The position numbers were made by a program, and so were the translations under genes. Below, in pieces: positions 1-64,000 of a stretch of 64,000 nucleotides of DNA. The notes beneath the pieces are model-generated. The model was given only the letters and a program-made list of their open reading frames with translations, made no database searches and had not been told where the DNA came from. Source of the stretch: a virus; the IMG/VR virus record IMGVR_UViG_3300028840_006907, positions 32,001 to 96,000 of that record; one strand, given 5' to 3'. Position 1 is the stretch's first letter. Each line of letters opens with the position of its first letter.

Positions 1-240
1 TCATGGAAAGAAGGACAGGAAACTAAACAAGTACCTTCATCATTTGCGTAATAGTATCCGGTAAGAGAGGTGTCTTGTTTCTTAATATTAAAACCCTTCT
101 TTTTCGCCATAGCATCAAATTGAACTATGGGTATATTAGAAGCAATCACCTTAGCTTTATTTGTAACCAATGTATCATGATCAACTAAGACAACAGAGAT
201 ATTCATAATTAATAACCTTTCGATAAAAAACCTTTATAAT

Positions 241-570
241 CTATCGAATTAAATATAAAGATAGATTTCGTTCATCTATTTGTTTAAAACCTTGAGAGAT
301 ATACCATTTTTGAAGTTGTTCAAAGGATAAATCACTATCTAAAGGAGATGCATTTAATACTATTCCTGTATCGGGAAGGAGTGATTCAATAAATTGATTC
401 AATAATTTTCTCCCATTTTTTTGATACTTAATAGTAACTTGTATATTTTCAATCATTATCCAGGTATGGGTTTTATTCCAGAAGGGGCTGTCTTCTTCAT
501 CAAATTCATATCGGATGTCTTTAGTAACAAAATGATAAATTATATATCCTTCAAGTGTTTCAAATTGCAT
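241..570 (-). CDS. hypothetical protein (start moved to ATG at 570; track ORF 241..675)
   Basis: ORF track; internal ATG at 568-570 removes overlap with upstream gene; no secure motif. Confidence 0.4.
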   Translation of the reverse strand: MQFETLEGYIIYHFVTKDIRYEFDEEDSPFWNKTHTWIMIENIQVTIKYQKNGRKLLNQFIESLLPDTGIVLNASPLDSDLSFEQLQKWYISQGFKQIDERNLSLYLIR

Positions 571-595
571 AATTGATATACCCTCTCTTTTTTGA

Positions 596-943
596 TCAGA
601 CTTTTCTTCTGTCAATACAAGCTTCACATTGGCAATTCTTAGCAGCAATCTTATCCAGTTCACTACCAACAACATAAGAATCGATATTATAAATAAACCC
701 GTGACTTCTCACAGTTCTATCTTTCTTATTCCAAAATCCCTGTGCTTTCATTCCACTTACACTACCACTTGAATCGATATTAGCATGAGCACTATGCCCT
801 AAACCCGTAGTCCCATCTTTTATCCAGGCAATCCCGGTCTTTGGGCAACGATGTAACTCTACATAATCTCTGATATTTTTAATAAATGTATTATCCATGA
901 TCTTAATCTCCTTTATAATTAAATACAAAGCCATAGAGAGCAC
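596..943 (-). CDS. hypothetical protein
   Basis: ORF track; co-oriented block; weak peptidase-like HxxxD segment not sufficient for a call. Confidence 0.4.
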   Translation of the reverse strand: MLSMALYLIIKEIKIMDNTFIKNIRDYVELHRCPKTGIAWIKDGTTGLGHSAHANIDSSGSVSGMKAQGFWNKKDRTVRSHGFIYNIDSYVVGSELDKIAAKNCQCEACIDRRKV

Positions 944-1003
944 ATCTATGGTTCAGAGGTATCTTACTATCCCTGAACCATAGACAGGCTTAAACGGCCT
1001 TTA

Positions 1004-1318
1004 TTAACACCCCATCTGTTCCATAATACTTTTAACTTTACGCACAAACCATATAGGCAATCTTAATATTCCCCCTATACTATTGCCCTTGATATCTTCA
1101 TCTTCCTGTTTAATAGTTTTTAAATATGCTTCTGGTCGTATAAGTGTTCTACTATCCAAAGTAATTGAAGGATTGTTATTTGTATAAATAGAACTACCCG
1201 TAGTCGCTATAATAAACATGTCATCTTTAATCGGAATACCTAATTCCTCTGTAGGAATTATTGTAGTGATAATAGTCTTATCACCAACACATCGTAAGAA
1301 TACTGGATGCTGTATCAT
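1004..1318 (-). CDS. hypothetical protein
   Basis: ORF track; co-oriented tight gene block. Confidence 0.4.
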   Translation of the reverse strand: MIQHPVFLRCVGDKTIITTIIPTEELGIPIKDDMFIIATTGSSIYTNNNPSITLDSRTLIRPEAYLKTIKQEDEDIKGNSIGGILRLPIWFVRKVKSIMEQMGC

Positions 1319-1324
1319 AATTAT

Positions 1325-1561
1325 TTACTCCCATGATAAAATTGACATACCTAAACAAGTCTCAAGCTCCTCTTGAGAACTAGGTACATGATCAGGTCGA
1401 AACTTAATCCAAGTAGAAGTTTTAACTCCCCGTACATAGGGAGGATTACATTCGATGGTCACCGCAGGAACAAAAGAAACTATGCAGTTAATCAAACCAT
1501 TACTTTCAAATTCATTGTATCGGGTAAACTTAAATGTATCCATAAATATAACTTCTTCCAT
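1325..1561 (-). CDS. hypothetical protein
   Basis: ORF track; co-oriented tight gene block. Confidence 0.35.
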   Translation of the reverse strand: MEEVIFMDTFKFTRYNEFESNGLINCIVSFVPAVTIECNPPYVRGVKTSTWIKFRPDHVPSSQEELETCLGMSILSWE

Positions 1562-1689
1562 AAGTATTTCTGGTTTAATGGGTTACCATTGTCTACCGAC
1601 AAAATCCTCTTCATCTTCATCAGGATTGATCACATTATCCCATATGATCTTTTTAATTTTTACAAATAGCTGTATGATAAATTTCATAA

Positions 1690-1872
1690 TCAGTCCTCTG
1701 GCTGAAATGTTAAGATTAAATTCTCAATCTTTATTCCAAAGCTCCGTACCTTGTCCAATAAGGTCGGGAAATTATCCACTATAATAATTCTCGGTTTATC
1801 CTTAATAATCCCAAAAGCACTTATTGCCTTATCTGAATAATGAAGATTAATCTGTAATTCAATTTTATTCAT
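1690..1872 (-). CDS. small protein, paralog of 3047..3238 (shared DKPRIIIV..FP motif)
   Basis: Translated ORFs align by eye: L.N..YS.DK.SA.G.I.DKPRIIIV.FP.L...VR..GIK.E.L. Confidence 0.45.
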   Translation of the reverse strand: MNKIELQINLHYSDKAISAFGIIKDKPRIIIVDNFPTLLDKVRSFGIKIENLILTFQPED

Positions 1873-1873
1873 A

Positions 1874-2542
1874 TCAACATGCCCTCTCTGAATAAATATT
1901 ATAATTCTCAGGTAAGTTTATCGGAACCTCCTGAAACAACTCATCAATAGCCTTCTCCGCTGTAATAGTATCATAAAAGTAGATGTCCTCTACTTCCTGC
2001 TCTAAATCCTCAGCATCCATATCACTCTCCGATAAATCCTCCCTACGAGATACCCTAACTTTAAATAACTTCACTTCATATTTCGATACCAACAAATCCG
2101 GGAAATCATCAGGGTCACCCAATACAATAACAAAAACATTCTTTAAATCATATGCCTCATAATCTATCCAGATACACTCCTGATGAAGGTATCCCCGAAA
2201 CCGAATACCTTTTACAATTGCACCACACTCTATGTAAGGTGCCATCTTAACATCACTAACCTTCTCAAGACTCTCATCCATACGGGCACAACTATTTATA
2301 ATATTACCCTTGTAACCATCATTGTATCTTAATACAACCTCCATAGTACGATCAGGACTAATATCAGCATCAAAGTCAAAATGAAAATCCACCAACAAAC
2401 TTAAACGCTCATACTCAGTTCCCGATCTAAATTTAACCAACCTAATTTTATCAATCTCGGAACCAACAGGCAATGAATTTAATAAATCCTTATCACCTAT
2501 CTTATAGCCACGACTACCATCTGCACTTATATTAACTCTCAT
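1874..2542 (-). CDS. hypothetical protein
   Basis: ORF track; 222 aa; co-oriented block. Confidence 0.5.
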   Translation of the reverse strand: MRVNISADGSRGYKIGDKDLLNSLPVGSEIDKIRLVKFRSGTEYERLSLLVDFHFDFDADISPDRTMEVVLRYNDGYKGNIINSCARMDESLEKVSDVKMAPYIECGAIVKGIRFRGYLHQECIWIDYEAYDLKNVFVIVLGDPDDFPDLLVSKYEVKLFKVRVSRREDLSESDMDAEDLEQEVEDIYFYDTITAEKAIDELFQEVPINLPENYNIYSERAC

Positions 2543-2544
2543 AA

Positions 2545-2886
2545 TTACATTTCCTCCTCTATATATCTCCTTGCTTCATCTTCACTCTTAAAATAAAAAG
2601 TCGTTATATCCTTCAATTTTTTAATACGCCACTTCTTATCCTTATGATGAAATATCCTACCCTCTGAATCAACGATATAATAATAAGTCGAAGCAGCTCT
2701 ACCAAATCCATCAGGTAAATATTGATTACTAACTATCCAATAATCACCTACTCTCGGATACTTATCCAAATAGCCCAACCTCTCATAACAACTTTCACAT
2801 AATAACTCTTCAGAAGTAGCATCCTCCGGGACATCCGGGATACTAATCCCACAAACAATACATTTTATCTGATTTTCATATGCCAT
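2545..2886 (-). CDS. hypothetical zinc-ribbon protein (CxxC...CxxC)
   Basis: ORF track gives TTG start at 2901; first ATG at 2884-2886; N-terminal CIVCG ... CESC. Confidence 0.45.
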   Translation of the reverse strand: MAYENQIKCIVCGISIPDVPEDATSEELLCESCYERLGYLDKYPRVGDYWIVSNQYLPDGFGRAASTYYYIVDSEGRIFHHKDKKWRIKKLKDITTFYFKSEDEARRYIEEEM

Positions 2887-2888
2887 AA

Positions 2889-3044
2889 TTATTTCTTCCA
2901 ATCTTTTTCATAAAATTCACAGACTACATAATCAGCTTTTTTTTCTTTAAAATAAGAACAATAAATACAACCTTTTCCAACTTCAACTTCTTTGTCTTTA
3001 TAGAAAGGACATATTTTTACATTTTTATAATATATCTTCAACAT
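2889..3044 (-). CDS. small Cys-rich protein (51 aa), below ORF-track cutoff
   Basis: Hand-translated ORF MLKIYYKNVKICPFYKDKEVEVGKGCIYCSY...; fills gap between neighbours. Confidence 0.25.
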   Translation of the reverse strand: MLKIYYKNVKICPFYKDKEVEVGKGCIYCSYFKEKKADYVVCEFYEKDWKK

Positions 3045-3046
3045 GA

Positions 3047-3238
3047 TTATTTACTCCTTGTTAAATCCTCAAGCTTTATCCCCAATCCACGTACCTGTTT
3101 AAATAACTCCGGGAAATCTCTCACTATTATAATCCTCGGCTTATCCTCAATCAGCCCATAAGCACTTAGCTTATCTGAACTATATCCTAAATTAACCTGT
3201 AACGATACTTTATCCATATTCTTACCTCCATATAACAT
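3047..3238 (-). CDS. small protein, paralog of 1690..1872
   Basis: Shared DKPRIIIV motif with 1690..1872. Confidence 0.45.
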   Translation of the reverse strand: MLYGGKNMDKVSLQVNLGYSSDKLSAYGLIEDKPRIIIVRDFPELFKQVRGLGIKLEDLTRSK

Positions 3239-3740
3239 TATATATACCCAATTACCTTTTTTATCCAGTAATATAACATTTTAATACTATCAAATACCAA
3301 CGTCCTATATGGTGCGTCCGTATTAATCTCTATTAAATCAGTCGTCCTATATCTTTAAACTATGGTCTATATAGTAATAAACACGATCTATAAATCAAAT
3401 AACAATTTTAAGGTAATCCTCTTACTCATCAATATCCATATCTTTATAATAAAAAACCCACACATAGCACCTATAAAAATGTGGAACCCTTTAAGGCATT
3501 TCTTAAGTAACTATGTATGGGCACTGAAAGGGATTTATACAAATCCCATTATTATCTTAATATATTAACTTACTATATGTCTATACCTATAAACATATCC
3601 CCCTATATATTACTAATTAGTAATATGAATGTAATTATCCCTATCCCCTATATCTAATAACCTATAAACTATCCATTAAGTATATCTGTATCCTATCCAT
3701 ATAATAACTCTGTAAGAGAAAATTAATATGTATCAGTATG

Positions 3741-3888
3741 CCCATTACCTTGAATAGAATAATGAGTAAGTCAGTACCAGGAACTATACCATCATGAACT
3801 ATGAACTCGGAACTATGTCAGGGAAAACTTGAGTACTTACCCATTACCTTGAATAGAATAATGGGTAAGTCAATACCAGGAACTATGT
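3741..3888. repeat. direct repeat of about 48 bp (two copies, 99 bp apart) containing CCCATTA..TAATGGG hairpin and GAACTAT iterons
   Basis: cccattaccttgaatagaataatg(a/g)gtaagtca(g/a)taccaggaactat seen at 3741 and 3840. Confidence 0.7.
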
Positions 3889-4260
3889 CGGGAATTTCCA
3901 ACGAGTATTTTGAAAAAATTTATTCTCCCTGCAAAACCCGGAACCGATTTCCTAGTTCCTACAATCATATATTAATAATCTTTTGTTATCTGTATAAGTA
4001 AATTTACACAGGGTAATTGACTGATCAAAGTAAGTTAATGTCTTCCCAAACCGAGTCTTTGACTTGGGGAAATTGGTTGTTGACTGTAGAGAAGAATAAT
4101 TTCACTTGCTCATTTGGGTATTTGACTTGGGGAAACTGGTTCCCGACTATCAAAAGTGGGGTTAAAAACGAGGGGGGTTACCCCTAAATTTGATATTTCC
4201 AGACTGGGAACTCAGACAGGGGCGATTCCAGACTGTTTCTGGCCAGACTGGGGGAAAGAC

Positions 4261-4512
4261 CTAAGACGGTCTTAGTCCACTCATCCAAGACCATTGCCAT
4301 TTATCTGATCCGTAGCTCCAGACCTGGAATGACTTGGATAGAATTTTATATGTTACTGCCAGACAGAAAATGATCTTTGAGTCTCCACGTCCCAGGATTT
4401 CCTGGACACCGTGTAATCCACGGAACTCTAGGCTATCGGCTGATTTAATTTCGTTCTGAACTTCTATGGGAAGTTCATTCATGTTTATTTGATCTATACT
4501 TGTGATATGCAT
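4261..4512 (-). CDS. hypothetical protein
   Basis: ORF track; co-oriented. Confidence 0.35.
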   Translation of the reverse strand: MHITSIDQINMNELPIEVQNEIKSADSLEFRGLHGVQEILGRGDSKIIFCLAVTYKILSKSFQVWSYGSDKWQWSWMSGLRPS

Positions 4513-4703
4513 TAGTCTCTCAATGCCTCACAGGTAAGGGTAGCGGGAACTACTTCAAACTGAGTTCCAGGTTCAGTACCTTGTGTGAGTTCTACTGTAC
4601 GTATGCTGGCTATATTAAAGTCAGTATAGAACTCTGTGTTATCATCCCATGCGAATTTTTTATCTTTATTTATTATGATCCATCCTTGTAATTTCATAAT
4701 CAC
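4512..4703 (-). CDS. hypothetical protein
   Basis: ORF track; co-oriented. Confidence 0.35.
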   Translation of the reverse strand: MIMKLQGWIIINKDKKFAWDDNTEFYTDFNIASIRTVELTQGTEPGTQFEVVPATLTCEALRD

Positions 4704-4929
4704 CTCTCATTGTACGTTTAAATAGGTTTTCAGGCCATATCCAGACTGAAGAGGTATTCAGCTACCTCTCAGTTCCAGACAGGCTTAAAACAGGTTTATT
4801 CTTCTTCATCTTCGTGGTGTATGATTTCACCAGAAGTATATCCTTCTTTAATAAGTTCTGCTATGTGTTCTCTATCAAGATCGTTGAGTTCATCAACTCC
4901 AGAGAAGGTTAAATTCCACCATCCAGTCA

Positions 4930-5190
4930 TTAGTTTAACTCCTTGATACGTTTGTTAACGGTTATTACTGCTTGTTTATATGAACAGTTTGATTTATTCA
5001 TTTCCTGAGCATACCAGATAAGTCTGATAAAAGATACACAGGCGACTGCTCTGGCATGTTCACGTTCTTTCTTGGTTAATTCACCGGGATTGAAATGAAC
5101 TCCGGCAATAGTCGGGGTTGATAAGCTTCCAGGTGCACCAAATTGCTCAATCCCATACAATTGGTTATTGATTCTTTTGATTTCTGGCAT
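4930..5190 (-). CDS. hypothetical protein
   Basis: ORF track; co-oriented. Confidence 0.4.
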   Translation of the reverse strand: MPEIKRINNQLYGIEQFGAPGSLSTPTIAGVHFNPGELTKKEREHARAVACVSFIRLIWYAQEMNKSNCSYKQAVITVNKRIKELN

Positions 5191-5314
5191 AATTCTCTCC
5201 TTGATTGGGGGACACTGATTTAAGTTTTACCAGACAAGTCGATTCTGACTATTTTAGACTGAAATCCAGGCTGAATTTCCAGACTGATTTGGGGAACGGG
5301 ATTTCCAGACTGAA

Positions 5315-5482
5315 CTAGTCCGAATCTTCTAGGTTTGCAGATACTTCTCCATCGATTTCTTCAACATCGAAAGGATATTCAACAGAGATTTCGTCCTCAA
5401 GAGTTTCAATAGTACAGTTATCGGGTAAAGGATCTTGTACTTTAATTCTTCTATGAATAGTAATATTATAATAACGAGCCAT
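5315..5482 (-). CDS. hypothetical acidic protein (start moved to ATG 5482 with GGAGG SD)
   Basis: ATG at 5480-5482 preceded by GGAGG; track ORF 5315..5512 overlaps neighbour. Confidence 0.35.
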   Translation of the reverse strand: MARYYNITIHRRIKVQDPLPDNCTIETLEDEISVEYPFDVEEIDGEVSANLEDSD

Positions 5483-5496
5483 TGCTACCTCCAGGT

Positions 5497-5691
5497 TTAG
5501 GTTTGTTTCCAACCAAAGTTATATTTGCTACTCCAATTTTTATAAAGCAGTTTAATATTTAAGTGAGTATTTCGTTTGATAAATGTTTTTGCCTGTTTCA
5601 ATGCAGAGTTAAATGGTCGGTCTACAAAGAAAACTTTGGTTAATTTATTCTTGGAATCAGTATACTCAATTTTGTATTTCTGTTTATTCAT
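5497..5691 (-). CDS. hypothetical protein
   Basis: ORF track. Confidence 0.3.
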   Translation of the reverse strand: MNKQKYKIEYTDSKNKLTKVFFVDRPFNSALKQAKTFIKRNTHLNIKLLYKNWSSKYNFGWKQT

Positions 5692-6011
5692 TTTCTGATA
5701 TTATGTTGTTCTTTTTGATGAGTCACCCAGCTATCATAACCCAGACGGGTCTCCTCATTAGAGACAGCGAGTCTCCATTCTTTCATAGGAAAGTCGGGAT
5801 CTTCAGTTTCGAGTTTAGGATTTTGTTTGATGTAATCTGCTATGGATAATTCTTTTTCCAGTACACCTTCACACCCATCATTGGTAAGATTGACTTCGAC
5901 TATTTTATAACCATCTTCGTTTAATTGTTTATGTTTTATCATGATCTCTTTTAAGGATGAAGATGTGAAAGTAACTCTTTTAATGATTAAATCTTGGTTT
6001 TGGATCTTCAT
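5688..6011 (-). CDS. hypothetical protein
   Basis: ORF track. Confidence 0.4.
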   Translation of the reverse strand: MKIQNQDLIIKRVTFTSSSLKEIMIKHKQLNEDGYKIVEVNLTNDGCEGVLEKELSIADYIKQNPKLETEDPDFPMKEWRLAVSNEETRLGYDSWVTHQKEQHNIRK

Positions 6012-6017
6012 AAATTT

Positions 6018-6239
6018 TTACTCCTGGTTATTCTGTACGAGGAATGGGTGAAAACATCCATCTATGTATTGAAGTTTATACTCATCAGTTCCTTCTCTGA
6101 ATACAGTAGGTAAAGTTTCACCTTTATTATTCACATAAGCATTCCCTGTATAGTAATGATGCTTCTTATCAAATGTGAGACCGTATTTCTTACCTATGGC
6201 GGTCAGAGTCCTACGGGCTTTAACAATTTTATTATTCAT
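6018..6239 (-). CDS. hypothetical protein
   Basis: ORF track. Confidence 0.4.
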   Translation of the reverse strand: MNNKIVKARRTLTAIGKKYGLTFDKKHHYYTGNAYVNNKGETLPTVFREGTDEYKLQYIDGCFHPFLVQNNQE

Positions 6240-6525
6240 TTTCCTTTTTCTCCTTTAAGCTCTTTAATAATAATTCAGCTCTTACACTTTCTTTTAGGAT
6301 CTCTCCATAGTGTTCATGGCCTTCCGGGAATATGAAGTATTGGATAGCTTCTTTCTTGATTGGGCAATCGGCTTCGCCATCTTTTGTGGCTGAATAGAAG
6401 TGGGGATATTGACTATATCCGTTATCCCATTGCAGGGCATAGTATCGGTTAGTCTTTTTTGATTTATATATGTTCTTAAGGAATCCGGTATGACTATATA
6501 CAAATCTTAATTCTTGATAATCCAT
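6232..6525 (-). CDS. hypothetical protein; preceded by conserved upstream element
   Basis: ORF track; start codon directly follows repeated element at 6536-6557. Confidence 0.4.
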   Translation of the reverse strand: MDYQELRFVYSHTGFLKNIYKSKKTNRYYALQWDNGYSQYPHFYSATKDGEADCPIKKEAIQYFIFPEGHEHYGEILKESVRAELLLKSLKEKKENE

Positions 6526-6535
6526 ATTGGTTAAT

Positions 6536-6557
6536 CCTTTTTAAGAGATGTCAGATT
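6536..6557 (-). promoter_or_regulatory. conserved upstream element copy 1 (minus-strand reading AATCTGACATCTCTTAAAAAGG)
   Basis: Identical 22-mer at 6536, 6845 and 7252, each ending a few nt before a minus-strand start codon. Confidence 0.5.
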
Positions 6558-6579
6558 ATAACTTTTAGTTTCTTTTGAT

Positions 6580-6837
6580 TTATATGTTCTTAAGGATATC
6601 AATTAAGTCAGTTAATTCACATTCACAATAAATTGAATAATGTAGACCTTCTGCATCCAAAAAAGTTAATTTGGAATTAATTATTACTAGTTCCTCATAA
6701 TCAAATACATTTACTTTGATAGCGTTACTATCGATATGTTTTGATTTGGTCTTACTTTTATTGATCTCAGTTTTTAATGCTTCTTTAATTTCTTTTTCTA
6801 AATTATTGTATCGATTAAGTAAGTTTTGATATTTCAT
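6580..6837 (-). CDS. hypothetical protein; preceded by conserved upstream element
   Basis: ORF track. Confidence 0.4.
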   Translation of the reverse strand: MKYQNLLNRYNNLEKEIKEALKTEINKSKTKSKHIDSNAIKVNVFDYEELVIINSKLTFLDAEGLHYSIYCECELTDLIDILKNI

Positions 6838-6844
6838 AATATTT

Positions 6845-6866
6845 CCTTTTTAAGAGATGTCAGATT
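6845..6866 (-). promoter_or_regulatory. conserved upstream element copy 2
   Basis: Same 22-mer as 6536..6557. Confidence 0.5.
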
Positions 6867-6871
6867 GTCAT

Positions 6872-7243
6872 TTAATACTGGTTAGTTGTGATAGAGAAAG
6901 AATTATAACAACTACCAAAGACATTTTCGAATCCAGAATGACTAACTAGGTCACTGATTTTAACAGGGAGAGGTAACTTGTTAAATTCATTCTCTGTTAA
7001 TCCCAGGAAACTAAGTAGGTCATTTTTAGAGACCCAATCATATTCTTCCCAAAAATCTATATCAGCATTTACAGTGGCCCAATCAAATACACAATCGTTT
7101 GCTTTTTCTGCAACATTAACTTTATAGTAGAATCGATATTCATTTTCTTTCTTTATAAACTTCCATGCCAGACCGTATTCATAGAGAGATGTACCAAGAT
7201 CTGTATCTGTTCCTTCATATCCTTTGAGTTCTGATAAGTACAT
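6872..7243 (-). CDS. hypothetical protein; preceded by conserved upstream element
   Basis: ORF track. Confidence 0.4.
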   Translation of the reverse strand: MYLSELKGYEGTDTDLGTSLYEYGLAWKFIKKENEYRFYYKVNVAEKANDCVFDWATVNADIDFWEEYDWVSKNDLLSFLGLTENEFNKLPLPVKISDLVSHSGFENVFGSCYNSFSITTNQY

Positions 7244-7246
7244 AGT

Positions 7247-7498
7247 TTAATCCTTTTTAAGAGATGTCAGATTACAACTTTTAGTTTGTTTAAATTTAAT
7301 GATGAATTGATCAGGGTTATCGAGTCTTACTAGGACAGTACTGGATTCATATTCATATATGATAGCTCCAGACTGTCGTAGGTCGTTCAGTATTTCTGTC
7401 TCTGGGATATTAGTATCTTTAAAGTGATAGATACTATCATTCATACCGGTAGCTCTGGGGAATTTATTATTAGGGTTTTTTGTATATTTTACTGACAT
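7247..7498 (-). CDS. hypothetical protein
   Basis: ORF track. Confidence 0.4.
   Translation of the reverse strand: MSVKYTKNPNNKFPRATGMNDSIYHFKDTNIPETEILNDLRQSGAIIYEYESSTVLVRLDNPDQFIIKFKQTKSCNLTSLKKD
7252..7273 (-). promoter_or_regulatory. conserved upstream element copy 3
   Basis: Same 22-mer as 6536..6557. Confidence 0.5.
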
Positions 7499-7718
7499 TT
7501 TTTGTTAATCCTTTCTATTGGTTGTTATTTCATGTATACATAGAATTATGGCGGTAATAAAGCATATTCCCATAATTGGACCGATTGTCCATGACCATGA
7601 GAATGTTCCTATAGAACCTGCCATAATAGCCAGGATCATAATTATGCCTAGTGCGGTAGATATTTTTTCTTTCATGATGGGTATATCCTTTTTTATGAGT
7701 TACAAGATCTACTACAGT

Positions 7719-8375
7719 TTATTCCTCTTCTTTTTGTTTGAGTGAACAGAATTCACTTGCAGAAATAAGTTCTGTTACTGCATTGTATATTTCTAGGTCG
7801 TCATCACTTGGAACAAGTTCCTTTTCATACTCCAGAATAAATTCTAGGATACTTCCCATTTTATGTTCAATGTTTTCTATGTCTGGTAATCTTTTGATAT
7901 CTTCTAACCAGACATCTACATCATTACTATAGGATGAGATGAAACCGTCACAGCTAGTATAGATAGCTTTTAAGAAAGTAGAATAAGATTTAAGGACTTC
8001 TTTATTCTCAAAGAATTTTTTGATAGCTTCAAGATCAATTTCTACTTCAATATTTATCGAGTCGTTTTCATAGTTATACTGTTTAGGGGATGATACATTT
8101 TGTAGATTTATTTTAACAACATATGGTTTTAATTTCTTTTCTACAAATTCAACAAAGATTTTAGCGAGGGCTTTTTCATATCCTTCGTTATCGATTTCAA
8201 GATCATCATATTCGATTTCTTCATCCAGACTGTATCCTTTTTCTTTTCTTTCTTCATGATGCCAATCGTCATTTTCATTATAACCTTCTAATACTTTATC
8301 TGTATCCAGATCATACAGGGTATTATAGAACCCTGGAAAGAGAGGACACCAAGTTTCGATTTTAGTTGTTCTCAT
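7719..8375 (-). CDS. hypothetical acidic protein
   Basis: ORF track; 218 aa. Confidence 0.45.
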   Translation of the reverse strand: MRTTKIETWCPLFPGFYNTLYDLDTDKVLEGYNENDDWHHEERKEKGYSLDEEIEYDDLEIDNEGYEKALAKIFVEFVEKKLKPYVVKINLQNVSSPKQYNYENDSINIEVEIDLEAIKKFFENKEVLKSYSTFLKAIYTSCDGFISSYSNDVDVWLEDIKRLPDIENIEHKMGSILEFILEYEKELVPSDDDLEIYNAVTELISASEFCSLKQKEEE

Positions 8376-8677
8376 GATAATCCTCCAGACACTATAATTT
8401 CTCTTCTCTTTTCGAGATGGTGATATCTATGTCTTTTTATAATGGTTAGATCATAACCAATGCTTTCTAGTTCTTCTTTAAGATCTTTATATTCTTCGGG
8501 AGTAGCTAATCTACTTTCCTGAATGATCCCGTAAGGGTTACAGGCTCCGTGTTGGCCTATATGTTCATAAGACGAACAGGTCATAGGATTAGTATTTCCG
8601 GGTTCTTCGGGGAAGATAGCTATTACTTCGTTTGATATTTTCCAGAAACGGAAGATCACTTTAGTTTTGTTATTCAT
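8372..8677 (-). CDS. hypothetical protein
   Basis: ORF track. Confidence 0.4.
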   Translation of the reverse strand: MNNKTKVIFRFWKISNEVIAIFPEEPGNTNPMTCSSYEHIGQHGACNPYGIIQESRLATPEEYKDLKEELESIGYDLTIIKRHRYHHLEKRREIIVSGGLS

Positions 8678-8679
8678 AG

Positions 8680-8967
8680 TTAAGTCTCCTGTAGAGCGAT
8701 TTGAAATCTATTGGTATACTTCTGTATCTCTTTAGCGTATCTCTCATCACTCATAGTTTGGTTGTCGATTATTCTAATTTCTAGTACTTCTGAATCTTTA
8801 GTAAAAGTATTTATCATGGTAGTCTTGGTAATAGGGTAATATCCTTTCCAGTGTTTCACTATAAAGACTAAAGCCTCTTCTTTTATTACCCACTGTCTAC
8901 CGTACAATAAATCATGCTTTTTCATATCTTGGAGTATGTTTTCGAGTTTTATCCATGTTAATTTCAT
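8680..8967 (-). CDS. hypothetical protein
   Basis: ORF track. Confidence 0.4.
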   Translation of the reverse strand: MKLTWIKLENILQDMKKHDLLYGRQWVIKEEALVFIVKHWKGYYPITKTTMINTFTKDSEVLEIRIIDNQTMSDERYAKEIQKYTNRFQIALQET

Positions 8968-8968
8968 A

Positions 8969-9331
8969 TTATTTCACACACTTGTAACAGTGATTCATAA
9001 TAGTTGTGATGTTTGTATTAAAGAGTTTAACAAAGAAGTCTTTCTTATCATTATTAATAAGATATTCATAGACCGTATTAACTACATTGGCACTAAAGAG
9101 ATCCAGTAATACACCATCTACTAAAAGGCATTGTTTCTTTTTCAGTACCCATTTAATAGCGAGGATCTTTTTGATTTTACTACCATTAGTTTTACAGGTA
9201 TAATCTTTTACTGTATCGAGTATTTCTAATTTATCCTCACATGTACCATCATACCACCAATCCTTTATGATTTCAATTTCGTATTCTTTTAATTCGTTTT
9301 CGTTCATTGGATTTACTAATGTTGATGCCAT
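8969..9331 (-). CDS. hypothetical protein
   Basis: ORF track. Confidence 0.4.
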   Translation of the reverse strand: MASTLVNPMNENELKEYEIEIIKDWWYDGTCEDKLEILDTVKDYTCKTNGSKIKKILAIKWVLKKKQCLLVDGVLLDLFSANVVNTVYEYLINNDKKDFFVKLFNTNITTIMNHCYKCVK

Positions 9332-9427
9332 TATATGTTCTCCTTGTTATAATTACCTGGAACAGGTAGAGTTAAAAATATATATTACGTATTAGAAGTG
9401 CTTGAGTCGCGCTTTAAGGCATGGAGT

Positions 9428-9456
9428 AAGCCCGACCTTTACGGACAGTCGGGCTT
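9428..9456 (-). terminator. intergenic 9-bp-stem hairpin (AAGCCCGAC / GTCGGGCTT), terminator- or processing-site-like
   Basis: GC-rich inverted repeat directly downstream of minus-strand gene 9466..10086; no clear U-tract. Confidence 0.3.
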
Positions 9457-9465
9457 CTCTATGCA

Positions 9466-10086
9466 TTACCAGTCCCAGCACCGGGCACATTCCAAACATC
9501 CCGATACTTCATGCCAGACTGCAAGACAGTCCAGAGGATGTTTAGGAACGTTTTTAACTACTGAACCATGACAGTGGTAGGGAAATACTATAATGATTCG
9601 GGGATCATCTGGAACAGTATCTACGTCTCTCCTAGGGCCAAAACACATCTTACCTGGAAATTTACTCCAGACTTTCTTTGGAGTTGTAGCATCGATACTT
9701 AATAATAATCTGAGATTAGGTAATTGATCATTAATGACCTTTGCTATTTCAGGTTTCCTTGTCATGCCATAGAACATAGTTTTAGGGCATTCATTAGCGA
9801 GGTTAATAATATTATTCACGTGATCAGGTAATAGATCACCACATCCATTTAAACGTACTGCATGACAGTTTTTACATTCGACTATGACTTTGAGTAGATC
9901 ATTACCGGTGAAGTAATCAGAAACATAGTTCTGTTTTTTCACGGTATTGGGTAAAGCCATATGTCCGGATCGGGCATAGCAAAGTTTCTGACATAACTTA
10001 CTAGGTCTACAATGCCCTTTCATGGGAAAGTTTATTGAGACACCAGTTTTCTTGTTTTCAGAAATGATAGTTAATGGAGTATACAT
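9466..10086 (-). CDS. hypothetical Cys-rich protein
   Basis: ORF track; 206 aa; multiple Cys/His. Confidence 0.45.
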   Translation of the reverse strand: MYTPLTIISENKKTGVSINFPMKGHCRPSKLCQKLCYARSGHMALPNTVKKQNYVSDYFTGNDLLKVIVECKNCHAVRLNGCGDLLPDHVNNIINLANECPKTMFYGMTRKPEIAKVINDQLPNLRLLLSIDATTPKKVWSKFPGKMCFGPRRDVDTVPDDPRIIIVFPYHCHGSVVKNVPKHPLDCLAVWHEVSGCLECARCWDW

Positions 10087-10482
10087 ACTTATACCTCCTG
10101 TTAATATGTAACATTGTTCTTAATTTTATTCATATATTAAAGACTCTCTCGTATACTATCTTGAGAGAGGATTTTTCGAATTGATATTTATTTACTGAGC
10201 GAGTAATTGTTGTTGAATTTAATGAAATTTTAAGTACCCCAATGTGCGTGTAAGTAAATTTGAATTTTTCTGTGATAACAGACTGAAAACACTTAGGGAT
10301 GAAAACTGTAAGTACCGTCCCCCAAATAGGGCTAGGGAGGTTATTTTGTATCTGAGAAATCAGATTTGGAAAGTAAAAATAATAATATTTTTCTACTCTT
10401 TTTTGATCTTTTATAATAAATTATAAACGAGTCTCCAGGACATTCAGACCGTCTTGTGAGAAAATGATGAGTTAAATAGTTT

Positions 10483-10560
10483 GCGCCCCCTGGAAGCTGA
10501 AAACCGAGGGGGCGCATTAACACAAATAAAGGAACGCCCTCAAAAGAGGGTGTCACCCTT
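10483..10560 (-). terminator. GC-rich hairpins downstream of 10628..11926 (GCGCCCCCT..AGGGGGCGC; CCCTC-loop-GAGGG plus T-rich run)
   Basis: Inverted repeats seen in an otherwise AT-rich spacer. Confidence 0.3.
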
Positions 10561-10627
10561 TATCTACTTAATATATCCTGAATCAACCAAAAAGTCAACT
10601 TTAATATTTCCAACACTTTATAATAAA

Positions 10628-11926
10628 TTACACGTTATAGTTCTCATTAACTGTTTCAGTTTTCTCAAATTCCTTTTTTAATAATGAGATACCATACATG
10701 CCTACGTCTGGTTGAAAGATTAATAGACGTTCATATTTAGTTCTGCCTTTTGAGAATTTCACTTTATCTCTGACAGAATCGGGGATTTCAGAAATACCAA
10801 AGAGGAGCTTATTAAGAAATTCATATTCTGCATAGAATTGATTCTTTTCATTTTCTTTATAAGATCTTTCTTTCATAAGATTAAGGATAGATCTTTCATT
10901 ACCATCAAATTTCTTTAAGAAGTTAGCATTAACAGTAAACTTCTTAGGTGATTTATATTCTTTCCATTCAACACCTTTCATCCAGTGCGGGAAAGGTTTA
11001 TCAGGATTGGCATATCTAAAGTTGGCGTATTCTTCACCACGAATATAGAACTGTAATTGAGATTTGATCTTATATGTTAGCCATTTCTTTCTTTTAACGA
11101 CTTCTACTAGAGTATCTTGGTTAAGGGGCATCATAGCATATTCCCCGACCAAGGGAGGAATATCTACTTCATAGGTGACTGATTTAATTTTAATTTTTTT
11201 CTCGTTACCAAGTTTAGTAGTTTCAGGCCATTCCTTTTTCTCTTCGGGAGGTAAGACAATACCTTTATCGTTCATAAGTTTAATAAGTCCACCAAGATAT
11301 TGTATTTCATCTTCCAGACGGGCTAGGGCTATTTTAATTACAAAGTAATTAGAGGAGAAGATATTAAATCTTCTTTGAGGAGCTATAAAATTATTAAAGG
11401 TTATCTTTCCATTGGAAGCTAGTTTAATAAAGAACTCGTTCTCTTTTGCAGTGGGCATGAACTCTATACGTTCCCAACCTTCATACCATTCACCGTCTAC
11501 ACCTACAACATTAAAGACTCGGAAGTCTCCGGTATCATCGAACTTCATGATATTAACATCAACTATTCTCATACCAAAAGACCAAAGATCTTTAGCACAA
11601 GAAAGGCCAACGACTTTACCGTGTCTATTTTCTTTTGAGACAAGGTGCTGTCCATCTTTTAAGACTGTGCCTCTCATGGCATGGTACTTAGATATATTGA
11701 TCACGGCATTACGTGACATAAAGTTATACATTGCAGACTGAAGATCGAGAGTAGTTCCGGTATAATTACCTTCAGCATCACAGACTGTTGTAGGATTTTT
11801 ACTGAATATATCGGGAATAAGACTTTTAACTAAGGTCTCATAATCTACATCCTGAGACCTGTTAATAAGAGTTTTTACGAATGGTTCTTTTAATATGTTT
11901 TTTAGTTTTTCAGGTACTTTCTTCAT
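10628..11926 (-). CDS. hypothetical protein (432 aa)
   Basis: ORF track; a KDG tripeptide is present but a ligase call is not supported. Confidence 0.5.
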   Translation of the reverse strand: MKKVPEKLKNILKEPFVKTLINRSQDVDYETLVKSLIPDIFSKNPTTVCDAEGNYTGTTLDLQSAMYNFMSRNAVINISKYHAMRGTVLKDGQHLVSKENRHGKVVGLSCAKDLWSFGMRIVDVNIMKFDDTGDFRVFNVVGVDGEWYEGWERIEFMPTAKENEFFIKLASNGKITFNNFIAPQRRFNIFSSNYFVIKIALARLEDEIQYLGGLIKLMNDKGIVLPPEEKKEWPETTKLGNEKKIKIKSVTYEVDIPPLVGEYAMMPLNQDTLVEVVKRKKWLTYKIKSQLQFYIRGEEYANFRYANPDKPFPHWMKGVEWKEYKSPKKFTVNANFLKKFDGNERSILNLMKERSYKENEKNQFYAEYEFLNKLLFGISEIPDSVRDKVKFSKGRTKYERLLIFQPDVGMYGISLLKKEFEKTETVNENYNV

Positions 11927-12023
11927 AATGAATATCCTTTTAAAGATTACGGTTCGGTATCATATATTATACGAGATTTAGGAAAGAAAGTGATAAGAAA
12001 AAAATTTAATTATTTATTTAAGT

Positions 12024-12542
12024 CTAACCTTTCGAGGTATTTAAAGATTTAATATAATCCTTTCGTTTTGTATGATATTCTGTATAAACAAAAGGAATCT
12101 CAATAAATTGTTTCCCATACCAAGACTGGCCTTTAACATTACTTAATTGAACCTTAATATTCTGAGGAAACTCATAGTTATCCATCAACCACTTCCAGAC
12201 TTCTTCAGAGAAAAGGATATGTAGGTCAGAACAATAATTATTCATGTTCTCCTCTGGAATATTAAACATTTCTTGTAATAATTTTTTCCAGGTCATATCT
12301 AATTGATCCAAGATATCTTTCTTATCCTTTTTAGTAAGGATATAATCACACCCGTCCCCAAGGGGGACAAAGCCAGACTTAAGAGCGTGTATGGCTTTGC
12401 CTCCGGCATCGGTGGTTCCGTATAATTCAGAGGAGCATTGAAAATTAATTGATCCATCTTTATAAACTGTTATGGGAGTCTTTCTTTTAATAGTCATAAT
12501 AATCTCCAGGTTAATTGGTGAATAACCAGACTGTCGGTTCAT
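12024..12542 (-). CDS. hypothetical protein
   Basis: ORF track. Confidence 0.4.
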   Translation of the reverse strand: MNRQSGYSPINLEIIMTIKRKTPITVYKDGSINFQCSSELYGTTDAGGKAIHALKSGFVPLGDGCDYILTKKDKKDILDQLDMTWKKLLQEMFNIPEENMNNYCSDLHILFSEEVWKWLMDNYEFPQNIKVQLSNVKGQSWYGKQFIEIPFVYTEYHTKRKDYIKSLNTSKG

Positions 12543-12720
12543 AAGGTTTATTGTGGAGGTCTAACTTACCACGTAGATTCTTATGAAGGACTTTTACTGT
12601 TCGATAAGTTTTCTTATTAAGTTTAGCTTCTTTCAAAGCCTCTTCATAAGATTTACCAATTACTTTTCTTAATATCTTACCATTTACTTCTATTGATTCG
12701 GGTAGATTACATTGAATCAT
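12511..12720 (-). CDS. hypothetical protein
   Basis: ORF track. Confidence 0.35.
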   Translation of the reverse strand: MIQCNLPESIEVNGKILRKVIGKSYEEALKEAKLNKKTYRTVKVLHKNLRGKLDLHNKPYEPTVWLFTN

Positions 12721-12983
12721 AATCCCTCCTGTTCTTTATCTATCCATTCAGTTTCTATCTCAGTAAGAGCATTAATTAATTCTCTCATATGAGATATAGG
12801 AACTTCGATGAAACATTTTCCAGGTTGACCTTTACTTGTTATAGGTCTAATTTCTATGAAAGGTCTTTCACCTTCGAATGGACTTTCAAATTGCCCCAGA
12901 CTGAGACCGGAACATTTAAAAGAACCGTTACGTCCTAAGAACTTAGAATGATATCCGTCAAATTTAAAAGTTTTCTTTATCAT
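12717..12983 (-). CDS. hypothetical protein
   Basis: ORF track. Confidence 0.4.
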   Translation of the reverse strand: MIKKTFKFDGYHSKFLGRNGSFKCSGLSLGQFESPFEGERPFIEIRPITSKGQPGKCFIEVPISHMRELINALTEIETEWIDKEQEGL

Positions 12984-12997
12984 GATTTAATCTCCTG

Positions 12998-13567
12998 TTA
13001 GAGTTTTAATTCTTGTTGAATACCTTCAGTTTTTTCAATATGGTCTATATCGTGATCAATAATGCTTCGAGTATCGGGTAGTAACCCACTCTTTTCATGA
13101 TCATATCCAAAGAAGCCCCAGCAAGAGTGGATCTCTTCACCATCTTTATTTTTAACAATGTATCCGTAGACAGCATCTGTTAATAGACAGTCATAGGTCT
13201 CAACTTCAGACCGAAGAATATCTTTAATCTTTTCGATACGTTCTTCATTAAGTTCTGTCCAATTAAATTCAGACAGGGCTTTGCTTTTCTCTACGTAGAT
13301 CCAACCGACTTGACCACTGTCCCAAGGACAGTCAAAGCCAGTCGTATTCATGGTTAAACCACTGTGATCATATAGATACAGGGGTAGATAGATAACGTCC
13401 TCAAAGGGTATCGAATCGACGTCATATGGTGCGCCTTTATCATTGAAGTCGTAGCGTCTATGTTTAGATACCATTGATCCAAAATTATCCCATTCTGTTC
13501 TAGGGTTCAAGGGATCTTCATCAACATGAATTTCAATTGTGTAGTTTTTATATTTTATAGTTTCCAT
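12998..13567 (-). CDS. hypothetical protein
   Basis: ORF track. Confidence 0.45.
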   Translation of the reverse strand: METIKYKNYTIEIHVDEDPLNPRTEWDNFGSMVSKHRRYDFNDKGAPYDVDSIPFEDVIYLPLYLYDHSGLTMNTTGFDCPWDSGQVGWIYVEKSKALSEFNWTELNEERIEKIKDILRSEVETYDCLLTDAVYGYIVKNKDGEEIHSCWGFFGYDHEKSGLLPDTRSIIDHDIDHIEKTEGIQQELKL

Positions 13568-13722
13568 AATACCTCAATACCTCTCTTTTATTAAATATAA
13601 TTAACTGGAATGATTTGACTTAGATATATTTTATATATAATGGGGTGGTCATCCCCGGATTTACCGGGGCTGTCTCTGGGAGAATCGATACAAATGGCGG
13701 TGATTTAGACCACTCCATTTTA

Positions 13723-13980
13723 TTAGACATAGATATATTCTATAGCGGAATGTACAAGATAATAGCATCTTTGACCGTCATAAGTACTTTTATAGTACGC
13801 TACATGCCAGTCTTTTTTAATACTAGGGATGCACGTTCCTGTATATCCAAACTGTTCATTGACTTCTTGGAGGGAGACGTGTTTAAAGAAAGTATTGGCT
13901 GTTATCTTTCTTCCGTTATCAGTCATATCGTTAATAAGTTCTGCTGTGCTTGCAACACAGCATGTTAAATATTCATACAT
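13723..13980 (-). CDS. hypothetical protein
   Basis: ORF track; preferred over overlapping plus-strand ORF by strand-block consistency. Confidence 0.3.
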   Translation of the reverse strand: MYEYLTCCVASTAELINDMTDNGRKITANTFFKHVSLQEVNEQFGYTGTCIPSIKKDWHVAYYKSTYDGQRCYYLVHSAIEYIYV

Positions 13981-14198
13981 GATTTACCTCCAGACTGGGT
14001 ATAACAATTATCTTCACAAGTTCCACCACGTCCAAGTCTATCACAAGCAATGCCATAATCTACTGGGCATATTTCAAGGTTAGATTTAATCTTTCGGTAA
14101 TCGTGGTGTTCACAACTGCGACAAATTGAACCATTTTGAGTGGTATCATTTCCAAGTTTATTACATATACTACCATTAACCGGACATTCTCTAGGCAT
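13965..14198 (-). CDS. hypothetical Cys-rich small protein
   Basis: ORF track; many Cys. Confidence 0.35.
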   Translation of the reverse strand: MPRECPVNGSICNKLGNDTTQNGSICRSCEHHDYRKIKSNLEICPVDYGIACDRLGRGGTCEDNCYTQSGGKSCMNI

Positions 14199-14745
14199 TG
14201 TTACTTCTCCTTATCGTTATGATATTAGTTTTCTTCTTTTTCTTGACTCCAGACTTCTTTTGTCTCTGAAATTCATAGTAACTTTCCATATCACGAAGTT
14301 CAATCTCACCTTTCTTCACATACTTATGAAGCAGTGAAATAAATCCGGTAACCTGGAAGATTGCAGTCTTACTAGATAACTTATCTTTAATTTCCAGACA
14401 GGCATCTTCGTGTATCTCTCCATTAAGAGCGATAAACTCCTGTCTCATTAAATCTTTCTCCCAATCTTCCAGACTGCGTTTCTTTTCAATCTTGTGCCCG
14501 TTCTTAGATCCTTTAGGGATACGGGGGTCGAGTTCTTTATCTGTTTTCTCAGATACAGATTTAGTTGGAAGTTCCAAAGTGGTTTGTACTGGTGTTTTAA
14601 GTTCTTTCTGTTCAGGTTTAGAAGTATTCATCTTCTCTTGAACCATTGCAGGAATGATAACTTTTTTAACGAAGGTTAAAACGATAGTTCTATTTTCATC
14701 ATTGATTAAATCAAGTGTAGAATTTAAAAGATCATTAGTATTCAT
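14191..14745 (-). CDS. hypothetical protein
   Basis: ORF track. Confidence 0.4.
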   Translation of the reverse strand: MNTNDLLNSTLDLINDENRTIVLTFVKKVIIPAMVQEKMNTSKPEQKELKTPVQTTLELPTKSVSEKTDKELDPRIPKGSKNGHKIEKKRSLEDWEKDLMRQEFIALNGEIHEDACLEIKDKLSSKTAIFQVTGFISLLHKYVKKGEIELRDMESYYEFQRQKKSGVKKKKKTNIITIRRSNNA

Positions 14746-14877
14746 TGGATACCTCCATATTTATTATTTATGATATGTTATTTATTATCGATACTTTTTC
14801 GGGACTCTCAACTCTTATGGTATCGATAAGTCCCCCCAGTAGAGAGTTCCTATCTCTCTACCGGCCAGAGTTATATA

Positions 14878-16008
14878 TTAACCAACAAGATCTAAGATCT
14901 TATCAAGGGTTTCATTCTTTTCTTTCATTTGAACTGTAGGATTAGGATTATGTGAAGTCTCTTCAGGAGATTCAATTAATTCCAATACAGTTTCGAGAGC
15001 ATTGGATTTTAATTGAGCACCACTACCTACCCACGCACTATCGGCACGGGCTTGTTCTTGAGTAGTATATCCAGACGTAGATGTTACTCTACTAGGTCTT
15101 TTATGATCCACGTAATTAGTAACAGCATTCACCAAAGCCATACCCGTTCCAGCTTGTTCCGGGATAGCATTATCATCATTATCATTAAATAGTTTAGCTA
15201 TCTCAAGGGCTTTATCAGATTTCTTATCTGATTGTTCCCATTTCTCACCAAAGATACGAGTCATAGTCTGTGCAAAAAGTTCTTTGGTAACTTTATGAGT
15301 AATAATCTTTTCAAACTTTTCTTTAAGAGAATTTATATCCTGTTTTAATCCGGTTTGAATCTCAGTGGTTATTTTATTAAGTTTCTCTTTAGCACCTTTG
15401 GTATGTCTTACTTTAATCATTGCATCCTTAGTGCCTTTAGATAAGGCAAAATTCAAAGTGTTCTGACATACTACCCGTACATCGGTGAGCATAATTGTAT
15501 TACTCATAGTTCCATCATGAGCACTCATAAACATGATAAATGTTTCGTGTTTATCATTTCCGATGGAAGCGTTAAAGGGGACACGGGCCAAAGCCCAGAC
15601 ACGTTCTCCACGTCCTAAAACTCCGGCAGCTTCATAATGTGCACCATCAATCTGTTCTAAGACATTATCAATCCATCCACCGATTTCAATATTTTGCGTA
15701 GGTTCATAGGTATTACCTACGATACCAAGGGCGCTTTCCTTACCAGTTAAATCGGAACGAAAGATACCAAATTGATTCGGGAAAACATATCCTTTAGGTA
15801 CAGTGCTTCCAGGTTTCCATAAAGGATTCTTAAAGAATAACGGCCTTTTTTCGACCGTCCAATCTAATTGAGCCAGTTCATAAGCTTCTTTCCAGGTCAT
15901 TGCATGATTGACCATTTGTCCTAGTTCATGCCACGGTAAACCATGTTCATCTATGGCATATGCAGCCGATACTAAACCGTTTTTTGCTGTAAATAAATTA
16001 TGAGCCAT
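14878..16008 (-). CDS. phage/plasmid-like protein, possibly DUF932 family
   Basis: 376 aa; overall resemblance from memory to DUF932/TIGR03299 proteins; unverified. Confidence 0.45.
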   Translation of the reverse strand: MAHNLFTAKNGLVSAAYAIDEHGLPWHELGQMVNHAMTWKEAYELAQLDWTVEKRPLFFKNPLWKPGSTVPKGYVFPNQFGIFRSDLTGKESALGIVGNTYEPTQNIEIGGWIDNVLEQIDGAHYEAAGVLGRGERVWALARVPFNASIGNDKHETFIMFMSAHDGTMSNTIMLTDVRVVCQNTLNFALSKGTKDAMIKVRHTKGAKEKLNKITTEIQTGLKQDINSLKEKFEKIITHKVTKELFAQTMTRIFGEKWEQSDKKSDKALEIAKLFNDNDDNAIPEQAGTGMALVNAVTNYVDHKRPSRVTSTSGYTTQEQARADSAWVGSGAQLKSNALETVLELIESPEETSHNPNPTVQMKEKNETLDKILDLVG

Positions 16009-16274
16009 TGAAAGACTCCTTTCATGATAAGGGTTCCACTAACTTATTAAAGTCAGCTATTATAGTTATTTGGGTTTTTTATTTACTATGAGGGATTGAC
16101 CAGACTATAAAGAGCATTGCCTTTATTATCAGTCTGGCCTGTTTTCTTCCAGAGACCGAAAGAACTATTTATATATTCAGGTTCAGTCTCTACACCATGT
16201 AATCTGATATATTCAGACCATGAATATTCAGACCATGAAGTAGTGCAGACAGGGGGAGAAGGGAAAGCAATCAT

Positions 16275-16763
16275 TTATACAATGCTCCAGATTTCTTTAG
16301 TCTCACCGTCTTTAACTTCGTAAAAGGTCACGTTACCGTGATCATTCACTAAGAACAATTCACCGGTATAGTTATCAGGGACTTCAGACAAGTCTGAAAC
16401 TTTAATACCGTCGAAATCAATATCATCTAAGTCACACGGCCAGTAACCGTAATCGGAACCATCACCGGGATGGGCACCGAAGTAACAATATGGCGGAGCA
16501 AAAGAATCAAGTGCATTCCAAAGATCTTCATTGAGATATTCTGAAACGTTCTCACTGTCCCAGTCTAAATCTTTGTCCTCTGGAATATTAAGATCTTCTT
16601 TTTCTTCGTTATATTTAATGATCTTTTCACCTTCAGCAATAACTGAAGTATACTCGTTATTTTCATCCAGTTCTTTCAGAAGATCTAAGAAACACGGGAT
16701 AAGATCTTCTGGTTTCATTGTTGCATGACTAACTGTACCTAATGTTATTTTCATGTTATTCAC
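16275..16763 (-). CDS. hypothetical protein
   Basis: ORF track. Confidence 0.4.
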   Translation of the reverse strand: MNNMKITLGTVSHATMKPEDLIPCFLDLLKELDENNEYTSVIAEGEKIIKYNEEKEDLNIPEDKDLDWDSENVSEYLNEDLWNALDSFAPPYCYFGAHPGDGSDYGYWPCDLDDIDFDGIKVSDLSEVPDNYTGELFLVNDHGNVTFYEVKDGETKEIWSIV

Positions 16764-16770
16764 TCCTTCG

Positions 16771-17079
16771 TTATATTATATCTTCGATTGATTCATTATC
16801 AATGTGCCATTGTTCGCATTCATCAATTTCTTTTTCAATGGCTTCAGTAATTTCCTCATCCAGGTCGAGAACATTATTTAAATAATCTCTCCAGTTCTGG
16901 ATAGTATCATTATGAGTCACTCCCCACATACCGTTTTCGTTGTGTTCTTCCATAGTATCTACATCGGTATCGTATTGATTAGGATTAATGCAATGATCTT
17001 GTATACTGTGTACAGTTTCACTTGCATAAATCTGATATTCTTCAGAGTTAATTAAATCTTTCAATGTCTTTATAGTCAT
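16771..17079 (-). CDS. hypothetical acidic protein
   Basis: ORF track. Confidence 0.4.
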   Translation of the reverse strand: MTIKTLKDLINSEEYQIYASETVHSIQDHCINPNQYDTDVDTMEEHNENGMWGVTHNDTIQNWRDYLNNVLDLDEEITEAIEKEIDECEQWHIDNESIEDII

Positions 17080-17100
17080 AGTTAATTCCCCCGATAAGGT

Positions 17101-17613
17101 TTATATTTTATTTAATAGATCTTCAAAGCTTTCAGCAGTGTTCAAAGTAATGAGGAAATCCTTAATATCACTTTCTTTAATGATCTTCTCATGACTATTA
17201 TTGTTTCGAGTTATCTCTTCAGCTAAAAGAGAAACTTTGTTGCCATTTAAATAAATCTCAAATGTTTCGAAATAACCATCTTTATCAATTCTGTCTCTGA
17301 TATTGGCTATATCTTCGAGATATAAATTTATCTTACTTTCGACATTAATAATTACATGACGTTCCTTAGTATCAAAATTGACCTTACAGTTTATATCAAG
17401 ATGTTTAAACATGTTTTCGATTGCATCCAATGTACTTTCTTTTGGTGCTATCTGGTAAGTTATTTCTGTGTTCTCAGAAACGATTGCTTTAATCTTATCT
17501 TTGATAGAGTTATCTATCTCCTGTGAGCACGTGAGGATAATTTTATTATTGCCGTTTTTTGTGAGTTCAATGTTATTATCCTCACATACTCTTAATAGTT
17601 CATTGTTACTCAT
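17101..17613 (-). CDS. hypothetical protein
   Basis: ORF track. Confidence 0.4.
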   Translation of the reverse strand: MSNNELLRVCEDNNIELTKNGNNKIILTCSQEIDNSIKDKIKAIVSENTEITYQIAPKESTLDAIENMFKHLDINCKVNFDTKERHVIINVESKINLYLEDIANIRDRIDKDGYFETFEIYLNGNKVSLLAEEITRNNNSHEKIIKESDIKDFLITLNTAESFEDLLNKI

Positions 17614-17618
17614 AATAT

Positions 17619-18077
17619 CTATATCCTTTTGTGATGTTTAATCATTCTTGCAGAATTATCCCGACCTGTACTAACATGAATCAGGAAGTTATATTTAACT
17701 TTATCCTTCCTGATTATTTCAATGTACAAATGATCAGAAACAAAACCGTTTTCTTTAAGATCTTCAGTATCACCGGCACCTTGGTACCATACTAACTGTA
17801 TAGTATCATTCTCCCGTAATAAACTGATAACAGTCTTTAACGGGCAAAATTCGAAGTCATACATACTGTGATGACTGAAACAGTATGTCTTATTTTTGTA
17901 GCTATAATTTATATATCTTTGTTTCGATTCTACGTTAAATACATGATCACTATCGAACGGGTTATCGTCAGATTTCTTTTTATAGCACTCCACTGTACTA
18001 ATAGAGTTTTCAGTTCTAAAACATATTGTATCGGCTTGTTTCATTGCCTGTATATCGATCTTCTTAATGGTTTTCAT
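17619..18077 (-). CDS. hypothetical protein
   Basis: ORF track. Confidence 0.4.
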   Translation of the reverse strand: MKTIKKIDIQAMKQADTICFRTENSISTVECYKKKSDDNPFDSDHVFNVESKQRYINYSYKNKTYCFSHHSMYDFEFCPLKTVISLLRENDTIQLVWYQGAGDTEDLKENGFVSDHLYIEIIRKDKVKYNFLIHVSTGRDNSARMIKHHKRI

Positions 18078-18090
18078 AGTCTGTATCTCC

Positions 18091-18300
18091 TTATTTATTA
18101 TGTGCTGTTCTAATCATTGGATCATATGTCCCATTGTTCCAAGCTTGAATTTTATTAATAGCAGTCTCGAAAGACTGCAATTCTTCTGGTGATCTTTCTC
18201 TAATTTCTCTTTTTGCTTCAATCTTCATAGTAAGACTGAAAGCACCAAATAATATTATTACACCTATACATATACTTAAAAATAACATAATATATTCCAA
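18091..18300 (-). CDS. small membrane protein (one hydrophobic helix)
   Basis: ORF track; hydrophobic N-terminal segment. Confidence 0.35.
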   Translation of the reverse strand: MEYIMLFLSICIGVIILFGAFSLTMKIEAKREIRERSPEELQSFETAINKIQAWNNGTYDPMIRTAHNK

Positions 18301-18344
18301 TCATTAAAGTTATGGGGGAAGTTATTCCCCCGTTAATTATTTAA

Positions 18345-18650
18345 TTATTTAATAGGCATTCCCAAAGTTTTTGCTACATTGTTCCAAGTTTCTTTCTCTT
18401 TCCATCCAGTCTCAAGAGCATTGAGAGCGGTTACAGCATGATTATATTGCTCTGTTGTGCCCTTATTAACTATTCGACTGAGAAAAGGCTTTGCCTGATT
18501 AAAGAACATAAAATGATGACCGTCCTTAACGATTCGTTTATGTGCGAGTTCTCTGAGAGCGGTATAATTATCTTTCCGGTATTTCTTAGCTCTCATTACG
18601 ATTTTTTTGCCATTGGTTGAATTTTGCAGTGCGTCTTGAATAGAGTTCAT
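18345..18650 (-). CDS. hypothetical protein
   Basis: ORF track. Confidence 0.4.
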   Translation of the reverse strand: MNSIQDALQNSTNGKKIVMRAKKYRKDNYTALRELAHKRIVKDGHHFMFFNQAKPFLSRIVNKGTTEQYNHAVTALNALETGWKEKETWNNVAKTLGMPIK

Positions 18651-18908
18651 GGTTCCTCCATGTTAAGGTTTATGTTAGTTATTTAATTATTATCTTTGTT
18701 ACGTATTAGTCTACGTAGAGTATTAATAGTCCGGTGACTTGTTCTTTGGTCATTCCGCTTAAGGCTTTGATAAATTCTATCGTTGTCCTTTCACCTTGTG
18801 TTTTGAGAAGAGTATTTATACATGCTTTCATTTCGGGTATCATCTCTATTGTGTTCATTGGTGTTATAGTTACAGTCTCCATGTTTTTTCTCCTGTCTGG
18901 TTTAAGTT

Positions 18909-19517
18909 TTAGTTATAGCGAGTTATTCCGTCACTGGATTCAAAATCCATTGCGAGTATGGTATATAATTCCGTTTCCTGTGTATTAATTGTGTCTGGAT
19001 TGACTTGTCTGGAATATCCATCACTGCTTTCAAAATCCATTGCGAGTGAAGCAAATTCATTTGATATGGTTACAAGCGAGTTAACTGGTTGAATTTCAAC
19101 GATTTCAGTCTGGGTTTGGACTTCTTTAATACATTCATCCATTAAACTATTTAGAGTATCTAAGTCGGTAGTTTTTACGAAGGTTTCCCAGTCCTCTTTG
19201 GACATATTAAAATATTCTCGTACGACTTCGAGTTTATCTATATCTGTTATAGTTTTTACTTTGTTCCCGTTTTGCCAAATACTTTTAGCTTTATTAGTAT
19301 ATATAATCTCGCCTGTAAAGTTATGGTTGAAATTTAACCAGCGAGTCTCGTTATTTACTGACGGGTCAATGACTTCAGCGAGTTTATTACCAAAACGGTT
19401 TATACGATAACGGCCAGTACATTGAACGTTTATCCATTCACGAATTGTTTTTCTTGCGGTTTGGTTTGTGCCATTAATAACAGCACCAATTAATTTATCG
19501 TTCATTAGTATAGACAT
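18909..19517 (-). CDS. hypothetical protein with duplicated C-terminal ILAMDFESSDG segment
   Basis: ORF track; 22-bp direct repeat at about 18936 and 19024 inside the CDS. Confidence 0.45.
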   Translation of the reverse strand: MSILMNDKLIGAVINGTNQTARKTIREWINVQCTGRYRINRFGNKLAEVIDPSVNNETRWLNFNHNFTGEIIYTNKAKSIWQNGNKVKTITDIDKLEVVREYFNMSKEDWETFVKTTDLDTLNSLMDECIKEVQTQTEIVEIQPVNSLVTISNEFASLAMDFESSDGYSRQVNPDTINTQETELYTILAMDFESSDGITRYN

Positions 19518-19572
19518 AATATTTCCCCTTGTCTAATGTATATATTAACAGTCAATTATTTTTTTCTGTTGT

Positions 19573-19915
19573 CATGAATAATGAAAAAAGTTTAGTAACT
19601 TTCCGAAGTTTTAAGAAACTTTTTCTTTGACGTTTGTTTTTTGTGGCTTTCATGAGTAATGAAAAAAGTTTAGTAACTTTCCGAAGTTTTAAAAATTTTT
19701 TCTTTCATGTAAACTTTTCCTTGTCTACATGAGTAATGAAAAAAGTTTAGTAACTTTCCGAAGTTTTAAAAATTTTTTCTTTCATGTAAACTTTTCCTTG
19801 TCTACATGAGTAATGAAATTAGTTTGGTAACTTTCCGAAGTTTTAAAAATTTTTTCTTTCATGTAAACTTTTCCTTGTCTACATGAGTAATGAAATTAGT
19901 TTGGTAACTTTCCGG
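19573..19915. repeat. tandem repeat, 77-78 bp unit, about 4.4 copies
   Basis: Unit starts (catgag/catgaa) at 19573, 19651, 19728, 19805, 19882. Confidence 0.85.
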
Positions 19916-20311
19916 AAAAAATTGTAAAAACGCTATTTTCCTTTATATAGGGGAGAGCCAGAAATCGCCCGTTTGATGTGCGTGATATATACGCCCGAAA
20001 ATGTTCCCGGTTCTAACCCCCCAGTGAAATACCCTTTCCACAAAAGTGAAATACCCCAATACAACTATACCATACCCGACCATACCCCACCCCCGGGACC
20101 TGTCTTCGGGATCATCATCATGCGCTTGCTTTTCGTGCGCTCAATGCCATACCCACCCCCTTTTTGTAAAGATTTTTGGAAGTTGGAAATGGATGGAGTT
20201 AGATTGGATTTTTTGGATGGTAGAAAATTTTGGCTGGTGGGAGAGACCCCACAGTAAAGTACCCGGTTGGTTCAGGGAAGTACCAATATGGTTCAGTGGA
20301 GTGTCTTTTTT

Positions 20312-20371
20312 GTGGCGCATATCCTGTTATAGTGGCGCATATTCTATTATAATGGCGCATATTTCAGTTCA
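20312..20371. repeat. tandem repeat, 20 bp unit x3 (TGGCGCATAT core)
   Basis: tggcgcatat at 20313, 20333, 20353. Confidence 0.7.
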
Positions 20372-20397
20372 AAGCTCTCAGAACCCAGTTCAAAGAA

Positions 20398-20628
20398 CAG
20401 GGAACAGGGAACTGAGCACAGGGAACTGAGCACAGGGAACCGAGCACAGGGAACCGAGCACAGGGAACTGAGCACAGGGAACTGAGCACAGGGAACTGAG
20501 CACAGGGAACCGAGCACAGGGAACCGAGCACAGGGAACTGAGCACAGGGAACCGAGCACAGGGAACTGAGAACAGGGAACCGAGCACAGGGAACTGAGAA
20601 CAGGGAACTGAGAACAGGGAACCGAGCA
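20398..20628. repeat. tandem repeat, 14 bp unit (cacagggaac[t/c]gag), about 16-17 copies
   Basis: Direct reading; two unit variants differing at one T/C position. Confidence 0.85.
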
Positions 20629-20872
20629 CCTGTATCTGTGATCTCGGAAAAGTTTCGGGAAAAAAATCGGGAACGGCTCAGGGCTGAGAAATAGGTATGA
20701 ATTTTTTTGGGGTATAATTTTTGGAGTTAAACAGTTGGGGAAATTGGAGTTATCTTATGTGAGGTGATGGGATAGTTTATGGAGGGTGAAAATTTTTTGG
20801 TATAGTTTGATGGAGAAACAGGTATAATACTTATAGGACGGAAAAATTTAAGTCTAATGGTTCGAGGATCTT

Positions 20873-21064
20873 GTGAAGAAGAACACAAAGCGTAAATTAA
20901 ATAAATTGATAGCATTTTGCAAGGATGAGGGGATGGACATAAGTGCGGATGGTGGTTTAATTTATGTCACGGTAGGAAATGGTCGGATGAATGAGGAGGT
21001 TTGGTGTGAGAAGGCTATCAGTGGTTTTTCGGAGGTTGGTGATTTTGGTTTTAACGAGGATTAA
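20873..21064 (+). CDS. small protein, paralog of 23157..23354 (GTG start with GAGGA SD)
   Basis: KL.K...C...G...SA.G.I...V.G shared with 23157..23354. Confidence 0.35.
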   Translation: MKKNTKRKLNKLIAFCKDEGMDISADGGLIYVTVGNGRMNEEVWCEKAISGFSEVGDFGFNED

Positions 21065-21095
21065 AACCTATTAACATTAAACAATTGAGGTAGTT

Positions 21096-21815
21096 ATGAA
21101 CAATAAGATGTATTTAAACAGTTTTATAGATGCATTGAAGGTTTTATCAGTAGGGACTCTTGATAATTATAAGGAGGAGTTTACTGTGGGATTACCTTTG
21201 GACCCGGAGATATTTAAGGAGGTCATACGGAATGGAGTTATGGCTATTCGTGATGGGTCTCATTTTTTTCTTCGTGACATTAAGAAGGTTCGGATTAGGG
21301 ATATGCCGAATGAGTTGCATGAGATTCCAGATCTTTTCACGATATCTTATAAGGCTGATGTTTTTAATGATGAGTTAGTGAAGGAGGATGTTGAGGCTCA
21401 TACTTTGGTGGTTCGTAGATTATCAGATTTGGCATATTCTGTTGTATTGTGGGCATCTCAGGATTTGGAGGTATGGCAACCTATACCTATTTATAATGTT
21501 GTAAATTTTGATGCTGACTTTAATGTTGAAGATGGGGCGTTGCCTTATAGTTATTGGGCGCATGAGTGTTTTTTAAATGGTCAGGGTGATATGATGATTC
21601 GCCAATTACCGTTTGAGAAATTGAATGAAGATCAGGTTGAATATTTAAATCAAACTTATTTATTCCCGATTTTATTTGAGTTATTTCTTGGATTTTGGAA
21701 CAAGTATCCCAGGCTTAGCTTTAAGGATCAGGTTTTACGAAATCGGACGTTGGTACATGATGAGGAGGGTGATGTTTTTTCATTGGATTGGATAAAATAC
21801 AAGGAGATAGTATGA
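21096..21815 (+). CDS. hypothetical protein
   Basis: ORF track; GAGGT SD upstream. Confidence 0.5.
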   Translation: MNNKMYLNSFIDALKVLSVGTLDNYKEEFTVGLPLDPEIFKEVIRNGVMAIRDGSHFFLRDIKKVRIRDMPNELHEIPDLFTISYKADVFNDELVKEDVEAHTLVVRRLSDLAYSVVLWASQDLEVWQPIPIYNVVNFDADFNVEDGALPYSYWAHECFLNGQGDMMIRQLPFEKLNEDQVEYLNQTYLFPILFELFLGFWNKYPRLSFKDQVLRNRTLVHDEEGDVFSLDWIKYKEIV

Positions 21816-22702
21816 AAAATTTACGTGAGATGAAAGATATCCCGGAGGTCATGTATCGGAAGTCGCGTGAAGCGATTTGGTATGACATGAGTCAAGGGGG
21901 GGAATTATTTAATCGGTGTTATGTTTGTGGTCATCATAAGGATGATATGGAGACGTGTACTCATTTTATAAGGGGTATTGAGAATGAGATAGATATTAAG
22001 GAAGTGGCGTCTTGGTTTAATCAACCACCTGAGGTCATAGAGGACCGCGTGATTAATAACACGTTTATTTTACCGTATAATGCAACAAAGGGAGTTGAAT
22101 ATTTACCGGTGAAATATCATGGTGAAAATATAGCGGTATTTCCGATTTGTGGTGGGTGTCAGGCACTTATGCGTATACCTTTTGCAACTGAAGCAGATGT
22201 AATCAAAATGAAGGAGATGAACATGGATAGAGCGATAATAATGACAGGTAAGGCGGTAGAAACTGGTGATATAAACGAGAAGAAGTGTTGTTATTTATGT
22301 GGAAGGCCGGAGGGATCTGACAGTCTTTCGGTTCCTTATAATAAGAGGACTGAGGAGACGTTATTAGCGAAAATTACCTTACGGATGGTGACCTTTAATA
22401 CATCTGAAGAGATGAATATAAAATTTAAGTATTTGGTATGCCCGGAGTGTGAGATTTTATTGGGGGTATCTCCTCGGATCTTTATGAGTCATGATGGTGG
22501 TCATTTAAATGAAGATCATGATCCGTTTGATCTTACTGAATTAAACAATGGGATTCAGGCGATTTTAAATGGCAATATTTCTCCGACATTACAGGCAAAG
22601 GTTTTGGAATACATAAAGGCAGCGGGTCCTGAGTTTTTCATTAATGAGATTTTAACTATTACCAGTAAGAAGAGGAAGAGGAAGAAGAAAAATGGCAAAT
22701 AA
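21812..22702 (+). CDS. hypothetical multi-CxxC zinc-binding protein (start moved to ATG 21812)
   Basis: Track ORF starts on TTG at 21788; ATG 21812 has AAGGAG SD; several CxxC pairs. Confidence 0.5.
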   Translation: MKNLREMKDIPEVMYRKSREAIWYDMSQGGELFNRCYVCGHHKDDMETCTHFIRGIENEIDIKEVASWFNQPPEVIEDRVINNTFILPYNATKGVEYLPVKYHGENIAVFPICGGCQALMRIPFATEADVIKMKEMNMDRAIIMTGKAVETGDINEKKCCYLCGRPEGSDSLSVPYNKRTEETLLAKITLRMVTFNTSEEMNIKFKYLVCPECEILLGVSPRIFMSHDGGHLNEDHDPFDLTELNNGIQAILNGNISPTLQAKVLEYIKAAGPEFFINEILTITSKKRKRKKKNGK

Positions 22703-22919
22703 ATTACAATCGGAAGAGAACACGGTATCTTTTACAGATTGTATCAGGGTTGAAGTTCGTGGAGAGTTAGCGGGATCATTTATGGAGTATTGTTTAAAGA
22801 ATAAGATTTATTCGATGAGAGCTGGGATGTCTGGTCCTGGCATTCATATTGGATTTTATTTGTTGGAGCACCGGGCCAAGATAGAGTCATTTTTTGATGG
22901 AGTCATAGATGAAGAATGA
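22692..22919 (+). CDS. hypothetical protein
   Basis: ORF track. Confidence 0.35.
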   Translation: MANKLQSEENTVSFTDCIRVEVRGELAGSFMEYCLKNKIYSMRAGMSGPGIHIGFYLLEHRAKIESFFDGVIDEE

Positions 22920-23160
22920 GCGGACTCGTATACTTCTATTATATAAGCCTGAGCAGAAGCTTCTTAAGACGGTTTTGCGGACGATACATGAGATTCGGGA
23001 GGTTTACGGGTATTATTATGTGGGCTGGTTTGTTTATGATCGTTTTGATCATTTTTGTTTTCGTTCAAAGAATGCGACTACGTGGATTGAGCTTTATGGC
23101 TGGAGTCCTTTGATCGTGGCTTGGAAGCGATACAACTTTAACAAGCGGAGGTACTTATGA
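22909..23160 (+). CDS. hypothetical protein
   Basis: ORF track. Confidence 0.35.
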   Translation: MKNERTRILLLYKPEQKLLKTVLRTIHEIREVYGYYYVGWFVYDRFDHFCFRSKNATTWIELYGWSPLIVAWKRYNFNKRRYL

Positions 23161-23354
23161 ACGCATCAACATCTATTAAATTGGATAAATTTTTAGAATA
23201 TTGTCGTGAGAATGGGATTCGGTTGAGTGCAGTTGGTCAGATTTTTCTCAATGTTGATGGTGATATCATTTTTACTCCCTATGGCAAGATCACCGAAGAG
23301 ACAGTGGTGGATGATTTTCAGAATGAGAAGTTTATTGGTAATTATACAATATAG
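23157..23354 (+). CDS. small protein, paralog of 20873..21064
   Basis: Shared motif with 20873..21064. Confidence 0.4.
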   Translation: MNASTSIKLDKFLEYCRENGIRLSAVGQIFLNVDGDIIFTPYGKITEETVVDDFQNEKFIGNYTI

Positions 23355-23363
23355 GAGATTTTT

Positions 23364-23780
23364 ATGGTACCCAATACATTCACAGACGAAGAAGTTGATA
23401 TAGCCCGAAAATATGTTTTATCTCAGATTAGGAGATATAGTCGGTTTAAGAACGGGAAGAAGTTAGGGAACCCGTTTGTCTTTTATAAGGACGTTTTGGC
23501 TCAGATAGGGTATTATATAGAATCTGAGCATGACGGGGATCGTGCTGGTATACTTGCTGCGCGTATTTCAGAGGCAGAATTTTCTGAGCATGGAGTGCTT
23601 ATAGGTGCGGTTATAGTGAGTCAGGAGTATCGTCGTCCTGGTCCTGGTTTTTATGTATTTGCCGAGGAGAATGGGTTATTTAATTGTCATGGTAATGCCG
23701 ATCCGGACGGGGCTCGGGAGTTGAATTTTTGGGATCAGCATGTTACTGAAATTGTAAGACATTATGGGAGGCAGAGATAA
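23364..23780 (+). CDS. hypothetical protein
   Basis: ORF track; AGGAG SD. Confidence 0.45.
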   Translation: MVPNTFTDEEVDIARKYVLSQIRRYSRFKNGKKLGNPFVFYKDVLAQIGYYIESEHDGDRAGILAARISEAEFSEHGVLIGAVIVSQEYRRPGPGFYVFAEENGLFNCHGNADPDGARELNFWDQHVTEIVRHYGRQR

Positions 23781-23933
23781 TGATACATTCTTATCAGGTT
23801 GGGGAGATATGTAATGATCCTTTATATGTGGACTATGCAATGAGAGGTGATATTGTTGAAGTCAGTCTTGATGAGGTAGAACTTGTACAAGCCTCTGATT
23901 CAGATGCTTTTTTATCAGAAGAGGATTTAATAA

Positions 23934-24359
23934 ATGAAAAGAGTTAAATGTCGTTCAGATAAAGTGACTGTTTTTCCTGTTACTGGAGGTCATTATCAAC
24001 AAAGGATTGAGGAAGTAACAATTGGAAATGTTTATGAAGTGATTAGGGTTGTTCGTGATGATTATTATGAAATCCTTCCTGATGAGGGATTCCAAACCAA
24101 AGTGCTTCCTGATTACATGTTTGAGTCAACCAATGAACCGGTTACCATTAACCCGGATCGGGAGAAGAATGAAAAGAAGAGACAGGAACGATTAGAGAAG
24201 GAGCGAAAGGAACGGGAAGCTCAGAGAATTCGCGAGGAGATTCAAGATAGAGCATTAGCATATTATAATCCGGTTGCATGGTATAAAAAACAGAAAGCGA
24301 AAAAGCGCTTATCAGATGCTCTTTCTCAGATTTTTACCTCTGGTTTACCTTATGGATAA
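23934..24359 (+). CDS. hypothetical protein with KR/E-rich helical segment
   Basis: ORF track. Confidence 0.45.
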   Translation: MKRVKCRSDKVTVFPVTGGHYQQRIEEVTIGNVYEVIRVVRDDYYEILPDEGFQTKVLPDYMFESTNEPVTINPDREKNEKKRQERLEKERKEREAQRIREEIQDRALAYYNPVAWYKKQKAKKRLSDALSQIFTSGLPYG

Positions 24360-24370
24360 AGGAGATAAGC

Positions 24371-24694
24371 ATGGTTGAAAAATCATGGGAAGAAATAGAA
24401 GGAAGAGACTGGACTGCTATACAGATAAAAGATGCTCAAAAAAAGCATAATGATGGCATAATAGAAAACATAGTTATGAAATTTGATAAGCCAGAGACAG
24501 CGAATGGTTTCAATAGATGGTTACAATTTTGCGGGGAATTTAAAATAACTGTAGAAGACATTACTCCTGCAGATGTCCGTCTTGTATGGTATGGCCCGAA
24601 TTTGAATAACATCACATTTATGACTGAGAAGAATTCTCAAAAGTACATTAATGAAAAGACGAGATTGATTTTAATAAAGGATATTGAAAGATGA
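24371..24694 (+). CDS. hypothetical protein
   Basis: ORF track; AGGAG SD. Confidence 0.45.
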   Translation: MVEKSWEEIEGRDWTAIQIKDAQKKHNDGIIENIVMKFDKPETANGFNRWLQFCGEFKITVEDITPADVRLVWYGPNLNNITFMTEKNSQKYINEKTRLILIKDIER

Positions 24695-24939
24695 TCACAC
24701 GCATTGGATTGGATGCTGCGATCAGCATGATCGATAAGGATATCCCCGAGGCCCTGGAGCCTTACTGGGCTACTGTGAAGCAATTTATAGATGAGTTGCC
24801 AGAAGATACCTTAATCCAGTTGCTTCAATCTATTGCTAATCAGATAAATACTAGGGGTAATTGTCTGATAATTCAGCAGGAAGAAGATTTACGAGTAGTA
24901 AAAGATATTGATTTAGTATTATTTAAAGATTTAAAATAG
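24691..24939 (+). CDS. small protein, tandem paralog of 24950..25195
   Basis: D..IP..LE.YW.TV....D.LPE.TL..L..SIA......N.CL.I shared between the two adjacent ORFs. Confidence 0.45.
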   Translation: MITRIGLDAAISMIDKDIPEALEPYWATVKQFIDELPEDTLIQLLQSIANQINTRGNCLIIQQEEDLRVVKDIDLVLFKDLK

Positions 24940-24949
24940 GAGCGGTAGT

Positions 24950-25195
24950 ATGAAAGTTAAACGTTCTGATTTAACAAAAGCTATACGTGAACTTGATGAA
25001 AAAATACCTAGTGAATTAGAATCTTATTGGAAAACAGTCAGATTAGCCCTAGATGATTTACCAGAAGAAACTTTATGTAATTTGTTTGGATCTATTGCCA
25101 GAGAACTGGGTTTAAAAAATCAATGTCTTCTGATTCGTAAAGGGGATGATATTGGTATAGTTACAAAATTTAAAGCGATAAGGATACCTGATTAA
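24950..25195 (+). CDS. small protein, tandem paralog of 24691..24939
   Basis: As above. Confidence 0.45.
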   Translation: MKVKRSDLTKAIRELDEKIPSELESYWKTVRLALDDLPEETLCNLFGSIARELGLKNQCLLIRKGDDIGIVTKFKAIRIPD

Positions 25196-25197
25196 TT

Positions 25198-25545
25198 ATG
25201 AGACAGATAAAATTGGCTTCAAATGATAATGATATTACAGCTAAATTAAAAATGACTATAAATTCTAAAATACACCAATTACATGTATTATTGAGTAAAA
25301 ATATAGAACTTGGTAATCTCTTGGAATTAAAAGATGAAGCCTCCGATAATGATTATATCGAATTCGGTGATATAATGTTGAGACAAAGGTTACTCTTGGC
25401 AGAAATAGATTCTTTAATGATTTCTTTAAAACAGATGATTATGATGATTTCAAAAAATAAAAGAGTACAAATAGAGTGGGATGAAATTTCAGAGGAAGAT
25501 TTAAAAGCTGTACGAGATAGTTATTTCCATAAAATAATGGAGTAA
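25198..25545 (+). CDS. hypothetical protein
   Basis: ORF track. Confidence 0.4.
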   Translation: MRQIKLASNDNDITAKLKMTINSKIHQLHVLLSKNIELGNLLELKDEASDNDYIEFGDIMLRQRLLLAEIDSLMISLKQMIMMISKNKRVQIEWDEISEEDLKAVRDSYFHKIME

Positions 25546-25547
25546 TA

Positions 25548-25829
25548 ATGAATCAAGAGTTTTCAGAGACACCAGTTTCCATTGAGATAGAATTTGATTT
25601 GGATAGATTCAAAATTGATCCGGAAAAAAGTGTGAGGTATACTTTTCATTTTAAAGGCAGTGATGAGTTAAATTCGATAGAAGAAGCTGATATAAAAAGT
25701 TTACATAGTCTATACGCATGTTCTAGTGCTGTTACTATTATGCTTAAAAAATGTATAGATTCTTATTATCATTATATGAATAAAGCTGGAGAAGAAATTA
25801 ACACAATAGTAGAAGAGGGAAAAAAGTGA
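25548..25829 (+). CDS. hypothetical protein
   Basis: ORF track. Confidence 0.4.
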   Translation: MNQEFSETPVSIEIEFDLDRFKIDPEKSVRYTFHFKGSDELNSIEEADIKSLHSLYACSSAVTIMLKKCIDSYYHYMNKAGEEINTIVEEGKK

Positions 25830-26215
25830 AACAATTAATCCTAAATGAAGGAGATGGTGTAACAACGGTAATTCTAAAAGCAATGATAAATTCATCAATG
25901 GCTGAACTGGATTATTATGAAAACACTGCTTCGAAGATGAATATAGAGAATTGGGATGTTACCGTAGATGTTGAGAGAATCCAAGTTAAAATTGATTCTT
26001 TGGTTAGAATGTTACAAGTACATTTAAAGAAGATCTATTTGACATGGGAAGAAATTGATACTAAAGATCTGGTTATAAAAGATTGGAAAGTATGGAGTTC
26101 AAAGAATAATAAAAATACTTGTTTTGGATCAAAACCAGGTTCCCAGGCTCAGGCAGAGAATGGTTGTGAAAATTGTTGGGATCAGAATGAATGCTTTTCT
26201 AATATAGAAAAATAA
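25826..26215 (+). CDS. hypothetical protein (LKAMIN N-terminal motif shared with 26390..26833)
   Basis: ORF track; short shared motif. Confidence 0.4.
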   Translation: MKQLILNEGDGVTTVILKAMINSSMAELDYYENTASKMNIENWDVTVDVERIQVKIDSLVRMLQVHLKKIYLTWEEIDTKDLVIKDWKVWSSKNNKNTCFGSKPGSQAQAENGCENCWDQNECFSNIEK

Positions 26216-26389
26216 TATGATTTCAAGATGGAATGTGTTTTTTAACGTGATACTCATCCAGATAATTATGTTATTTGTTACTGAGGCAAAGGAAGGTTTA
26301 CATTTAGTTCGATATTTATCATTTGCCGTTATAGATGTGTTACTTCTCATCTACGCATTAATAGGTTATAGGAAATCAAAAGAAAAATA

Positions 26390-26833
26390 GTGAGGGAAAG
26401 AATGTCATTTTTAGAACCTGAAGATGTTGTTGATCAATTAAAGATTTATAAAAGAGATAGTAGTGATATAGTTCTTTTAAAAGCCATGATAAATAAAGAA
26501 GTGGCTAAATTATTTGTTTTAAATCAAACAAGTGAAGTTATTTTGGAAGATATTCTGAAAATGGATTCAGGATCTGTTCCTGTTTTTTCAATTGAAAAAG
26601 TCACTGAGATGGGACTTGATTATTGTATCTCGGTTGCAAAGATAATTTCTTTAATAAATTCTTTGATACAATCTGGTCATGATGTTCTGGAGTGGGAAGA
26701 AGTGAGTCTATATAAGATAGGTAAAATAGACGGTTTAAAAATATTGGAAAAATTAAGCAATAATATGGACAAATTAAATGAAGCAATGAAAAGTTTTAAG
26801 ATGGATGAGGATTCTTCCGAGGATATAAATTGA
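26390..26833 (+). CDS. hypothetical protein
   Basis: ORF track. Confidence 0.4.
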   Translation: MRERMSFLEPEDVVDQLKIYKRDSSDIVLLKAMINKEVAKLFVLNQTSEVILEDILKMDSGSVPVFSIEKVTEMGLDYCISVAKIISLINSLIQSGHDVLEWEEVSLYKIGKIDGLKILEKLSNNMDKLNEAMKSFKMDEDSSEDIN

Positions 26834-27198
26834 TGGATTTTTTATTCGAAAAATCAAGGAAAGTCCCTAAGCATAGATGCACGAAATGTTTTAAAGAGAT
26901 GGATCATCTGACAGGAGATGGTATACCTACTGTTGGAAGTCTTATTGCCTGTATAAATTGTGGCCATATTATGATGATTGGAGAATCTTTTAAAATGCTT
27001 GAGGTAGATATACCTCAATTAGCAAGAGAATCAGATATCAAAGATTATTGTAAAATATGTCTTGCTAGTAAAGTTCTTGCTAATGTATTTCACAAAAGAA
27101 ATGGATATTATGCTTCTACCATTTTTGAGGATATTGAAAAACATTGTCCAGGAGGTTGCCATTGGATTGAAGGTACTGGCCAAGGTTTGTATAATTGA
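26830..27198 (+). CDS. hypothetical zinc-ribbon protein
   Basis: CTKC ... CINCG pairs. Confidence 0.45.
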   Translation: MMDFLFEKSRKVPKHRCTKCFKEMDHLTGDGIPTVGSLIACINCGHIMMIGESFKMLEVDIPQLARESDIKDYCKICLASKVLANVFHKRNGYYASTIFEDIEKHCPGGCHWIEGTGQGLYN

Positions 27199-27250
27199 TT
27201 TTTAGAAATAACTATTGAAGAAATAAAAGATATTTTAGAAAAATTATAAT

Positions 27251-27757
27251 ATGGATCAAATAATAACAGAAATAGCAGAAGTAGCCAAGCAGAATTTAAT
27301 TAAACATGGAAGTTTGGCTCCGGTAGTATTACCTCATAAAAATGGTGTGATTGTACCACAATTAGTAATGAATCTGAGATTTGAAAATGATGAACAGAAA
27401 TACAAAGCATTTGTAATGATTGGAATAACTGCTCAGAAATTTTTTAAAAATGGCTTTATTGACAGAATAGTTCTTGTAATAGAAGGTGCTATGAAAGCTT
27501 ATGATGAGCATACAAGCGAATTGGTAAAAAGAAATCCTGAGCTTTATGCCCCTTTAACATATCCAGAGAGTCAGCGCCAAGAAATCATAATTATTAATGA
27601 CTTTGATTTGATAAAAAAGACGGATTGTTTTTATAGTATAGAATTCAAGAAAAACGGGACTAGCTTTACATTTAAACAATTAGAAAAATATGGATCGATG
27701 CCAGGAGGCATGCGGGATAAATTTTACCTTGGATTAAATTATGAAAAAAATCTATAA
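27251..27757 (+). CDS. hypothetical protein
   Basis: ORF track. Confidence 0.45.
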   Translation: MDQIITEIAEVAKQNLIKHGSLAPVVLPHKNGVIVPQLVMNLRFENDEQKYKAFVMIGITAQKFFKNGFIDRIVLVIEGAMKAYDEHTSELVKRNPELYAPLTYPESQRQEIIIINDFDLIKKTDCFYSIEFKKNGTSFTFKQLEKYGSMPGGMRDKFYLGLNYEKNL

Positions 27758-28082
27758 ATATTTTATATCTTTTTTTGTTGTGTTATCAACAATATCTATC
27801 GTAATATTGTATATCATTGTTTTTAATTGCTTGAAACATGAAAGATATTATCCTTATAGTTATTTCCATTCCCTAAAACATTATCGTTATAAACCTTTTG
27901 ATTATAATAAATATTATGCCATAACATTTACAGGTTCTCTGGAAAATCAAGATAGTTGCTATGTTTTAAAGAATAACAATCTTATAAAAGCTCGTTTTTA
28001 TAATTCGCCACAATTAGATCTATTAAATATAAAAGACAGTTCAAAAGTAGAAGTAATTATACAAGGAGTAATGGAAGAATGA
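27741..28082 (+). CDS. hypothetical membrane protein
   Basis: Hydrophobic N-terminal helix. Confidence 0.4.
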   Translation: MKKIYKYFISFFVVLSTISIVILYIIVFNCLKHERYYPYSYFHSLKHYRYKPFDYNKYYAITFTGSLENQDSCYVLKNNNLIKARFYNSPQLDLLNIKDSSKVEVIIQGVMEE

Positions 28083-28351
28083 AAGACAAAGAATATAATT
28101 TAAATCTTAAAGCTGGGTTCAAAATAGGTAATAATAAAATATGTGGCAAAAGAACTAAATATAGATCTGAAGAAACAGCTCGTAAGGCACTTTTCATGAG
28201 ATTAGAGAGGAAAAAAAGTCAAAATTTTTTAGGATATTACCCATGTGTATTCTGTGGAGGATGGCATATCGGTTTGAAAATGTTTATGAAATCATTAATA
28301 AAATATGAGAAGATAGAACTTCCAAAAGAAAAAGTAGATATGTTGAGATAA
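28079..28351 (+). CDS. hypothetical protein
   Basis: ORF track. Confidence 0.4.
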   Translation: MKDKEYNLNLKAGFKIGNNKICGKRTKYRSEETARKALFMRLERKKSQNFLGYYPCVFCGGWHIGLKMFMKSLIKYEKIELPKEKVDMLR

Positions 28352-28747
28352 AGTTTTTTAGAGGTATTTAATATGGCATTAGAAGTATTATCTATACCGG
28401 AAGAACAATTACTTGAAGTAGTTATGGTCATTCGTGCAGGCTTGCAAGTCGTTGATGTTTCACGTGAAACATCAGATTACTTAATAAATTGGTGTAAAGA
28501 AGAAGAGGAGTATCTAAATGGGTGATTTGAAAGGAAAAGTAGAATGCCCCGTTTGCGGAGAAGAAGTGGATTTAGATGATTCGGAAAAAGCAGTAGCCCA
28601 TATGTCAAAAAGATGAAGCTCATAAAAATCATTTGGATAGGGCTCGAATTAATCATCTGATGGAGATGTTTACTGGATCTGGAATTATAAGGAAGGTCTG
28701 AATAGTTATAAAAATTATTAATTTAGTTAAAAAGAAGGAGTAAAAAA

Positions 28748-29041
28748 GTGCAGACAGATAATTTATTCTGTGATTTAAGAGAAGATGATGAATACTTTCC
28801 TATTGGATGTAATACAAGTCCGATAGCTCTAATATGGATAGAGAAAGGGGAAATTCAAACAAAGTATATGCAAGGTTGGTGTAAAAGTCGTTCCCGAATG
28901 GTAGCTGAAAATATAAGAGAATTACGAGATAAAAAGATCCCTTTTAAAATTATAGGTACATGGAGTGGTGAGTATAGCTCGAATATGTTTAATCTTAATC
29001 CTGAGAGAATTGAAAAGCTTTTGGAACTTCATGGTAATTAA
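28748..29041 (+). CDS. hypothetical protein
   Basis: ORF track. Confidence 0.4.
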   Translation: MQTDNLFCDLREDDEYFPIGCNTSPIALIWIEKGEIQTKYMQGWCKSRSRMVAENIRELRDKKIPFKIIGTWSGEYSSNMFNLNPERIEKLLELHGN

Positions 29042-29045
29042 TACA

Positions 29046-29498
29046 ATGCTTGTTGAAGAAAAAATCATAGAGGTTTTGGATTTAGATGAATGTCATGTTC
29101 TTTTGGAGAATTTCAAGAGTGAGATTTTTTGCCATTATAATGTGCCAGAAGATTTCAGTACCAGAATTTTAGTAAATGTCCTTAAGAAGATCGGGTTTGA
29201 AAATCAAGTTAACCGTCTCGATGCTACTCTTGATATGTGTCATTTAGAATATTCTGAGGATGGGGATTTCTATAAGAAAATTGTAAAGCATGCAGTTTAT
29301 TTATTTCAATTGTTTATAATTTGGGATAGGCAAGAAGAATTATGTGAAATAGAAATACCTACCCAAAGCCTGATCGATGATCTGCCCGAATTACCGCTGG
29401 TGAAATTTAAAGAAGATGGAAATGCAGAATGTCAGATTGAGTTAATGGTTCAAGTTAGGGAATTTATGAGATCGATGGTAATTAAGGATTGGGTATAA
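29046..29498 (+). CDS. hypothetical protein (start moved to ATG about 29046; track ORF 28965..29498 overlaps neighbour)
   Basis: Internal Met MLVEEKII directly after upstream stop. Confidence 0.4.
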   Translation: MLVEEKIIEVLDLDECHVLLENFKSEIFCHYNVPEDFSTRILVNVLKKIGFENQVNRLDATLDMCHLEYSEDGDFYKKIVKHAVYLFQLFIIWDRQEELCEIEIPTQSLIDDLPELPLVKFKEDGNAECQIELMVQVREFMRSMVIKDWV

Positions 29499-29510
29499 GG
29501 TTCCGTTTTT

Positions 29511-29732
29511 ATGGGTAGTTGTAGGTATAAATATGTTTTAGATCCAGATATTACCCAAATGAATATTTGGGATGATATAAAAAGGCGCATTGAGAGAGAA
29601 AAATTGGTACAGGCTTTAAAAAATGGTGATGATAAAACTATACAAAGATTGATGCCTGATAAAGACCTACAGGAAATGCTGAAACAATTTCATGATGCTT
29701 GGATAAGCAGATTCCCGGAAGATGACATCTGA
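29511..29732 (+). CDS. hypothetical protein
   Basis: ORF track. Confidence 0.35.
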   Translation: MGSCRYKYVLDPDITQMNIWDDIKRRIEREKLVQALKNGDDKTIQRLMPDKDLQEMLKQFHDAWISRFPEDDI

Positions 29733-30109
29733 TGGCGAGTAGATACGAAATATTATTAAGACAAGAGGATCCCTTTTATGGGAAATGCCCTAAGGGTGGG
29801 AACCATGAATGGGGAACTGATGGACAGCATTCAAATCAATATTGTAAGAAATGTTTTTTAAATAGACCAGAACCACCGAAACTTGAGGATAAATACATAA
29901 CTGAAAATAATAAGACTATAAGTTTATTTAGTGAAAAAAAGTGCTTTGATGGCCAGGATCATGTGTGGGGTATTGATGGTGCTCATTCAAATGTTTATTG
30001 TAAAAAATGCTTTATGAGTAAACCTGAAGATACCCCTGCAGATCCGTATGAAGATGAAGTTGATTTAAAGAAGAAAAAGGAGTTTGATATAACAGATTTG
30101 AATGGCTAA
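29732..30109 (+). CDS. hypothetical protein with internally duplicated Cys/His module (W.DG.HSN.YCKKCF)
   Basis: Two copies of the module seen in translation. Confidence 0.45.
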   Translation: MASRYEILLRQEDPFYGKCPKGGNHEWGTDGQHSNQYCKKCFLNRPEPPKLEDKYITENNKTISLFSEKKCFDGQDHVWGIDGAHSNVYCKKCFMSKPEDTPADPYEDEVDLKKKKEFDITDLNG

Positions 30110-30812
30110 TGGAGGGAAAGTGACTAAAGATAAAAATGTTTCAAAATATAAAATAACCGATCCAGAATTTTGGATTAATGAAAAAGGGGATCATCCGACT
30201 CCTAGAACGATGATAACTGTTAATCATGTACAAAGAGGTATTTGGAAACCTGCTGATAGTATTATCAGTGTAGAAAGTGTTTTAAAATATCTGAAAAGTT
30301 TAGCAGAAGTGAAAGATGAAATCCCTATGGAGGATGACGGATCTGATAGAATTTCTGTAGCATTGACATGTTCAAGAATGTTAAATTTTGAGAATAATTC
30401 CAAAGAAGAAGTTGAACCTTTTCTTAGATTAGATCTCCCAATAGTTTCAGTTAAAGCACCCTTGGCTCTTTTTGGAAACATTGAATATGAAGAACATAAA
30501 CTTTCTAAAATGATTATAGAAATGGCTCAGAAAGTTCATATCGATGTTGAAAAAAAATATGTGGAGATTGGGGGTTTAAAAGGGCTTTATGGTAACATGA
30601 ATTTGGTAGAATATACTCAAAATAATGAAAATGAATTATCAGAAGTTTTTTTTGGAAGATGGCTTGAATGTCAATCTATAATTTTTGAATTCAGTATTCT
30701 TAATTTTAATGATGATAATTTATTTACTATTCGAGGTCTTTGGTTAGTAGACCATTGGGATTTTATAGACGTTTTTACTTCTCCAATATTTAATATCATG
30801 ATAAAAGAGTAA
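30102..30812 (+). CDS. hypothetical protein
   Basis: ORF track. Confidence 0.45.
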   Translation: MANGGKVTKDKNVSKYKITDPEFWINEKGDHPTPRTMITVNHVQRGIWKPADSIISVESVLKYLKSLAEVKDEIPMEDDGSDRISVALTCSRMLNFENNSKEEVEPFLRLDLPIVSVKAPLALFGNIEYEEHKLSKMIIEMAQKVHIDVEKKYVEIGGLKGLYGNMNLVEYTQNNENELSEVFFGRWLECQSIIFEFSILNFNDDNLFTIRGLWLVDHWDFIDVFTSPIFNIMIKE

Positions 30813-30816
30813 TAGA

Positions 30817-31362
30817 ATGGTGAAAAAAGAAGAAGTAGTTAAGTTACTTGAAGAACGGGGCTATGGAAGATTTAATGAAGAGTCCTGGATATTGGGATTT
30901 GCAGAACTTCGATCAATATGTGAGATCCAAGCGCATCTAACTGAAACCAAATATGCTGGTACCGATGAATCCGATTCTTGGAGAATACAAATAATGTATG
31001 AATTTGAGAAGGGGATCTTCGTTATGAGCCAGCGCAATATAGTTGAAAACGGAGTCCTTTTACGTGATGAATTTATAGAATGGGATACCAATTTAAGGCT
31101 TTTTATCGAGAGGTTCAGAATACTATCTCCCAATCAATTAATATTTGTGGGACCTGAGAAGGAACCTATGATCCTAAATCCAGGAGAACATGTTAATGAT
31201 ATTCATCCAATAACCGGTTTATGCACTAAGTTAACTCCTCTTTATGGTAGTTGGTTGAAATTGTTAAGGAGTGATTTGGATGAACTGGAAGAATTAGTCA
31301 AATTGTTAAAAAAAGCTAAGATAGAATTAAAACCATTAGTAGAAGATCTTACCAATGAATAA
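30817..31362 (+). CDS. hypothetical protein
   Basis: ORF track. Confidence 0.45.
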   Translation: MVKKEEVVKLLEERGYGRFNEESWILGFAELRSICEIQAHLTETKYAGTDESDSWRIQIMYEFEKGIFVMSQRNIVENGVLLRDEFIEWDTNLRLFIERFRILSPNQLIFVGPEKEPMILNPGEHVNDIHPITGLCTKLTPLYGSWLKLLRSDLDELEELVKLLKKAKIELKPLVEDLTNE

Positions 31363-31371
31363 GGAGTATGT

Positions 31372-31533
31372 ATGGATGAAATGATTAGTTGCCCACGCTG
31401 TGATGGGGATCCTGGAGCAATTTTGGATGGTGGTCATCCATGTTTTATGTGTAATGGTACTGGAAAAGTCAGAGGTAAGGATTTTACTTTTCATCCTGAT
31501 TACAGAGAACCTGAAAGAGACAAAGAAGAATGA
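31372..31533 (+). CDS. small zinc-ribbon protein (53 aa), below ORF-track cutoff
   Basis: AAGGAG SD at 31361-31366; CPRC...CFMC; ATGA overlap with next gene. Confidence 0.3.
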   Translation: MDEMISCPRCDGDPGAILDGGHPCFMCNGTGKVRGKDFTFHPDYREPERDKEE

Positions 31534-31712
31534 TATTCAGATTTATACGTAAATCGTTTTGGACGTTTATTATGATTATAGCCTTTCCAATTGATTACGT
31601 TGGATGGAATTTAATATATGGTGGCACATTTGGCTATAGACCATTAAAACAATGTGTCAAAGATGGATTAAAACAATTAGAAGAATATAAAAGAAAGATA
31701 GATAAATTTTGA
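31530..31712 (+). CDS. small membrane protein
   Basis: ORF track; hydrophobic. Confidence 0.3.
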   Translation: MIFRFIRKSFWTFIMIIAFPIDYVGWNLIYGGTFGYRPLKQCVKDGLKQLEEYKRKIDKF

Positions 31713-31838
31713 AAGAATTTTGGTTAAAAGTACTAGCTGCTTTCATAGGTAATGCTATTGGTGCCCCTTTAGCAATTTTATTTATTTGGCTAATTATAAA
31801 ATTCACAAATTTATAATCATAGAGAAGGAACCCTTATA

Positions 31839-32441
31839 ATGGAACAAGAGATGTTACATGGAATTAATATCATGGAATTCGGGAATACTATTCAGATAGC
31901 TGGTATTATCATGAATAGCGATAGTATGTCTTATTTGATCCCGTTGCCCGATGATGATATCTTGGAAGCAAAGAATTTCCCACTTGATACTGATCAGTGG
32001 AAGAAATTTCTCCGGCAAACAGATCTACTCGAAACGGAAGTTCTTGCCCAAGACGGGGATGGCTTTAAAAAGGCCATACTTCGTAAGAGTGCCCGTCAAG
32101 TTGATTCAAAGATATCTTGGGTAGTCTTTAAACGGGATGGCTATATGTGCCGTTACTGTGGCCGTGATGACGTACCACTTACTGTTGACCATTTGGTGCT
32201 CTGGGAAGATGGTGGTCCAACCATTGAAGAGAATTTGCTTTCAAGTTGTAAAAATTGCAATAAGAAGCGTGGAAGTATGCAGTATGCTGATTGGTTGAAA
32301 TCACAGCGATACAGAAATGTATCGGAAAATCTGTCTGAGGAAATAAAGAGAGCAAATGAAGCTCTTATCTCAACATTAGATGCTATTCCTCGAAAGTTAC
32401 ATATTCCATCACGTGGAGGGAAGAAAAAGAAAAAAAGATAA
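31839..32441 (+). CDS. HNH endonuclease
   Basis: CRYCG ... TVDHLV ... N ... CKNCN arrangement typical of HNH nucleases. Confidence 0.7.
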   Translation: MEQEMLHGINIMEFGNTIQIAGIIMNSDSMSYLIPLPDDDILEAKNFPLDTDQWKKFLRQTDLLETEVLAQDGDGFKKAILRKSARQVDSKISWVVFKRDGYMCRYCGRDDVPLTVDHLVLWEDGGPTIEENLLSSCKNCNKKRGSMQYADWLKSQRYRNVSENLSEEIKRANEALISTLDAIPRKLHIPSRGGKKKKKR

Positions 32442-32469
32442 TATATAACAAATAAAGAAGGAGCTTTAT

Positions 32470-32751
32470 ATGAATTATGGTAATTCTGCTAGAAAAGCAT
32501 TATTTGGTAAAATTTATGGATCTCCTGGTGCAGATTGGGGTAAAGTACATGCTATATTAAAAAACAAAGAAGCATCAGAACGAAGATCGTCGTCATCTAG
32601 TAGTGGGGGTTGTACAGGAGGATATACCCCAACATTTACTCCTCGTGGACCTCGTACAGAGTTCGAAGAAGGGTTTAAAGGTAAATGCAAACATTGTAAT
32701 TATACAATTAATTTTCATACCCCTAAAAAGAAATGGTGCCCTCTATATTAA
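32470..32751 (+). CDS. hypothetical protein
   Basis: ORF track. Confidence 0.35.
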   Translation: MNYGNSARKALFGKIYGSPGADWGKVHAILKNKEASERRSSSSSSGGCTGGYTPTFTPRGPRTEFEEGFKGKCKHCNYTINFHTPKKKWCPLY

Positions 32752-32759
32752 AATAAGGA

Positions 32760-33410
32760 ATGTTAAAAATGTTATTAGAAACTGAATATTTATCATGTAT
32801 TTCTGAAATAAATCCTAATTTCGAAAAGATAATAGCTTTCCATAATTTAAAGGAATTAATAAATTTATATTCTGAGAGTTTCCGCATTTATCATAATTTG
32901 GATCACATCGAACATGGTTATACATTACTTGAAGAAGTAAAAAATTTGTGTGATGATTATTTTCTGGTTTTATATGCTTGGTTTTACCATGATTGTATAT
33001 ATGTGCCCAATGCTAAAAATATTAATGAAATAATCAGTGCTGATAGAGCTGTATTTGATGGATCTCGGTTAGGTTTTGGTATTGATGCAGTGAGGAAAAT
33101 TCGGAATTTAGTTATGGCAACGGAACATGTTAAACCCATGGTTAATACTAATGATGAGAAAATTATACATGATGTTGATCTAGCAATACTTGGAGCAAAT
33201 CCAGATGATTATGATAGTTATTCAAGTGATATTAGAAAAGAATACTGCATCTTTCCGTGGAATCAATATCGAGATGGGCGACTTTTTGCAATGAATACTT
33301 TTTTGAAATTAGATCAGATTTATTTTACTGATTATTTTAAAGACCTTTTTGAGAAGAGAGCCCGAGCGAACATAAAACGTGAGATGAAAGCAATAAGGGA
33401 AATAGGGTAA
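32760..33410 (+). CDS. putative HD-superfamily phosphohydrolase
   Basis: YHNLDH ... WFYHD ... HDVDLAILG pattern (His, HD, Asp) typical of small HD-domain proteins; from memory. Confidence 0.45.
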   Translation: MLKMLLETEYLSCISEINPNFEKIIAFHNLKELINLYSESFRIYHNLDHIEHGYTLLEEVKNLCDDYFLVLYAWFYHDCIYVPNAKNINEIISADRAVFDGSRLGFGIDAVRKIRNLVMATEHVKPMVNTNDEKIIHDVDLAILGANPDDYDSYSSDIRKEYCIFPWNQYRDGRLFAMNTFLKLDQIYFTDYFKDLFEKRARANIKREMKAIREIG

Positions 33411-33656
33411 ATTTTTATATAAAGTTTGGGGACTGCAGGTGCGTGGGATATATGTCTGCGAAACTTTATCTTACCTTGGTGAGCCTTGCAGTCCCTCTTT
33501 CTATTTAATATGTCAATTTTAATACTTGTAATTTTTACTCTTTGTGCATTTATAGTGTGGTGGTTTATTACCCATACCATTTATTCAGCTAAGTGGTATC
33601 TTTTAAGTTTAATAGGTAAACTCAGAAAAAAATTTAAGAAATGGAACCGGTTTTAA

Positions 33657-34097
33657 ATGGGATCATTATTAACATTAATTATAAGTGGTAAAGTTAAAGA
33701 AAGAATTAAAGAGATTGTAAAATATGCTGAAGCGCATCGGGTAGATTTTGAAACTCTGATGAGTATGAAAGATTATGGTAATCCAGGTTACACCGGTCCC
33801 ATTCCTGCCGGACTGAATCAAAACAATACGATGAAGATCTATGATATTAAGGGTTACCATTATTATAAAATTGCTTATACTATTGAGCAGATGGAACAAC
33901 TTTGGGTTAGACATTTCTCTGCTTCAGTAAGTACGAATGAAATGCCTAATTTGAAAATGCTTATGATGTGTCTTCCTGATTTCGGTTTTAAAGAATGTAA
34001 TATAAACAAACTTTATGTTGAGCCTCTTCCACCTGCATTACATATATTAGAGCCACTTGATATGACCTGGGAAGAGTTCACAAAGAAATATAAATGA
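33657..34097 (+). CDS. hypothetical protein
   Basis: ORF track. Confidence 0.4.
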   Translation: MGSLLTLIISGKVKERIKEIVKYAEAHRVDFETLMSMKDYGNPGYTGPIPAGLNQNNTMKIYDIKGYHYYKIAYTIEQMEQLWVRHFSASVSTNEMPNLKMLMMCLPDFGFKECNINKLYVEPLPPALHILEPLDMTWEEFTKKYK

Positions 34098-34340
34098 AAA
34101 AGAAGTACCAATTGATAGTGGCCCAATCAGTGGATCGTGAAAATGATATTCATACCTTATTTATGTACTATGTAAGCTGGTGGAGAGCCAAATTAAACCA
34201 GTTTACCCATTATATCTTCAATAAGAAGTGCTCCTCAACAACATTAAGAAGAATACCTTTCGTTTAATTTACCTTAATTTCCGAGTAATTTTCTATTAAT
34301 ATTTGTTGCAATATCTAAACCAATTTGGAAGGATATTGCA

Positions 34341-37300
34341 ATGTACTCTATTGATGATTTTATTCAAACTGTTTTTTCATATACTCTTCAGAAACAGAAA
34401 TTCTTCGCAGCAGCAGAACGTGCTTTAAAGAAAAATCTCCAATCCTATATACGCCCCGACTTTTTCGGAACTAGTTCGGGAGATGTCCGACTAGATAATT
34501 TACTTGTATCTCTCGCCAATAGATTGGGTGAAGCTGATGTTGAAGATAAAAGAATTTTTCTTGAAGATGCAGTAAGTGATTTTGTCTCAGAAGAGAAGGC
34601 TGACGAGTTAAGAGCAATCCTTGAAACCAAATTGGAAAGAAAACATAAAATCCCTGAAGAACTAGCTGATAAATTTATCAGTAAATCAGGTTTACTTGTT
34701 GATGAAGAGAAAAAAGAATTTGATCGTGTGAAGAAAGATATGGTCAAATTGATCTCAGGTTTTATTTACGGTTTCTTCGAAAATAAATTTAAAGAATTTG
34801 TACGAGCAAAAAAGAAAAAAGAAGATATCGGTAGAGAAGTAGCCCCGGATCTAGAAGTCCTGCCTGATAGTGAATTAATTGATCAAGCTGAAAAAGAACA
34901 AGAATGGCAAGAAGGTTTAACTAAAGATCTGTTTGGATATATCAATAAAAATGTTCCGGAAAAAAGGCGCTATGCTTATAAAATGATCTTGTTAAAAAGA
35001 TTTATGGTAGCACCAGCTAGTAGGATGGGTTTTGTTGAAATGGCAGAAAAGACAGGAATACCCAAATCATCTCTGGAAGAATGGGAAAAAGATTTGGGCC
35101 GTAGACTTGCTGAATATCTCTCTGCAGGTGGCCTTGGCCCTAAATTCGTTAGTGAGGGTGGCCTTTATAAAAAAGATGTTAAAGTTCCCGATTATAAAGA
35201 TGTTTTTAAAAACAAAGAGAATTCGAATGATTTCAAAGATTTCATGGAAGGCAAACAACCAAAAACCGGTAAACCCATGAGTGAGAAGGTAAAAAAAATA
35301 TTAGAGTTGTTTGCTGAAGGTAAAGATACCAAGGAAATCGAATCACAGACTGATGCGAGTATTGGTCAGATAAAAAAATTAAAAAGTACTCATTTCTCTC
35401 CCTGGTATAAAGAGTGGTATGCTGAAATGCTTAAGGATGTCAGAGAAGCTACAGAACGTATAAAGAAAGCTCTTATGATAATTAATGGTGAGACACCTCC
35501 TCCAGCTTCTCATGAGAAATATGTGAATATGGCAATAGCTAAAAAATACCCTCTTGAACTTACTGTAACTTTTAGTGCCAATTATGATAACCAGGATTTA
35601 ATAAAGGAAAGTGATCGAGTTGATCCGGAAAAAGACCCGGTTGATTTTAAATACAAACATTACCAGGTAAAATTAGAAAGGACCAGTAGACCCCGAATTG
35701 AATATACTTTTGATCAAAAATTAACCGATAAAGGTGATTTTGAAGGTAGCCCTCGATCATCATTGGTCATTGAAGGAAATCCTGGTCATGAAGGTTTGAG
35801 AAGAAGGCTCGATGAATATGTCGAGCAAGAAATGAAACCAGAGGGTATCCTTCCTTACGGTCCTTCGGTAAAGGGTAGAAAACCTGTCCAGATCCCTGTT
35901 GAATATGTAAATGAATCTCTTGATAGTACTAAGACCTATGATGGGTCTAAAAAAAGAAGATATCGTGGATTTATTGATTTCGCTGACAAGTACAAAGGTT
36001 TCATGGTAAAAGACCAACCTCATTTAACCCGGGTTCAGGAAGAAAGTAAAAGGGAAGAGAAGAAATTGTTACCTAAGGGTGGAAAAAATGAAATTCGAAA
36101 ATTGATCCAGCATTTAAAAGAAAATATTGGTGATGAAATGGAAGAGACTACACCCGATAAGAAAAAAGTTGAGGTGTGGAAAAAACAGATTAAAGAATTA
36201 CAGGATCATTTGAAGAAAGATTCTGAAAAAGAAATAGTGGATTTTGTCTCAAAACATAAAGAGAGGTTTAAATTCGCTGTCTCTGAAGAGCGCATGAAAA
36301 ATGTTCGTGAATTGATGAAACTCAGAGAACTAGTAGAAAACCAAGAACAACGATTGTTACAAAGAAAAATGAAAGGTGATCCTAAAGATAAGGATACAGT
36401 TAAACTTAAAGAAGATATAGCAACAAATAAAGATAAAATCACTAAGCTCGAAAAAATCCTTGAAGAAACAAAAGAGCCATTTCCTCCACCAGAATCGGCT
36501 AAAGTTCAAAAGTTATTAAAGGAACTTTCTGATCTCGGTATTAAAGACAGAAAATTAGAAGAATTCCTGACTTCAACTGATCTCCAATTTTTTGTTAACC
36601 AGGTACAAGGTGCTCTGGCCAAGGAAGCACAAGATAATATCGCAGGTGTTAAGAAAAACAAAAATATGAGTGATGAGGAAAAGAAACAGGAATATGAAGC
36701 TATTGAGAGAAAACGTGGTGTAAAGCTGAATAAATTTATCGAGTTGTTTGAAGCTGTACCTGAAGACATGAAAAAACGTCTGGAGAAATATAAAAAGGCT
36801 GATCCCAGTGGGTATAAAAAATTAGAAAAGAAGCATGGGGCTCTTTTAAACTGGGTAAATAATCCTGAAAAAGCCCTCTCTAAAGTAAAACAGAATCTTT
36901 CTACACCGAAAACTCTTGAGGCTCCAAAAGGTAAACAGGAATCAGTGGTACCTATGGAGGAAGAGGATGCTAAATACATGCTCAATTGGCTTGAGGCCCA
37001 GTTACAGGGTTTCGATGTTATAGGAGAAAGATTTGGTCAGGCAGCTTTAAAAGCAGAAGGTTTAAGTCCACAAGAGAGAGTTAAGGTAGAAAAACAATTA
37101 AAAGATACAGAAAAAGAGTTTCAGGATTTACGAAATAGAATAGGTGAAATGGAAGGTAAAGGGAAGGCTACCACTAGTGAAATCAAAGATCTGAAAAAAG
37201 ACATACCGACTTATATGAGAACAATAGAAGGTTTAAAAAGTTCTCTTTCTGATTCAAAAGAATCTCCTGCTATGATTATGGCACAAGTTTTAACTGATCG

Positions 37301-38885
37301 ACTTTCTGATTTCACTAAAATGTACAATCCGTTATCAAAGACTTTATGGTTTAGCCCAAAAACCTATGAGAAGAGAGCAGAAATTGTTACCAGTGAAGAT
37401 GATCCAGCTTTAGCTTCATTGCAAAAGAACATTGCTAAGGATACAGTTTCATTTTCAAAACTCAGCATCTTCGATAAAGAATCCATTAGATCTCTGGCAA
37501 GTACCATCCGGTCAGGTTTATCAAAATTCAAAAAGGAGTTACCAAGAATGGCCTCTTTTAATCCAATCTATTTAACAGTAGAAGAAAAAGCCCTTATGGA
37601 TAAACAAGCTAAGGAAGAAGATCACTTTGAAAAACGTGTTAAATTTGTTTTTCCTGAAGGTGAATTGAATGATGCCAAAAATATGGTAACTCAGCTCAAA
37701 GAGAAGAAATTAGATGATGCATCGAAAAAAGCTCAGAAAGAATTATCAGAATTAATTAAAAATGTCACAAGTGCCTATGATGATTTCGATATAGGTAAAA
37801 TTAAAGCATTGGCAGAAAAAGAGGAGATTTCTGAATCAAAAGCTGCTGTTCGTTTAAAAAGAATAAAAGACTCATTGGCTAAATATGCTCTAAGTCAATT
37901 CATTCTTAAGTGGCAAGATGTCATAGACATGGGATTTAAAGATACTCCAAGAAAGAAAGGACCTTTGGGAGGACCGGAATCCCAAAAATATGATAAAATT
38001 TTGGAAATAATTGAAGAGGATGTACCTGAGTTATTTAAAGAGGCTCCTCCTGAGAAAGAAATAAAAGAAGCTCCTAAAGGCTTACCTACTCCTAAGGAAA
38101 TCAGAGAACGTATCGAAATGGAATTTGAAGAAGGATTTCCAGCACAAAAAGAAAGAGAATACAGAACTCTGAAGGACAAAGGTCATAAATTATTCAAAGA
38201 TCCTTCTGGGGCTGGTGGTGGCGGTGGCGGAAAAGGTAAAAGTCGCCCAAAACCTATAAAGAAACATCCTCCTGCCCATACATATGAAACACTTAAGAGT
38301 AATTTCAAAGAAGCTCTGAAAACAAAATCAGTTCATGACATAGTACTTAGTGAAATAGGCAGGTATTTACATAATGTGAGAAATTATGTGAAAGGTGGCT
38401 CTTATTTCGATGTGGATGATGTTGTTGCTGGAGTTGTCGATGTATTGAAAAATTTTAAAAAAGTCATCAAATCATTAAGAGTAACCATGGATCCAGGAGC
38501 TACTGCAGATATAAAACTGAAAGATGAAAAAGAGGCAAAACAACTTTTTAATAAATTATCAGATATTTACAAATTAATAGATATGATTGCTGCTGATGAA
38601 AGTGGGAAACCTGTTATAAAAATAGGTCCTATACCAGGTGATCTGAGTAAGATAAAAACTCAACGTGGTGAACCCGATACCTGGTTCCCGAAAGGTCTTA
38701 TGGAAGCTGTTCAAGTAAAAAAACGAGAAGAGATTGAAGAAGGAGCAAAAGAGAAAGCTCCTGAAAAGTCAGTTTCAGCAAAAAAAGTATCAGCACAATT
38801 TTTGGCTTTTAAATTAGCACATAAGTTTTCCTTTTCAGATTTACAAAAGATTGAAGGTCTGAAAGAAGATATAGATAAAAAATAA
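34341..38885 (+). CDS. giant K/E-rich protein (1514 aa), function unknown
   Basis: Single uninterrupted ORF; highly charged, probably largely helical; poly-Gly near C-terminus. Confidence 0.6.
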   Translation: MYSIDDFIQTVFSYTLQKQKFFAAAERALKKNLQSYIRPDFFGTSSGDVRLDNLLVSLANRLGEADVEDKRIFLEDAVSDFVSEEKADELRAILETKLERKHKIPEELADKFISKSGLLVDEEKKEFDRVKKDMVKLISGFIYGFFENKFKEFVRAKKKKEDIGREVAPDLEVLPDSELIDQAEKEQEWQEGLTKDLFGYINKNVPEKRRYAYKMILLKRFMVAPASRMGFVEMAEKTGIPKSSLEEWEKDLGRRLAEYLSAGGLGPKFVSEGGLYKKDVKVPDYKDVFKNKENSNDFKDFMEGKQPKTGKPMSEKVKKILELFAEGKDTKEIESQTDASIGQIKKLKSTHFSPWYKEWYAEMLKDVREATERIKKALMIINGETPPPASHEKYVNMAIAKKYPLELTVTFSANYDNQDLIKESDRVDPEKDPVDFKYKHYQVKLERTSRPRIEYTFDQKLTDKGDFEGSPRSSLVIEGNPGHEGLRRRLDEYVEQEMKPEGILPYGPSVKGRKPVQIPVEYVNESLDSTKTYDGSKKRRYRGFIDFADKYKGFMVKDQPHLTRVQEESKREEKKLLPKGGKNEIRKLIQHLKENIGDEMEETTPDKKKVEVWKKQIKELQDHLKKDSEKEIVDFVSKHKERFKFAVSEERMKNVRELMKLRELVENQEQRLLQRKMKGDPKDKDTVKLKEDIATNKDKITKLEKILEETKEPFPPPESAKVQKLLKELSDLGIKDRKLEEFLTSTDLQFFVNQVQGALAKEAQDNIAGVKKNKNMSDEEKKQEYEAIERKRGVKLNKFIELFEAVPEDMKKRLEKYKKADPSGYKKLEKKHGALLNWVNNPEKALSKVKQNLSTPKTLEAPKGKQESVVPMEEEDAKYMLNWLEAQLQGFDVIGERFGQAALKAEGLSPQERVKVEKQLKDTEKEFQDLRNRIGEMEGKGKATTSEIKDLKKDIPTYMRTIEGLKSSLSDSKESPAMIMAQVLTDRLSDFTKMYNPLSKTLWFSPKTYEKRAEIVTSEDDPALASLQKNIAKDTVSFSKLSIFDKESIRSLASTIRSGLSKFKKELPRMASFNPIYLTVEEKALMDKQAKEEDHFEKRVKFVFPEGELNDAKNMVTQLKEKKLDDASKKAQKELSELIKNVTSAYDDFDIGKIKALAEKEEISESKAAVRLKRIKDSLAKYALSQFILKWQDVIDMGFKDTPRKKGPLGGPESQKYDKILEIIEEDVPELFKEAPPEKEIKEAPKGLPTPKEIRERIEMEFEEGFPAQKEREYRTLKDKGHKLFKDPSGAGGGGGGKGKSRPKPIKKHPPAHTYETLKSNFKEALKTKSVHDIVLSEIGRYLHNVRNYVKGGSYFDVDDVVAGVVDVLKNFKKVIKSLRVTMDPGATADIKLKDEKEAKQLFNKLSDIYKLIDMIAADESGKPVIKIGPIPGDLSKIKTQRGEPDTWFPKGLMEAVQVKKREEIEEGAKEKAPEKSVSAKKVSAQFLAFKLAHKFSFSDLQKIEGLKEDIDKK

Positions 38886-38923
38886 AAATAAAATAAGAGC
38901 CCTCTTAGAAGGCTTGTAAAGGC

Positions 38924-39682
38924 TTGGAGACATCTGTGAAGTATAGCGTACTTGTACCCTACTATAAACGCCTAGGGCACCTACATAATACCTTTATTTC
39001 CTTTCTACACCATTATTCAGATAGAAATGATTATGAGGTTGTCATAGCAGAAGATTATAAAAATGTCCAGAATAAAAAAGACCATGACGGTCTATCAGAA
39101 ACCATTGAGAAATTCCGTGAAAAAATACCGATAATTCATTTAACTCTTTCTATGGAAACCTGGAATCCAGCTCATGGTTTTAATGAAGCTGCAAAGTGGG
39201 CTTCTGGTGAATATTTCGTTGTAACCAATCCAGAATGTTTCCATCAAGTGAACATACTGGCTGGACTCGATAAAGAATTTGAAGAAGACCCCAATGTCTA
39301 TGTTGTATGTGGTTGTATGAATTATGTCCGTTGTAATTTTTTTATTAAAAACTTTAATGATCTAAATGGAAAATTTCAGAGATGGTACCAACACTCAATA
39401 CATAGAGCAGCCCACTATCATTTCTGTTCAGCTATTTCAAAACAGAATTGGGTAAAAATAGGAGGATTCGATGAAGACTTTGCTATGGGTATAGCCTATG
39501 ATGATGTCGATTTTAAATTAAGCATTCAAAAAGCCAAGATACCCTTTCATATCCGGGATGACCTTCTTACTATACATATTGACCATGGTTCCTTCCCATC
39601 TCCTCCAAATGCTCAGAAATTAGTTAATCGAAATAGAATCACCTATCAAAGAAAATGGGAAGGAAGTAATGAATCTTACTAG
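38924..39682 (+). CDS. putative family-2 (GT-A) glycosyltransferase
   Basis: N-terminal YSVLVPYY and GGFDEDFAMGIAYDDVDF segments resemble GT2 signatures; start codon uncertain (TTG 38924 or GTG 38936). Confidence 0.5.
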   Translation: METSVKYSVLVPYYKRLGHLHNTFISFLHHYSDRNDYEVVIAEDYKNVQNKKDHDGLSETIEKFREKIPIIHLTLSMETWNPAHGFNEAAKWASGEYFVVTNPECFHQVNILAGLDKEFEEDPNVYVVCGCMNYVRCNFFIKNFNDLNGKFQRWYQHSIHRAAHYHFCSAISKQNWVKIGGFDEDFAMGIAYDDVDFKLSIQKAKIPFHIRDDLLTIHIDHGSFPSPPNAQKLVNRNRITYQRKWEGSNESY

Positions 39683-41762
39683 TTATACCGCAGCCGACAG
39701 TATCCCGATAAAATTGATTAAGAACTTTAAATTGTTAAAGTCCATGACAACAAAAGGAGTCATCTTACCAATCCATGTCCAGTTCATACCCACAAATAGA
39801 TGTAACATGAAATGTGGATTTTGTAGCTGTGCTGAAGATGACAGAAAAACAGAAATGTCCCTTAAAAATGCTAAGAAGATCATCAGAAAATTAAAAAAAC
39901 TCGGTACTCAATCCGTAACCATCACCGGAGGAGGAGAACCACTCCTTTATCCTCATCTCCAAGAATTGTTTTCTCTGTTTAAAGATGCCGGGATAAAAAT
40001 CGGTTTTGTTACCAATGGCCTCTTATTAGGTAAATGTACCTATGAAGATGTAACCTGGTGTCGGATTTCTAATTCTGATGAAAGAAAAATGGACATGGAC
40101 TATTATCACACAATAGCTTATGCTGTTGAAGATAACCCAAACGTGGACTGGGCCTTTAGTCATGTCGTTTCTCCAAAACCAAATATCTCCGAAATAAAAC
40201 GGATCATAGAATTTGCCAATCTCCATGATTTTACCCATGTCCGATTAGTAGCTGATCTATTGAATTATAAAGAAGTAGATTTAATGCAGTTAAAAATCAC
40301 TCTTCGAGATGAAAATGTCGATGATGATAAAGTCATCTATCAAAGTAGAAATACCCCGCTCAGAGGCGGAGACTGTTATATATGCTATCTTAAACCCATG
40401 ATAGGGGCTGACTGTAATGTGTACGCTTGTTGTTTAGAGGCTAATGAACCTGTATTAATCCAGAGAAATAACGAAAGGATGTATTTATCTATAAAGGATG
40501 TTGTTCCAGGGGATTATGCTTGTGAATATGGAAAGATTTTAAATGTGTTTCATAAAGAGGGTGAAGAAGGCTTGGAAATAGTTTTGCAAAATAATAGGAC
40601 TATTTATGTTTCGAAAGATCATCTTATGCTTAAATTGACAAACCCTGAAATTAGACATAAGAGAAAGAAGTTATTATCTGACTATGAATTAGATACAATA
40701 GAATCTTCTGAATTAAGAATTGGAGATTTACTTCCGGTCAAATATAAATATGATATTAGTGAAATAAAAGAAGATACTATATCTGAAGAAGAAGCAGAAT
40801 TAATAGGATATTATGTAGCTGAAGGTTGGTCCAATGAACGAACTTGTATAGTTGATAAAAAATATCCTACTAGAACTACCACTATAGGATTTATGCTAGG
40901 GAAAGAGTCAAGAGAATATATAAGAAGATTTGAAGAAATTTGTGATATTTTGAATCTAAATTTTTCTATGACTGAACGTAGAACTGGTATGCAGTATCAG
41001 ATAGGTGCACATAAACCCTACGATGACTTAATTGTACACTGTGGTAATAAAGCAGAATTAAAAAAGATCCCTCCTTTTATTTTAAACGGCTCTGATAAAA
41101 TAAAGTGGAAATTTATTCAAGGCTATTTTGGAGGTGACGGGAATTTTCAAACTCCTTCTAAAAGCTATGATGGTTTTAAAATGAGAATGAGTACTGTCAG
41201 TAGACAACTAGCTAATGATATAATTTATCTCTTTTGTACTTTAAATATTCATGCTTCTATGAGAGTTGAGAGACGTGAAGGAAAAATGATAATAGAAGGA
41301 AGAGAGGTAAATGCTAAAGATCGGTATCATATAAATATAGGGGGAGCCTATAATTTAGAAAAAGCCCCATTCCTAAATGTAATTCAAACAAAAGAAAGAA
41401 GTCCTAAAAGAGCCCTCGGTTTTTTGAAAGATGAGGATAAGGGCATTATGTTTGTACCAGTTAAAGAGATCAGAGAGAAAAAGTTAGGAAAATTAGTAGA
41501 CATTCAAGTGGAAGGTTCAAATAAATTTATATCTTCATTTGGTATAATAGTTCATAATTGTGGCGTCCAGTATGCTCTTAAAAAGCCTTCAAAGAATCTT
41601 CCTAAGAAACTGAGCCTAGGAAGTGCTTTTGATCTTGAGAAGATAATTGAGAACAGTAATAAGCCCCTGGACGGGAGCATGTGTTATCGATGCTATTATA
41701 GTAATTATAACAAGATACTAGGATCCATCCTGGATGATACCGATCATATGGAGTTTGTATGA
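39669..41762 (+). CDS. radical SAM enzyme interrupted by an intein
   Basis: CNMKCGFC (CxxxCxxC) and TGGGEPLL in N-extein; intein blocks described separately. Confidence 0.65.
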   Translation: MNLTSYTAADSIPIKLIKNFKLLKSMTTKGVILPIHVQFIPTNRCNMKCGFCSCAEDDRKTEMSLKNAKKIIRKLKKLGTQSVTITGGGEPLLYPHLQELFSLFKDAGIKIGFVTNGLLLGKCTYEDVTWCRISNSDERKMDMDYYHTIAYAVEDNPNVDWAFSHVVSPKPNISEIKRIIEFANLHDFTHVRLVADLLNYKEVDLMQLKITLRDENVDDDKVIYQSRNTPLRGGDCYICYLKPMIGADCNVYACCLEANEPVLIQRNNERMYLSIKDVVPGDYACEYGKILNVFHKEGEEGLEIVLQNNRTIYVSKDHLMLKLTNPEIRHKRKKLLSDYELDTIESSELRIGDLLPVKYKYDISEIKEDTISEEEAELIGYYVAEGWSNERTCIVDKKYPTRTTTIGFMLGKESREYIRRFEEICDILNLNFSMTERRTGMQYQIGAHKPYDDLIVHCGNKAELKKIPPFILNGSDKIKWKFIQGYFGGDGNFQTPSKSYDGFKMRMSTVSRQLANDIIYLFCTLNIHASMRVERREGKMIIEGREVNAKDRYHINIGGAYNLEKAPFLNVIQTKERSPKRALGFLKDEDKGIMFVPVKEIREKKLGKLVDIQVEGSNKFISSFGIIVHNCGVQYALKKPSKNLPKKLSLGSAFDLEKIIENSNKPLDGSMCYRCYYSNYNKILGSILDDTDHMEFV
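40431..41558 (+). mobile_element. intein with LAGLIDADG-type homing endonuclease domain (boundaries approximate; N-terminal Cys at 40428 or 40431)
   Basis: Starts CLEANEPVLI, ends GIIVHN followed by Cys; internal IGYYVAEGW and IQGYFGGDGNF motifs. Confidence 0.6.
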
Positions 41763-42310
41763 TCCGTTATAAAGAGATCTATGAACGAGTATTTGACATA
41801 CCTCATTATTCCAGAAACCAAGACCGAAAGATTACCTGTTCCCAAGTACATAACTATTTAATAGGAACTGAAAAATCTATCATTGATATAGGATCGGGGC
41901 GTGGGCCTGTTCTTATAGAACTGCTGAATCATTTTCAGAGATCTCAGATATTGTCTTGTGATTTAAAAAAGTTCCATGATATTGAAGTCCCGTTCCTGAA
42001 ACTGGATTTAACTGAGTTCAAGGATCGGGAAGCAATATTGAGGGTCTTTCCACAGTTTGATTTCTTAACCTGTTTTGATGTCCTGGAACATATCGAGCGA
42101 CAGGAATTGCACGCTATTCTCAGATTCTTTAAAGAGCTATCTAAAAAACATCTAATTATTGTAGCAAATCACTCTGATAACTGGGGCCAGGAATTACATT
42201 TAATACAGGAGCCCATGGACTGGTGGGAGGAAAGTTTTGGTGAATATTTTAAGATATTGGATAAAAAGAGTATTCATAATGATAGAGCGTATGTATTCCA
42301 TTTAGAATGA
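41759..42310 (+). CDS. class I SAM-dependent methyltransferase
   Basis: IIDIGSGRG (motif I) and FDVLEHIE. Confidence 0.6.
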   Translation: MIRYKEIYERVFDIPHYSRNQDRKITCSQVHNYLIGTEKSIIDIGSGRGPVLIELLNHFQRSQILSCDLKKFHDIEVPFLKLDLTEFKDREAILRVFPQFDFLTCFDVLEHIERQELHAILRFFKELSKKHLIIVANHSDNWGQELHLIQEPMDWWEESFGEYFKILDKKSIHNDRAYVFHLE

Positions 42311-42320
42311 GAGGTATAGG

Positions 42321-42572
42321 ATGTTTAAAGGACTGATCAATTCGATTAAGGAAGATAACGGTAATGCTTCTTCTACCAGATTTATTATGTATGGTACTGG
42401 AGCTGTTGTCTTAGGGACATATCTTTTTCATAACATACTTTCTGCAGTAAGAGGAGGAGAATTTATTGATTTCCCAGTAAACAGTGTCGTTGTTCTTGGT
42501 ATCGTTCTGACGGGTAAAGTTACACAGAAATTCGCTGAGTTTAAAGGTAGCAATGGGAAGACAGATGCTTAA
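42321..42572 (+). CDS. small membrane protein
   Basis: ORF track; two hydrophobic segments. Confidence 0.35.
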   Translation: MFKGLINSIKEDNGNASSTRFIMYGTGAVVLGTYLFHNILSAVRGGEFIDFPVNSVVVLGIVLTGKVTQKFAEFKGSNGKTDA

Positions 42573-42976
42573 GTTTCTTCGTGCTTTAAAGGAAAAAATA
42601 AAACCAGCAAATCCTACTCGTAGAAGTACTGTGATTAAATATTTAATGAGTCACCCTTTTGATAAACACACAAAATTAATCCCATTTGATAAATATTTAA
42701 AAAATATCCGGAAAAAGCATTCATGAAATGTCCCTTTATATAGAAGGAGATTGTCATGAATGTAATAAAACTAGAAGACTGCAGGAAATATTTCAAAGAT
42801 GAAGGAAATTTTAGGAAATTTGTGGAAACTTTTGGAAATTTTTTTAAAAAAGTTTCTCTTATCTTATCCTTGGTGATGATATTATAGGCACAACTTTAAC
42901 TCCTGAGTCCACCAAGGAATATATTATCGAAAGAATTTTAAAGAGGGAAGATATCCTGATAAAGGTTATAGAGGAG

Positions 42977-43540
42977 TTATAGGGATTTATTTGCGTGTGG
43001 AAAAGGTTTAACCACAATTTCTCGATCCAGGAACTTGCACAATGTTGCATATTTATTTTTATCTTCAATATCTATGAGTAGGAATCGGGGTTTGTCTTTG
43101 AAGAACTCTATGATTTCTTCATTCCTCTTATGGTATCGATCTATTATTTCAGCTTTGTTCTCTGGAATAAATTCAATCTTCCATATCCAGTTATACATGA
43201 CTTGTGCATTTTTTAATTGAATCCAATTTAAAACTGAGTTAAACCATTTCTCGGGATCCCGGGTCAAATGAATGAAGTAGGCATCGGGGAACATATCATA
43301 GAGCATTTCATGACTCCCTTCTAAATTGAAAGGGATATCACAAAATAAATTGGCTGTATATTTTCTTAATCGAAAAGCTTTAAAAAGTTGAATCATATTT
43401 TCTTTGGAATGTTTAAGTCCACCTCCAAGATAGAGTCCATATGCTTTAGTAGAGGGAATAGGGTTGAAACCAAGCTTTTTTATGGCTTGTTCCATAGAGG
43501 TTGTACCGGTTTTATTTGAGCCTATACAAAAGACTTTCAT
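42977..43540 (-). CDS. putative sulfotransferase
   Basis: GSNKTGTTS (PAPS 5-prime phosphate loop-like) and LTRDPEKWFNS (RDP motif). Confidence 0.55.
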   Translation of the reverse strand: MKVFCIGSNKTGTTSMEQAIKKLGFNPIPSTKAYGLYLGGGLKHSKENMIQLFKAFRLRKYTANLFCDIPFNLEGSHEMLYDMFPDAYFIHLTRDPEKWFNSVLNWIQLKNAQVMYNWIWKIEFIPENKAEIIDRYHKRNEEIIEFFKDKPRFLLIDIEDKNKYATLCKFLDREIVVKPFPHANKSL

Positions 43541-43617
43541 TTATGTATGATCTTTTTCCCATCTTGCTCTGAACGATTCACTTTCTTCTTCTATCCATTT
43601 ATGGATTGTGTCATCAT

Positions 43618-43983
43618 TCACGTGGTTACCGGCTTCTCTTTCTTTTTTAAGGTGCTTCTCAATTTCCTTGATCTGGTCTTGCATAAATTCTTTTTGTCGT
43701 CCCATTCTTCCAGACCTCCCTTATTGAGAGTATCATTTTTAAGCGTTAAGTTCAAGTCTCTTAATGACATACATGGAACATCCCGTACTCGTTTGGAGTT
43801 CCATATAGGGCATACAGTATGATTACACCTATTAGGACCTAACCTACACTCGACATTAAAATGTCCAGGTTCTCCGGCATAGAGGAAATTTCGTTCTATG
43901 CAGTGCGCCTGGAATACCTGAAAAGGCATTATCTTTTCGACACTTACCCCGTTTTTATGTGATTTATTATTCATATTTTTCAT
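43618..43983 (-). CDS. hypothetical Cys/His-rich protein (start moved out of CRISPR array)
   Basis: Track ORF 43618..44127 runs into array; ATG at 43981-43983. Confidence 0.3.
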   Translation of the reverse strand: MKNMNNKSHKNGVSVEKIMPFQVFQAHCIERNFLYAGEPGHFNVECRLGPNRCNHTVCPIWNSKRVRDVPCMSLRDLNLTLKNDTLNKGGLEEWDDKKNLCKTRSRKLRSTLKKKEKPVTT

Positions 43984-44019
43984 TCTAGGAATGTAAAGTA
44001 TTAGAGGATTATTAAGGGG

Positions 44020-47018
44020 AGGGAAACCCCGCTCAGATGCAGGGAAGAAGATTTCATTAAGAAGTTTTAGGAAGAGCCCCGCAGAGGAGGAACCTCGCAA
44101 GATGCGGGGAAAAGGAACTTCAGGCAATTGGCTGGGATTAGCCCCGCGAAGGTGCGGGGAAAACAGTTTCCATGAACTATATTAGGGAGAGCCCCGTTGA
44201 CACGGGGAAAAACCCGTCTTTACTTAGTGAGATCGAGGAAGGAACAGCCCCGTTGATACGGGGATAAAATAATATGACTTTTACGAATCCTCTAGGGACA
44301 GCCCTGCAGAGTGCAGGGAAAAGTAACGTCTGGGAATTGTTTAGGATTAGCCCCGCGAAGGTGCGGGGAAAGCCATAGATTTTATATTGACACAGGAAAA
44401 ACCCCGGTATAGTCCGGGGAAAAGTACGTAATCAAGATGTAAGAGGATTAGACCCGGCGAGTCCGGGAAAAGATTGGCCCAATCACTATTAAGTAGGGTG
44501 GGATAGCCCCGCAGAATGCAGGGAATAGATGCCTCACTTCATACCACTGCGTCAACCCCAGTAGAGTCCGGGGAACATGAGTGTAAATCTCTGTCGTAGG
44601 TTCAACCCCGGAGAGATCCAGGGGAAATGGGTACAACTTTGTGTACAAGGGGTAGCCCCGGAGAAATCCGAGGAAAATGAGTGTAAATCTGTGTTGAGGG
44701 TCCAGCCCCGCTCAGTGCAGGGAATATTAAGGGTCAAAACCGGTTGCCCCTGCGTCAACCCCGGTGAAGTCCGGGGAACATGAGTGTAAATCTCTGTGGT
44801 AGGATCAACCCCGCAGAGTGCAGGGAAAAATTGAACTTTTTAATCAACCCTGTAACAGCCCCGGAGTCAGTTTTGACAAGTCCGGGGGAATATCACTTCG
44901 TAAAGGAGTGGCTGTCAAGGGGGCAACCCCACAGAGATGTGGGGGAAAGTAAGCCAACGTTCCGGCATAGGCATAGCCCCTGAATTTACAGAGGGCAATT
45001 TTTCCAGTGTCCAGAAGAAGATGCAGGGAGAACCCCGGAAAGTCCAGGGGAAAATGTGTCACAGAACAACTCTTTGTGATCTCCAGGGTGAACCTCGCAG
45101 AGGTGCGGGGGAAAAGTGTCAATGAATACCAGTATGAGTCAGCCCCGGTATAGCCCGGGAATAATTACTTCTAGTCTGATAGAAGGTGCAACCCCGGGAA
45201 GTCCGGGGAAATCGGTCATAGCCATCTGGACCAGGAAGAACCCCGGTGAGATCCGGGGAAAAGGACGTTTAAATCCTGACATAGTAGCTAACTGAGGCGT
45301 AGCTCCGGTCGGGTCAGCCCTGCAGAGAGCAGGGAACAAACATAGGTAATAAATCGGCACGTGACAGCCCCGCAGAGAGGCGGGGATATATAGCGTGAGT
45401 TGCAGGGTAAGGTTCAACCCTTGTTTACCAAGGGAAAAATACCGGCAGATAAGAATTTAGGATGACCCCCGGTGAAAGTCCGGGGAAAATAATTAATACG
45501 CAAAACAGCAGGGCCAGTCCCGCGAGATGCAGGGAATGTTCAGCCAGTTTGTGTAATATTTCAGGAGACGGTGGTGCAACCCTGTCAAGGACAGGGATAT
45601 GCAACATCTGTGGCTCTACGAGGATCAGCCCCGGCAAGTCCGGGGAATTATCTTTTTATAAATGCCAAAAATAACAGTTGGGAGGGGCCAATTCCGCTGA
45701 TGCAGAAAGACATTTCATAATTAATATATTTATGGAAGAGCCCCGGTGAAATCCGGGGAAGTCAAGTAATTACAGCTCGCTGACCACTGGGGGTAGCCCC
45801 GGTAAGATCCGGGGAAAAGTTTGTTTTGAAACAAACGCTAGGAACAGCCCCGCTCAGGTGCGGGAGAATCACTGCATATTTGGTTAATGGCCCCCCTGAG
45901 TCAATCCCGCTCAGGTGCGGGGAAAATAAAGAGATAGACTAATTCAATATGCAGGAAGAACCCCGCTATATGCAGGAAAATTTAAAAAGTATGGATATCT
46001 CCTTGAGTCAACCCCGGAGATCCAGGGAAATGTAGGCACTCGTTGTCCTTTGTCGAAGTGTGAAGGGCAAACCTCGTTGATACGAGGAACAAATTTAGTT
46101 TTACTTTTGAATAAAAGTGGTCAAGCCCCGCTCAGGTGCAGGGAATAGATAAGTATACCGACGATAGCCAGGACAGCACCTGTGGTTTAGCCCTGCATGT
46201 GCAGGGAATAGTTGAGTTGAAGATTGAAGAAAAAGATAAAGTAGGGTCAGCTCTGCATGTGCAGAGAATAGCCTTTCTTCAAGCGTTGACTTGGGAGTAG
46301 GTGGGGATCAGCCCTGCACATGCAGGGAATAGAATGGTGAATCAAATTCCATTTTGTCAAAGAACGGCGACAGCCCTGCCAGTGCAGGGAATATGATTTT
46401 AACGATGGTAAAATTGGGAAGGGGTCAGCCCTGCACATGCAGGGAATAGTCGCTAGTTCAAATCCAATCGCCCCGACAGGATCAGCCCTGCATACGCAGG
46501 GAATAGAAAATACTGACGATAAACTAGCGATATGGGATCAGCCCTGCATACGCAGGGATATAGCTTGACGAATGGCCGTTTTAATGCCAGGAGTAACCCC
46601 GCTGCGAGGAATAGTCATTTCAAATATATAGGTAAAGCCCCGCGAAAGAGCGGGGGTATAATATGGCGGATTTTGTTCTATTGGTGGAATCCGGGCCATC
46701 CCCGTAGATTGACACGGGGAGATCTTTTAGAAATCTACCAAGGTGCCTTTCCGGAGTCATCCCCGTATATACGGGGGAGATTTCAATTCAGGGAATTTCG
46801 GTACAAAATTGGTCGGTTTATCCCCGTATACACGGGGAATATTGTTTCAATAGGGCATAGCAGATCTAGGATCGGGGAATCCCCGCAGGGGCGGGGAACA
46901 TCTCGGATTTATTAATCAAATTCAAACGTTTTTCGGGGAATCCCCGCAGGGGCGGGGAACATTGTTTTAAGAGGTGGTAGTTACCTCGTAGGGGAATCCC
47001 CGCAGGGGCGGGGAACAT
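44020..47018 (-). CRISPR. CRISPR array 1, roughly 50 repeat-like units, strongly heterogeneous; leader-proximal repeat ggggaatccccgcaggggcggggaacat (28 nt, 3 identical copies)
   Basis: Periodic hairpin repeats with 23-33 nt spacers; leader-proximal copies at 46874, 46935, 46991; minus-strand reading matches the I-E TTCCCCGC-N4-GCGGGGAT form. Confidence 0.8.
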
Positions 47019-47127
47019 ACTAAGTCATAATGCCATTCAAATCAAAGGTTTATAGGAACCCTAATTTTCTACCAAAGAAAAATGTACTTGTCATGTATAA
47101 ATGTCAAAGAGCGTCAGAGAGAAATCC
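47019..47127 (-). promoter_or_regulatory. CRISPR leader 1, with a ~55-bp core shared with leader 2
   Basis: accctaattttctaccaaa...tataaatgtcaaagagc shared with 54587..54683; contains TTGACA on minus strand. Confidence 0.5.
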
Positions 47128-49359
47128 CTAGTGGATATACCGAATCCATTCATATCGAATTTTCATCGTTTTATAAGGAGCTTTTTTTCTCCCTGGAAAT
47201 ATGTTTCCTTCAAAAAGGAAAAATTTTTGAACAATTTTAAATTCAGCGTTTGATGGTGTCAAGCTCTGTGGTGCATAATCCGAACGCCAGTAATTATTAC
47301 AATATATAAATTTTTCTTCTCTGTCTTTTTGTATAAGGCCCGGAAACACCACTAAAACTATCTTTTCGTTTTCAATAACAATATCCCCTTGATAAATAGC
47401 TATTTCTAAATCCAGACCATCCTGCTCTATCACACGAGCATATTTCGAGAGTTTCCCATCAATCTTTACTTTAGCTTTAGGGGGAATATCAAAAGTTATC
47501 CATTCACCTTTTATGTCCTTAATGCTTTGAATAGGTTTTTTAACTGGAATTTCTTGAAAGACATGATCTTGGTATTCTGCTTTTTTAAGGATTTCTCCAT
47601 CTTTTTCCATATTAAGCAATAAAGCCTTTTCCATGATGTCTTTAAGTTCATAGAGATCTTTTTCAGTTAAGGGCTCTTTTGTTCCGAATACGATGGAACC
47701 TACATTCTCTAATCGAGCGATTTTATCAAAACCCTGTTTCCGGACAAAGTCTATGGTAATATGTTCTATTTTTCTATTTCTTGAAAGTCTTATGATTCTT
47801 ACAAATTCAGTTTTAATTGTGTCTTTGAAATTATCAAAACTTAAATGATCTTCTACGTAGGGATGATACAAATCCGCTATAAGACTTAATAAAATTTCTA
47901 TGTCTTCAGGTTTATCCTGTTTACGGTTGTAATCATAAGCTTTAATAATTTCTTGTCTCATTTCCATTAATATATCAGGAGCCATTATTTCACTTAAACT
48001 GGTAGATCCTTTTTTGTCCCGATAAAAGGGAGCTGTTGGAAGTAAGGGAATCCTGATAGCAGCACAAAGTTCTGACATTACAATTGAGGTTAAGAACAAA
48101 TTCAATCTGTCTGAATATAATGCCCTGATATTATTACGTTCTTCTTTTTTAATAGGTGGAACATAAATGTATAACCATATTTTATCTTTTTTAGGGTAAC
48201 ATCTGAAAATACGAAACATTATTTGAGAGAAGGTCACCTGACTCTTTCCATAACTTGTATTATGTAAAACAGCAGCAGGAGGCCAATCATACCCTTCATA
48301 GAATATTCTGCAAGATACGGCGACCCAGTATTTTTTATGATTACGTCTCAATAACTCTCTATTTTTTTTCTGAGTTTCCGGTGTGACTAAATCCAGTACT
48401 TTGGACGCAGGATATATTTCGTGAATAGCTTTTAAATATTTTTTAAGGGTTCCTTCCTCTCTGAACCGGTTCCCCATGTCAGGTAATATGACAATGTGTC
48501 TTTGATCTTTGTGCTCTTTCATATATCTAATGATCTGAGTAAGGGGATCTTTCCTATAGTGAGTGAAACGGAAATTGAATTCTTTGATTTTTATGATTGA
48601 GAGATAGTCATTTAATGGGATAACCCATTTTTCAAAATGATGTTTATAAGCATTGGGGACTATTTCTCCTCTGTCTGTGCGGTGGTAAGTAGCTGTATAA
48701 AAATTTACGTTACAAGTAGGTTCATGGATGGTACATACATCTCTGACAAAATCACCCAAATGAGTGGAATCTAGTGGGGTTGATTTTGAATGATGGCATT
48801 CATCTACATGTACAGTTAAATTTCTAAGGGCTTTCTTTTTTTCATAGTTGGTTAATTTTTCCCAGGTCATGACAAACCCTCTATGGGTAGCTGTAGCAAT
48901 AGGGCCTGTTATATGTTTTTCATTGTACGGGTATTTTCGAGGATCTGCTAAAAGGAATTCTTTAAGTCCTTTAATGGATTGAGGGTTTTCACTATTGAAT
49001 TTATGTTCTTTTGGTACTTCCCACAATCTTACCATACCTTTATATTTGATTTTTATTTGTCTATTTTGGGATCTGCAGAAATTTTCACCTATTTCTATTG
49101 TTGGTGCGATAAAGATATGTTTTCGAGTATTTTTAGATATTATGATTTCATCCAGGGATATGCATACTGCTAAAAAAGTTTTGCCGACTCCCCCTGGTGC
49201 ATCAAAGATCATGTATCTGAATTTTTTCCCATATTCTTTTGCATTGCATTGCCAGCCAGAGGGTATCATGATCCCTGATTCAAGTTTTTTATTATAGGTA
49301 CCAAGGTCAACCGGTTCTATTTTAATAGATTGCTGGAAAAGCGGTAATAGCTTTTTCAT
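47128..49359 (-). CDS. cas3: SF2 DExH helicase, Cas3-like, without HD nuclease domain
   Basis: Motif I FDAPGGVGKT, motif II VDECHH, motif III TAT, motif VI-like QIMFRIFR; sits between cas6e and leader 1; GAGAGGA SD. Confidence 0.5.
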   Translation of the reverse strand: MKKLLPLFQQSIKIEPVDLGTYNKKLESGIMIPSGWQCNAKEYGKKFRYMIFDAPGGVGKTFLAVCISLDEIIISKNTRKHIFIAPTIEIGENFCRSQNRQIKIKYKGMVRLWEVPKEHKFNSENPQSIKGLKEFLLADPRKYPYNEKHITGPIATATHRGFVMTWEKLTNYEKKKALRNLTVHVDECHHSKSTPLDSTHLGDFVRDVCTIHEPTCNVNFYTATYHRTDRGEIVPNAYKHHFEKWVIPLNDYLSIIKIKEFNFRFTHYRKDPLTQIIRYMKEHKDQRHIVILPDMGNRFREEGTLKKYLKAIHEIYPASKVLDLVTPETQKKNRELLRRNHKKYWVAVSCRIFYEGYDWPPAAVLHNTSYGKSQVTFSQIMFRIFRCYPKKDKIWLYIYVPPIKKEERNNIRALYSDRLNLFLTSIVMSELCAAIRIPLLPTAPFYRDKKGSTSLSEIMAPDILMEMRQEIIKAYDYNRKQDKPEDIEILLSLIADLYHPYVEDHLSFDNFKDTIKTEFVRIIRLSRNRKIEHITIDFVRKQGFDKIARLENVGSIVFGTKEPLTEKDLYELKDIMEKALLLNMEKDGEILKKAEYQDHVFQEIPVKKPIQSIKDIKGEWITFDIPPKAKVKIDGKLSKYARVIEQDGLDLEIAIYQGDIVIENEKIVLVVFPGLIQKDREEKFIYCNNYWRSDYAPQSLTPSNAEFKIVQKFFLFEGNIFPGRKKAPYKTMKIRYEWIRYIH

Positions 49360-49444
49360 TGTCTTTTTCCTCTCAAATAAGTCCTGGAAAGCCTTTTCAG
49401 GGGCTTTCCAGGATTAATGTACTGTGTATTCTATATCAACACTT

Positions 49445-49600
49445 TCAATCGTTTTTATCAATCTCCGTGGCTAATACCGACATAAATGACATTCCGGTTC
49501 CTCCTGGTAATTCAATAATAGAAGGTCTTTTGATGTTCTCTTCTAAATTCCTAGAAGCGAGTTGCCAAGAATAGGCTTTTATAGTTTTTGTATTATTCAT
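49445..49600 (-). CDS. small ORF (51 aa) between cas6e and helicase, unknown
   Basis: ATG at 49598-49600 with TGGAGA SD; no motif. Confidence 0.25.
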   Translation of the reverse strand: MNNTKTIKAYSWQLASRNLEENIKRPSIIELPGGTGMSFMSVLATEIDKND

Positions 49601-49628
49601 TTTAAAATCTCCATATAAAAGGTTTATT

Positions 49629-50273
49629 TTAATAAGATTTATACGGTGCAATAAGCATCATACCACATCCGAAACCTTTACTCTTACCAATTCCATTATA
49701 AATAGTATTCACAAAAAGATTTTTATTGACTACCTGAAGGACTCCTCGTAAATCAATACTGAAAAAAGATACAACTTTACCATCTTTTTTTTTGAATTTA
49801 CAGAATTGAAAAGATTGAACGGAATGCTTTTGAATCATATTTTTAAAACCGTAACTTTGGCCACGTTTCTGAAGCCAATTCTTTGAGGATTCGTGAGCAA
49901 TGAAATTCCAATTATAGGGTTCATCAAGAACTTTCATTTCATTTGCCAGATCCGTCATGATTGAAACCTTTTTCCTGGTTTTCAATTTACAAACTTCGGC
50001 ATTGAGTCTGAGATCGTATTGAAGAAATATTCCAGATTTTAAATTATTTAAATCGAATACTTTTGTTTGTGTAGTGTATTCGTCCTCTGGAGGATTTGGT
50101 TTCTTTTTTGATATGATATAAAGTTCACCATTATAGAGATAATAAAGGAAATCTCTTACCCTGTTAGATCTTTGATCACCAAAAAATTCCCAGACTTTTT
50201 GATGAAGCTCATATATACCTTCGGTGGGAGAATATCTTCTCAAGCTGTCACTGTAAATTTTACTCAGAAACAT
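49629..50273 (-). CDS. cas6e: Cas6e (CasE) crRNA endoribonuclease
   Basis: MFLSKIYSD..YELHQKVWEFF..RDFLYY and C-terminal GIGKSKGFGCGMM match recollected E. coli CasE; start moved to ATG 50273. Confidence 0.75.
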   Translation of the reverse strand: MFLSKIYSDSLRRYSPTEGIYELHQKVWEFFGDQRSNRVRDFLYYLYNGELYIISKKKPNPPEDEYTTQTKVFDLNNLKSGIFLQYDLRLNAEVCKLKTRKKVSIMTDLANEMKVLDEPYNWNFIAHESSKNWLQKRGQSYGFKNMIQKHSVQSFQFCKFKKKDGKVVSFFSIDLRGVLQVVNKNLFVNTIYNGIGKSKGFGCGMMLIAPYKSY

Positions 50274-50910
50274 TCGATACCTCCTTCCATCCCATATACT
50301 CAATTCGGGATCGGTATTGTTTGGGACCGGTTACCTGATCAAAACGTTGATTGCTTTTTACTATTTTGATACTGGTATCGGTACCTTCCCAAAATATTCG
50401 GTTCTTTTCACGCCCTTTAAGACTACCATTAAGAAATTCAGGAAGAGAGTACTGTTCAAACGCCTCTGAGAGGCTCTCAGCCTTAACGATCTTAGGATCG
50501 GGTGGTATGTCATAGGAACAGCATTTCCTTCCAAGAAAGGGGGTATAGATGGGCCTATTAAGGGCTTCCATTATTTTCTTCAAAGTATAGGGACAGTTTT
50601 CATTCTCCCATATACATACGGTAAAGATGGCATTGACTAGGTAAAATCTATTCGAGACAATTCCTGGTCCGACTCTGACAATATGGAAATCTTTTAGAAT
50701 AGTACCAGGATTATCTTCCCTACAGGCAAATCCTAGTTGGGCAATCTGAGTTAATTCTTTCACCATTTCTCTTGAGACTCCAAGAGAAGCAGCGATTAAC
50801 CCGCTTACGCCAGATTTGGTAGGGTGATCATCTGTCTTTCGGGTATTACCCTGAAGGGGGAGACCCCAGGCGGATAGAGTACCCGAAAGAAGGAATAATA
50901 AATAATTCAT
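50260..50910 (-). CDS. cas5e: Cas5e (CasD)
   Basis: LSGTLSAWGLP, PTKSGVSGLIAASLG, YTPFLGRKCC match recollected E. coli CasD; AGGAG SD. Confidence 0.75.
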   Translation of the reverse strand: MNYLLFLLSGTLSAWGLPLQGNTRKTDDHPTKSGVSGLIAASLGVSREMVKELTQIAQLGFACREDNPGTILKDFHIVRVGPGIVSNRFYLVNAIFTVCIWENENCPYTLKKIMEALNRPIYTPFLGRKCCSYDIPPDPKIVKAESLSEAFEQYSLPEFLNGSLKGREKNRIFWEGTDTSIKIVKSNQRFDQVTGPKQYRSRIEYMGWKEVSNVSE

Positions 50911-50933
50911 AATATTATAACTCCTGGTAACAA

Positions 50934-52019
50934 TTAGAAATCGATGAATTTAATAAGTTCGTTAAGTGATCCTTCTTTTGTGAGTACATTCAAGATCCTA
51001 TAATCCATTTCATGGTAACATGAATCAAAACTACTTTTCATGTCAAGAAGGGCTTTGACAGCATTTTCCATAACCGCAGGACCTTTAATAGGAGTATGGA
51101 AGGCTTGACAGAGACTTCGTGGGGCAGTTGGAGCTTTTTCGATCATAACGAATGCTGGCCATGTTTGACTATCAGCACATCTGTTTTTATTAGCTGAGGG
51201 GGATGAAGTGGTTAATACTTCGACTATCTGTCGGATGGTTTTGATAGCTAGTTCTTTATTACCTTGAAGATTTTTCGTTAAGAGCTTGGAATTGATTACA
51301 AAGAAACTATAATAGACACCCTGGGTAAAATAGAAATTATCTAGGTGACCTGAACCTTTGGTTCCTTCTAATCCAAGGTTATCGGTAGCTGTAAAATAGT
51401 CGGTTTGGACAGATCCTATATCATTGACAGTAAAAGCGAAATTTGAGGACAGTGAAGCTTCAACATCATATTGGGGCAGTTTTGCAATCATGCGACCGGT
51501 AAGGGCTGTTCTGATTCCTGTATTTTCTTTTAAAAAGAAGAATTCTTGATCAGTGGGTTTATGCCCCTCAATAATTTTGTCAATCAGTTCTTCAATATGT
51601 TGTCTTTCGCTCGGTTGAATTTTAATGGTTTCGGTTTTAAGAAGATCAACCTTTTTTTTCTTTTTCTTTGTATTTTTATCATCTTCTTTTTCAGTGTGCT
51701 TTTTGATATCAACAAAAGTACCAATAAATTTAAATGCGTATTCTTCAGCTTTTTTAGGTGATATTCCACCATCAATTAATCTTTTCTCGACATATTTTCC
51801 AATAAGAGGAGTCTGAAGACCTATATCGATTTCGCACCTTTCAAATAGAGCCTTGTTTAAATCATATTTTCGATTTTGTGAAGACGAATAACCTCGGTTG
51901 GTATCATTAAGTTTCATTGTTTTAGGACGTCCGTCCTGGCCTCGGTTTATGCTAGATACAGCTACACCAGTGAGAAGGTGAATTAACCAGTAGGGGTCTT
52001 TAATAATAGTTTTAGACAT
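50934..52019 (-). CDS. cas7e: Cas7e (CasC) backbone subunit
   Basis: SINRGQDG, SSSQNRK, ALTGRM, FTATDNLGLEGTKGSGHLD match recollected E. coli CasC. Confidence 0.8.
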   Translation of the reverse strand: MSKTIIKDPYWLIHLLTGVAVSSINRGQDGRPKTMKLNDTNRGYSSSQNRKYDLNKALFERCEIDIGLQTPLIGKYVEKRLIDGGISPKKAEEYAFKFIGTFVDIKKHTEKEDDKNTKKKKKKVDLLKTETIKIQPSERQHIEELIDKIIEGHKPTDQEFFFLKENTGIRTALTGRMIAKLPQYDVEASLSSNFAFTVNDIGSVQTDYFTATDNLGLEGTKGSGHLDNFYFTQGVYYSFFVINSKLLTKNLQGNKELAIKTIRQIVEVLTTSSPSANKNRCADSQTWPAFVMIEKAPTAPRSLCQAFHTPIKGPAVMENAVKALLDMKSSFDSCYHEMDYRILNVLTKEGSLNELIKFIDF

Positions 52020-52045
52020 AAATACTCCTTGATATTTATTATTTA

Positions 52046-53989
52046 TTATATGTTATTTGAATATTCTCTTTCCCAGTAGAACTTGACATCTTTGCTCCAG
52101 TGGGCATACCCTTCCATGAAACTGATGATGTTAAATCCTTCCATTCGAGAAACAACATCAGCAAATACTTTCCAGTTTTTTTGTATATCCGTTTTATTGA
52201 AACTCATCATTTCGTCAACATGTCGGCGGTTAATTTTTTGAGAACCCATTTGGGCACCGAAAGATTGAGAAAAATCCAGATCCTTAGCTTTAAAAACAAT
52301 TAGTAGAAGAGGTACGAAAAGAGTCTTCATATCTTCTGATCTTAAAGCAGGGAAATGCATAGACATTTCTAAAATAAAATTCAAATAAAGGTCTTCATGT
52401 TTTAAGATATCGATGTCAAAACATCGGGTAAATACCCTATGTTTTTCTGTATTTCTAATAGTCCCGTACCAGGACAGGAATGGTTTGGTAAAGACCTGGT
52501 TAAAATGAGGTAGGTTTAATTTCCTGTATTCGATATGGGCGAAATTCTCATATTCTAATGGTTGTAGTTTAAGAGGTTTAACAACTTTTTTATTTAAGGT
52601 TTCGATAAATTGTTCCTTAAAATATTTCTGTAAACCTCTCTTTTCAGTACCTACATTTTTTTCAAATGTATCGAAAGCTTTAACTACCATCTTTTCCAAC
52701 CATTTTTCGATATTATGATTCTTGAGAACTTCATAGAAGTATTCTTCAGTTTCTGTCAGAAATTCGTGAAATATTAAAGGTTCGGTTTTATCAGTTCCCC
52801 AGAACTTTCTTATATAATTACAGGTATACCATCCTATAAGATATGAGTGTTCTCTGATATTTAAAGTAAACGCACTATCTTTATAGAGTTCTTCTGGGAT
52901 ATCGAATTTATTTTCCTCCCATCCAAAGAGTTTGGCTTTAGCCATATTATAACCGAAAGTCCATAATCCGAAATCAGTTATTCCAAGATATTCTCGGTTC
53001 TCCATGAAATGACTCACCACTAAAGCTGGAGTTAATTTTTTAGCTGGTAGTAGATAGGTCACAAGATCGAGATGGCTGGTAAAGTCCAGGGGTTTCCGGA
53101 AACCTGTTTCTTTGCCTTTTATAATGGGTGAAAGGATATGACGTGGTTTGACATAACAGTTACCATAATTCCTCGTTTTTATCTTTCTAACCATTAATTT
53201 GGAATGATTGCCACAGATAGTACATGATTCATCAAATTTATCAAAGATAAGATGAATACGTAGAGGCATTTCCCAGAGCGGGTAATAAGGATTCATCTCA
53301 TCCAGGGAAACAGTAGCTTTGTTTTTACTATCAACGGTATCACTAAGCCATGGGAGTGTTACACCTTTTGGATTTCCTCCGAATTCAAACATGGTCTTTT
53401 TAATAATAACATTAGACCATATTGTTTCCCATAACGTGGAACCGGTAATAATAGTGGTAAGAGAACCATTGGCACCGGCTGTTATCGAAGTACGGTATCC
53501 TTGGCCTCCCATAATGGCACTGAGTTGATTAAGATAAAGGGCAATTGTAGCACAGGATTGGCAAAAAGTATGTATCTTTGCTTTTTGGAAGAAATCTTTA
53601 CCAGCTTTAATTGTCGCTGTCCCTGGAGTATCAAAGAGGAGATTACCAACATTTACGATTCTTTCAAGGTCCTGTGGCCGTTTATCCTGTAAAAAACGAG
53701 GACCTTTGCCATCTAGTTCAAAGAGTTTTGGTTTAAGTTTTTCTAGGATGGCTTTTTGGTTTGGTGCTTTTTTGAATAGTTTTTTCCATTCTTTCTTACT
53801 TGTAGGAGCAAGATAAGTGTTGAAAAAACCTATGAGAAGCCGTACACCTACAGCATTGAAATCGGGTCTACCGAAATCGAGAGCTATTATAGGGTTATTA
53901 GGTTTTGAAGTTATTTTGTAGGGTGGAATGTTTTCCCTGGTACCGTCTTTTCGGATGACGGGGATCCAAGGGTCCTTAATTACATTCAT
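52046..53989 (-). CDS. cas8e: Cas8e (Cse1/CasA) large subunit with C-terminal extension, possibly fused Cse2/Cas11
   Basis: N-terminal MNVIKDPWIPV, CQSCATIALYLNQ, ESCTICG match recollected E. coli CasA; 647 aa vs about 500 in CasA; GGAGGT SD. Confidence 0.8.
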   Translation of the reverse strand: MNVIKDPWIPVIRKDGTRENIPPYKITSKPNNPIIALDFGRPDFNAVGVRLLIGFFNTYLAPTSKKEWKKLFKKAPNQKAILEKLKPKLFELDGKGPRFLQDKRPQDLERIVNVGNLLFDTPGTATIKAGKDFFQKAKIHTFCQSCATIALYLNQLSAIMGGQGYRTSITAGANGSLTTIITGSTLWETIWSNVIIKKTMFEFGGNPKGVTLPWLSDTVDSKNKATVSLDEMNPYYPLWEMPLRIHLIFDKFDESCTICGNHSKLMVRKIKTRNYGNCYVKPRHILSPIIKGKETGFRKPLDFTSHLDLVTYLLPAKKLTPALVVSHFMENREYLGITDFGLWTFGYNMAKAKLFGWEENKFDIPEELYKDSAFTLNIREHSYLIGWYTCNYIRKFWGTDKTEPLIFHEFLTETEEYFYEVLKNHNIEKWLEKMVVKAFDTFEKNVGTEKRGLQKYFKEQFIETLNKKVVKPLKLQPLEYENFAHIEYRKLNLPHFNQVFTKPFLSWYGTIRNTEKHRVFTRCFDIDILKHEDLYLNFILEMSMHFPALRSEDMKTLFVPLLLIVFKAKDLDFSQSFGAQMGSQKINRRHVDEMMSFNKTDIQKNWKVFADVVSRMEGFNIISFMEGYAHWSKDVKFYWEREYSNNI

Positions 53990-54210
53990 ATGATACCTCC
54001 GCGATTTATGAATGGTTGCGGAAATTTAATTATTTATGTTTTTACTCAACTTATTTATGTTTTTTTGCTTAGCTGAGACTTTGATTTAATTTTTTAATTA
54101 ACCCATTAGTTATAAAGTTAATTATAATCTAAAATAAATATAAATGCAACATTTTTTCAAGTACTTTATATATAACTATAATATTTCGAATTGTTTATAG
54201 CATGAGAAAT

Positions 54211-54240
54211 ATTTCCTCCGTTTACACGGAGGAAATTTAG
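54211..54240 (-). terminator. hairpin CCTCCG-loop-CGGAGG at distal end of array 2
   Basis: Inverted repeat; followed on minus strand by A/T-rich sequence rather than a clean U-tract. Confidence 0.25.
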
Positions 54241-54264
54241 GATTATATCAGAGATGGGCTCTGA

Positions 54265-54586
54265 GACAGCCCCGGTAAAGTCCAGGGAAATAAAAATTAG
54301 TGATAATTCGGGAATCAGCAGGAGGAGAGCATCAGCCCTGCGTATGCGGGGAATAGTGTTATCGTCTTACAGGATGTAAAGCAGAGACAGCCCCGCGTAT
54401 GCGGGGAATAGAAATTAATACATCTCATAAAATCTAGCATCAGCCCCGCGTATGCGGGGAATAGTTATTTATCTATACTTCCTACAACTCCCATAACGCA
54501 TCAGCCCCGCGTATGCGGGGAATAGCTCGTTGGTTTTCCCATTCCACAAAAGTTCAACGCATCAGCCCCGCGTATGCGGGGAATAG
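54265..54586 (-). CRISPR. CRISPR array 2: 6 repeats (distal one degenerate), repeat gcatcagccccgcgtatgcggggaatag, spacers 25-33 nt
   Basis: Repeat copies at about 54265, 54329, 54385, 54437, 54498, 54559; 61-bp period for the three leader-proximal units. Confidence 0.85.
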
Positions 54587-54683
54587 ACTATAATATAATT
54601 AGTTGAAAATCAGAGAGTTACAAAGACCCTAATTTTCTACCAAAAAAAGTACTTGCCGTTTATAAATGTCAAAGAGCTTATCT
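54587..54683 (-). promoter_or_regulatory. CRISPR leader 2 with the conserved core
   Basis: Shares ~55-bp core with 47019..47127. Confidence 0.5.
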
Positions 54684-54857
54684 TTAAAGGTATAAATCCT
54701 CTTCATCCTCAGGAGCCAGATCTATATCTGAAAGAGTTCTGCTCCCACCGAAATCTAATTCTAATACTTCATCTTCTCCACCTGTATTAAAAAAATCATC
54801 TTCTTCACTTGGCTCTTTAAGAATCTCATCAGCATCGTATTCTTCGATTGGTAACAT
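54684..54857 (-). CDS. small highly acidic protein (57 aa), below ORF-track cutoff
   Basis: Hand-translated MLPIEEYDADEILKEPSEEDDFFNTGGEDEVLELDFGGSRTLSDIDLAPEDEEDLYL; immediately upstream of leader 2. Confidence 0.3.
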   Translation of the reverse strand: MLPIEEYDADEILKEPSEEDDFFNTGGEDEVLELDFGGSRTLSDIDLAPEDEEDLYL

Positions 54858-54872
54858 AACATTTCCCCTCTT

Positions 54873-55316
54873 TTAATTGTTTCCTTCATTGATATAAAGA
54901 AATCCAGTTCTTTCCAATGTTAAATCTAAATCATTCTCTTTAAGTTTAAAGTTTTTTATTGTGTCTTGCACATCTTTTTTTCCATTCATACATACCCATA
55001 ATGCGTGTTGAAAGAATTCATCATTATCAGGTAACTTTGAGATGTACTTATGTGTAGGTGGAGGACAGTTTTCAGGTTTAATATCCTTTTTTAAAGCCAG
55101 TGCGGTTTTACCGCTATTAAATACATGTAATGGTAATCCTAAGAGATATACCCGACTTTTCATCTCTCTCAATGTCTGTTCTGCCTGGGATAATGTCATT
55201 TCATTGTTTTTCATTAATTCCATGATAGTTTGAGCCACAACCATTGCATTGTTATATTGTGGTTGATCTATAATTTTATTCATCTTTTTTAATACTTCTT
55301 TTATTATATCTGGCAT
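54873..55316 (-). CDS. hypothetical protein
   Basis: ORF track. Confidence 0.4.
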   Translation of the reverse strand: MPDIIKEVLKKMNKIIDQPQYNNAMVVAQTIMELMKNNEMTLSQAEQTLREMKSRVYLLGLPLHVFNSGKTALALKKDIKPENCPPPTHKYISKLPDNDEFFQHALWVCMNGKKDVQDTIKNFKLKENDLDLTLERTGFLYINEGNN

Positions 55317-55317
55317 G

Positions 55318-55812
55318 TTAAATATTCTCTCCTTGTCCGGCTACAGTAATGCCTATTACTTCTTCTGGTTTTATGGTGAATTTAGTAAGGCTTTTAACAA
55401 CACCACTTGCTTTTGGATAATCTTTTAAGAAGATAAAGTTTATACATGTTTTAAGGGCTGTATAATTAATGGACTTTTCATTTAATAGAAGGACATATTT
55501 TAATCGGGGGTAATATTGACTGATTGTTTTTGTCCTTTCCTCAAAAGAAATAATATGAGAGATGGGAAATTGGTATCTTATCATTTTTATAATTAAGTTA
55601 TTACGTAGGTTAGATCCTGTAAGTAAAAATTCATTTCCTTCTAGAATAGGACGAAATTCATTATAATTATAATCAAGTCTTCCGAATACAGATAAGGTGC
55701 GATTAACTTGTTCATCATCTATGATATGGGTAAAAGAAAATTTTAAATACTTGAATAGTATTTTCTGCTTTTCTTCAAAAGACCCATGAGCCCATTTCCA
55801 GTTCTCAGTCAT
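55318..55812 (-). CDS. hypothetical protein
   Basis: ORF track. Confidence 0.4.
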   Translation of the reverse strand: MTENWKWAHGSFEEKQKILFKYLKFSFTHIIDDEQVNRTLSVFGRLDYNYNEFRPILEGNEFLLTGSNLRNNLIIKMIRYQFPISHIISFEERTKTISQYYPRLKYVLLLNEKSINYTALKTCINFIFLKDYPKASGVVKSLTKFTIKPEEVIGITVAGQGENI

Positions 55813-55815
55813 TTT

Positions 55816-56100
55816 TCACTCTTCCTCTTCTTCCGTAGCTTCTTCATACAAATTTATCATCCCGTCAACTTGGGTCTTGTGAGATCTTAATCTTTCCAAT
55901 AGGATTCTTTGGAGATCCTTTTTACTATTTATTTCTTCTTCATCATTGGTCCAGTACAGGCTATCACTGAAAAATATATAGATATCATTTCCATTGGTTT
56001 GTAGAGAAATAGTTTCGATAGTACTTAAATTATCAATACCGGTTTCAATCTCTTTATTTAGCTCTTTTATTATTTTCAGTAGTTCGGGAATATCCAACAT
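55816..56100 (-). CDS. hypothetical acidic protein
   Basis: ORF track. Confidence 0.35.
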   Translation of the reverse strand: MLDIPELLKIIKELNKEIETGIDNLSTIETISLQTNGNDIYIFFSDSLYWTNDEEEINSKKDLQRILLERLRSHKTQVDGMINLYEEATEEEEE

Positions 56101-56111
56101 TTATAATGCTC

Positions 56112-56444
56112 CTATAATTCAGTTACTTTAATTCCAAGATGTTTATAAAACCATTCTGCGACGATATGTCTATGGCAGAATTTTGTTTTATTTTCCCAGC
56201 ACAGGAGAATGGCATTCTCACCAAGTCGTTCATAAATTCTTTTAGGATCTAATTTATCCAGTACGTTTTCATAATAAAGTTTAATGTATTCTTTGGTATT
56301 GAGATCTTTTTTAAATTTATTTATGAGCCATCTTGGTGGAGCTAAAAGAGTAAAGTGTCTTCCTTTGAAACTGGGAGGATTTTTATATGCTATCGATACT
56401 GCATTTGGATTTTTACCTGATTTAGAGAAGTAGGATGTATTCAT
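56112..56444 (-). CDS. DUF488-like protein
   Basis: AILLCWENKTKFCHRHIVAEW resembles the LLC.E....CHR signature of DUF488; from memory. Confidence 0.45.
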   Translation of the reverse strand: MNTSYFSKSGKNPNAVSIAYKNPPSFKGRHFTLLAPPRWLINKFKKDLNTKEYIKLYYENVLDKLDPKRIYERLGENAILLCWENKTKFCHRHIVAEWFYKHLGIKVTEL

Positions 56445-56896
56445 TATGTGTCACCGTCCATGGGTTTTGCTACTTGTACAAATATTTCATTTTCATATTT
56501 TATCCAATCCCATTTATCTTTAATCCATCTTCCTCTCATACTACAGGTATATTCGTTATTGTAATAGCAATTAAAAATAAGGTACAGCTCTTGTGTTTCG
56601 GTCCATCTCTTAAAGAATTCATCTATTCGAACACTGTTATTTAAATCTTTTGCATCAACTATTGAATCTACCTCAGTTCCAATAAGAATGGTCCTTTTTT
56701 CAGGATCAATGTGTACATCTTTGTTCAATCCATCTAAAGCTATTTCTAATTGTTGTGCTGTGTAGAGTCTGGGTAAGCCATCCGCTGTAACACAAAGTAC
56801 AGGGATTTCATCTTCAACAAATTCTCGTTCTGTTTTTTCGTCCATAGTAGAGGTGATCGTGTGTTTACTTGTAGTTGGTGAAACTATAATATTCAA
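56444..56896 (-). CDS. hypothetical protein
   Basis: ORF track. Confidence 0.4.
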   Translation of the reverse strand: MNIIVSPTTSKHTITSTMDEKTEREFVEDEIPVLCVTADGLPRLYTAQQLEIALDGLNKDVHIDPEKRTILIGTEVDSIVDAKDLNNSVRIDEFFKRWTETQELYLIFNCYYNNEYTCSMRGRWIKDKWDWIKYENEIFVQVAKPMDGDT

Positions 56897-56952
56897 AATT
56901 TATTATCCTTTCTTTATGGTAAAGTATATAAATATATCATTTCATAATATTA

Positions 56953-57150
56953 CTATTTTCTTTTATCGGGAAGATACCAGGAGGTCATAATAGCATACAT
57001 TCCCCCGATGATTAGAAGTACTTCTTTTATACCTATTTGTTCACCGTTAAGGAAAATTGATACTCCGTAACAAAAGAGTAAAAAAAGACCAATGATTAGA
57101 TAAGTTAATCGATTTATTTTAAGCATTTTTTCTGTCTCGCAATTTGACAT
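56953..57150 (-). CDS. small membrane protein
   Basis: Two hydrophobic segments. Confidence 0.3.
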   Translation of the reverse strand: MSNCETEKMLKINRLTYLIIGLFLLFCYGVSIFLNGEQIGIKEVLLIIGGMYAIMTSWYLPDKRK

Positions 57151-57203
57151 AACAAAGTGAAAAGAACAGTTGAAACAATCTTTTTAATACTTTCAATCAT
57201 AAT

Positions 57204-57404
57204 TTACCAATCTTCAGAATCGGTTAAATTAATTTCCTCTCCACATAAACATTCGACATGAATCAAAGGACCCATGCCGGTAGGGGTAAATACGAATGAA
57301 AGTCTACCTCCAATGGCTCCAGCATCACTGTCGCATTTTTCACGATGTTTTTTATCCCACTCTTTGAATTTCCTGACTTGTTCTTCATCTAATTCAAATT
57401 TCAT
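57204..57404 (-). CDS. hypothetical protein
   Basis: ORF track. Confidence 0.3.
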   Translation of the reverse strand: MKFELDEEQVRKFKEWDKKHREKCDSDAGAIGGRLSFVFTPTGMGPLIHVECLCGEEINLTDSEDW

Positions 57405-57467
57405 AATTTACCCTTTTAATTATGTCCATGGATCAGGGAGATGTTCCCTGATCCATAATTAACATAA

Positions 57468-58352
57468 TTATTTTTTGAGTCCTTTTGCTAATTTTAAATC
57501 TTCAAGCCCAAAAACCCAAGTGGCCTGTTGTCCTGATTCAGAAATTTTATTAACCATCTCTTGTGTCTTGTTTATTTGATAATATGTTGCAAATGGGATG
57601 CCATTTCTTTTACAAGCTTTACCCATTGAATCAATTTTAGCTACTTCAAGTTTCACACTAACCAATTGAGCAGTTTCTTGGACTATTTTTTTATCTTGTT
57701 GAATATTTGATGCAGTTACATTTGTTAAAGTTAATGGCACTGAATTTCGTTGAAATATGGTATCTGCCATTGCATATAATTGGTTATTCAATACTTCTTT
57801 ATTCTTTTTAGTATTAAGTGTTTCAAAATTTTTAAATCCGGCAAAAACTATTCTGGCACTGGGTCTGCAATCCATTCCGGCATAAGTATCATAAACTGAC
57901 ATTAAGCTTATAATCTCTGTATTAGGGGTAGTACCTGGTTTAGATTTCATTTCACCTAATATTTTTGTGAGGTACTCAGTATTATTTCGAGAGAGGTTTA
58001 CTTTGTACCTGACATCTACAGTTAAGGGCGCTTGGTCTCCAAGAGTTATTCGATGGTCTTTGTCAGGGCTCTCTTTTACAAAGGGCTCTTTCTTGGTATA
58101 TACTCCAATTTCTACGAGAATTAGCTTGTTATGAAATTTAGTCTTTCTGTCTACTTTCCCTAGATTAACTAATTGTCCGGAGGTGTAAATTTTTAATTTG
58201 CCTCCACCGTCCATTTCAAATCCAGTGCTTATTTGTTTTACCCCAATATATTTTCGCGGTACTTCGACATATGTATCTCTAGCACAGCCTATCATCATGA
58301 GTAGGAATGAGGTAATTATTATGGTCGATAGAAGTTTTATGTACAGTTTCAT
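57468..58352 (-). CDS. putative lipoprotein
   Basis: Hydrophobic signal-like N-terminus ending LMMIGC (lipobox-like). Confidence 0.45.
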   Translation of the reverse strand: MKLYIKLLSTIIITSFLLMMIGCARDTYVEVPRKYIGVKQISTGFEMDGGGKLKIYTSGQLVNLGKVDRKTKFHNKLILVEIGVYTKKEPFVKESPDKDHRITLGDQAPLTVDVRYKVNLSRNNTEYLTKILGEMKSKPGTTPNTEIISLMSVYDTYAGMDCRPSARIVFAGFKNFETLNTKKNKEVLNNQLYAMADTIFQRNSVPLTLTNVTASNIQQDKKIVQETAQLVSVKLEVAKIDSMGKACKRNGIPFATYYQINKTQEMVNKISESGQQATWVFGLEDLKLAKGLKK

Positions 58353-58384
58353 TTAAAGTGGTCTCCTTTTTTATAGTTAAATGG

Positions 58385-58693
58385 TTATTTGGTTGTATCT
58401 TGATAAACGGCTTCCCGTTTTTTCCCAACATCAGTTTCAAAAGTACTCTCTGGCATTTCCTGTGGTGGTATTAATCTTTCCTGATATCTTTTAGCGGTTG
58501 TAAATATCTGTAAAGCGATAATAACGATATTTAAAAGAATCCAAGTTTTTCCAAAATGCTTTTGAATTCCTTTGGGTAAAGATTTCTTTTTGAAACTGAT
58601 TATAGCTATCACAACATTTAAAATCAATAGAGTGGTTATTAAACCAGTCCACATTCTAAGATCTGATCTAAAAAGTTGTTCTATGAGATCCAT
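58385..58693 (-). CDS. membrane protein
   Basis: Two hydrophobic helices. Confidence 0.35.
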   Translation of the reverse strand: MDLIEQLFRSDLRMWTGLITTLLILNVVIAIISFKKKSLPKGIQKHFGKTWILLNIVIIALQIFTTAKRYQERLIPPQEMPESTFETDVGKKREAVYQDTTK

Positions 58694-58714
58694 TATTTTT
58701 CATCACCTCCTTTT

Positions 58715-59032
58715 TTATTTCAGTGTTATAAACTTCCCATTAGGATTTGGCTTTTTTTCACATTTAGGACAGTACGGCATTTGTTCTTGTTTGACTTGTC
58801 CTGAACCTGACAAAGCAAAAAGTCCGTCATGAACAGGATGGGCTATTAAACCTACCAATATTTCATTACCACATTCAGTACAAATGAAATCATTATTTGT
58901 GCATTTGTAGGCATGTTTTTGGGAGAGCTTCTTATGGTAGACAGTATTGCATATAACGCATTTAGCTATATGTATCTCTTCTTCGATACCCCCTCCACGT
59001 GTAAATTTAAGTTCAACATCGCAACATTTCAT
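58715..59032 (-). CDS. Cys-rich zinc-finger-like protein
   Basis: Multiple CxxC pairs. Confidence 0.4.
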   Translation of the reverse strand: MKCCDVELKFTRGGGIEEEIHIAKCVICNTVYHKKLSQKHAYKCTNNDFICTECGNEILVGLIAHPVHDGLFALSGSGQVKQEQMPYCPKCEKKPNPNGKFITLK

Positions 59033-59322
59033 AATGCCTTCTTTCTTCTTTTTCGTCTATGTTCTAAAAGTATTTTTCCCATTTCATAATTTGTGATTTC
59101 TTTGGCACCCATTTCAATAGCTCTTTTTCTTCGGCTTTCTACCAAATCGAAATGAATAAAACCGGTTCTACTTTTTTGTATCCAGTTTTTTTTCATTCCA
59201 ATCTTTTCTGCAAATTCGAGTAATTCTTTAATACTAATATCAGAAAACATGTGACAGTTTTTCACATATCTTCCACGAAGTTTCCAAAGGTTATCTTTTA
59301 ATTCATCTACATATATTGTCAT
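59029..59322 (-). CDS. DUF4031-like protein
   Basis: MTIYVD...CHMFSD...HFDL pattern recalled from DUF4031; unverified. Confidence 0.4.
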   Translation of the reverse strand: MTIYVDELKDNLWKLRGRYVKNCHMFSDISIKELLEFAEKIGMKKNWIQKSRTGFIHFDLVESRRKRAIEMGAKEITNYEMGKILLEHRRKRRKKAL

Positions 59323-59849
59323 GGTAATGTTAATCCGAATTTGTCAAAAATTCCTATGATTGCTTCAGCATTACCCATAGCATCATCTAGTGGATTATGG
59401 GTATGTTTTGTTTTTCGAAACTTCTTTTTCCAGTTCCTTTGAGCGTTGAATTTTTTTACAAGCCCACTATATAGATCCCCGATTCTCCTGGCACTATGTC
59501 CAAAAGGATTGTTATTACAAAAATGCCATAGATAATAATTTATGAATTGCCAGTCGAAAACGGGGTTATCCGAAATGAATACAATTCCTTGTTCTTTTTC
59601 ATTTATATTTTTTAACCATTGGTGAAATTTTTCTATTACTTTTTTGGGTGGAGGGAATTTTTTAACTTCTTTATATGAGAATCCTGAGACAACTAGAGCT
59701 GATTCGATAAATTTATTTGTTATAGGGCGTAATTGACTATAAAAAGTCCTGTTTAATTCTGGCTCTACAACTACCGCTCCGAAACAGACCATGGAATAAT
59801 CGCCGGGGCATGGACCGTCAGCTTCAATATCTACTGAGATAAGTTTCAT
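59319..59849 (-). CDS. DEDDh-family 3-prime to 5-prime exonuclease (DnaQ/RNase T-like)
   Basis: Exo I VDIEADG, Exo II NPVFDWQF, Exo III HNPLDDA. Confidence 0.6.
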   Translation of the reverse strand: MKLISVDIEADGPCPGDYSMVCFGAVVVEPELNRTFYSQLRPITNKFIESALVVSGFSYKEVKKFPPPKKVIEKFHQWLKNINEKEQGIVFISDNPVFDWQFINYYLWHFCNNNPFGHSARRIGDLYSGLVKKFNAQRNWKKKFRKTKHTHNPLDDAMGNAEAIIGIFDKFGLTLP

Positions 59850-60031
59850 TGGTTTAACCTTTCATGTATTGTCTATTTATGTGTTTTTCATTTAGACCTA
59901 ATTTTTCAAGTGCTGAGGTAACCATATAATCCACTATTGTGATGTCAATTTCTTCTTCAAGATTTTCTTTAACAAGATTACCCGTTCTAATAATTTCTTG
60001 CACCATGTTTTCTTTTATAGTTTTTTTCATT

Positions 60032-60346
60032 TTAATTGGGATTTATAAATTTAAAAATTTCTTTTATAGCATCATCACAAGTATTATTTTTTGGAGAAGA
60101 TTTTAATATAGAATCAATTGCTGTAGCATAAAGCGCTCTGAGTTCAAATATAAATCGAATCTTTTCTTCTTTTGAAAGAGCTATATACATATCTCCTACA
60201 TTCTTGTCATGATTCATTATTTTTTCTTGGCAACTCGGACAAACAACTTGATTTAAAGGGCATCCTTTTTTACTATTACATGCTAAACATTTGGTTGGCA
60301 ATTTATCCTCTGTAATAAAACTGTGGCACAATTTACATCTATCCAT
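60032..60346 (-). CDS. Cys-rich protein, paralog of 60363..60863
   Basis: Shared N-terminal multi-Cys region and C-terminal helical motif. Confidence 0.4.
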   Translation of the reverse strand: MDRCKLCHSFITEDKLPTKCLACNSKKGCPLNQVVCPSCQEKIMNHDKNVGDMYIALSKEEKIRFIFELRALYATAIDSILKSSPKNNTCDDAIKEIFKFINPN

Positions 60347-60362
60347 TTATTATCCTTAATTT

Positions 60363-60863
60363 TTAAAATTTCATAAAAGGTGGTAAATCTTCATCTGAAC
60401 CTCTTCTGAAAAAATCAGATAACATTTCAGATAACATATCAAGTATTCTTTCTACTCTTTTATTAGTAAATAGTTCCATAAATTTTTCTGAAAATTCCCT
60501 TCTCTGAATTGGATTAAGATCTATTAAAAGGTCTTTAATACTTTCTTTATTGGTATGTACTTTGTTAATACAGTCACTACAGAATATTTCCAGTAACATA
60601 CAGCTTTTTTGGCCATAGCAATCATGGCATCTCTCAATTTTGTTTTCTCCTTTTTTATATGTCTTTTTGCATAAGAGACATGATTCCTTTTTTTCTTTTT
60701 TATTGAAGTCAGTTTTGCAGGAATCTACTTTTTCTAGGCATGCTGTACATAAAGTATTCGGTCCAATACAATCTTTTTTATATTCGCATATTTCACATTT
60801 ACCACATTTTCTTATATCTTCTATAAGAGGTTTTTCACACTTTTTACATAATACTATTTTCAT
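60363..60863 (-). CDS. Cys-rich protein, paralog of 60032..60346
   Basis: As above. Confidence 0.4.
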   Translation of the reverse strand: MKIVLCKKCEKPLIEDIRKCGKCEICEYKKDCIGPNTLCTACLEKVDSCKTDFNKKEKKESCLLCKKTYKKGENKIERCHDCYGQKSCMLLEIFCSDCINKVHTNKESIKDLLIDLNPIQRREFSEKFMELFTNKRVERILDMLSEMLSDFFRRGSDEDLPPFMKF

Positions 60864-60895
60864 TATTTTCTACTCTTTTTTATATATAATTTTAA

Positions 60896-61093
60896 TTAAA
60901 GGGTTTCGAATTTTTCTTTTTCATCGTATTCATGTATAATTTTTCGCATTTGTTCAATCCGTTTTTTGAAATCGGGCATAGTTCTAATTATTTCAGAAAG
61001 AGGCATCCCCATTTTAATGACATATGTTGCTGTAGCATATCCTAATTGAAAAGCTTCAAATGCAAGATCTACCCGTGATTTATAATGATCCAT
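60896..61093 (-). CDS. hypothetical protein
   Basis: ORF track. Confidence 0.3.
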   Translation of the reverse strand: MDHYKSRVDLAFEAFQLGYATATYVIKMGMPLSEIIRTMPDFKKRIEQMRKIIHEYDEKEKFETL

Positions 61094-61102
61094 ATACCTC
61101 CC

Positions 61103-61312
61103 CTATTTCAACATTTTAAAATGCTTAAAGGTATCCCAAAAGAAATTTATTGTACATATGATAAAATAGCCAGGTATCAATTTTAATAAGAGTTCTTTTT
61201 TTGTTTTATATTCTCCTAACCATAAATGCCCAAGAACAACAGTCCATTGCATTAATAAAAAATTCGCTATTACAAATAATACCCATACTAATCCTATAGA
61301 CATACTTACCAC
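61103..61312 (-). CDS. small membrane protein
   Basis: Hydrophobic. Confidence 0.3.
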   Translation of the reverse strand: MVSMSIGLVWVLFVIANFLLMQWTVVLGHLWLGEYKTKKELLLKLIPGYFIICTINFFWDTFKHFKMLK

Positions 61313-62025
61313 ATTTCCCCAATGGCCTTTTTCTGTTTATTGGTTAATTTATAAACCAGCTTGCAATTAATACATTTCATTCTAGTTATATTCCCAAATA
61401 TATCATAAAGATCATCAGTTACCTTTCCAATCTTGTGACAAGAGTTTTGCTCACCTGCAGAAATGGTCCCATCGATATTAACTGATGGAGTGCACATTTT
61501 ACCCATCATTGCAAGACCCATCATAACTTGTGAAAGAGAGTTCGCCCCTGAATTTCGGCATAAGGATCTAAGGTTAAAACAATTAGGTGCTTTAGAGGTT
61601 ATTGGAAGTTCATTTTTAATGGCTCTTCCAAAGGGTGTTATCACTCTAAGCTGATGCTCATATGTAATATTAGGATGTTGTATAATAGGTACTTCTTTTG
61701 GATAGTACCGAGGATCATTGGTAATTTGAATATTTATTCCAATTTGAATGATTTCTTTTTTTAATGTTTCATCTTCAAGAAAAGTACCATTCGATAAAAG
61801 TGCTGGCATCAAACCTATATTTTTGGCTCTATTAATCATTTCAATAATGTCTGGATGTGAAGTTGGCTCTCCGCCTGTAAGCATTATTATAGGCATTTCA
61901 AGATTTTTTAAATATCGCAATGTCTGGTCATATGTTTTAAGATCCATATGTTCACCTTCCGGACATGCATTCACTGAACAATGAATGCAATTCATATGGC
62001 ATTTTTCAGTGACTCTTACGAGCAT
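61306..62025 (-). CDS. radical SAM domain protein
   Basis: CHMNCIHC (CxxxCxxC) and TGGEPTSHPD. Confidence 0.65.
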   Translation of the reverse strand: MLVRVTEKCHMNCIHCSVNACPEGEHMDLKTYDQTLRYLKNLEMPIIMLTGGEPTSHPDIIEMINRAKNIGLMPALLSNGTFLEDETLKKEIIQIGINIQITNDPRYYPKEVPIIQHPNITYEHQLRVITPFGRAIKNELPITSKAPNCFNLRSLCRNSGANSLSQVMMGLAMMGKMCTPSVNIDGTISAGEQNSCHKIGKVTDDLYDIFGNITRMKCINCKLVYKLTNKQKKAIGEMW

Positions 62026-62183
62026 TTCACTTATCCTTTCAAATATAATACTTACTTCTCCTCTATACTATATATACCAGATTTAAAGGCCAATTATCCC
62101 AAAATAATTTTAAATAATTTTGGGTATACTATATAACTCTATATTTATGAATGTATTATATAAGAAAAAAGTTGAGGGGAGAT

Positions 62184-62873
62184 TTAGTGTTTTCTATGTT
62201 TTCCAGTATTTAGAGATTTCTCATAATTCTTAGTGAGATGGTCATACATCTTTAAAAACCAACGATGCCATCGAGGTTTTTCTAACCAGCAGTCTTTTCC
62301 TACATGCCGAAATCCCATTTTAGAAGGAGGAGCACCTGTTACAAGATCATAGCCATTTTCTACGCGAGTTGTATCTATTGGAAGTTTATTATATTCATCT
62401 CTAAATGTCTTGTTTCCAATACGAGGACAACCATATACTATACAGGATAGGCCATTGATTCCTCTATTTTTGGCAAGGTGGCGTGCACATAAAACAGCCA
62501 GGGCTGCTCCACGAGAATGGCCTGTGGTATATATAGGCTTTTCATCATATGATTTTATGTATTTATCGATCATTTCTTTAAAGACAATCCAGCCATCATA
62601 GAAACCCTGGTGTATGGTCTTCGCCTCTTGGAGGGGGTAGATTTCAAAATCTGAGAGCCATCCTTTAATATTATCGGTACCACGAAAGGTCATGATAATA
62701 CGATTGGGATATTCAGCTATGAAAGCATAGTCAGTATTGTCTATTTTATGTATGAACTTGTCAGGTTCTTGGATATTATATCTATTTTTAGAAAGAGAGA
62801 CTAATTGTCCAGCATTGGTTGGTTCTTGGTATGCAATATTAGCAAAACCCCAGATATCTCTAAGTATCTTCAT
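62184..62873 (-). CDS. class 3 lipase / alpha-beta hydrolase
   Basis: FRGTD and GHSRGAALA (GxSxG nucleophile elbow). Confidence 0.65.
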   Translation of the reverse strand: MKILRDIWGFANIAYQEPTNAGQLVSLSKNRYNIQEPDKFIHKIDNTDYAFIAEYPNRIIMTFRGTDNIKGWLSDFEIYPLQEAKTIHQGFYDGWIVFKEMIDKYIKSYDEKPIYTTGHSRGAALAVLCARHLAKNRGINGLSCIVYGCPRIGNKTFRDEYNKLPIDTTRVENGYDLVTGAPPSKMGFRHVGKDCWLEKPRWHRWFLKMYDHLTKNYEKSLNTGKHRKH

Positions 62874-62906
62874 ATCAAAGCCTTATAACTATATTTTTGA
62901 TTATTT

Positions 62907-63197
62907 CTATTTAAGAGTGGATTGATACCCCGATACCTTAACATACTTTTTTGTGAGCGCTTTTCTCAATGATTTTATTTTTGGGATAATCTTTCTAAAT
63001 ATTAAAATTGCTTTCTCTGCATGAATACTAAAATCGGTTATAGCCTTATCCAGCCGAATCTTATTTAATTGGTATTCATCAAGTTTCACATGTTTGAAAC
63101 AATTGGCTATTGATTGGTTAATTTGGTGTAATCTTTTAAGTTCCTTTTCATTAATTTTAAGTATCATTTTTGGAATCGGTTTCATCTTCTTCCTCAC
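62907..63197 (-). CDS. hypothetical protein
   Basis: ORF track. Confidence 0.35.
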   Translation of the reverse strand: MRKKMKPIPKMILKINEKELKRLHQINQSIANCFKHVKLDEYQLNKIRLDKAITDFSIHAEKAILIFRKIIPKIKSLRKALTKKYVKVSGYQSTLK

Positions 63198-63316
63198 GAG
63201 GTTTTCTATTTAAATTACACCTTTCTGAATCTCGCTCTACGTTACATCCTTCAGGAGACATGTACCAAGCGCAATCAGAACAATTACCATAACCTAATTT
63301 TTTATCTGACATAATT

Positions 63317-64000
63317 TTATTCCTTAAAATAAAATTTAGATTTTAAATTATCGTAAGCACTCCAATTACCTTCAATAATACGATTAGTATATATAGTACT
63401 TAGATTGTATTCAGAGTCGATTATATCAGCTTTAGATAAAAGTATAGCTTCAGGAGTCATCGGGACTACTGCAGCCCCTAAATCCAGAGAACCGTGATGA
63501 CTTAATATTAAATGACCTAATATTTTTTTCATTCGGTTTCTTTCTTCCGGAGGAGCTTCTAATGCGTTTATGATTGGTATAATATTAGTATAACTTAAAT
63601 TGAGATGACTATGCAATCGTCCTATATCAGTCATTTCAATAGTCAAGTCATATGTATAGGAAAACATTTTTCCGTGATCATGAAGAAAAGCTCCCATGCA
63701 AATGATAGAAGGATCTATTGGATAAATATAACAGAAAGAGGAACAGATCTTCGTTACACATAAAGTATGCTCTAATAGACCGTGTAGATAAGCGTGATGG
63801 ACGTTACCCTTTCCTCCAGGGCACATTTTAAATTTATGCACAAATGTTTCATTATTTTTAAATTTATCCCAGAGATCTCTCATATATTTATTTTTAACTT
63901 TATCATCCATTATTTGAACTAGTTCAACCCACATTTCATCGGGATCATGTGGTGAAGTAGGAAGGAAATCTACAGGATTATAAGGATTTGTTTCTTCAAT
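63317..64000 (-). CDS. HD-domain protein, 5-prime end outside window
   Basis: NVHHAYLH, AFLHDHGK, LSHHG, KADIID; reading frame stays open upstream of the track start at 63934 to the window edge. Confidence 0.55.
   Translation of the reverse strand: MEETNPYNPVDFLPTSPHDPDEMWVELVQIMDDKVKNKYMRDLWDKFKNNETFVHKFKMCPGGKGNVHHAYLHGLLEHTLCVTKICSSFCYIYPIDPSIICMGAFLHDHGKMFSYTYDLTIEMTDIGRLHSHLNLSYTNIIPIINALEAPPEERNRMKKILGHLILSHHGSLDLGAAVVPMTPEAILLSKADIIDSEYNLSTIYTNRIIEGNWSAYDNLKSKFYFKE

What the first reader, a model, noticed from the sequence alone, without database searches (positions are those of the whole stretch)
3240..4260. 1-kb ORF-poor region with iteron-like repeats and hairpins
No convincing co-oriented ORF. 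Contains CCTATA-rich runs (3540-3700), a 48-bp direct repeat with internal hairpin and GAACTAT x4, two TTTGACTTGGGGAAA(T/C)TGGTT copies (4057, 4109), a GGGGGTTACCCC palindrome-like site and three CCAGACTG copies within 60 bp (4198-4250). Candidate second origin, packaging site or non-coding RNA locus.
Basis: seen in the sequence. Interest (0 to 1): 0.45.

Follow-up and report, generated by a model that had tools for sequence, protein, structure and literature searches.

The report
Conserved iteron array bounding phage module
This 1-kb gene-free stretch of a huge, phage-like genome carries a conserved row of evenly spaced (21 bp) protein-binding boxes that recurs in two distant relatives and at the neighbouring origin-like region, so it is most likely a replication-origin or replication-control site rather than junk, a hidden gene or an RNA gene.

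Summary
Window 3239-4260 has no credible ORF, and the listed repeats exist; one coordinate is off (4109 should be 4121).

Comparison with relatives added the key evidence. Two independent metagenomic relatives (L067/68/69 and L080) share the adjacent ~15-kb gene block and also have a gene-free gap at the same place. The ~400 nt next to the block (window 4260->3890, minus strand) is alignable in all three. It holds a short GC hairpin with a T-run. Exactly 57 nt further on begin boxes AGTCAAnTACC, spaced at multiples of 21 bp. An AT-rich block and a second conserved block follow.

A matrix trained only on the relatives' boxes was scanned over the 64-kb window. Its top four hits are three boxes here and one at 20,023 in the tandem-repeat-rich region at 19.5-21.1 kb, in inverted orientation. 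The two best GC-skew change points (3,700 and 20,150) fall in these two regions.

My best reading is an iteron-type origin or replication-control locus, one of a pair bracketing the block (confidence 0.4). The main rival is a terminator/operator/promoter junction. No Rfam family matches. The CCAGACTG copies belong to a dispersed, strand-biased motif. The other listed repeats (47-nt direct repeats, TATAGG/CCTATA-rich run) are not alignably conserved in the relatives. The binding protein is unidentified.

The parts
4199..4250 (-). Three copies of CAGTCTGG (CCAGACTG on the + strand), just downstream of the last gene of the conserved block. This is one cluster of a dispersed, strand-biased 8-mer.
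   Evidence: 15 copies in the window against 0.92 expected; further clusters in the intergenic regions at 4741-4782 and 5253-5312, and copies inside genes in all three frames; the cluster before the hairpin, and the strand bias (GTCTGG 21 against 4), are also present in relative L080.
4161..4185 (-). Short GC hairpin AGGGGTAACCCCCCT followed by CGTTTTT. It looks like a terminator and is conserved in position in both relatives.
   Evidence: flags it as a minus-strand terminator-like site; it is present in L080 (AGGGGGTTACCCCT + CCGATTTTT) and L067 (GAGGGGTAACCCCCTC); dG is -7 to -11 kcal/mol, and the T-run is on the sense strand in the window and L080 but not in L067.
4012..4159 (-). Iteron-like array of seven 21-bp units (core GTnnTTGACT on the + strand). 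The strong boxes AGTCAAnTACC on the minus strand lie at 4117-4127, 4075-4085, 4054-4064 and 4012-4022.
   Evidence: periodicity at 21/42/63; the first box lies 57 nt after the hairpin in all three genomes, and box spacings are multiples of 21 (+/-1) in the window, L080 and L067; a matrix trained on the relatives only ranks 4127, 4064 and 4085 as hits 1, 3 and 4 in the whole window.
3960..4011 (-). AT-rich stretch directly after the boxes. It contains AAAAGATTATTAAT (3971-3984), which is identical in L080.
   Evidence: Alignment A3; duplex stability here is below the window mean (-1.07 against -1.23 kcal/mol per step) but not extreme.
3889..3940 (-). Second conserved block, GGGTTTTGCAGGGAGAATAAATTTTTTCAAAATACTCGTTGGAAATTCCCG. 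Alignable homology with the relatives ends here.
   Evidence: GGTTTT..GG(G)AGAA..AAT..CAAA(A)T(T)AC.CGTTGGA..CCCG is shared by the window, L080 and L067; no sigma-70 consensus match.
3741..3886 (.). Two 47-nt direct repeats (3741-3787 and 3840-3886), four GAACTAT boxes, and a perfect 12-bp inverted repeat at 3835-3870. All are specific to this genome.
   Evidence: not alignable to the relatives, which carry a C-rich 'TACC' segment instead.
3560..3720 (-). AT-rich stretch rich in TATAGG and GGATA, with a perfect 20-bp palindrome (3607-3626). It holds the least stable duplex of the region (3531-3619) and the GC-skew change point (~3700).
   Evidence: a G-rich, C-poor segment rich in TATAG occupies the same relative place in L067 and L080.
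3447..3549 (-). Two hairpins followed by U6. This is a strong intrinsic-terminator-like or sRNA-like element, specific to the minus strand.
   Evidence: dG -36.1, z -5.4, matched by 0 of 200 shuffles; rank 7 of 1760 windows across 1-22 kb, minus strand only; not found in L067 or L080.
3301..3395 (-). Four (R)TC(C)TATA boxes on the + strand at 3301, 3343, 3364 and 3385, spaced at 21/42 bp. Two are exact TATAGGACG on the minus strand. They lie upstream of the first downstream gene (start at 3238).
   Evidence: The periodicity is not significant on its own (lag 21 = 0.40 against a 95th percentile of 0.44).
20023..20263 (+). Matching boxes outside the finding: AGTGAAATACC at 20023 and 20045 (22 bp apart) and AGTAAAGTACC at 20253. 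They sit in the tandem-repeat-rich strand-switch region and are inverted relative to the array at 4012-4127.
   Evidence: the second GC-skew change point and the cumulative-skew minimum are at 20,150-20,160. L080 carries the same G variant (AGTGAATTACC) within its own array.

Best explanation
The finding is the non-coding boundary of a conserved ~15-kb gene block ('module B', window 4261-19517, minus strand; it includes DUF932, a 432-aa protein and a GP88-like protein). The block sits in a ~470-kb phage-like genome.

The functional core is the ~400 nt next to the block. It contains a short hairpin that probably ends the block's transcripts. It then carries a phased array of 21-bp iterons (box AGTCAAnTACC) that places several copies of one sequence-specific DNA-binding protein on the same face of the helix. 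An AT-rich stretch follows.

The same box occurs, inverted, at the other end of the block in the tandem-repeat-rich region at about 20 kb. Strand composition switches at exactly these two places (-0.34 | -0.05 | +0.30).

I therefore read the locus as an iteron-type replication element. It would be either a second, outward-firing origin or an origin-control array that pairs with the 20-kb origin.

Shown: the region is non-coding; the boxes, their conservation, their phasing and the fixed 57-nt offset; the shared box family at 20 kb; the skew change points.

Inferred: that a protein binds the boxes, that this protein is element-encoded, and that the role is in replication. The outer 650 nt (3240-3890) is lineage-specific spacer. 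It carries its own repeats, a strong terminator-like hairpin and probably the promoter of the downstream genes.
For: - Non-coding status. The relatives' gaps also lack called genes and any shared open frame.
- Homology of the core in two independent relatives: the blastn hit of window 4185-4118 to L067 is 76% identical, and window 4227-4115 to L080 is 76% identical. That is comparable to the 64-80% seen in the flanking coding DNA. The three-way alignment is A3.
- Box positions: the first box lies 57 nt after the hairpin in all three genomes, and spacings are 21/42/63 (+/-1).
- Periodicity in the window alone: lags 63, 42 and 21 are the top three; the first two exceed the shuffle maximum and lag 21 its 95th percentile.
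- A matrix trained on L080 and L067 only gives, as the top four hits in 128 kb of window sequence, 4127(-), 20023(+), 4064(-) and 4085(-), with 20253(+) ranked 9th.
- 6 of the 8 matches with at most one mismatch in the window fall in the two non-coding regions.
- The best two GC-skew change points over 1-34 kb are 3,700 and 20,150. The skew flip inside the gap recurs in L067 and L080.
Against: - No Rep, DnaA-like, primase, ParA/B or HTH/RHH family was detected in the block or the flanks.
- The conserved 432-aa protein has no Pfam or PDB relative; the only trace is a marginal SarA-like hit, E 0.07.
- DnaA boxes occur at the chance level.
- The skew changes size here but does not change sign. 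The cumulative-skew minimum is at 20,160, not here.
- Skew could reflect transcription or a different history of the block rather than replication.
- The AT-rich stretch next to the boxes is not an extreme stability minimum.
- Only two independent relatives reach the locus, and neither reaches the other boundary, so the inverted pairing is seen in one genome only.
- The 20-kb boxes are the G variant with one mismatch. The window-wide count of box matches is only modestly above chance (8 against 3.9; 5 of 100 shuffles reach 8).
Confidence: 0.4

Rival explanations
1. Transcriptional junction. The hairpin terminates the block's operon. The phased boxes are operators for an activator or repressor. 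The second conserved block (3889-3940) is the promoter it controls, driving the variable downstream genes. In this genome the strong hairpin+U6 at 3549-3447 would act as an attenuator or antitermination target ahead of the gene at 3238.
For: - Both flanking operons run in the same (minus) direction, so a terminator-then-promoter layout is expected here.
- The hairpin with a T-run is flagged in the window and in L080.
- There is a strong, strand-specific terminator-like element at 3549-3447.
- The conserved block 3889-3940 contains a conserved CAAAAT/CAAATT element with an A/T-rich upstream part.
- The CAGTCTGG 12-mer clusters recur 40-115 nt upstream of neighbouring gene starts, as regulatory sites do.
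Against: - No sigma-70-type promoter is predicted at the conserved block in any of the three genomes, and promoter-like sites are fewer than in shuffles (3 against 8.6).
- A terminator/promoter junction needs about 100-200 nt, not 1 kb.
- It does not by itself explain the same boxes at the 20-kb repeat region or the coincidence with both skew change points.
- The strong hairpin was not found in the relatives.
Confidence: 0.3
2. End of a mobile or inserted module. The ~16-kb block would be an element inserted at the phage's original skew switch. The inverted arrays of 21-22-bp boxes at its two ends would be multi-site binding platforms for its recombinase, as at Tn7 or Mu ends.
For: - Boxes are in inverted orientation at both boundaries.
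- The block has its own composition (skew about 0, GC 31-40%) and its own strand-biased 8-mer, both stopping at the boundaries.
- The block has about 85 relatives at 45-69% identity, whereas the genes left of the gap are found nowhere else among 15 billion proteins.
- Homology with the relatives ends about 120 nt beyond the last box.
Against: - No transposase or integrase family (rve, DDE, tyrosine or serine recombinase) was detected in the block.
- Both relatives have the same layout of block, gap and C-poor genes with the same skew flip. The arrangement is therefore ancestral rather than a recent insertion.
- Neither a terminal inverted repeat nor a target-site duplication was looked for specifically. 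A general repeat search and self-BLAST of the region reported none.
Confidence: 0.1
3. Partition (centromere-like) site. The phased direct repeats would be bound by a small ParR/ParG/ParB-type adaptor to segregate or position the large genome.
For: Arrays of short direct repeats in helical phase are typical of type Ib/II centromeres (my own knowledge). The element is very large at ~470 kb. A second cluster of the same boxes exists.
Against: No ParA, ParM or ParB family appears in the window's genes that were scanned. The flanking small proteins have no detectable DNA-binding family.
Confidence: 0.08
4. Non-coding RNA locus. A transcript of the minus strand, for example a ~100-nt sRNA ending at the 3549-3447 hairpins or a longer RNA spanning the 47-nt repeats, would be the functional product.
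For: The 3549-3447 element has z -5.4 on the minus strand only and is followed by U6. A weak promoter-like site lies just upstream at 3583->3554.
Against: - No Rfam match even at E up to 10, apart from chance-level hits.
- Folds of the 480-560-nt halves have z -1.0 to -2.1.
- The structured element and the 47-nt repeats are absent from the relatives.
- What is conserved has a 21-bp periodicity, which points to DNA rather than RNA.
Confidence: 0.07
5. A very short gene with 7-residue repeats. The frame across the boxes is open for 27-42 codons in all three genomes (window 4153->4025: ..NQFPQVKYPNEQVK..NQFPQVK..).
For: The same frame is open in the window, L080 and L067 (my reading). A 21-bp period equals 7 codons.
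Against: - The start codon is TTG with no Shine-Dalgarno sequence, whereas neighbouring genes have GGAG-type sites.
- The codon score is 0.05.
- Stop positions differ between the genomes.
- The window/L080 differences near the start of this frame fall mostly on second codon positions (I/T, V/A, G/E; read).
- There is no Pfam or PHROG hit.
Confidence: 0.03

Closest known systems
Iteron replicons with a second, control array (P1 oriR/incC + incA; F ori2/incB + incC). From my own knowledge, not tested here.
   Same: Several direct repeats of about 19-22 bp in helical phase. A second cluster of the same repeat lies at a distance, with genes between the two clusters. An AT-rich stretch lies beside the repeats.
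   Different: The arrays are ~16 kb apart rather than ~1 kb. No RepA/RepE-like initiator is recognisable. DnaA boxes are not enriched. The box sequence has no known relative. The host genome is a ~470-kb phage-like element.
Phages with two cis-acting sites bound by one initiator (Bacillus phage SPP1 oriL/oriR; satellite phage P4 ori + crr). From my own knowledge.
   Same: Two separated non-coding or repeat-bearing sites share one short binding motif. One looks like the main origin and the other is an auxiliary site.
   Different: Binding, and any requirement for replication, are untested here. The initiator is unknown. Here the two sites coincide with two GC-skew steps that bracket a block with almost no skew.
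Multi-site transposon ends (Tn7 TnsB sites, Mu L1-L3/R1-R3). From my own knowledge.
   Same: Several ~22-bp binding sites are directly repeated within an end and inverted between the two ends of a ~16-kb segment.
   Different: No transposase family was detected. Neither terminal inverted repeats nor a target duplication were specifically sought. The same layout in two relatives argues against a recent insertion.
Rho-independent terminator followed by a regulated promoter at a phage operon boundary (for example lambda PR'-tR'). From my own knowledge.
   Same: Hairpin-plus-T-run elements lie between co-directional operons. In this genome a strong terminator sits ~210 nt ahead of the next gene.
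   Different: The region is 1 kb long and holds a conserved phased box array. No consensus promoter is predicted. The strong terminator was not found in the relatives.

Membership tests
Iteron-type replication origin / origin-control locus | Three or more direct repeats of about 17-22 bp spaced in helical phase | tested here: met
   There are seven 21-bp units, four of them with strong boxes. Spacings are multiples of 21 in the window, L080 and L067.
Iteron-type replication origin / origin-control locus | Repeats conserved as a unit among related replicons | tested here: met
   The box consensus and the 57-nt offset from the hairpin are shared by two independent relatives. A matrix trained on the relatives recovers the window array.
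Iteron-type replication origin / origin-control locus | Adjacent easily melted AT-rich element | tested here: inconclusive
   A conserved AT-rich block lies at 3960-4011 but is not extreme. The least stable segment (top 0.5% of the window) is 3531-3619, 400 nt away.
Iteron-type replication origin / origin-control locus | Cognate initiator gene nearby | tested here: not met
   No Rep, primase or winged-helix initiator family was found in the block or flanks. The 432-aa family has no Pfam or PDB match. An unrecognised initiator is not excluded.
Iteron-type replication origin / origin-control locus | Strand-composition switch at the site | tested here: inconclusive
   There is a change point at 3,700 (from -0.34 to -0.05) with no sign change. 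The sign change and the cumulative minimum are at 20,150-20,160.
Iteron-type replication origin / origin-control locus | Replication starts there, or copy number depends on it | not testable with these tools
   This needs marker-frequency data, origin mapping or genetics.
DnaA-dependent origin | Cluster of DnaA boxes (TTATCCACA-like) | tested here: not met
   The window has 24 matches with at most one mismatch against 23.7 expected, and none lies inside 3240-4260.
Rho-independent terminator | GC-rich hairpin followed by a T-run on the transcribed strand | tested here: met
   The hairpin at 4185-4171 with T5 is weak (-7.3 kcal/mol). The element at 3522-3456 with U6 is strong (-28 to -36 kcal/mol, z -4.2 to -5.4).
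Described RNA families (Rfam 15) | Covariance-model score at or above the family's gathering threshold | tested here: not met
   There are no hits at gathering thresholds in the whole window. The best sub-threshold hit is 25.8 bits against a threshold of 60.
   No frame is conserved as coding among the three genomes.
Tn7/Mu-type transposon end | Multiple binding sites, direct within an end and inverted between ends | tested here: inconclusive
   Inverted box clusters lie at 4012-4127 (-) and 20023-20263 (+) in this genome only. The relatives do not reach the other end.
Tn7/Mu-type transposon end | Transposase (DDE/rve) encoded inside the element | tested here: not met
   No such Pfam or NCBIfam hit appears among the block proteins scanned.
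Plasmid/phage partition centromere | Adjacent or cognate ParA/ParM plus adaptor genes | tested here: not met
   No partition family appears among the scanned proteins of the window. The rest of the 470-kb genome was not available.
CRISPR array | Regular repeat-spacer units related to the window's own repeat | tested here: not met
   An iterative nhmmer search seeded with the array repeat found nothing outside 44-47 kb. The 63-bp spacing comes from 3 x 21-bp units.

The most novel reading that the evidence does not exclude
A previously undescribed lineage of very large phage-like elements would organise replication around a conserved ~15-kb block. The block is bracketed by two outward-facing iteron arrays of a new box family (ttCCCCA-AGTCAAnTACC), bound by an initiator with no known relatives. 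Each array would start or control one replication arm. That would explain the flat-bottomed GC-skew profile (-0.34 | about 0 | +0.30).
Probability: 0.25. Interest if true: 0.6.

Novelty: new member of a known kind. Interest (0 to 1): 0.45.

Why it matters
Origins and other cis-acting sites of huge phages are almost entirely unmapped, because these genomes are known only from metagenomes. Here a 1-kb 'empty' stretch contains a short motif that is conserved across relatives, phased like classical iterons, shared with the other repeat-rich region and aligned with both strand-composition switches.

This gives a concrete, testable handle. The box can be used to fish out its binding protein. It can also be used to look for the same architecture in related contigs and to interpret read-depth profiles.

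It also shows that most of the eye-catching repeats in the region are lineage-specific. The small conserved core is what deserves attention.

Tried and rejected
- **Hidden gene or alternative code.** Six-frame stop maps with TAG, TGA or TAA read through, a codon-usage score, Pfam/PHROG scans of all internal ORFs, and blastx against the window's own proteins to look for a decayed paralogue. No gene was found.
- **Known RNA.** Rfam at gathering thresholds and at E<=10, tRNA/tmRNA search, and large-scale folds. Nothing was found.
- **DnaA boxes**. They occur at the chance level.
- **Relation to the CRISPR repeat**. None.
- **Direct relatives by DNA.** Megablast/blastn against phages and plasmids, plus exact-pattern scans of IMG/VR, GTDB genomes and JGI metagenomes with the 24-mer of the 47-nt repeat, the 18-mer of the iteron, a gapped hairpin-box pattern and the CCAGACTG pair. 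These gave only chance hits, such as a 67%-GC contig and satellite-like tandem repeats.
- **Relatives through the flanking genes** 3047..3238, 1874..2542 and 4261..4512. These genes exist only in the source contig.
- **The route that worked.** The GP88-like gene 5 kb away led to L067-L069 and L080. Other homologue contigs were too short or not syntenic. IMG/VR and GTDB scans with the GP88 alignment found nothing.
- **TATAGGACG as a phage promoter**. Its four copies are co-oriented with the local genes but share no extended consensus, so I dropped it.
- **Function of the conserved 432-aa protein.** Searches of PDB, Pfam and 1.84 billion representatives found a family of 238 representatives with no annotation.
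- **Literature.** Searches for the 8-mer, for DUF932 and for the contig length gave nothing useful.
Full report
**Context**

The window has about 33% GC and consists mostly of small genes with no known family. Phage-type markers are present: DUF932/TIGR03299, mycobacteriophage GP88-like, HNH, and an intein-containing radical-SAM protein. There is also a type I-E-like cas operon with a long degenerate array.

Several of its proteins are recorded on a contig of 469,617 bp held by NCBI, JGI, ENA and Logan. I found no DNA match to INPHARED phages or PLSDB plasmids.

Genes run on the minus strand from position 1 to 19,517. They switch to the plus strand after a 1.6-kb repeat-rich gap (19,518-21,095) and switch back near 43 kb. 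The finding lies between two co-directional minus-strand gene groups. I call them module A (1-3238) and module B (4261-19517).

**Observation**

The region 3239-4260 is non-coding by every test I could run.
- No frame of 100 codons or more is open under the standard code or with TAG or TGA read through.
- The internal ORFs of 42-68 aa score about 0 in a codon log-odds, like antisense junk. 17 of the 18 small flanking ORFs tested score 0.17-0.50. The adjacent 4261..4512 ORF scores only 0.06.
- They have no Pfam or PHROG hits, and there is no remnant of a paralogue.

TATAGG on the minus strand is enriched: 7 copies against 1.45 expected, matched by 0 of 500 shuffles.

Four things were missed.
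- The two 21-mers belong to seven units in exact 21-bp register at 4013-4159, with core GTnnTTGACT. Autocorrelation lags 63, 42 and 21 are the top three. Lags 63 and 42 exceed the maximum over all lags in 1000 shuffles, and lag 21 exceeds their 95th percentile.
- GGGGGGTTACCCC is the stem of a minus-strand hairpin followed by T5, so it resembles a terminator.
- A perfect 20-bp palindrome lies at 3607-3626.
- A minus-strand element at 3549-3447 forms two hairpins followed by U6. It has dG -36.1 and z -5.4, and ranks 7th of 1760 windows in 1-22 kb on that strand only.

**CCAGACTG is a dispersed motif**

The 8-mer occurs 15 times in the window against 0.9 expected. Thirteen copies lie on the + strand between 4199 and 14469, and none lie left of 4199. 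On the sense strand it reads CAGTCTGG.

It forms clusters in the next two intergenic regions, with the 12-mer ATTTCCAGACTG occurring three times in the window. It also sits inside genes in all three frames, so it is not a peptide repeat. The bias recurs in relative L080 (GTCTGG 21 against 4; CAGTCTGG 5 against 0). Its role is unknown. The three copies in the finding are simply the last cluster of this family.

**Relatives**

The genes immediately flanking the gap have no relatives among about 15 billion proteins. Exact-pattern scans with the region's repeats gave only chance hits.

The GP88-like gene 5 kb away has about 85 homologues. Contigs carrying two of them are collinear with module B at 64-80% nucleotide identity and extend far enough:
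- L067/L068/L069, which are one element at 99.7-100% identity;
- L080.

Both have a gene-free gap just after the last module-B gene: L067 14562-15667 and L080 14922 to the contig end at 15756. In both, the gap is followed or filled by sequence whose sense strand turns G-rich and C-poor, as in the window.

**The conserved core**

The three-way alignment (A3) shows that window 4260->3890 (minus strand) is homologous in all three. In order it contains:
1. the CAGTCTGG cluster (window and L080);
2. the hairpin AGGGG..CCCCT with a T-run;
3. a well-conserved 57 nt;
4. boxes AGTCAAnTACC, each preceded by ttCCCCA;
5. an AT-rich stretch with AAAAGATTATTAAT, identical in the window and L080;
6. a block GGTTTT..GGGAGAA..AAATTTTT(T)CAAAAT(T)AC.CGTTGGA..CCCG.

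The first box starts exactly 57 nt after the hairpin in each genome. The boxes follow at these offsets:

| Genome | Box offsets from the first box (nt) |
|---|---|
| window | 0, 42, 63, 105 |
| L080 | 0, 21, 43, 107 |
| L067 | 0, 21, 41 |

Identity in this non-coding core is 76%, as high as in the flanking coding DNA. Beyond 3890 the sequences no longer align (A4). The 47-nt repeats and GAACTAT boxes are therefore lineage-specific, and the strong 3549-3447 hairpin was not found in the relatives. The style is kept, however: a C-rich 'TACC' segment, then a G-rich segment rich in TATAG.

A period of two helical turns, kept across lineages, points to a DNA-binding protein array rather than an RNA or a peptide. 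The frame across the boxes is open for 27-42 codons in all three genomes. However, it starts at TTG without a ribosome-binding site, ends at different places, and its early differences fall mostly on second codon positions. I rejected it as a gene.

**Link to the 20-kb region and to strand composition**

A position matrix built only from the seven boxes of L080 and L067 was scanned over both strands of the window. The top four hits are 4127(-), 20023(+), 4064(-) and 4085(-), and 20253(+) ranks ninth. The tool's own scan finds 8 matches with at most one mismatch against 3.9 expected, and six of them lie in the two non-coding regions.

The 20-kb copies (ccCCCCAGTGAAATACCc, twice, 22 bp apart) carry the same G variant as one L080 iteron. 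They are inverted relative to the array in the finding, so both sets point away from module B.

A two-change-point fit of GC skew over 1-34 kb places the breaks at 3,700 and 20,150. Mean skew is -0.34, -0.05 and +0.30 in the three segments, and the cumulative minimum is at 20,160.

The finding is therefore the left member of a pair of box-bearing, repeat-rich, non-coding regions. Together they bracket a block with almost no skew and coincide with the two composition steps.

**Interpretation**

I am fairly confident (about 0.8) that the core is a conserved, DNA-level, multi-site protein-binding array next to a terminator-like hairpin.

What the array does is inferred. The combination of iteron-like phasing, a second cluster of the same box at the origin-like strand switch, and the skew steps fits a replication element best. 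It could be a second outward-firing origin, or a control array that pairs with the 20-kb origin as incA/incC do in P1 and F, crr in P4, or oriR in SPP1. Those comparisons come from my own knowledge and were not tested here. I give this reading 0.4.

Several observations count against it.
- No initiator can be recognised.
- DnaA boxes are not enriched.
- The skew does not change sign here.
- Only two independent relatives are available.
- The pairing is seen in one genome only.

The rivals are:
- a terminator/operator/promoter junction (0.3);
- the end of an inserted module with Tn7/Mu-like multi-site ends but no detectable transposase (0.1);
- a partition site without detectable par genes (0.08);
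- an RNA locus (0.07);
- a micro-ORF (0.03).

**Novelty and verdict**

Phased iteron arrays are a well-known kind of element. This box family, its unknown binding protein and its setting in a huge-phage lineage are new, so I class it as a new member of a known kind.

The bracketing of a block with almost no skew by two inverted arrays would be a more unusual architecture if it holds up in complete relatives. Interest is moderate. The finding is real and conserved, and it gives a testable handle on replication or regulation in an uncultured giant phage. Its function is not established.

Noticed in passing
window 19518-21095: A 1.6-kb gene-free strand-switch region. It holds ~84-bp tandem repeats (about 4 copies, 19,570-19,900), three GTGGCGCATAT(T/C).. 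units, and a 14-bp tandem array GAGCACAGGGAAC(T/C) of about 17 copies (20,397-20,625). The cumulative GC-skew minimum is at 20,160. It looks like the main origin and carries the same box family as the finding.
   Followed up: partly
window 4199-19113 (and L080): Strand-biased 8-mer CCAGACTG, which reads CAGTCTGG on the sense strand of the genes. There are 15 copies against 0.9 expected, 13 on one strand. It is confined to module B, occurs in all reading frames and clusters in intergenic regions. The bias is conserved in relative L080. Its function is unknown; it could be Chi-like, a regulator site or an RNA signal.
   Followed up: partly
window 43990-47030 and 47128-53989: A long CRISPR-like array of about 45 units with type I-E-like repeats. 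The repeats are perfect near 46,870-47,010 and grow progressively degenerate towards 44,000. Next to it are minus-strand Cse1 (647 aa), Cas7/CT1975 and a 743-aa ResIII-type helicase. cas1 and cas2 were not looked for.
   Followed up: no
window 39669-41762: A radical-SAM protein interrupted by an intein with a LAGLIDADG homing-endonuclease domain.
   Followed up: no
window 3047-3238 and 1690-1872: Two paralogous ~60-aa proteins (54% identical). They are the only two members of their family among about 15 billion proteins. The 222-aa neighbour (1874-2542) is likewise unique to this contig. By contrast, module B genes have dozens of relatives.
   Followed up: yes
window 10451-10575; 17501-17600 (-); 9376-9475 (+); 901-1025: Other very strongly structured 100-nt windows (z -5 to -8.8), two of the four in or near intergenic gaps (944-1003 and 9332-9465). 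The one at ~10.5 kb is strong on both strands, which suggests a long palindrome.
   Followed up: no
window 1315-1543 vs L080 6572-6801: A module-A gene of the window (1325..1561) is 73% identical at the DNA level to a gene that lies inside the module-B equivalent of relative L080. A gene has therefore moved across the gap between lineages.
   Followed up: no
window 4261-4512: The last ORF before the gap has an unusually low coding score (0.06 against 0.17-0.50 for its neighbours). It shares only a faint QVW..DKW motif with the last gene of the relatives, so it may be a decaying gene. If so, the non-coding region extends further right.
   Followed up: partly
window 53990-54683: A 694-bp AT-rich gene-free gap upstream of the cse1 gene.
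   Followed up: no
L001 (IMGVR_UViG_3300045988_117048) 538-640: An unrelated 48-kb viral contig (28% GC) has TTTCCAGACTG, TCCAGACTG and CTCCAGAC within 100 nt in an intergenic region. This may be chance or the same motif in another phage.
   Followed up: no

What the first reader, a model, noticed from the sequence alone, without database searches (positions are those of the whole stretch)
4198..16140. Strand-biased 8-mer CCAGACTG enriched in the left arm
By eye I find the exact 8-mer on the plus strand at about 4198, 4228, 4243, 4741, 5281, 5306, 9517, 12526, 12895, 13991 and 14468, including inside coding regions, against one or two reverse-orientation copies and none I noticed in the right 40 kb. 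This is more than I would expect by chance for an 8-mer in this interval (not computed), and the one-strand orientation recalls polar motifs such as Chi or KOPS. My scan was not exhaustive.
Basis: seen in the sequence. Interest (0 to 1): 0.5.

Follow-up and report, generated by a model that had tools for sequence, protein, structure and literature searches.

The report
Oriented 8-mer marking an early-gene module
A short DNA word, CAGTCTGG in the direction of the genes, is packed about 50 times more densely than chance into one 12-kb block of small genes of a giant phage-like element and its relatives. It almost always points the same way, which most resembles the Chi signals that tell DNA-end-degrading enzymes to stop cutting and start recombining.

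Summary
CCAGACTG occurs 15 times in the window against 0.92 expected: 13 on the + strand at 4199-14476, 2 reversed at 16130 and 19106, and none in the other 45 kb. The genes here lie on the minus strand, so in gene sense the motif is (C)AGTCTGG(A). Its core GTCTGG occurs 30 times in sense against 7 in antisense.

Twenty-two core copies lie inside genes, in all three reading frames. Synonymous-codon shuffles expect 3.5 copies where 23 are counted. Two relatives with 63-67% protein identity show the same excess, mostly at non-orthologous positions.

Three intergenic arrays are conserved in all seven relatives examined. They sit at the downstream end of the module, next to a conserved repeat-rich non-coding locus. 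A small cluster in the opposite orientation lies near the other flanking non-coding locus.

The best reading, at about 0.35, is a Chi-like polar DNA motif facing DNA ends at the flanking loci, as described for the terminally clustered Chi sites of phages LLS, MD8 and P1.

The rivals are operator or iteron arrays of a clade-specific DNA-binding protein, a minimal promoter, an RNA motif, and nick sites. KOPS is not supported.

The host, the protein that reads the motif and the genome ends remain unknown.

The parts
4199..16137 (-). The motif domain. This conserved early-gene module runs from a 62-aa gene and a DUF932 gene, through a 432-aa gene and a GP88-like gene, to an 86-aa gene. It carries 30 sense-oriented GTCTGG cores, 13 of them the exact CAGTCTGG.
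   Evidence: The sense copies start at the 62-aa/DUF932 genes and end just before the hairpin at 4171-4185. The same limits are seen in L121 and L123.
5230..5312 (-). Array A. It has five direct copies: CAGTCTGG, CAGTCTGG, CAGCCTGG, CAGTCTAA and TTGTCTGG. They lie 45-120 nt upstream of the 86-aa gene (4930-5190). The first three are spaced 26 and 13 nt apart, with an embedded TTCCCCAAATCA element.
   Evidence: The array sits at the same place, with the same spacing, in 7 relatives.
4741..4782 (-). Array B. CTGTCTGG and CAGTCTGG flank a small hairpin, 43 and 77 nt upstream of gene 4512-4703.
   Evidence: It is conserved in L121 and L123.
4199..4250 (-). Array C. It has three exact copies plus a degenerate CTGTCTGA, directly after the last gene of the module (stop codon at 4261).
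   Evidence: It is conserved in L121, L123 and L179, with the last copy next to the hairpin.
4171..4185 (-). Conserved GGGG-loop-CCCC hairpin, followed in the window by a run of T. It is the likely end of the transcription unit and marks the boundary of the motif domain.
   Evidence: The stem is conserved in L121, L123 and L179, but the T run is not conserved in all of them.
3239..4198 (.). Non-coding locus of about 950 nt flanking the domain. It contains the iteron-like TTCCCCAAGTCA (2 copies), a 47-nt direct repeat with an internal palindrome, and AT-rich repeats. It is a candidate for a DNA end, an origin or a packaging site.
   Evidence: The first ~350 nt are conserved in L121, L123 and L179.
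7368..14476 (-). Seven exact copies inside genes, at 7368, 8225, 9514, 12526, 12896, 13990 and 14469, plus 13 further GTCTGG cores in coding sequence.
   Evidence: the coding copies use reading frames 0, 1 and 2 about equally; selection acts on synonymous codon choice; only about 6 of 20 are at orthologous positions in the relatives.
16100..16137 (.). Inverted pair at the upstream edge of the domain. On the gene-sense strand it reads CCAGACTG, 22 nt, TAGTCTGG.
18895..19113 (+). Cluster of four GTCTGG cores in the opposite orientation, including the exact CAGTCTGG at 19106-19113. It lies in and next to the first gene of the arm (18909-19517), close to the repeat-rich locus at 19.5-21 kb.
   Evidence: The copies share the extended flanks of the sense copies. 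There are 3 copies in the gene against 0.6 expected, p about 0.006. L123 has a reversed exact copy in the homologous gene.

Best explanation
The motif 5'-(C)AGTCTGG(A)-3' is a polar DNA signal that is selected for density and orientation, not for exact position. It is read on one strand by an enzyme that tracks along DNA.

The known model that fits best is Chi. A helicase-nuclease of the RecBCD or AddAB type loads at a double-strand end in the non-coding locus at 3.2-4.2 kb and moves rightwards into the early-gene module. Such an end could be a packaging cut, a terminal-repeat boundary or the tail of a rolling circle. Moving rightwards, the enzyme would meet every copy from its 3' side, starting with arrays C, B and A. 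At a copy it would switch from degradation to recombination. This would protect the first-expressed genes and promote recombination-dependent circularisation or concatemer formation. The few reversed copies at 18.9-19.1 kb would do the same for an end at the other flanking locus.

Shown here:
- the enrichment
- the orientation
- selection at the level of the DNA sequence
- turnover of individual sites
- clustering at the end of the module
- conservation within the clade

Inferred, not shown:
- that a DNA end exists at the flanking locus
- that the motif is the host's Chi
For: (1) Over-representation is about 50-fold, and this is the top octamer of the arm.

(2) Orientation is 13:2 for the octamer and 29:2 for the core within the domain.

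(3) Copies lie in coding DNA in all three reading frames, and synonymous shuffles expect 3.5 where 23 are found. Controls in the other arms are at expectation.

(4) The same excess is seen independently in L121 (11 against 2.9) and L123 (13 against 2.4). Only about 6 of 20 coding sites are orthologous, so density is conserved and sites turn over.

(5) Density is highest, at 11 copies in 1.6 kb, right next to the non-coding locus, where the domain stops abruptly.

(6) The reversed copies at 18.9-19.1 kb lie inside a gene on the same strand as the rest of the arm. Orientation therefore does not simply follow transcription, which favours a signal read on DNA.

(7) There is a published precedent. 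Phages LLS (23 Chi, 20 in the active orientation, half in the terminal 22%) and MD8 (32 against 0) have Chi as their most frequent octamer, with sites that come and go. P1 has 50 Chi and needs RecBCD to recombine its terminal repeats (PMC12315714). By the rule stated there, Chi written 5'-3' is active for an enzyme arriving from its 3' side. The copies here are therefore active for entry from the left locus.
Against: - No DNA end, terminal repeat or origin has been demonstrated at 3.2-4.2 kb. The relatives' contigs end 0.5-1.1 kb past array C, but at different positions, which may only reflect assembly breaks in repeats.
- The host is unknown, so it could not be tested whether the motif is skewed and over-represented in a host chromosome.
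- The other 45 kb of the window has no copy at all, which is more extreme than in LLS.
- Arrays A-C keep their spacing (26 + 13 nt) and neighbouring conserved bases (CCCCAAA, TTCCCCAARTCA) in 7 relatives. That indicates site-specific binding, which Chi does not need.
- Density does not decay smoothly. It is a step that starts at the 62-aa/DUF932 genes.
- The reversed cluster is small (4 copies, p about 0.006-0.01) and is absent from L121.
Confidence: 0.35

Rival explanations
1. The motif copies are binding sites (operators or iterons) of a clade-specific, sequence-specific DNA-binding protein. This protein would control the last genes of the module, or an origin, partition or packaging site in the adjoining non-coding locus. 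The scattered copies inside genes would be secondary sites, or loading sites for a protein that acts directionally.
For: - Arrays A, B and C are direct repeats with conserved spacing, in intergenic DNA, in front of genes or next to a conserved hairpin and iteron-like repeats.
- The motif copies stay invariant while the DNA between them varies.
- A second repeated element, TTCCCCAARTCA, is shared by array A and the non-coding locus.
- The core CAGnCTG is a near-palindrome, as expected for a dimeric binder.
- Inverted pairs exist at 16100-16137 and at L123 2742-2760.
- More distant relatives (50% identity or less) lack the motif, as expected if the site co-evolves with a phage-encoded protein.
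Against: - An ordinary regulator does not explain a 6-fold, strand-specific excess at synonymous sites inside 22 gene positions, replicated with site turnover in two relatives.
- Other intergenic regions of the module (97-254 nt) have no copy.
- No DNA-binding fold or family was found among the module's proteins. The 86-aa protein next to array A has no fold match.
Confidence: 0.25
2. The motif is a minimal promoter, or a promoter element, for a phage-directed transcription machinery. The comparison is the 8-bp T4 late promoter TATAAATA (from my own knowledge). It would fire in the gene-sense direction for one temporal class of genes.
For: - The motif is restricted to one co-oriented gene block and is in sense orientation.
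- Several copies lie 15-130 nt upstream of start codons.
- Copies inside genes tend towards the 3' part of the upstream gene (mean relative position 0.64).
- Site turnover is normal for promoters.
Against: - There is no fixed distance to start codons. Eleven of 30 copies lie within 130 nt upstream of a start, about what random placement gives.
- No second conserved element or AT-rich melting region lies at a fixed offset.
- Copies 13-16 nt apart would be overlapping promoters.
- Array C is followed within 14 nt by a hairpin and then 950 nt without genes.
- Reversed copies lie inside a gene.
- Most intergenic regions of the block lack it.
Confidence: 0.1
3. The motif acts in the RNA as CAGUCUGGA. 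It would be a binding or cleavage motif on the module's transcripts for an RNA-binding regulator or an endoribonuclease. Array C would then be a 3'-UTR decoy or sponge placed before the terminator.
For: - The motif is sense-specific, and its domain ends exactly at a hairpin plus U run.
- The arrays lie in 5' and 3' untranslated regions.
- The motif contains GGA and twice overlaps a Shine-Dalgarno sequence (8385, 13990).
Against: - The reversed cluster at 18.9-19.1 kb, with the same extended flanks, would be antisense in the mRNA.
- There is no conserved RNA structure or covariation around the copies. The predicted pairing is only between motif copies.
- No Rfam family matches anywhere in the window.
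- The first 3.4 kb of the same gene arm has no sense copy.
Confidence: 0.1
4. The copies are strand-specific nick sites of a phage nickase, as in T5 and some Pseudomonas phages (from my own knowledge).
For: The sequence is short and specific and lies almost entirely on one strand.
Against: Tandem copies 13-29 nt apart, confinement to 12 kb, and density selection with turnover are not features of known nick-site sets. Nothing in the sequence can show nicks.
Confidence: 0.04
5. The excess is chance, base composition, codon usage or a repeated protein motif.
For: A few copies coincide with conserved residues, for example Val-Trp in the GP88-like protein.
Against: No dinucleotide shuffle (0 of 100) and no synonymous shuffle (0 of 2000) reaches the observed counts. 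All three reading frames are used. The other arms of the same window are at expectation.
Confidence: 0.01

Closest known systems
Chi sites clustered near one genome end in phages that rely on the host's RecBCD: E. coli phage LLS, Pseudomonas phage MD8 and P1 (PMC12315714)
   Same: - A short specific word that is the most frequent octamer.
- Density of about 1 per kb.
- Strong one-orientation bias.
- Concentration towards one end.
- Presence in coding DNA that codon usage does not explain.
- Gain and loss of sites over evolutionary time.
   Different: - The sequence (CAGTCTGG) matches no Chi that I know of.
- The host and the reading enzyme are unknown.
- The motif is confined to one 12-kb module, with none in the next 45 kb.
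- Three intergenic arrays have conserved spacing and conserved flanking bases.
- The element is a giant (470-kb contig) AT-rich phage-like genome, not a lambdoid phage.
KOPS / SRS, the orienting polar sequences of FtsK and SpoIIIE (from my own knowledge)
   Same: An oriented 8-mer that a DNA translocase could read. Density rises towards a specific non-coding locus.
   Different: KOPS are spread over the whole replicon and converge on dif from both sides. Here the motif occupies one side only. The 3.2 kb on the other side of the locus has no copy in either orientation.
Iteron or operator arrays of plasmid and phage origins and partition sites, such as P1 incC/incA, parC of type II partition loci, and lambda cosB R sites (from my own knowledge)
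   Same: Several groups of short direct repeats lie in intergenic DNA, separated by small genes, next to a hairpin and other repeats. They are conserved in position.
   Different: The unit is only 8-9 nt. It is also selected, in one orientation, inside genes across 12 kb.
T4 late promoters, an 8-bp TATAAATA element alone (from my own knowledge)
   Same: A single 8-bp word, co-oriented with one class of genes and often placed inside the preceding gene.
   Different: The motif here is GC-rich, has no fixed distance to genes, occurs in tandem copies 13-16 nt apart, and has an array that faces a gene-free region.

Membership tests
Chi (RecBCD/AddAB hotspot) | A short (5-8 nt) specific sequence, strongly over-represented, among the most frequent oligomers | tested here: met
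   The octamer is 13 against 0.24 expected, and the core 30 against 3.6. It is the top word at k = 6, 7 and 8 in the arm. This holds only regionally, not across the whole window.
Chi (RecBCD/AddAB hotspot) | Strong orientation bias, with the active orientation facing a DNA end or opposing the direction of fork movement | tested here: inconclusive
   The bias is 13:2 for the octamer and 29:2 for the core. The orientation is right for an enzyme entering from the 3.2-4.2 kb locus, by the rule. No DNA end or origin has been shown there.
Chi (RecBCD/AddAB hotspot) | Occurs regardless of coding status and reading frame, is not explained by codon usage, and shows site turnover | tested here: met
Chi (RecBCD/AddAB hotspot) | The same word is over-represented and skewed on the host chromosome | not testable with these tools
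   The host is unknown.
Chi (RecBCD/AddAB hotspot) | Recognised by the helicase-nuclease, which then attenuates degradation and loads RecA | not testable with these tools
   This is a biochemical property.
KOPS / SRS | Replicon-wide distribution, with oppositely oriented copies converging on dif | tested here: not met
   The motif is confined to 4.2-19.1 kb. There is no copy in 0-4 kb or in 19.2-64 kb on either strand. The two orientations diverge rather than converge.
Operator / iteron array | Clusters of repeats in intergenic DNA, conserved in position and spacing | tested here: met
   Arrays A, B and C are conserved in 3-7 relatives.
Operator / iteron array | A cognate sequence-specific DNA-binding protein encoded nearby | tested here: inconclusive
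   No Pfam or PHROG DNA-binding family was found in 30 proteins of the module. The 86-aa neighbour has no fold match. Absence of annotation is not absence of the protein.
Operator / iteron array | Function resides in the arrays, with no strand-specific selection elsewhere | tested here: not met
   There is a strand-specific excess inside genes at synonymous sites, in three genomes.
Phage promoter | A defined distance to transcription and gene starts, with further conserved positions | tested here: not met
   Nothing is conserved beyond C-2, A-1, GTCTGG, A+6 and A+7. Distances to the next start range from 15 to more than 1000 nt. Transcription starts were not measured.
CsrA/Rsm-type RNA sponge or other known RNA family | A match to a described RNA family, or GGA motifs presented in conserved hairpin loops | tested here: not met
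   There is no Rfam match, and the alignment shows no conserved structure beyond pairing between motif copies.

The most novel reading that the evidence does not exclude
The motif is not the host's Chi. It is the address label of a phage-encoded system: a module-specific polar signal read by a protein of this clade of giant phages. That protein could be a directional translocase, a nuclease or a self-marking factor. The signal would define the early-gene arm, possibly a long terminal repeat, as a unit for protection, recombination or processing. The conserved arrays would serve as its loading or stop sites.
Probability: 0.15. Interest if true: 0.8.

Novelty: new variant of a known kind. Interest (0 to 1): 0.55.

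Why it matters
If the motif is a Chi-like signal, it gives the recognition sequence of the recombination nuclease of an uncultured host. It would also show that giant phages guard and recombine their first-expressed genes with terminal Chi clusters, as recently described for small lambdoid phages.

It would also point to where the ends of the genome are. From my own knowledge, Chi sites limit how far end-resection proceeds and hence where CRISPR spacers are taken from. A Chi cluster would therefore also blunt host CRISPR adaptation against the entering DNA.

If a phage protein reads the motif instead, this is a new kind of domain-specific polar signal in a viral genome.

Either way, the motif is a simple marker for this clade and for the limits of its early module.

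Tried and rejected
- **Link to CRISPR.** No spacer-like segment of the 44-47 kb or 54.4 kb repeat regions matches the motif sites.
- **Pattern scans of public collections.** Two copies within 30 nt in viral contigs gave 120 chance hits. The few loci with 5-7 copies are coding 12-nt repeats (protein repeat W-D/A-S-V) or other tandem repeats, unrelated to this element. The array A pattern found nothing in viral contigs, and found 8 scattered, evidently chance hits in bacterial MAGs.
- **The source genome.** Proteins of the window are on record on a 469,617-bp contig, but the contig could not be fetched. Genome-wide counts were therefore impossible.
- **Known phages.** There is no nucleotide match for the region, and no phage protein match for the 1514-aa ORF.
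- **Function of the module's proteins.** Pfam and PHROGs give only DUF932, GP88 and unnamed families. PDB sequence searches were empty. AlphaFold models of the 86-aa protein (pLDDT 75) and the 432-aa protein (pTM 0.83) have no significant fold match.
- **RNA structure.** Array A shows only pairing between motif copies. The window has no Rfam match.
- **Sigma-70-like promoters and terminators.** Counts in the arm are no more than chance.
- **Physical ends from contig ends.** The relatives' contigs stop in the non-coding locus, but at different positions, so this is inconclusive.
- **Mobile module.** The arm is not a mobile module, because the flanking genes are syntenic in L121 and L123.
- **Analogous motifs in distant relatives.** Their top words look like ordinary promoter or ribosome-binding-site elements.
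- **Literature search by sequence.** It returned only primer matches.

Full report
**Observation**

The exact word CCAGACTG occurs 15 times in the 64-kb window. Dinucleotide shuffles expect 0.92, with a maximum of 4 in 100 shuffles.

- Thirteen copies are on the + strand, at 4199, 4228, 4243, 4741, 5279, 5305, 7368, 8225, 9514, 12526, 12896, 13990 and 14469.
- Two are reversed, at 16130 and 19106.
- None lies in 19.2-64 kb.

All genes from 240 to 19517 are on the minus strand. In gene sense the word is therefore CAGTCTGG.

**What the motif is**

A k-mer survey of the arm, in gene sense and with an order-2 Markov expectation, puts this word first at every length:

| Word | Observed | Expected | Antisense count |
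|---|---|---|---|
| GTCTGG | 30 | 3.6 | 7 |
| CAGTCTG | 16 | 0.9 | not stated |
| CAGTCTGG | 13 | 0.24 | not stated |

The other two gene arms of the window have nothing comparable.

Aligning the 30 sense cores shows no conserved position beyond C at -2, A at -1 and A at +6. Pooling 100 sense cores from the window and six relatives gives C66 A58 GTCTGG A62 A51.

CAGnCTG is a near-palindrome. The strand asymmetry lies in the central T and in the flanks. In the pooled set CAGTCTGG is 37 in sense and 1 in antisense, although orthologous copies are counted more than once.

**Where the copies lie**

Twenty-nine of the 30 sense cores lie between 4.2 and 16.1 kb. There is none in 0-4 kb, and about 0-1 per 4 kb elsewhere on either strand.

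Eight cores are intergenic and form three arrays:

- Array A (5230-5312) has five copies, 45-120 nt upstream of an 86-aa gene.
- Array B (4741-4782) has two copies upstream of the next-but-one gene.
- Array C (4199-4250) has three exact copies and one degenerate copy, directly after the last gene.

Array C is followed by a GGGG/CCCC hairpin with a T run (4171-4185). After that come about 950 nt without genes, which carry their own repeats.

Twenty-two cores lie inside genes. They use the three reading frames about equally and show no fixed distance to the next start codon.

**Selection acts on the nucleic acid, not the protein**

I shuffled synonymous codons among the 28 genes of the module, keeping every protein sequence and the overall codon usage.

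| Word, in coding sequence | Observed | Shuffle expectation |
|---|---|---|
| GTCTGG (sense) | 23 | 3.5 +/- 1.6 (0 of 2000 reach 23) |
| CAGTCTGG (sense) | 8 | 0.55 |
| CCAGAC (antisense) | 3 | 1.3 |

The middle and right arms of the window are at expectation: 1 against 1.1, and 2 against 0.7.

**Relatives**

The window has no nucleotide match among deposited phages.

Its proteins are on record on a contig of 469,617 bp that could not be fetched. Distant homologues of the 432-aa protein sit on contigs of 200-416 kb that carry genes typical of huge phages. I therefore treat the element as a probable huge phage. No virion gene lies in the window, so this is not proven.

Homologues of the 432-aa and 86-aa proteins led to syntenic metagenomic contigs with 63-77% protein identity: L121, L122, L123, L179 and L180-L183.

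| Relative | Sense GTCTGG | Antisense | Source |
|---|---|---|---|
| L121 | 21 | 4 | |
| L123 | 21 | 4 | |
| L179 | 12 | 1 | |

Synonymous shuffles repeat the coding excess in L121 (11 against 2.9) and in L123 (13 against 2.4), with 0 of 1000 shuffles reaching the observed count in either.

In a three-way alignment only about 6 of the window's 20 coding sites are GTCTGG at the same position in a relative. Each relative has its own private sites. Inside genes, therefore, density and orientation are conserved but position is not.

The arrays behave differently. They sit at orthologous places. Copies 1 and 2 of array A, together with a CCCCAAA between them, are invariant or nearly so in seven relatives, while the DNA further downstream varies.

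Relatives with 50% identity or less lack the motif, and their top words look like ordinary promoter or ribosome-binding-site elements.

**Limits of the domain and the reversed copies**

In all three long relatives the sense copies begin at the conserved 62-aa/DUF932 genes and end at the hairpin after array C.

The genes upstream of that point (16.3-19.5 kb) are syntenic but much more divergent, at 25-38% identity. They have no sense copy.

They do carry four cores in the opposite orientation, at 18895, 18993, 19007 and 19108. A fifth, at 16132, belongs to an inverted pair.

These reversed copies share the longer consensus, TTCAGTCTGG and GACTTGTCTGGAA. Three of them lie inside gene 18909-19517, where shuffles expect 0.6 (p about 0.006). 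L123 has a reversed exact copy in the homologous gene, and L121 has none.

This cluster is close to the second repeat-rich non-coding locus. That locus holds a 77-bp repeat (4.4 copies) at 19573-19914 and a 14-bp repeat (16 copies) at 20404-20629.

**Interpretation**

A strand-specific excess at synonymous sites, with site turnover, means the word is read on one strand by something directional. Reversed copies inside a gene on the same strand as the rest of the arm argue that the signal is read on DNA rather than on the mRNA.

The closest described behaviour is Chi. A 2025 study reports the following (PMC12315714):

- Phage LLS has 23 Chi sites, 20 in the active orientation, and half of them in the terminal 22% of the genome.
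- Phage MD8 has 32 sites in the active orientation and 0 in the other.
- Chi is the most frequent octamer of these genomes.
- Codon usage does not explain this.
- Sites come and go over time.
- P1 has 50 Chi sites and needs RecBCD to recombine its terminal repeats.

By the rule given there, Chi written 5' to 3' acts on an enzyme that arrives from its 3' side. On that rule the copies here face an enzyme entering from the non-coding locus at 3.2-4.2 kb. The reversed cluster faces one entering from the locus at 19.5-21 kb.

This is the layout expected if the arm is bounded by DNA ends. The arm could, for example, be a long terminal repeat carrying early genes, as in T5 and SPO1. That comparison is from my own knowledge and was not tested.

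I put this reading at about 0.35.

**What does not fit, and the rivals**

No DNA end or origin is shown at either locus. The relatives' contigs stop 0.5-1.1 kb past array C, but at different positions.

The host is unknown, so the key test could not be run: whether the same word is skewed on the host chromosome.

The arrays are under site-specific constraint and share a second element, TTCCCCAARTCA, with the non-coding locus. This points to a sequence-specific DNA-binding protein. An operator or iteron function is therefore the main rival (0.25), and it may coexist with a polar function.

- **Minimal promoter (0.1).** It is disfavoured by the absence of any fixed distance to genes or of a second element, by copies 13-16 nt apart, and by array C facing a hairpin and a gene-free region.
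- **RNA motif (0.1).** It is disfavoured by the reversed cluster, by the lack of conserved structure, and by the absence of any Rfam match.
- **Nick sites (0.04).** These cannot be tested from sequence.
- **KOPS.** This fails, because the motif is local and one-sided.
- **Chance, composition or codon usage.** These are excluded.

**Dead ends**

- No CRISPR spacer matches the motif.
- Pattern scans of public collections gave chance hits or unrelated coding repeats.
- The module's proteins have no informative family, sequence or fold match.

**Verdict**

This is a real, strongly significant, clade-conserved, oriented motif. It marks one early-gene module of a giant phage-like element.

It is most likely a Chi-like polar DNA signal with terminal arrays, but the arrays may also be protein-binding sites. 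The reading protein, the host and the genome ends remain to be found.

Noticed in passing
window 44000-47100: A GC-rich (about 50%) non-coding stretch holds dozens of degenerate type I-E-like CRISPR repeat hairpins (CCCCGC..GCGGGGAA). Spacing is a regular 55-62 nt at 46184-47018 and irregular (49-285 nt) further left. It lies next to a Cascade gene set on the minus strand: Cse1 52046-53989, Cas7 50934-52019, Cas5 50260-50910 and Cas6e 49629-50303. There is also a 743-aa helicase (47128-49359) whose helicase motifs start near residue 45, so no HD nuclease domain is evident. No Cas1 or Cas2 was seen among the ORFs scanned.
   Followed up: partly
window 54388-54525: A second, short array of the same repeat type (CAGCCCCGCGTATGCGGGGAATAG, 2.4 units) lies just upstream of the Cse1 gene.
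   Followed up: no
window 13652-13672: A solitary hairpin of the CRISPR-repeat type (AGCCCCGG-TAAGAT-CCGGGGA in gene sense) sits in the intergenic region 13568-13722 of the motif-bearing module. It could be a Cas6e processing site in that transcript, or simply a terminator.
   Followed up: no
window 19573-20629: The region between the divergent gene arms holds three tandem repeats: 77 bp x 4.4 (19573-19914), 20 bp x 2.5 (20313-20363) and 14 bp x 16 (ACAGGGAACTGAGC, 20404-20629). The 77-bp repeat may be tandem early promoters. The GC-skew sign changes here. A near-copy of the 14-mer (GGGAACTCAGACAGGGG) lies inside array C at 4206-4222.
   Followed up: partly
window 3239-4198: A gene-free locus of about 950 nt has TTCCCCAAGTCA iteron-like repeats (4060, 4123), a 47-nt direct repeat with an internal 12-nt palindrome (3741-3886), AT-rich ATAGG-type repeats, and two TATAGGACG copies (3306, 3348). 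Its first ~350 nt are conserved in L121, L123 and L179.
   Followed up: partly
window 39669-41762: A radical SAM protein is interrupted by an intein with a LAGLIDADG homing-endonuclease domain. A second radical SAM gene lies at 61306-62025.
   Followed up: no
[not shown]
   Followed up: partly
window 34341-38885: A 1514-aa ORF has no Pfam or PHROG hit and no match to any deposited phage.
   Followed up: no
L128 (14.3 kb, 50% identity relative): TGTCCC occurs 10 times in gene sense and 0 times in antisense (expected 1.7). It may be a different polar word in a more distant relative. The significance is marginal after correction for multiple testing.
   Followed up: partly
L124 (64% GC distant relative): The AT-rich word CGGTAATACA occurs 8-13 times, mostly just upstream of gene starts. 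It looks like a phage-specific promoter.
   Followed up: no
L121 3166-4200; L123 1552-2491: The relatives carry large tandem repeats in the variable upstream part of the arm. L121 has a 476-nt unit x 2.2. L123 has 18-, 31-, 29- and 78-nt units. The 29-nt unit of L123 contains GAGTCTGG in the reversed orientation, three times.
   Followed up: partly
window 4-20 kb against its flanks: The motif-bearing arm has almost no GC skew (0 to -0.12). The flanking regions are strongly skewed: -0.44 at 2-4 kb and +0.27 to +0.35 at 20-30 kb. The arm is therefore a distinct compositional domain.
   Followed up: no

What the first reader, a model, noticed from the sequence alone, without database searches (positions are those of the whole stretch)
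6455..7275. Repeated 22-45-bp element in front of three consecutive small genes
The 22-mer cctttttaagagatgtcagatt (plus strand) recurs at 6536, 6845 and 7252, each time ending a few nt before a minus-strand start codon and overlapping the previous stop; copies 1 and 3 extend to about 45 bp. A second repeat (ttgatttatat(at)gttcttaagga) sits at 6455 and 6571 inside neighbouring coding sequence. This resembles the promoter/stem-loop cassettes that flank shuffled small genes in hyperplastic phage regions.
Basis: partly seen in the sequence, partly recalled or inferred. Interest (0 to 1): 0.5.

Follow-up and report, generated by a model that had tools for sequence, protein, structure and literature searches.

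The report
Triplicated gene junction flanking two orphan genes
The repeat is three copies of one gene-to-gene junction (the end of one small gene, a ribosome-binding site and the first codons of the next), left by recombination that placed two orphan genes in a hypervariable phage-like region; it is not a promoter/stem-loop cassette.

Summary
The repeat is real. On the coding (minus) strand, the 23-mer AATCTGACATCTCTTAAAAAGGA occurs exactly three times (6535-6557, 6844-6866, 7251-7273). Nothing else in the 64 kb matches, even with 3 mismatches. It sits 6-9 nt upstream of the ATGs of three consecutive small genes (123, 85 and 97 aa).

Three related metagenomic contigs explain it. The 23-mer is the last codons (NLTSLKKD*) of a conserved small gene family, here the 83-aa gene, and these codons also encode the Shine-Dalgarno sequence of the next gene. 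In two relatives this gene is followed directly by the 97-aa family gene through a single junction.

In the window the junction is triplicated. Two genome-specific orphan genes (123 and 85 aa) lie between the copies. The start of the 85-aa gene resembles the 5' region of the 97-aa gene, and its 3' end contains a copied piece of that region; the 123-aa gene shows the same pattern more weakly.

There is no stem-loop, no promoter signal above chance and no Rfam match. The best explanation is short-homology recombination, which leaves a ready-made stop, ribosome-binding site and start at each junction. This is a modest variant of known phage cassette shuffling.

The parts
7251..7273 (-). Junction copy J3 (core AATCTGACATCTCTTAAAAAGGA). 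Here it is coding: it supplies the last codons, N-L-T-S-L-K-K-(D*), of the 83-aa gene, and it contains the SD AAGGA for the 123-aa gene.
   Evidence: The tail is conserved at the protein level in three relatives.
6844..6866 (-). Junction copy J2. It is now non-coding (5 nt after the 123-aa stop). The old tail frame is still open (NLTSLKKEIL*) and ends in an ATGA stop/start overlap with the 85-aa gene. It supplies that gene's SD.
6535..6557 (-). Junction copy J1. It is a non-coding relic of the 83-aa-family tail (frame YKSKETKSYNLTSLKKD*). It supplies the SD of the 97-aa gene.
   Evidence: (hhalign of the tail against the family profile, E 5.6e-5).
7247..7498 (-). 83-aa gene, the owner of the tail. 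Residues 26-81 are homologous to 63-67-aa genes in L003, L004 and L005. Residues 1-34 are homologous to the N-terminus of a different, 118-aa gene of L003, so the gene is itself a fusion.
   Evidence: In-frame codon usage supports coding.
6872..7243 (-). 123-aa orphan gene between J3 and J2. Its first ~65 nt resemble the 5' end of the 97-aa family (2 of 2000 shuffles). A 16-nt piece near its 3' end (6929-6944) matches 97-aa codons 10-15 (14/16 nt). The body is unique.
   Evidence: The AlphaFold model has low confidence (pLDDT 49).
6580..6837 (-). 85-aa orphan gene between J2 and J1. Its first 6 codons (MKYQNL) match the start of the L005 97-aa-family gene at 17 of 18 nt, but this short match alone is not significant (113 of 2000 shuffles). 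Its last codons (DILKNI*) are a copy of 97-aa codons 14-19. Its stop was created by a 2-nt TA deletion.
6565..6596 (-). Second-repeat copy A: a partial duplicate of 97-aa codons ~14-26. It joins the 83-aa-type tail within the shared motif AAAGAAACTAAAAG, which is the chimeric crossover point.
   Evidence: D8, D13, D20. (0 of 2000 shuffles). (82% identity to the L004 97-aa homologue).
6449..6482 (-). Second-repeat copy B: native coding sequence of the 97-aa gene (GFLKNIYKSKKT). It is conserved in four homologues.
6232..6525 (-). 97-aa gene. It follows the 83-aa-family gene directly in L004 and L005, which is the inferred ancestral arrangement. It also occurs in an unrelated gene neighbourhood in L002.

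Best explanation
The repeat is one gene junction present in three copies.

**What the unit is.** The unit consists of:
- the C-terminal coding tail of the 83-aa gene family (...TK-S-C-NLTSLKKD*);
- the Shine-Dalgarno sequence AAGGA, which those last codons also spell out;
- a 6-9-nt spacer;
- the ATG and the first ~6 codons of the 97-aa gene family.

**Inferred history.** The ancestral order, kept in two related contigs, is 83-aa gene, one junction, 97-aa gene. In those relatives a ~32-nt direct repeat already exists 116 nt apart: YK-ETK-Y in the tail and YKSKETKRY at codons 20-30 of the 97-aa gene.

In the window's lineage, recombination duplicated the junction. It acted at this short homology and then at the junction itself. 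It could have been unequal crossover between concatemeric copies, or single-crossover integration of circular cassettes. Two genome-specific orphan genes (123 and 85 aa) now lie between the copies. They borrow their start from the 97-aa gene's 5' region, and the 85-aa gene also borrows its end.

**How it works now (inferred, not shown).**
- Each copy stops the upstream reading frame. Stop codons occur in all three frames within 27 nt.
- Each copy offers an unstructured, A-rich SD 6-9 nt before the next ATG, so whatever lands between two copies is translated.
- The three perfect 23-28-bp direct repeats, 309 and 407 bp apart, are substrates for precise loss, gain or exchange of the cassettes.
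For: **Tail is native coding sequence.** A HMMER search with the 83-aa protein found P0005 (50% identity over residues 26-81). Homologues in L003, L004 and L005 keep the tail K(Q/E)TK(T/S)Y..SSL..E* and an SD before the next ATG.

**Synteny.** L004 and L005 share the flanking genes in the same order: 432-aa gene, GP88..., 83-aa family, 97-aa family..., 86-aa family.
- In both, a single junction joins the 83-aa and 97-aa families.
- L004 carries the 32-nt, 78%-identical direct repeat 116 nt apart (D1).
- This matches the 116-nt spacing of the window's second repeat (D13).

**Relics in the window.**
- The J1 tail frame reads YKSKETKSYNLTSLKKD* but is cut off by a 2-nt deletion.
- The 5' end of the 85-aa gene matches the L005 97-aa homologue at 17 of 18 nt.
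- The 5' end of the 123-aa gene aligns to the 5' end of the L004 homologue (2 of 2000 shuffles).

**Copies arose or were homogenised in this lineage.** All three window copies share at least 6 base states in the core that none of the three relatives has.

**The two inserted genes.** Their bodies are unique: there are no homologues among 5.8 billion proteins, in the rest of the window or in the relatives. Both have the genome's in-frame codon usage.

**Region is hypervariable.** Five relatives each carry different genes upstream of the 86-aa anchor.

**No regulatory signal found.** No RNA structure, no promoter excess and no Rfam family.
Against: - The core is 23/23 identical in three copies, while the adjacent first codons are only ~65-80% identical. 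A simple single-age duplication does not predict this. It needs gene conversion, crossovers confined to the core, or selection on the nucleotide sequence.
- The origin of the two orphan gene bodies is unknown.
- Only three relatives carry the junction, and all of them are short metagenomic contigs.
- No expression or recombination data exist.
- Similarity between the 3' end of the 123-aa gene and the 97-aa 5' region is weak (71 of 2000 shuffles).
Confidence: 0.75

Rival explanations
1. The 23-mer is a dedicated cis-regulatory RNA or DNA site. It could be a translational operator, a target for an RNA-binding protein or small RNA, or a processing site. It would co-regulate the three consecutive genes and be kept identical by selection.
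For: The core is perfectly identical (23/23) in three copies while the flanks have diverged. It sits exactly on the translation initiation region. It is the only such repeated gene start found in 1-43,500.
Against: - Orthologous junctions in L003-L005 differ from the core at about 40% of positions and change like coding sequence, for example a synonymous TCT to TCC change.
- Neither half of the motif recurs elsewhere in the window above chance.
- There is no secondary structure and no dyad symmetry.
- Duplication already accounts for the presence of the copies.
Confidence: 0.12
2. The copies are PeSL-like promoter/terminator cassettes. Each would start transcription of the next small gene and terminate the previous one.
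For: The copies flank orphan genes in a hypervariable region. Copy 1 has TATAAT abutting the core, and copy 2 gives a 10/12 sigma-70 match.
Against: - There is no stem-loop (z of 0.26 or higher).
- Promoter-like matches are at chance density.
- The TATAAT is not kept in the other copies: TGTAAT in copy 3 and GACAAT in copy 2.
- The element is coding sequence at copy 3.
- The strand-specific motif that is conserved between genes in this block is a different one, CAGTCTGGA.
Confidence: 0.04
3. The 123-, 85- and 97-aa genes are tandem whole-gene paralogues that have diverged beyond recognition except at their ends.
For: The N-termini are similar (MDYQEL, MKYQNL, MYLSEL) and pieces of the 97-aa 5' region occur near the 3' ends of the other two genes.
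Against: - No pairwise or profile similarity exists between the gene bodies.
- The 97-aa family is well conserved across relatives (56-73% identity), whereas the other two genes have no homologues at all.
- The 97-aa-like pieces at the 3' ends come from the 5' region of that gene, not from its 3' end.
Confidence: 0.06
4. The copies are attachment or target sites of a site-specific system (integron-like cassette, homing element or transposon) that moved the two genes.
For: Direct repeats lie precisely at the cassette boundaries.
Against: - There are no inverted repeats or hairpin.
- The small genes of this block (p56 to p107, p86 and p218) gave no recombinase or endonuclease hit in Pfam, and those scanned against PHROGs gave none either.
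- The repeat is ordinary coding sequence plus an SD in the relatives.
Confidence: 0.03

Closest known systems
PeSL (promoter-early stem-loop) cassettes of T4-type phages (PMC2839356, PMC4122927)
   Same: Both are short direct repeats that flank orphan genes in hyperplastic regions. Recombination between copies explains gene insertion, deletion and replacement, and can release circles carrying one chimeric repeat plus the gene.
   Different: PeSLs are intergenic and consist of a consensus sigma-70 promoter, an AT-rich UP region and a stable stem-loop terminator. This element has none of these. Instead it is a C-terminal coding tail, an SD, a start codon and the first codons of the next gene, so it supplies translational rather than transcriptional signals.
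Start-associated sequences (SAS) of Cluster K mycobacteriophages (PMC3203893)
   Same: Both are asymmetric conserved sequences immediately upstream of start codons that include the ribosome-binding site, lie in one orientation, and precede genes of unrelated families.
   Different: SAS are 13-bp motifs, and site numbering in the paper reaches at least 19 in one genome. They are distributed along the genome maps and conserved across all three subclusters. Here there are only three adjacent copies. The sequence is not conserved at the nucleotide level in relatives, and a local duplication explains its origin.
Short conserved 'linker' or boundary sequences at gene junctions in mosaic phage genomes (modular-evolution model; cited from general knowledge, not checked here)
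   Same: Homologous exchange at short sequences located at gene boundaries joins unrelated gene bodies.
   Different: Here both the unduplicated ancestral state and the duplicated state are visible, together with the pre-existing 32-nt internal repeat that probably seeded the first event.

Membership tests
PeSL cassette | Strong sigma-70-type early promoter (-35, -10, AT-rich upstream region) inside the repeat | tested here: not met
   32 promoter-like sites in 8 kb against 32.7 expected. Only copy 2 scores (CTGACA-16-TATTAT), and its -10 lies in non-repeat sequence that overlaps the ATG.
PeSL cassette | Stable stem-loop acting as a terminator | tested here: not met
   minimum free energy -1.4 to -6 kcal/mol, z +0.26 to +1.87 against shuffles; no terminator-like site at any copy.
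PeSL cassette | Flanks orphan genes in a hyperplastic region, with indels between relatives bounded by the element | tested here: met
   L004 and L005 have one junction and lack the 123- and 85-aa genes; other relatives have different gene content.
PeSL cassette | Recombination between copies yields deletions or mini-circles | not testable with these tools
   This needs reads from the source sample or inverse PCR.
Start-associated sequence (SAS) | Conserved asymmetric motif immediately upstream of the start codon that includes the RBS | tested here: met
   the core ends 6-9 nt before each ATG and contains AAGGA.
Start-associated sequence (SAS) | Many dispersed copies per genome in front of unrelated genes | tested here: not met
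   three adjacent copies only in 64 kb. The rest of the ~470-kb genome was not available.
Start-associated sequence (SAS) | Motif conserved at the nucleotide level across related genomes | tested here: not met
   orthologous junctions of L003-L005 differ at about 40% of core positions; no true match to the core in three public collections.
Integron attC / site-specific cassette | Imperfect inverted repeats that form a hairpin, with an associated recombinase | tested here: not met
   (no inverted repeat or structure). (no recombinase or endonuclease hit among the small genes of this block: p56 to p107, p86 and p218).
Tandem paralogous gene array | Detectable homology between the bodies of the neighbouring genes | tested here: not met

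The most novel reading that the evidence does not exclude
The duplicated junction acts as a 'gene nursery'. Each copy is a portable module of stop codons, an SD, an ATG and a few first codons. It turns whatever sequence lands or drifts between two copies into an expressed ORF. On this reading, the 123- and 85-aa orphan genes were assembled in place, or captured and immediately expressed, by borrowing the start and end of a neighbouring gene. The perfect identity of the core would be maintained because it is the active crossover site for continuing gain and loss of cassettes in a huge-phage population.
Probability: 0.2. Interest if true: 0.6.

Novelty: new variant of a known kind. Interest (0 to 1): 0.3.

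Why it matters
This is a clean, internally documented example of how orphan genes accumulate in the accessory regions of very large phage-like genomes. Several stages are visible together:
- the unduplicated ancestral junction;
- the short pre-existing homology that probably seeded the first event;
- the chimeric relics left behind;
- the resulting new genes.

It shows that translational junctions can serve as shuffling points, not only promoter/terminator cassettes. It also gives a testable route by which new ORFs acquire start signals.

It does not reveal a new kind of regulatory element.

Tried and rejected
**Searches for the core or relatives that found nothing useful**
- Exact 20-23-mer searches for the core in IMG/VR, JGI metagenomes and GTDB genomes found no true match. 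The one hit, L001, is an unrelated bacterial contig and is a chance match.
- blastn of 5000-9000 against INPHARED phages gave no match.
- The search for related loci gave nothing in IMG/VR with the 432-aa, 218-aa, 86-aa-family and 97-aa-family queries, and nothing in GTDB genomes with the 97-aa family.

**Protein searches**
- A concatenated query of the four small proteins found only the 97-aa homologue P0001.
- A second concatenated query of neighbouring genes found only a domain match to the 101-aa gene.
- PHROGs and Pfam gave nothing informative for the small genes.
- Look-ups of the window's own proteins (the 123-aa and 83-aa genes, P0003, P0012) returned no contig, so the source record could not be read.

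**RNA and structure**
- Rfam gave nothing at the gathering threshold or at E up to 1.
- The single-sequence AlphaFold model of the 123-aa protein had pLDDT 49, so no fold search was run.

**Ideas rejected**
- T7-type phage-polymerase promoter: only three clustered copies exist, and the sequence is coding in relatives.
- An SD-sequestering hairpin (AAUCU pairing with GGAUU): it is weak and absent in copy 2.
- Whole-gene tandem duplication: the gene bodies are unrelated.

Full report
**1. Observation**

The plus-strand 22-mer occurs exactly at 6536, 6845 and 7252. Nothing else in the 64 kb matches with up to 3 mismatches (expected 0.02).

- All three copies share 23 identical nt (D1).
- Copies 1 and 3 align over 57-69 nt at 87-89% (D2, E 8e-15).
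- Copy 2 aligns with the other two over 47-57 nt at 79-83%, from the left edge of the core into the first ~6 codons of the downstream genes.
- Neither half of the core recurs elsewhere above chance.
- No other repeated gene start was found in 1-43,500.

The second repeat is also real: 6449-6482 and 6565-6596, with a 2-nt TA indel (D8, D13, D20).

**2. Anatomy**

All genes in this block are on the minus strand and tile it. In order of transcription they are:

| Gene | Coordinates |
|---|---|
| 83 aa | 7247-7498 |
| 123 aa | 6872-7243 |
| 85 aa | 6580-6837 |
| 97 aa | 6232-6525 |

On that strand the core reads AATCTGACATCTCTTAAAAAGGA. It contains the Shine-Dalgarno sequence (SD) AAGGA, 6-9 nt before each ATG.

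- At copy 3 (J3) the core is coding. It gives the last codons of the 83-aa gene, C-N-L-T-S-L-K-K-D-stop.
- At copies 1 and 2 (J1, J2) it lies downstream of the stop of the upstream gene, but the same frame is still open: YKSKETKSYNLTSLKKD* at J1 and NLTSLKKEIL* at J2. The J2 frame ends in an ATGA stop/start overlap.
- The core plus the next 4 nt carries stop codons in all three frames.

All four ORFs have the in-frame codon usage of the window's long genes. Overlapping alternative ORFs do not.

**3. Tests of the promoter/stem-loop idea**

- The three junction RNAs fold no better than shuffles (z +0.52, +1.87, +0.26).
- Sigma-70-like sites are at chance density (32 found, 32.7 expected). Only copy 2 scores, and its -10 lies in non-repeat sequence. 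No terminator-like site sits at any copy.
- Rfam gives nothing at the gathering threshold or at E up to 1.

PeSLs are defined as a consensus sigma-70 promoter plus a stable stem-loop terminator (PMC2839356). Those two features are not met here.

**4. Relatives**

DNA searches for the core and for the region found no true match. Protein searches were more useful.

(a) *The 97-aa gene.* It has a homologue, P0001, at about 60% identity on the Logan contig L002, among otherwise unrelated genes. The alignment starts at M1 of the window gene. The segment GFLKNIYKSK, which is the second repeat at 6449-6482, is native to this family.

(b) *The 83-aa gene.* An exhaustive HMMER search found P0005 (67 aa, 50% identity over residues 26-81) on JGI contig L003.

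(c) *The 86-aa gene.* This conserved gene (4930-5190) served as an anchor. It led to L004 (ENA) and L005 (Logan), and to the short contigs L006-L008.

L004 and L005 are syntenic with the window:
- They align with it from the 432-aa gene and GP88 (PF17338) through to the 86-aa gene.
- L004 also carries DUF932 upstream, as the window does.
- Aligned blocks are 65-77% identical at the nucleotide level.

**5. What the relatives show**

- *The tail is native coding sequence.* In L003, L004 and L005 the 83-aa-family gene ends K(Q/E)TKTY..SSL..E*, followed by an SD and the next ATG. This matches the window's KQTKSCNLTSLKKD*. The core is therefore the C-terminal coding sequence of this family plus the next gene's ribosome-binding site.
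- *It evolves like coding sequence.* Between genomes there are, for example, a synonymous TCT to TCC change and T/S exchanges. Relatives differ from the window core at about 40% of positions.
- *Single junction in relatives.* In L004 and L005 the gene is followed directly by the 97-aa-family gene through one junction. In L003 it is followed by an unrelated 49-aa gene that still begins MDEIEKL.
- *Pre-existing repeat.* L004 already contains a 32-nt, 78%-identical direct repeat 116 nt apart. One copy is in the tail (TAAATATAAAGAGACTAAAACTTATAAAGTAT). The other is at codons 20-30 of the 97-aa gene (D1). The window's two second-repeat copies are also 116 nt apart (D13).

**6. Reconstruction (inferred)**

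Unequal crossover between those two short similar sequences would duplicate the segment made of tail, SD, ATG and 97-aa codons 1-24. The window carries the chimera this predicts.

- At 6596-6529 the sequence reads D-I-L-K-N-I-(Y)-K-S-K-E-T-K-S-Y-N-L-T-S-L-K-K-D*. The left part is 97-aa-type and the right part is tail-type, joined in the shared AAAGAAACTAAAAG.
- A 2-nt deletion in an (AT)n run now ends the 85-aa ORF early, which leaves the J1 tail as a non-coding relic.
- The first 18 nt of the 85-aa gene match the L005 97-aa homologue at 17 of 18 positions.
- The first ~65 nt of the 123-aa gene align to the 5' end of the L004 homologue (2 of 2000 shuffles).
- A 16-nt piece near the 3' end of the 123-aa gene matches 97-aa codons 10-15. 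This match is weak (71 of 2000 shuffles).
- The gene bodies between these borrowed ends are unique.
- All three window copies share at least 6 core states absent from every relative. The triplication, or a later homogenisation, therefore happened in this lineage.

*Remaining puzzle.* The core is 23/23 identical while the adjacent first codons are only 65-80% identical. This calls for gene conversion, crossovers confined to the core, or nucleotide-level selection. I cannot separate these possibilities. That uncertainty is why the regulatory-site rival keeps about 0.12.

**7. Context**

- The stretch upstream of the 86-aa anchor has different genes in each of the five relatives.
- The 83-aa gene is itself a fusion. 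Residues 1-34 match the N-terminus of a 118-aa gene of L003, which in L003 lies about 650 nt upstream of P0005.
- The exact 83- and 86-aa proteins are recorded on three public contigs, the longest 469,617 bp. The source is therefore a huge phage or a similarly large element.

**8. Comparison with known systems and verdict**

- In function the element resembles PeSL-mediated shuffling, since it consists of direct repeats bounding orphan-gene cassettes. It fails the two structural PeSL criteria.
- In position it resembles the start-associated sequences of Cluster K mycobacteriophages (PMC3203893). It lacks their dispersal and their conservation across genomes.
- It is best described as a recombination-generated triplication of a translational gene junction. 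This is a modest new variant of a known theme, with an unusually complete trail of intermediates.
- Interest 0.3. Confidence in the origin model about 0.75. The functional statements (translation start module, active shuffling site) are inferred and were not tested.

Noticed in passing
window 47128-53989 (minus strand); 44000-47100; 54388-54525: The window carries type I-E-like CRISPR-Cas genes: Cse1/Cas8e at 52046-53989 (PF09481, 4.6e-48), Cas7 (CT1975-like) at 50934-52019 (1.1e-52), and a helicase at 47128-49359. A GC-rich 3-kb stretch and a short array are full of degenerate hairpin repeats (..CCCCGC....GCGGGGAA..) at irregular spacings, many of 49-62 nt but some over 200 nt, unlike a regular CRISPR array.
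   Followed up: partly
window 4198-14476 (minus strand), clusters at 5262-5314 and 4190-4240; L003-L008: The 9-mer CAGTCTGGA occurs 9 times against 0.4 expected. All copies are on the gene strand and all lie in the leftward small-gene block. Clusters sit in the intergenic spacer upstream of the 86-aa gene, and they are conserved at the same positions in six related contigs. It is likely the real promoter- or operator-type motif of this block.
   Followed up: partly
window 7394-7498 vs L003 81-182: The 83-aa gene is a fusion. Its first ~34 residues match the N-terminus of a 118-aa gene that, in L003, lies about 650 nt (more than two genes) upstream of the gene matching its C-terminal part.
   Followed up: partly
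window 19573-19914 and 20404-20629: There are a 77-nt tandem repeat (4.4 copies, 93% identity) and a 14-nt tandem repeat (16 copies) at the switch between the minus-strand and plus-strand gene blocks. This may be an origin of replication or a regulatory region.
   Followed up: no
window 4055-4085 / 4118-4148 and 4171-4185: A 31-nt direct repeat (GTCTTTGACTTGGGGAAATTGGTTGTTGACT) and a GC hairpin lie in a non-coding stretch. The region aligns with L003 1850-1978 and L004 8732-8829 at 71-73% identity.
   Followed up: no
window 7501-7517: The junction between the 56-aa and 83-aa genes (AGAAAGGATTAACAAAAAATG, upstream gene ending ..RKD*) shares the K-D-stop/SD arrangement with J1 and J3 but lacks the upstream 15 nt. 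It may be an older copy or a convergent solution (D4).
   Followed up: no
L002 1250-2900: The Logan contig carrying the distant 97-aa homologue has a ~1.6-kb G-rich, low-complexity stretch (GGGAAGGGGA-type repeats) with no convincing ORFs.
   Followed up: no
window 39669-41762, 38924-39682, 14878-16008, 9466-10086: Other annotated genes in the window: a 697-aa protein with a radical-SAM domain and a weaker match to an anaerobic ribonucleotide-reductase large subunit, a family-2 glycosyltransferase, a DUF932 protein and a GP88-family protein. No tRNA genes were found in the 64 kb.
   Followed up: no
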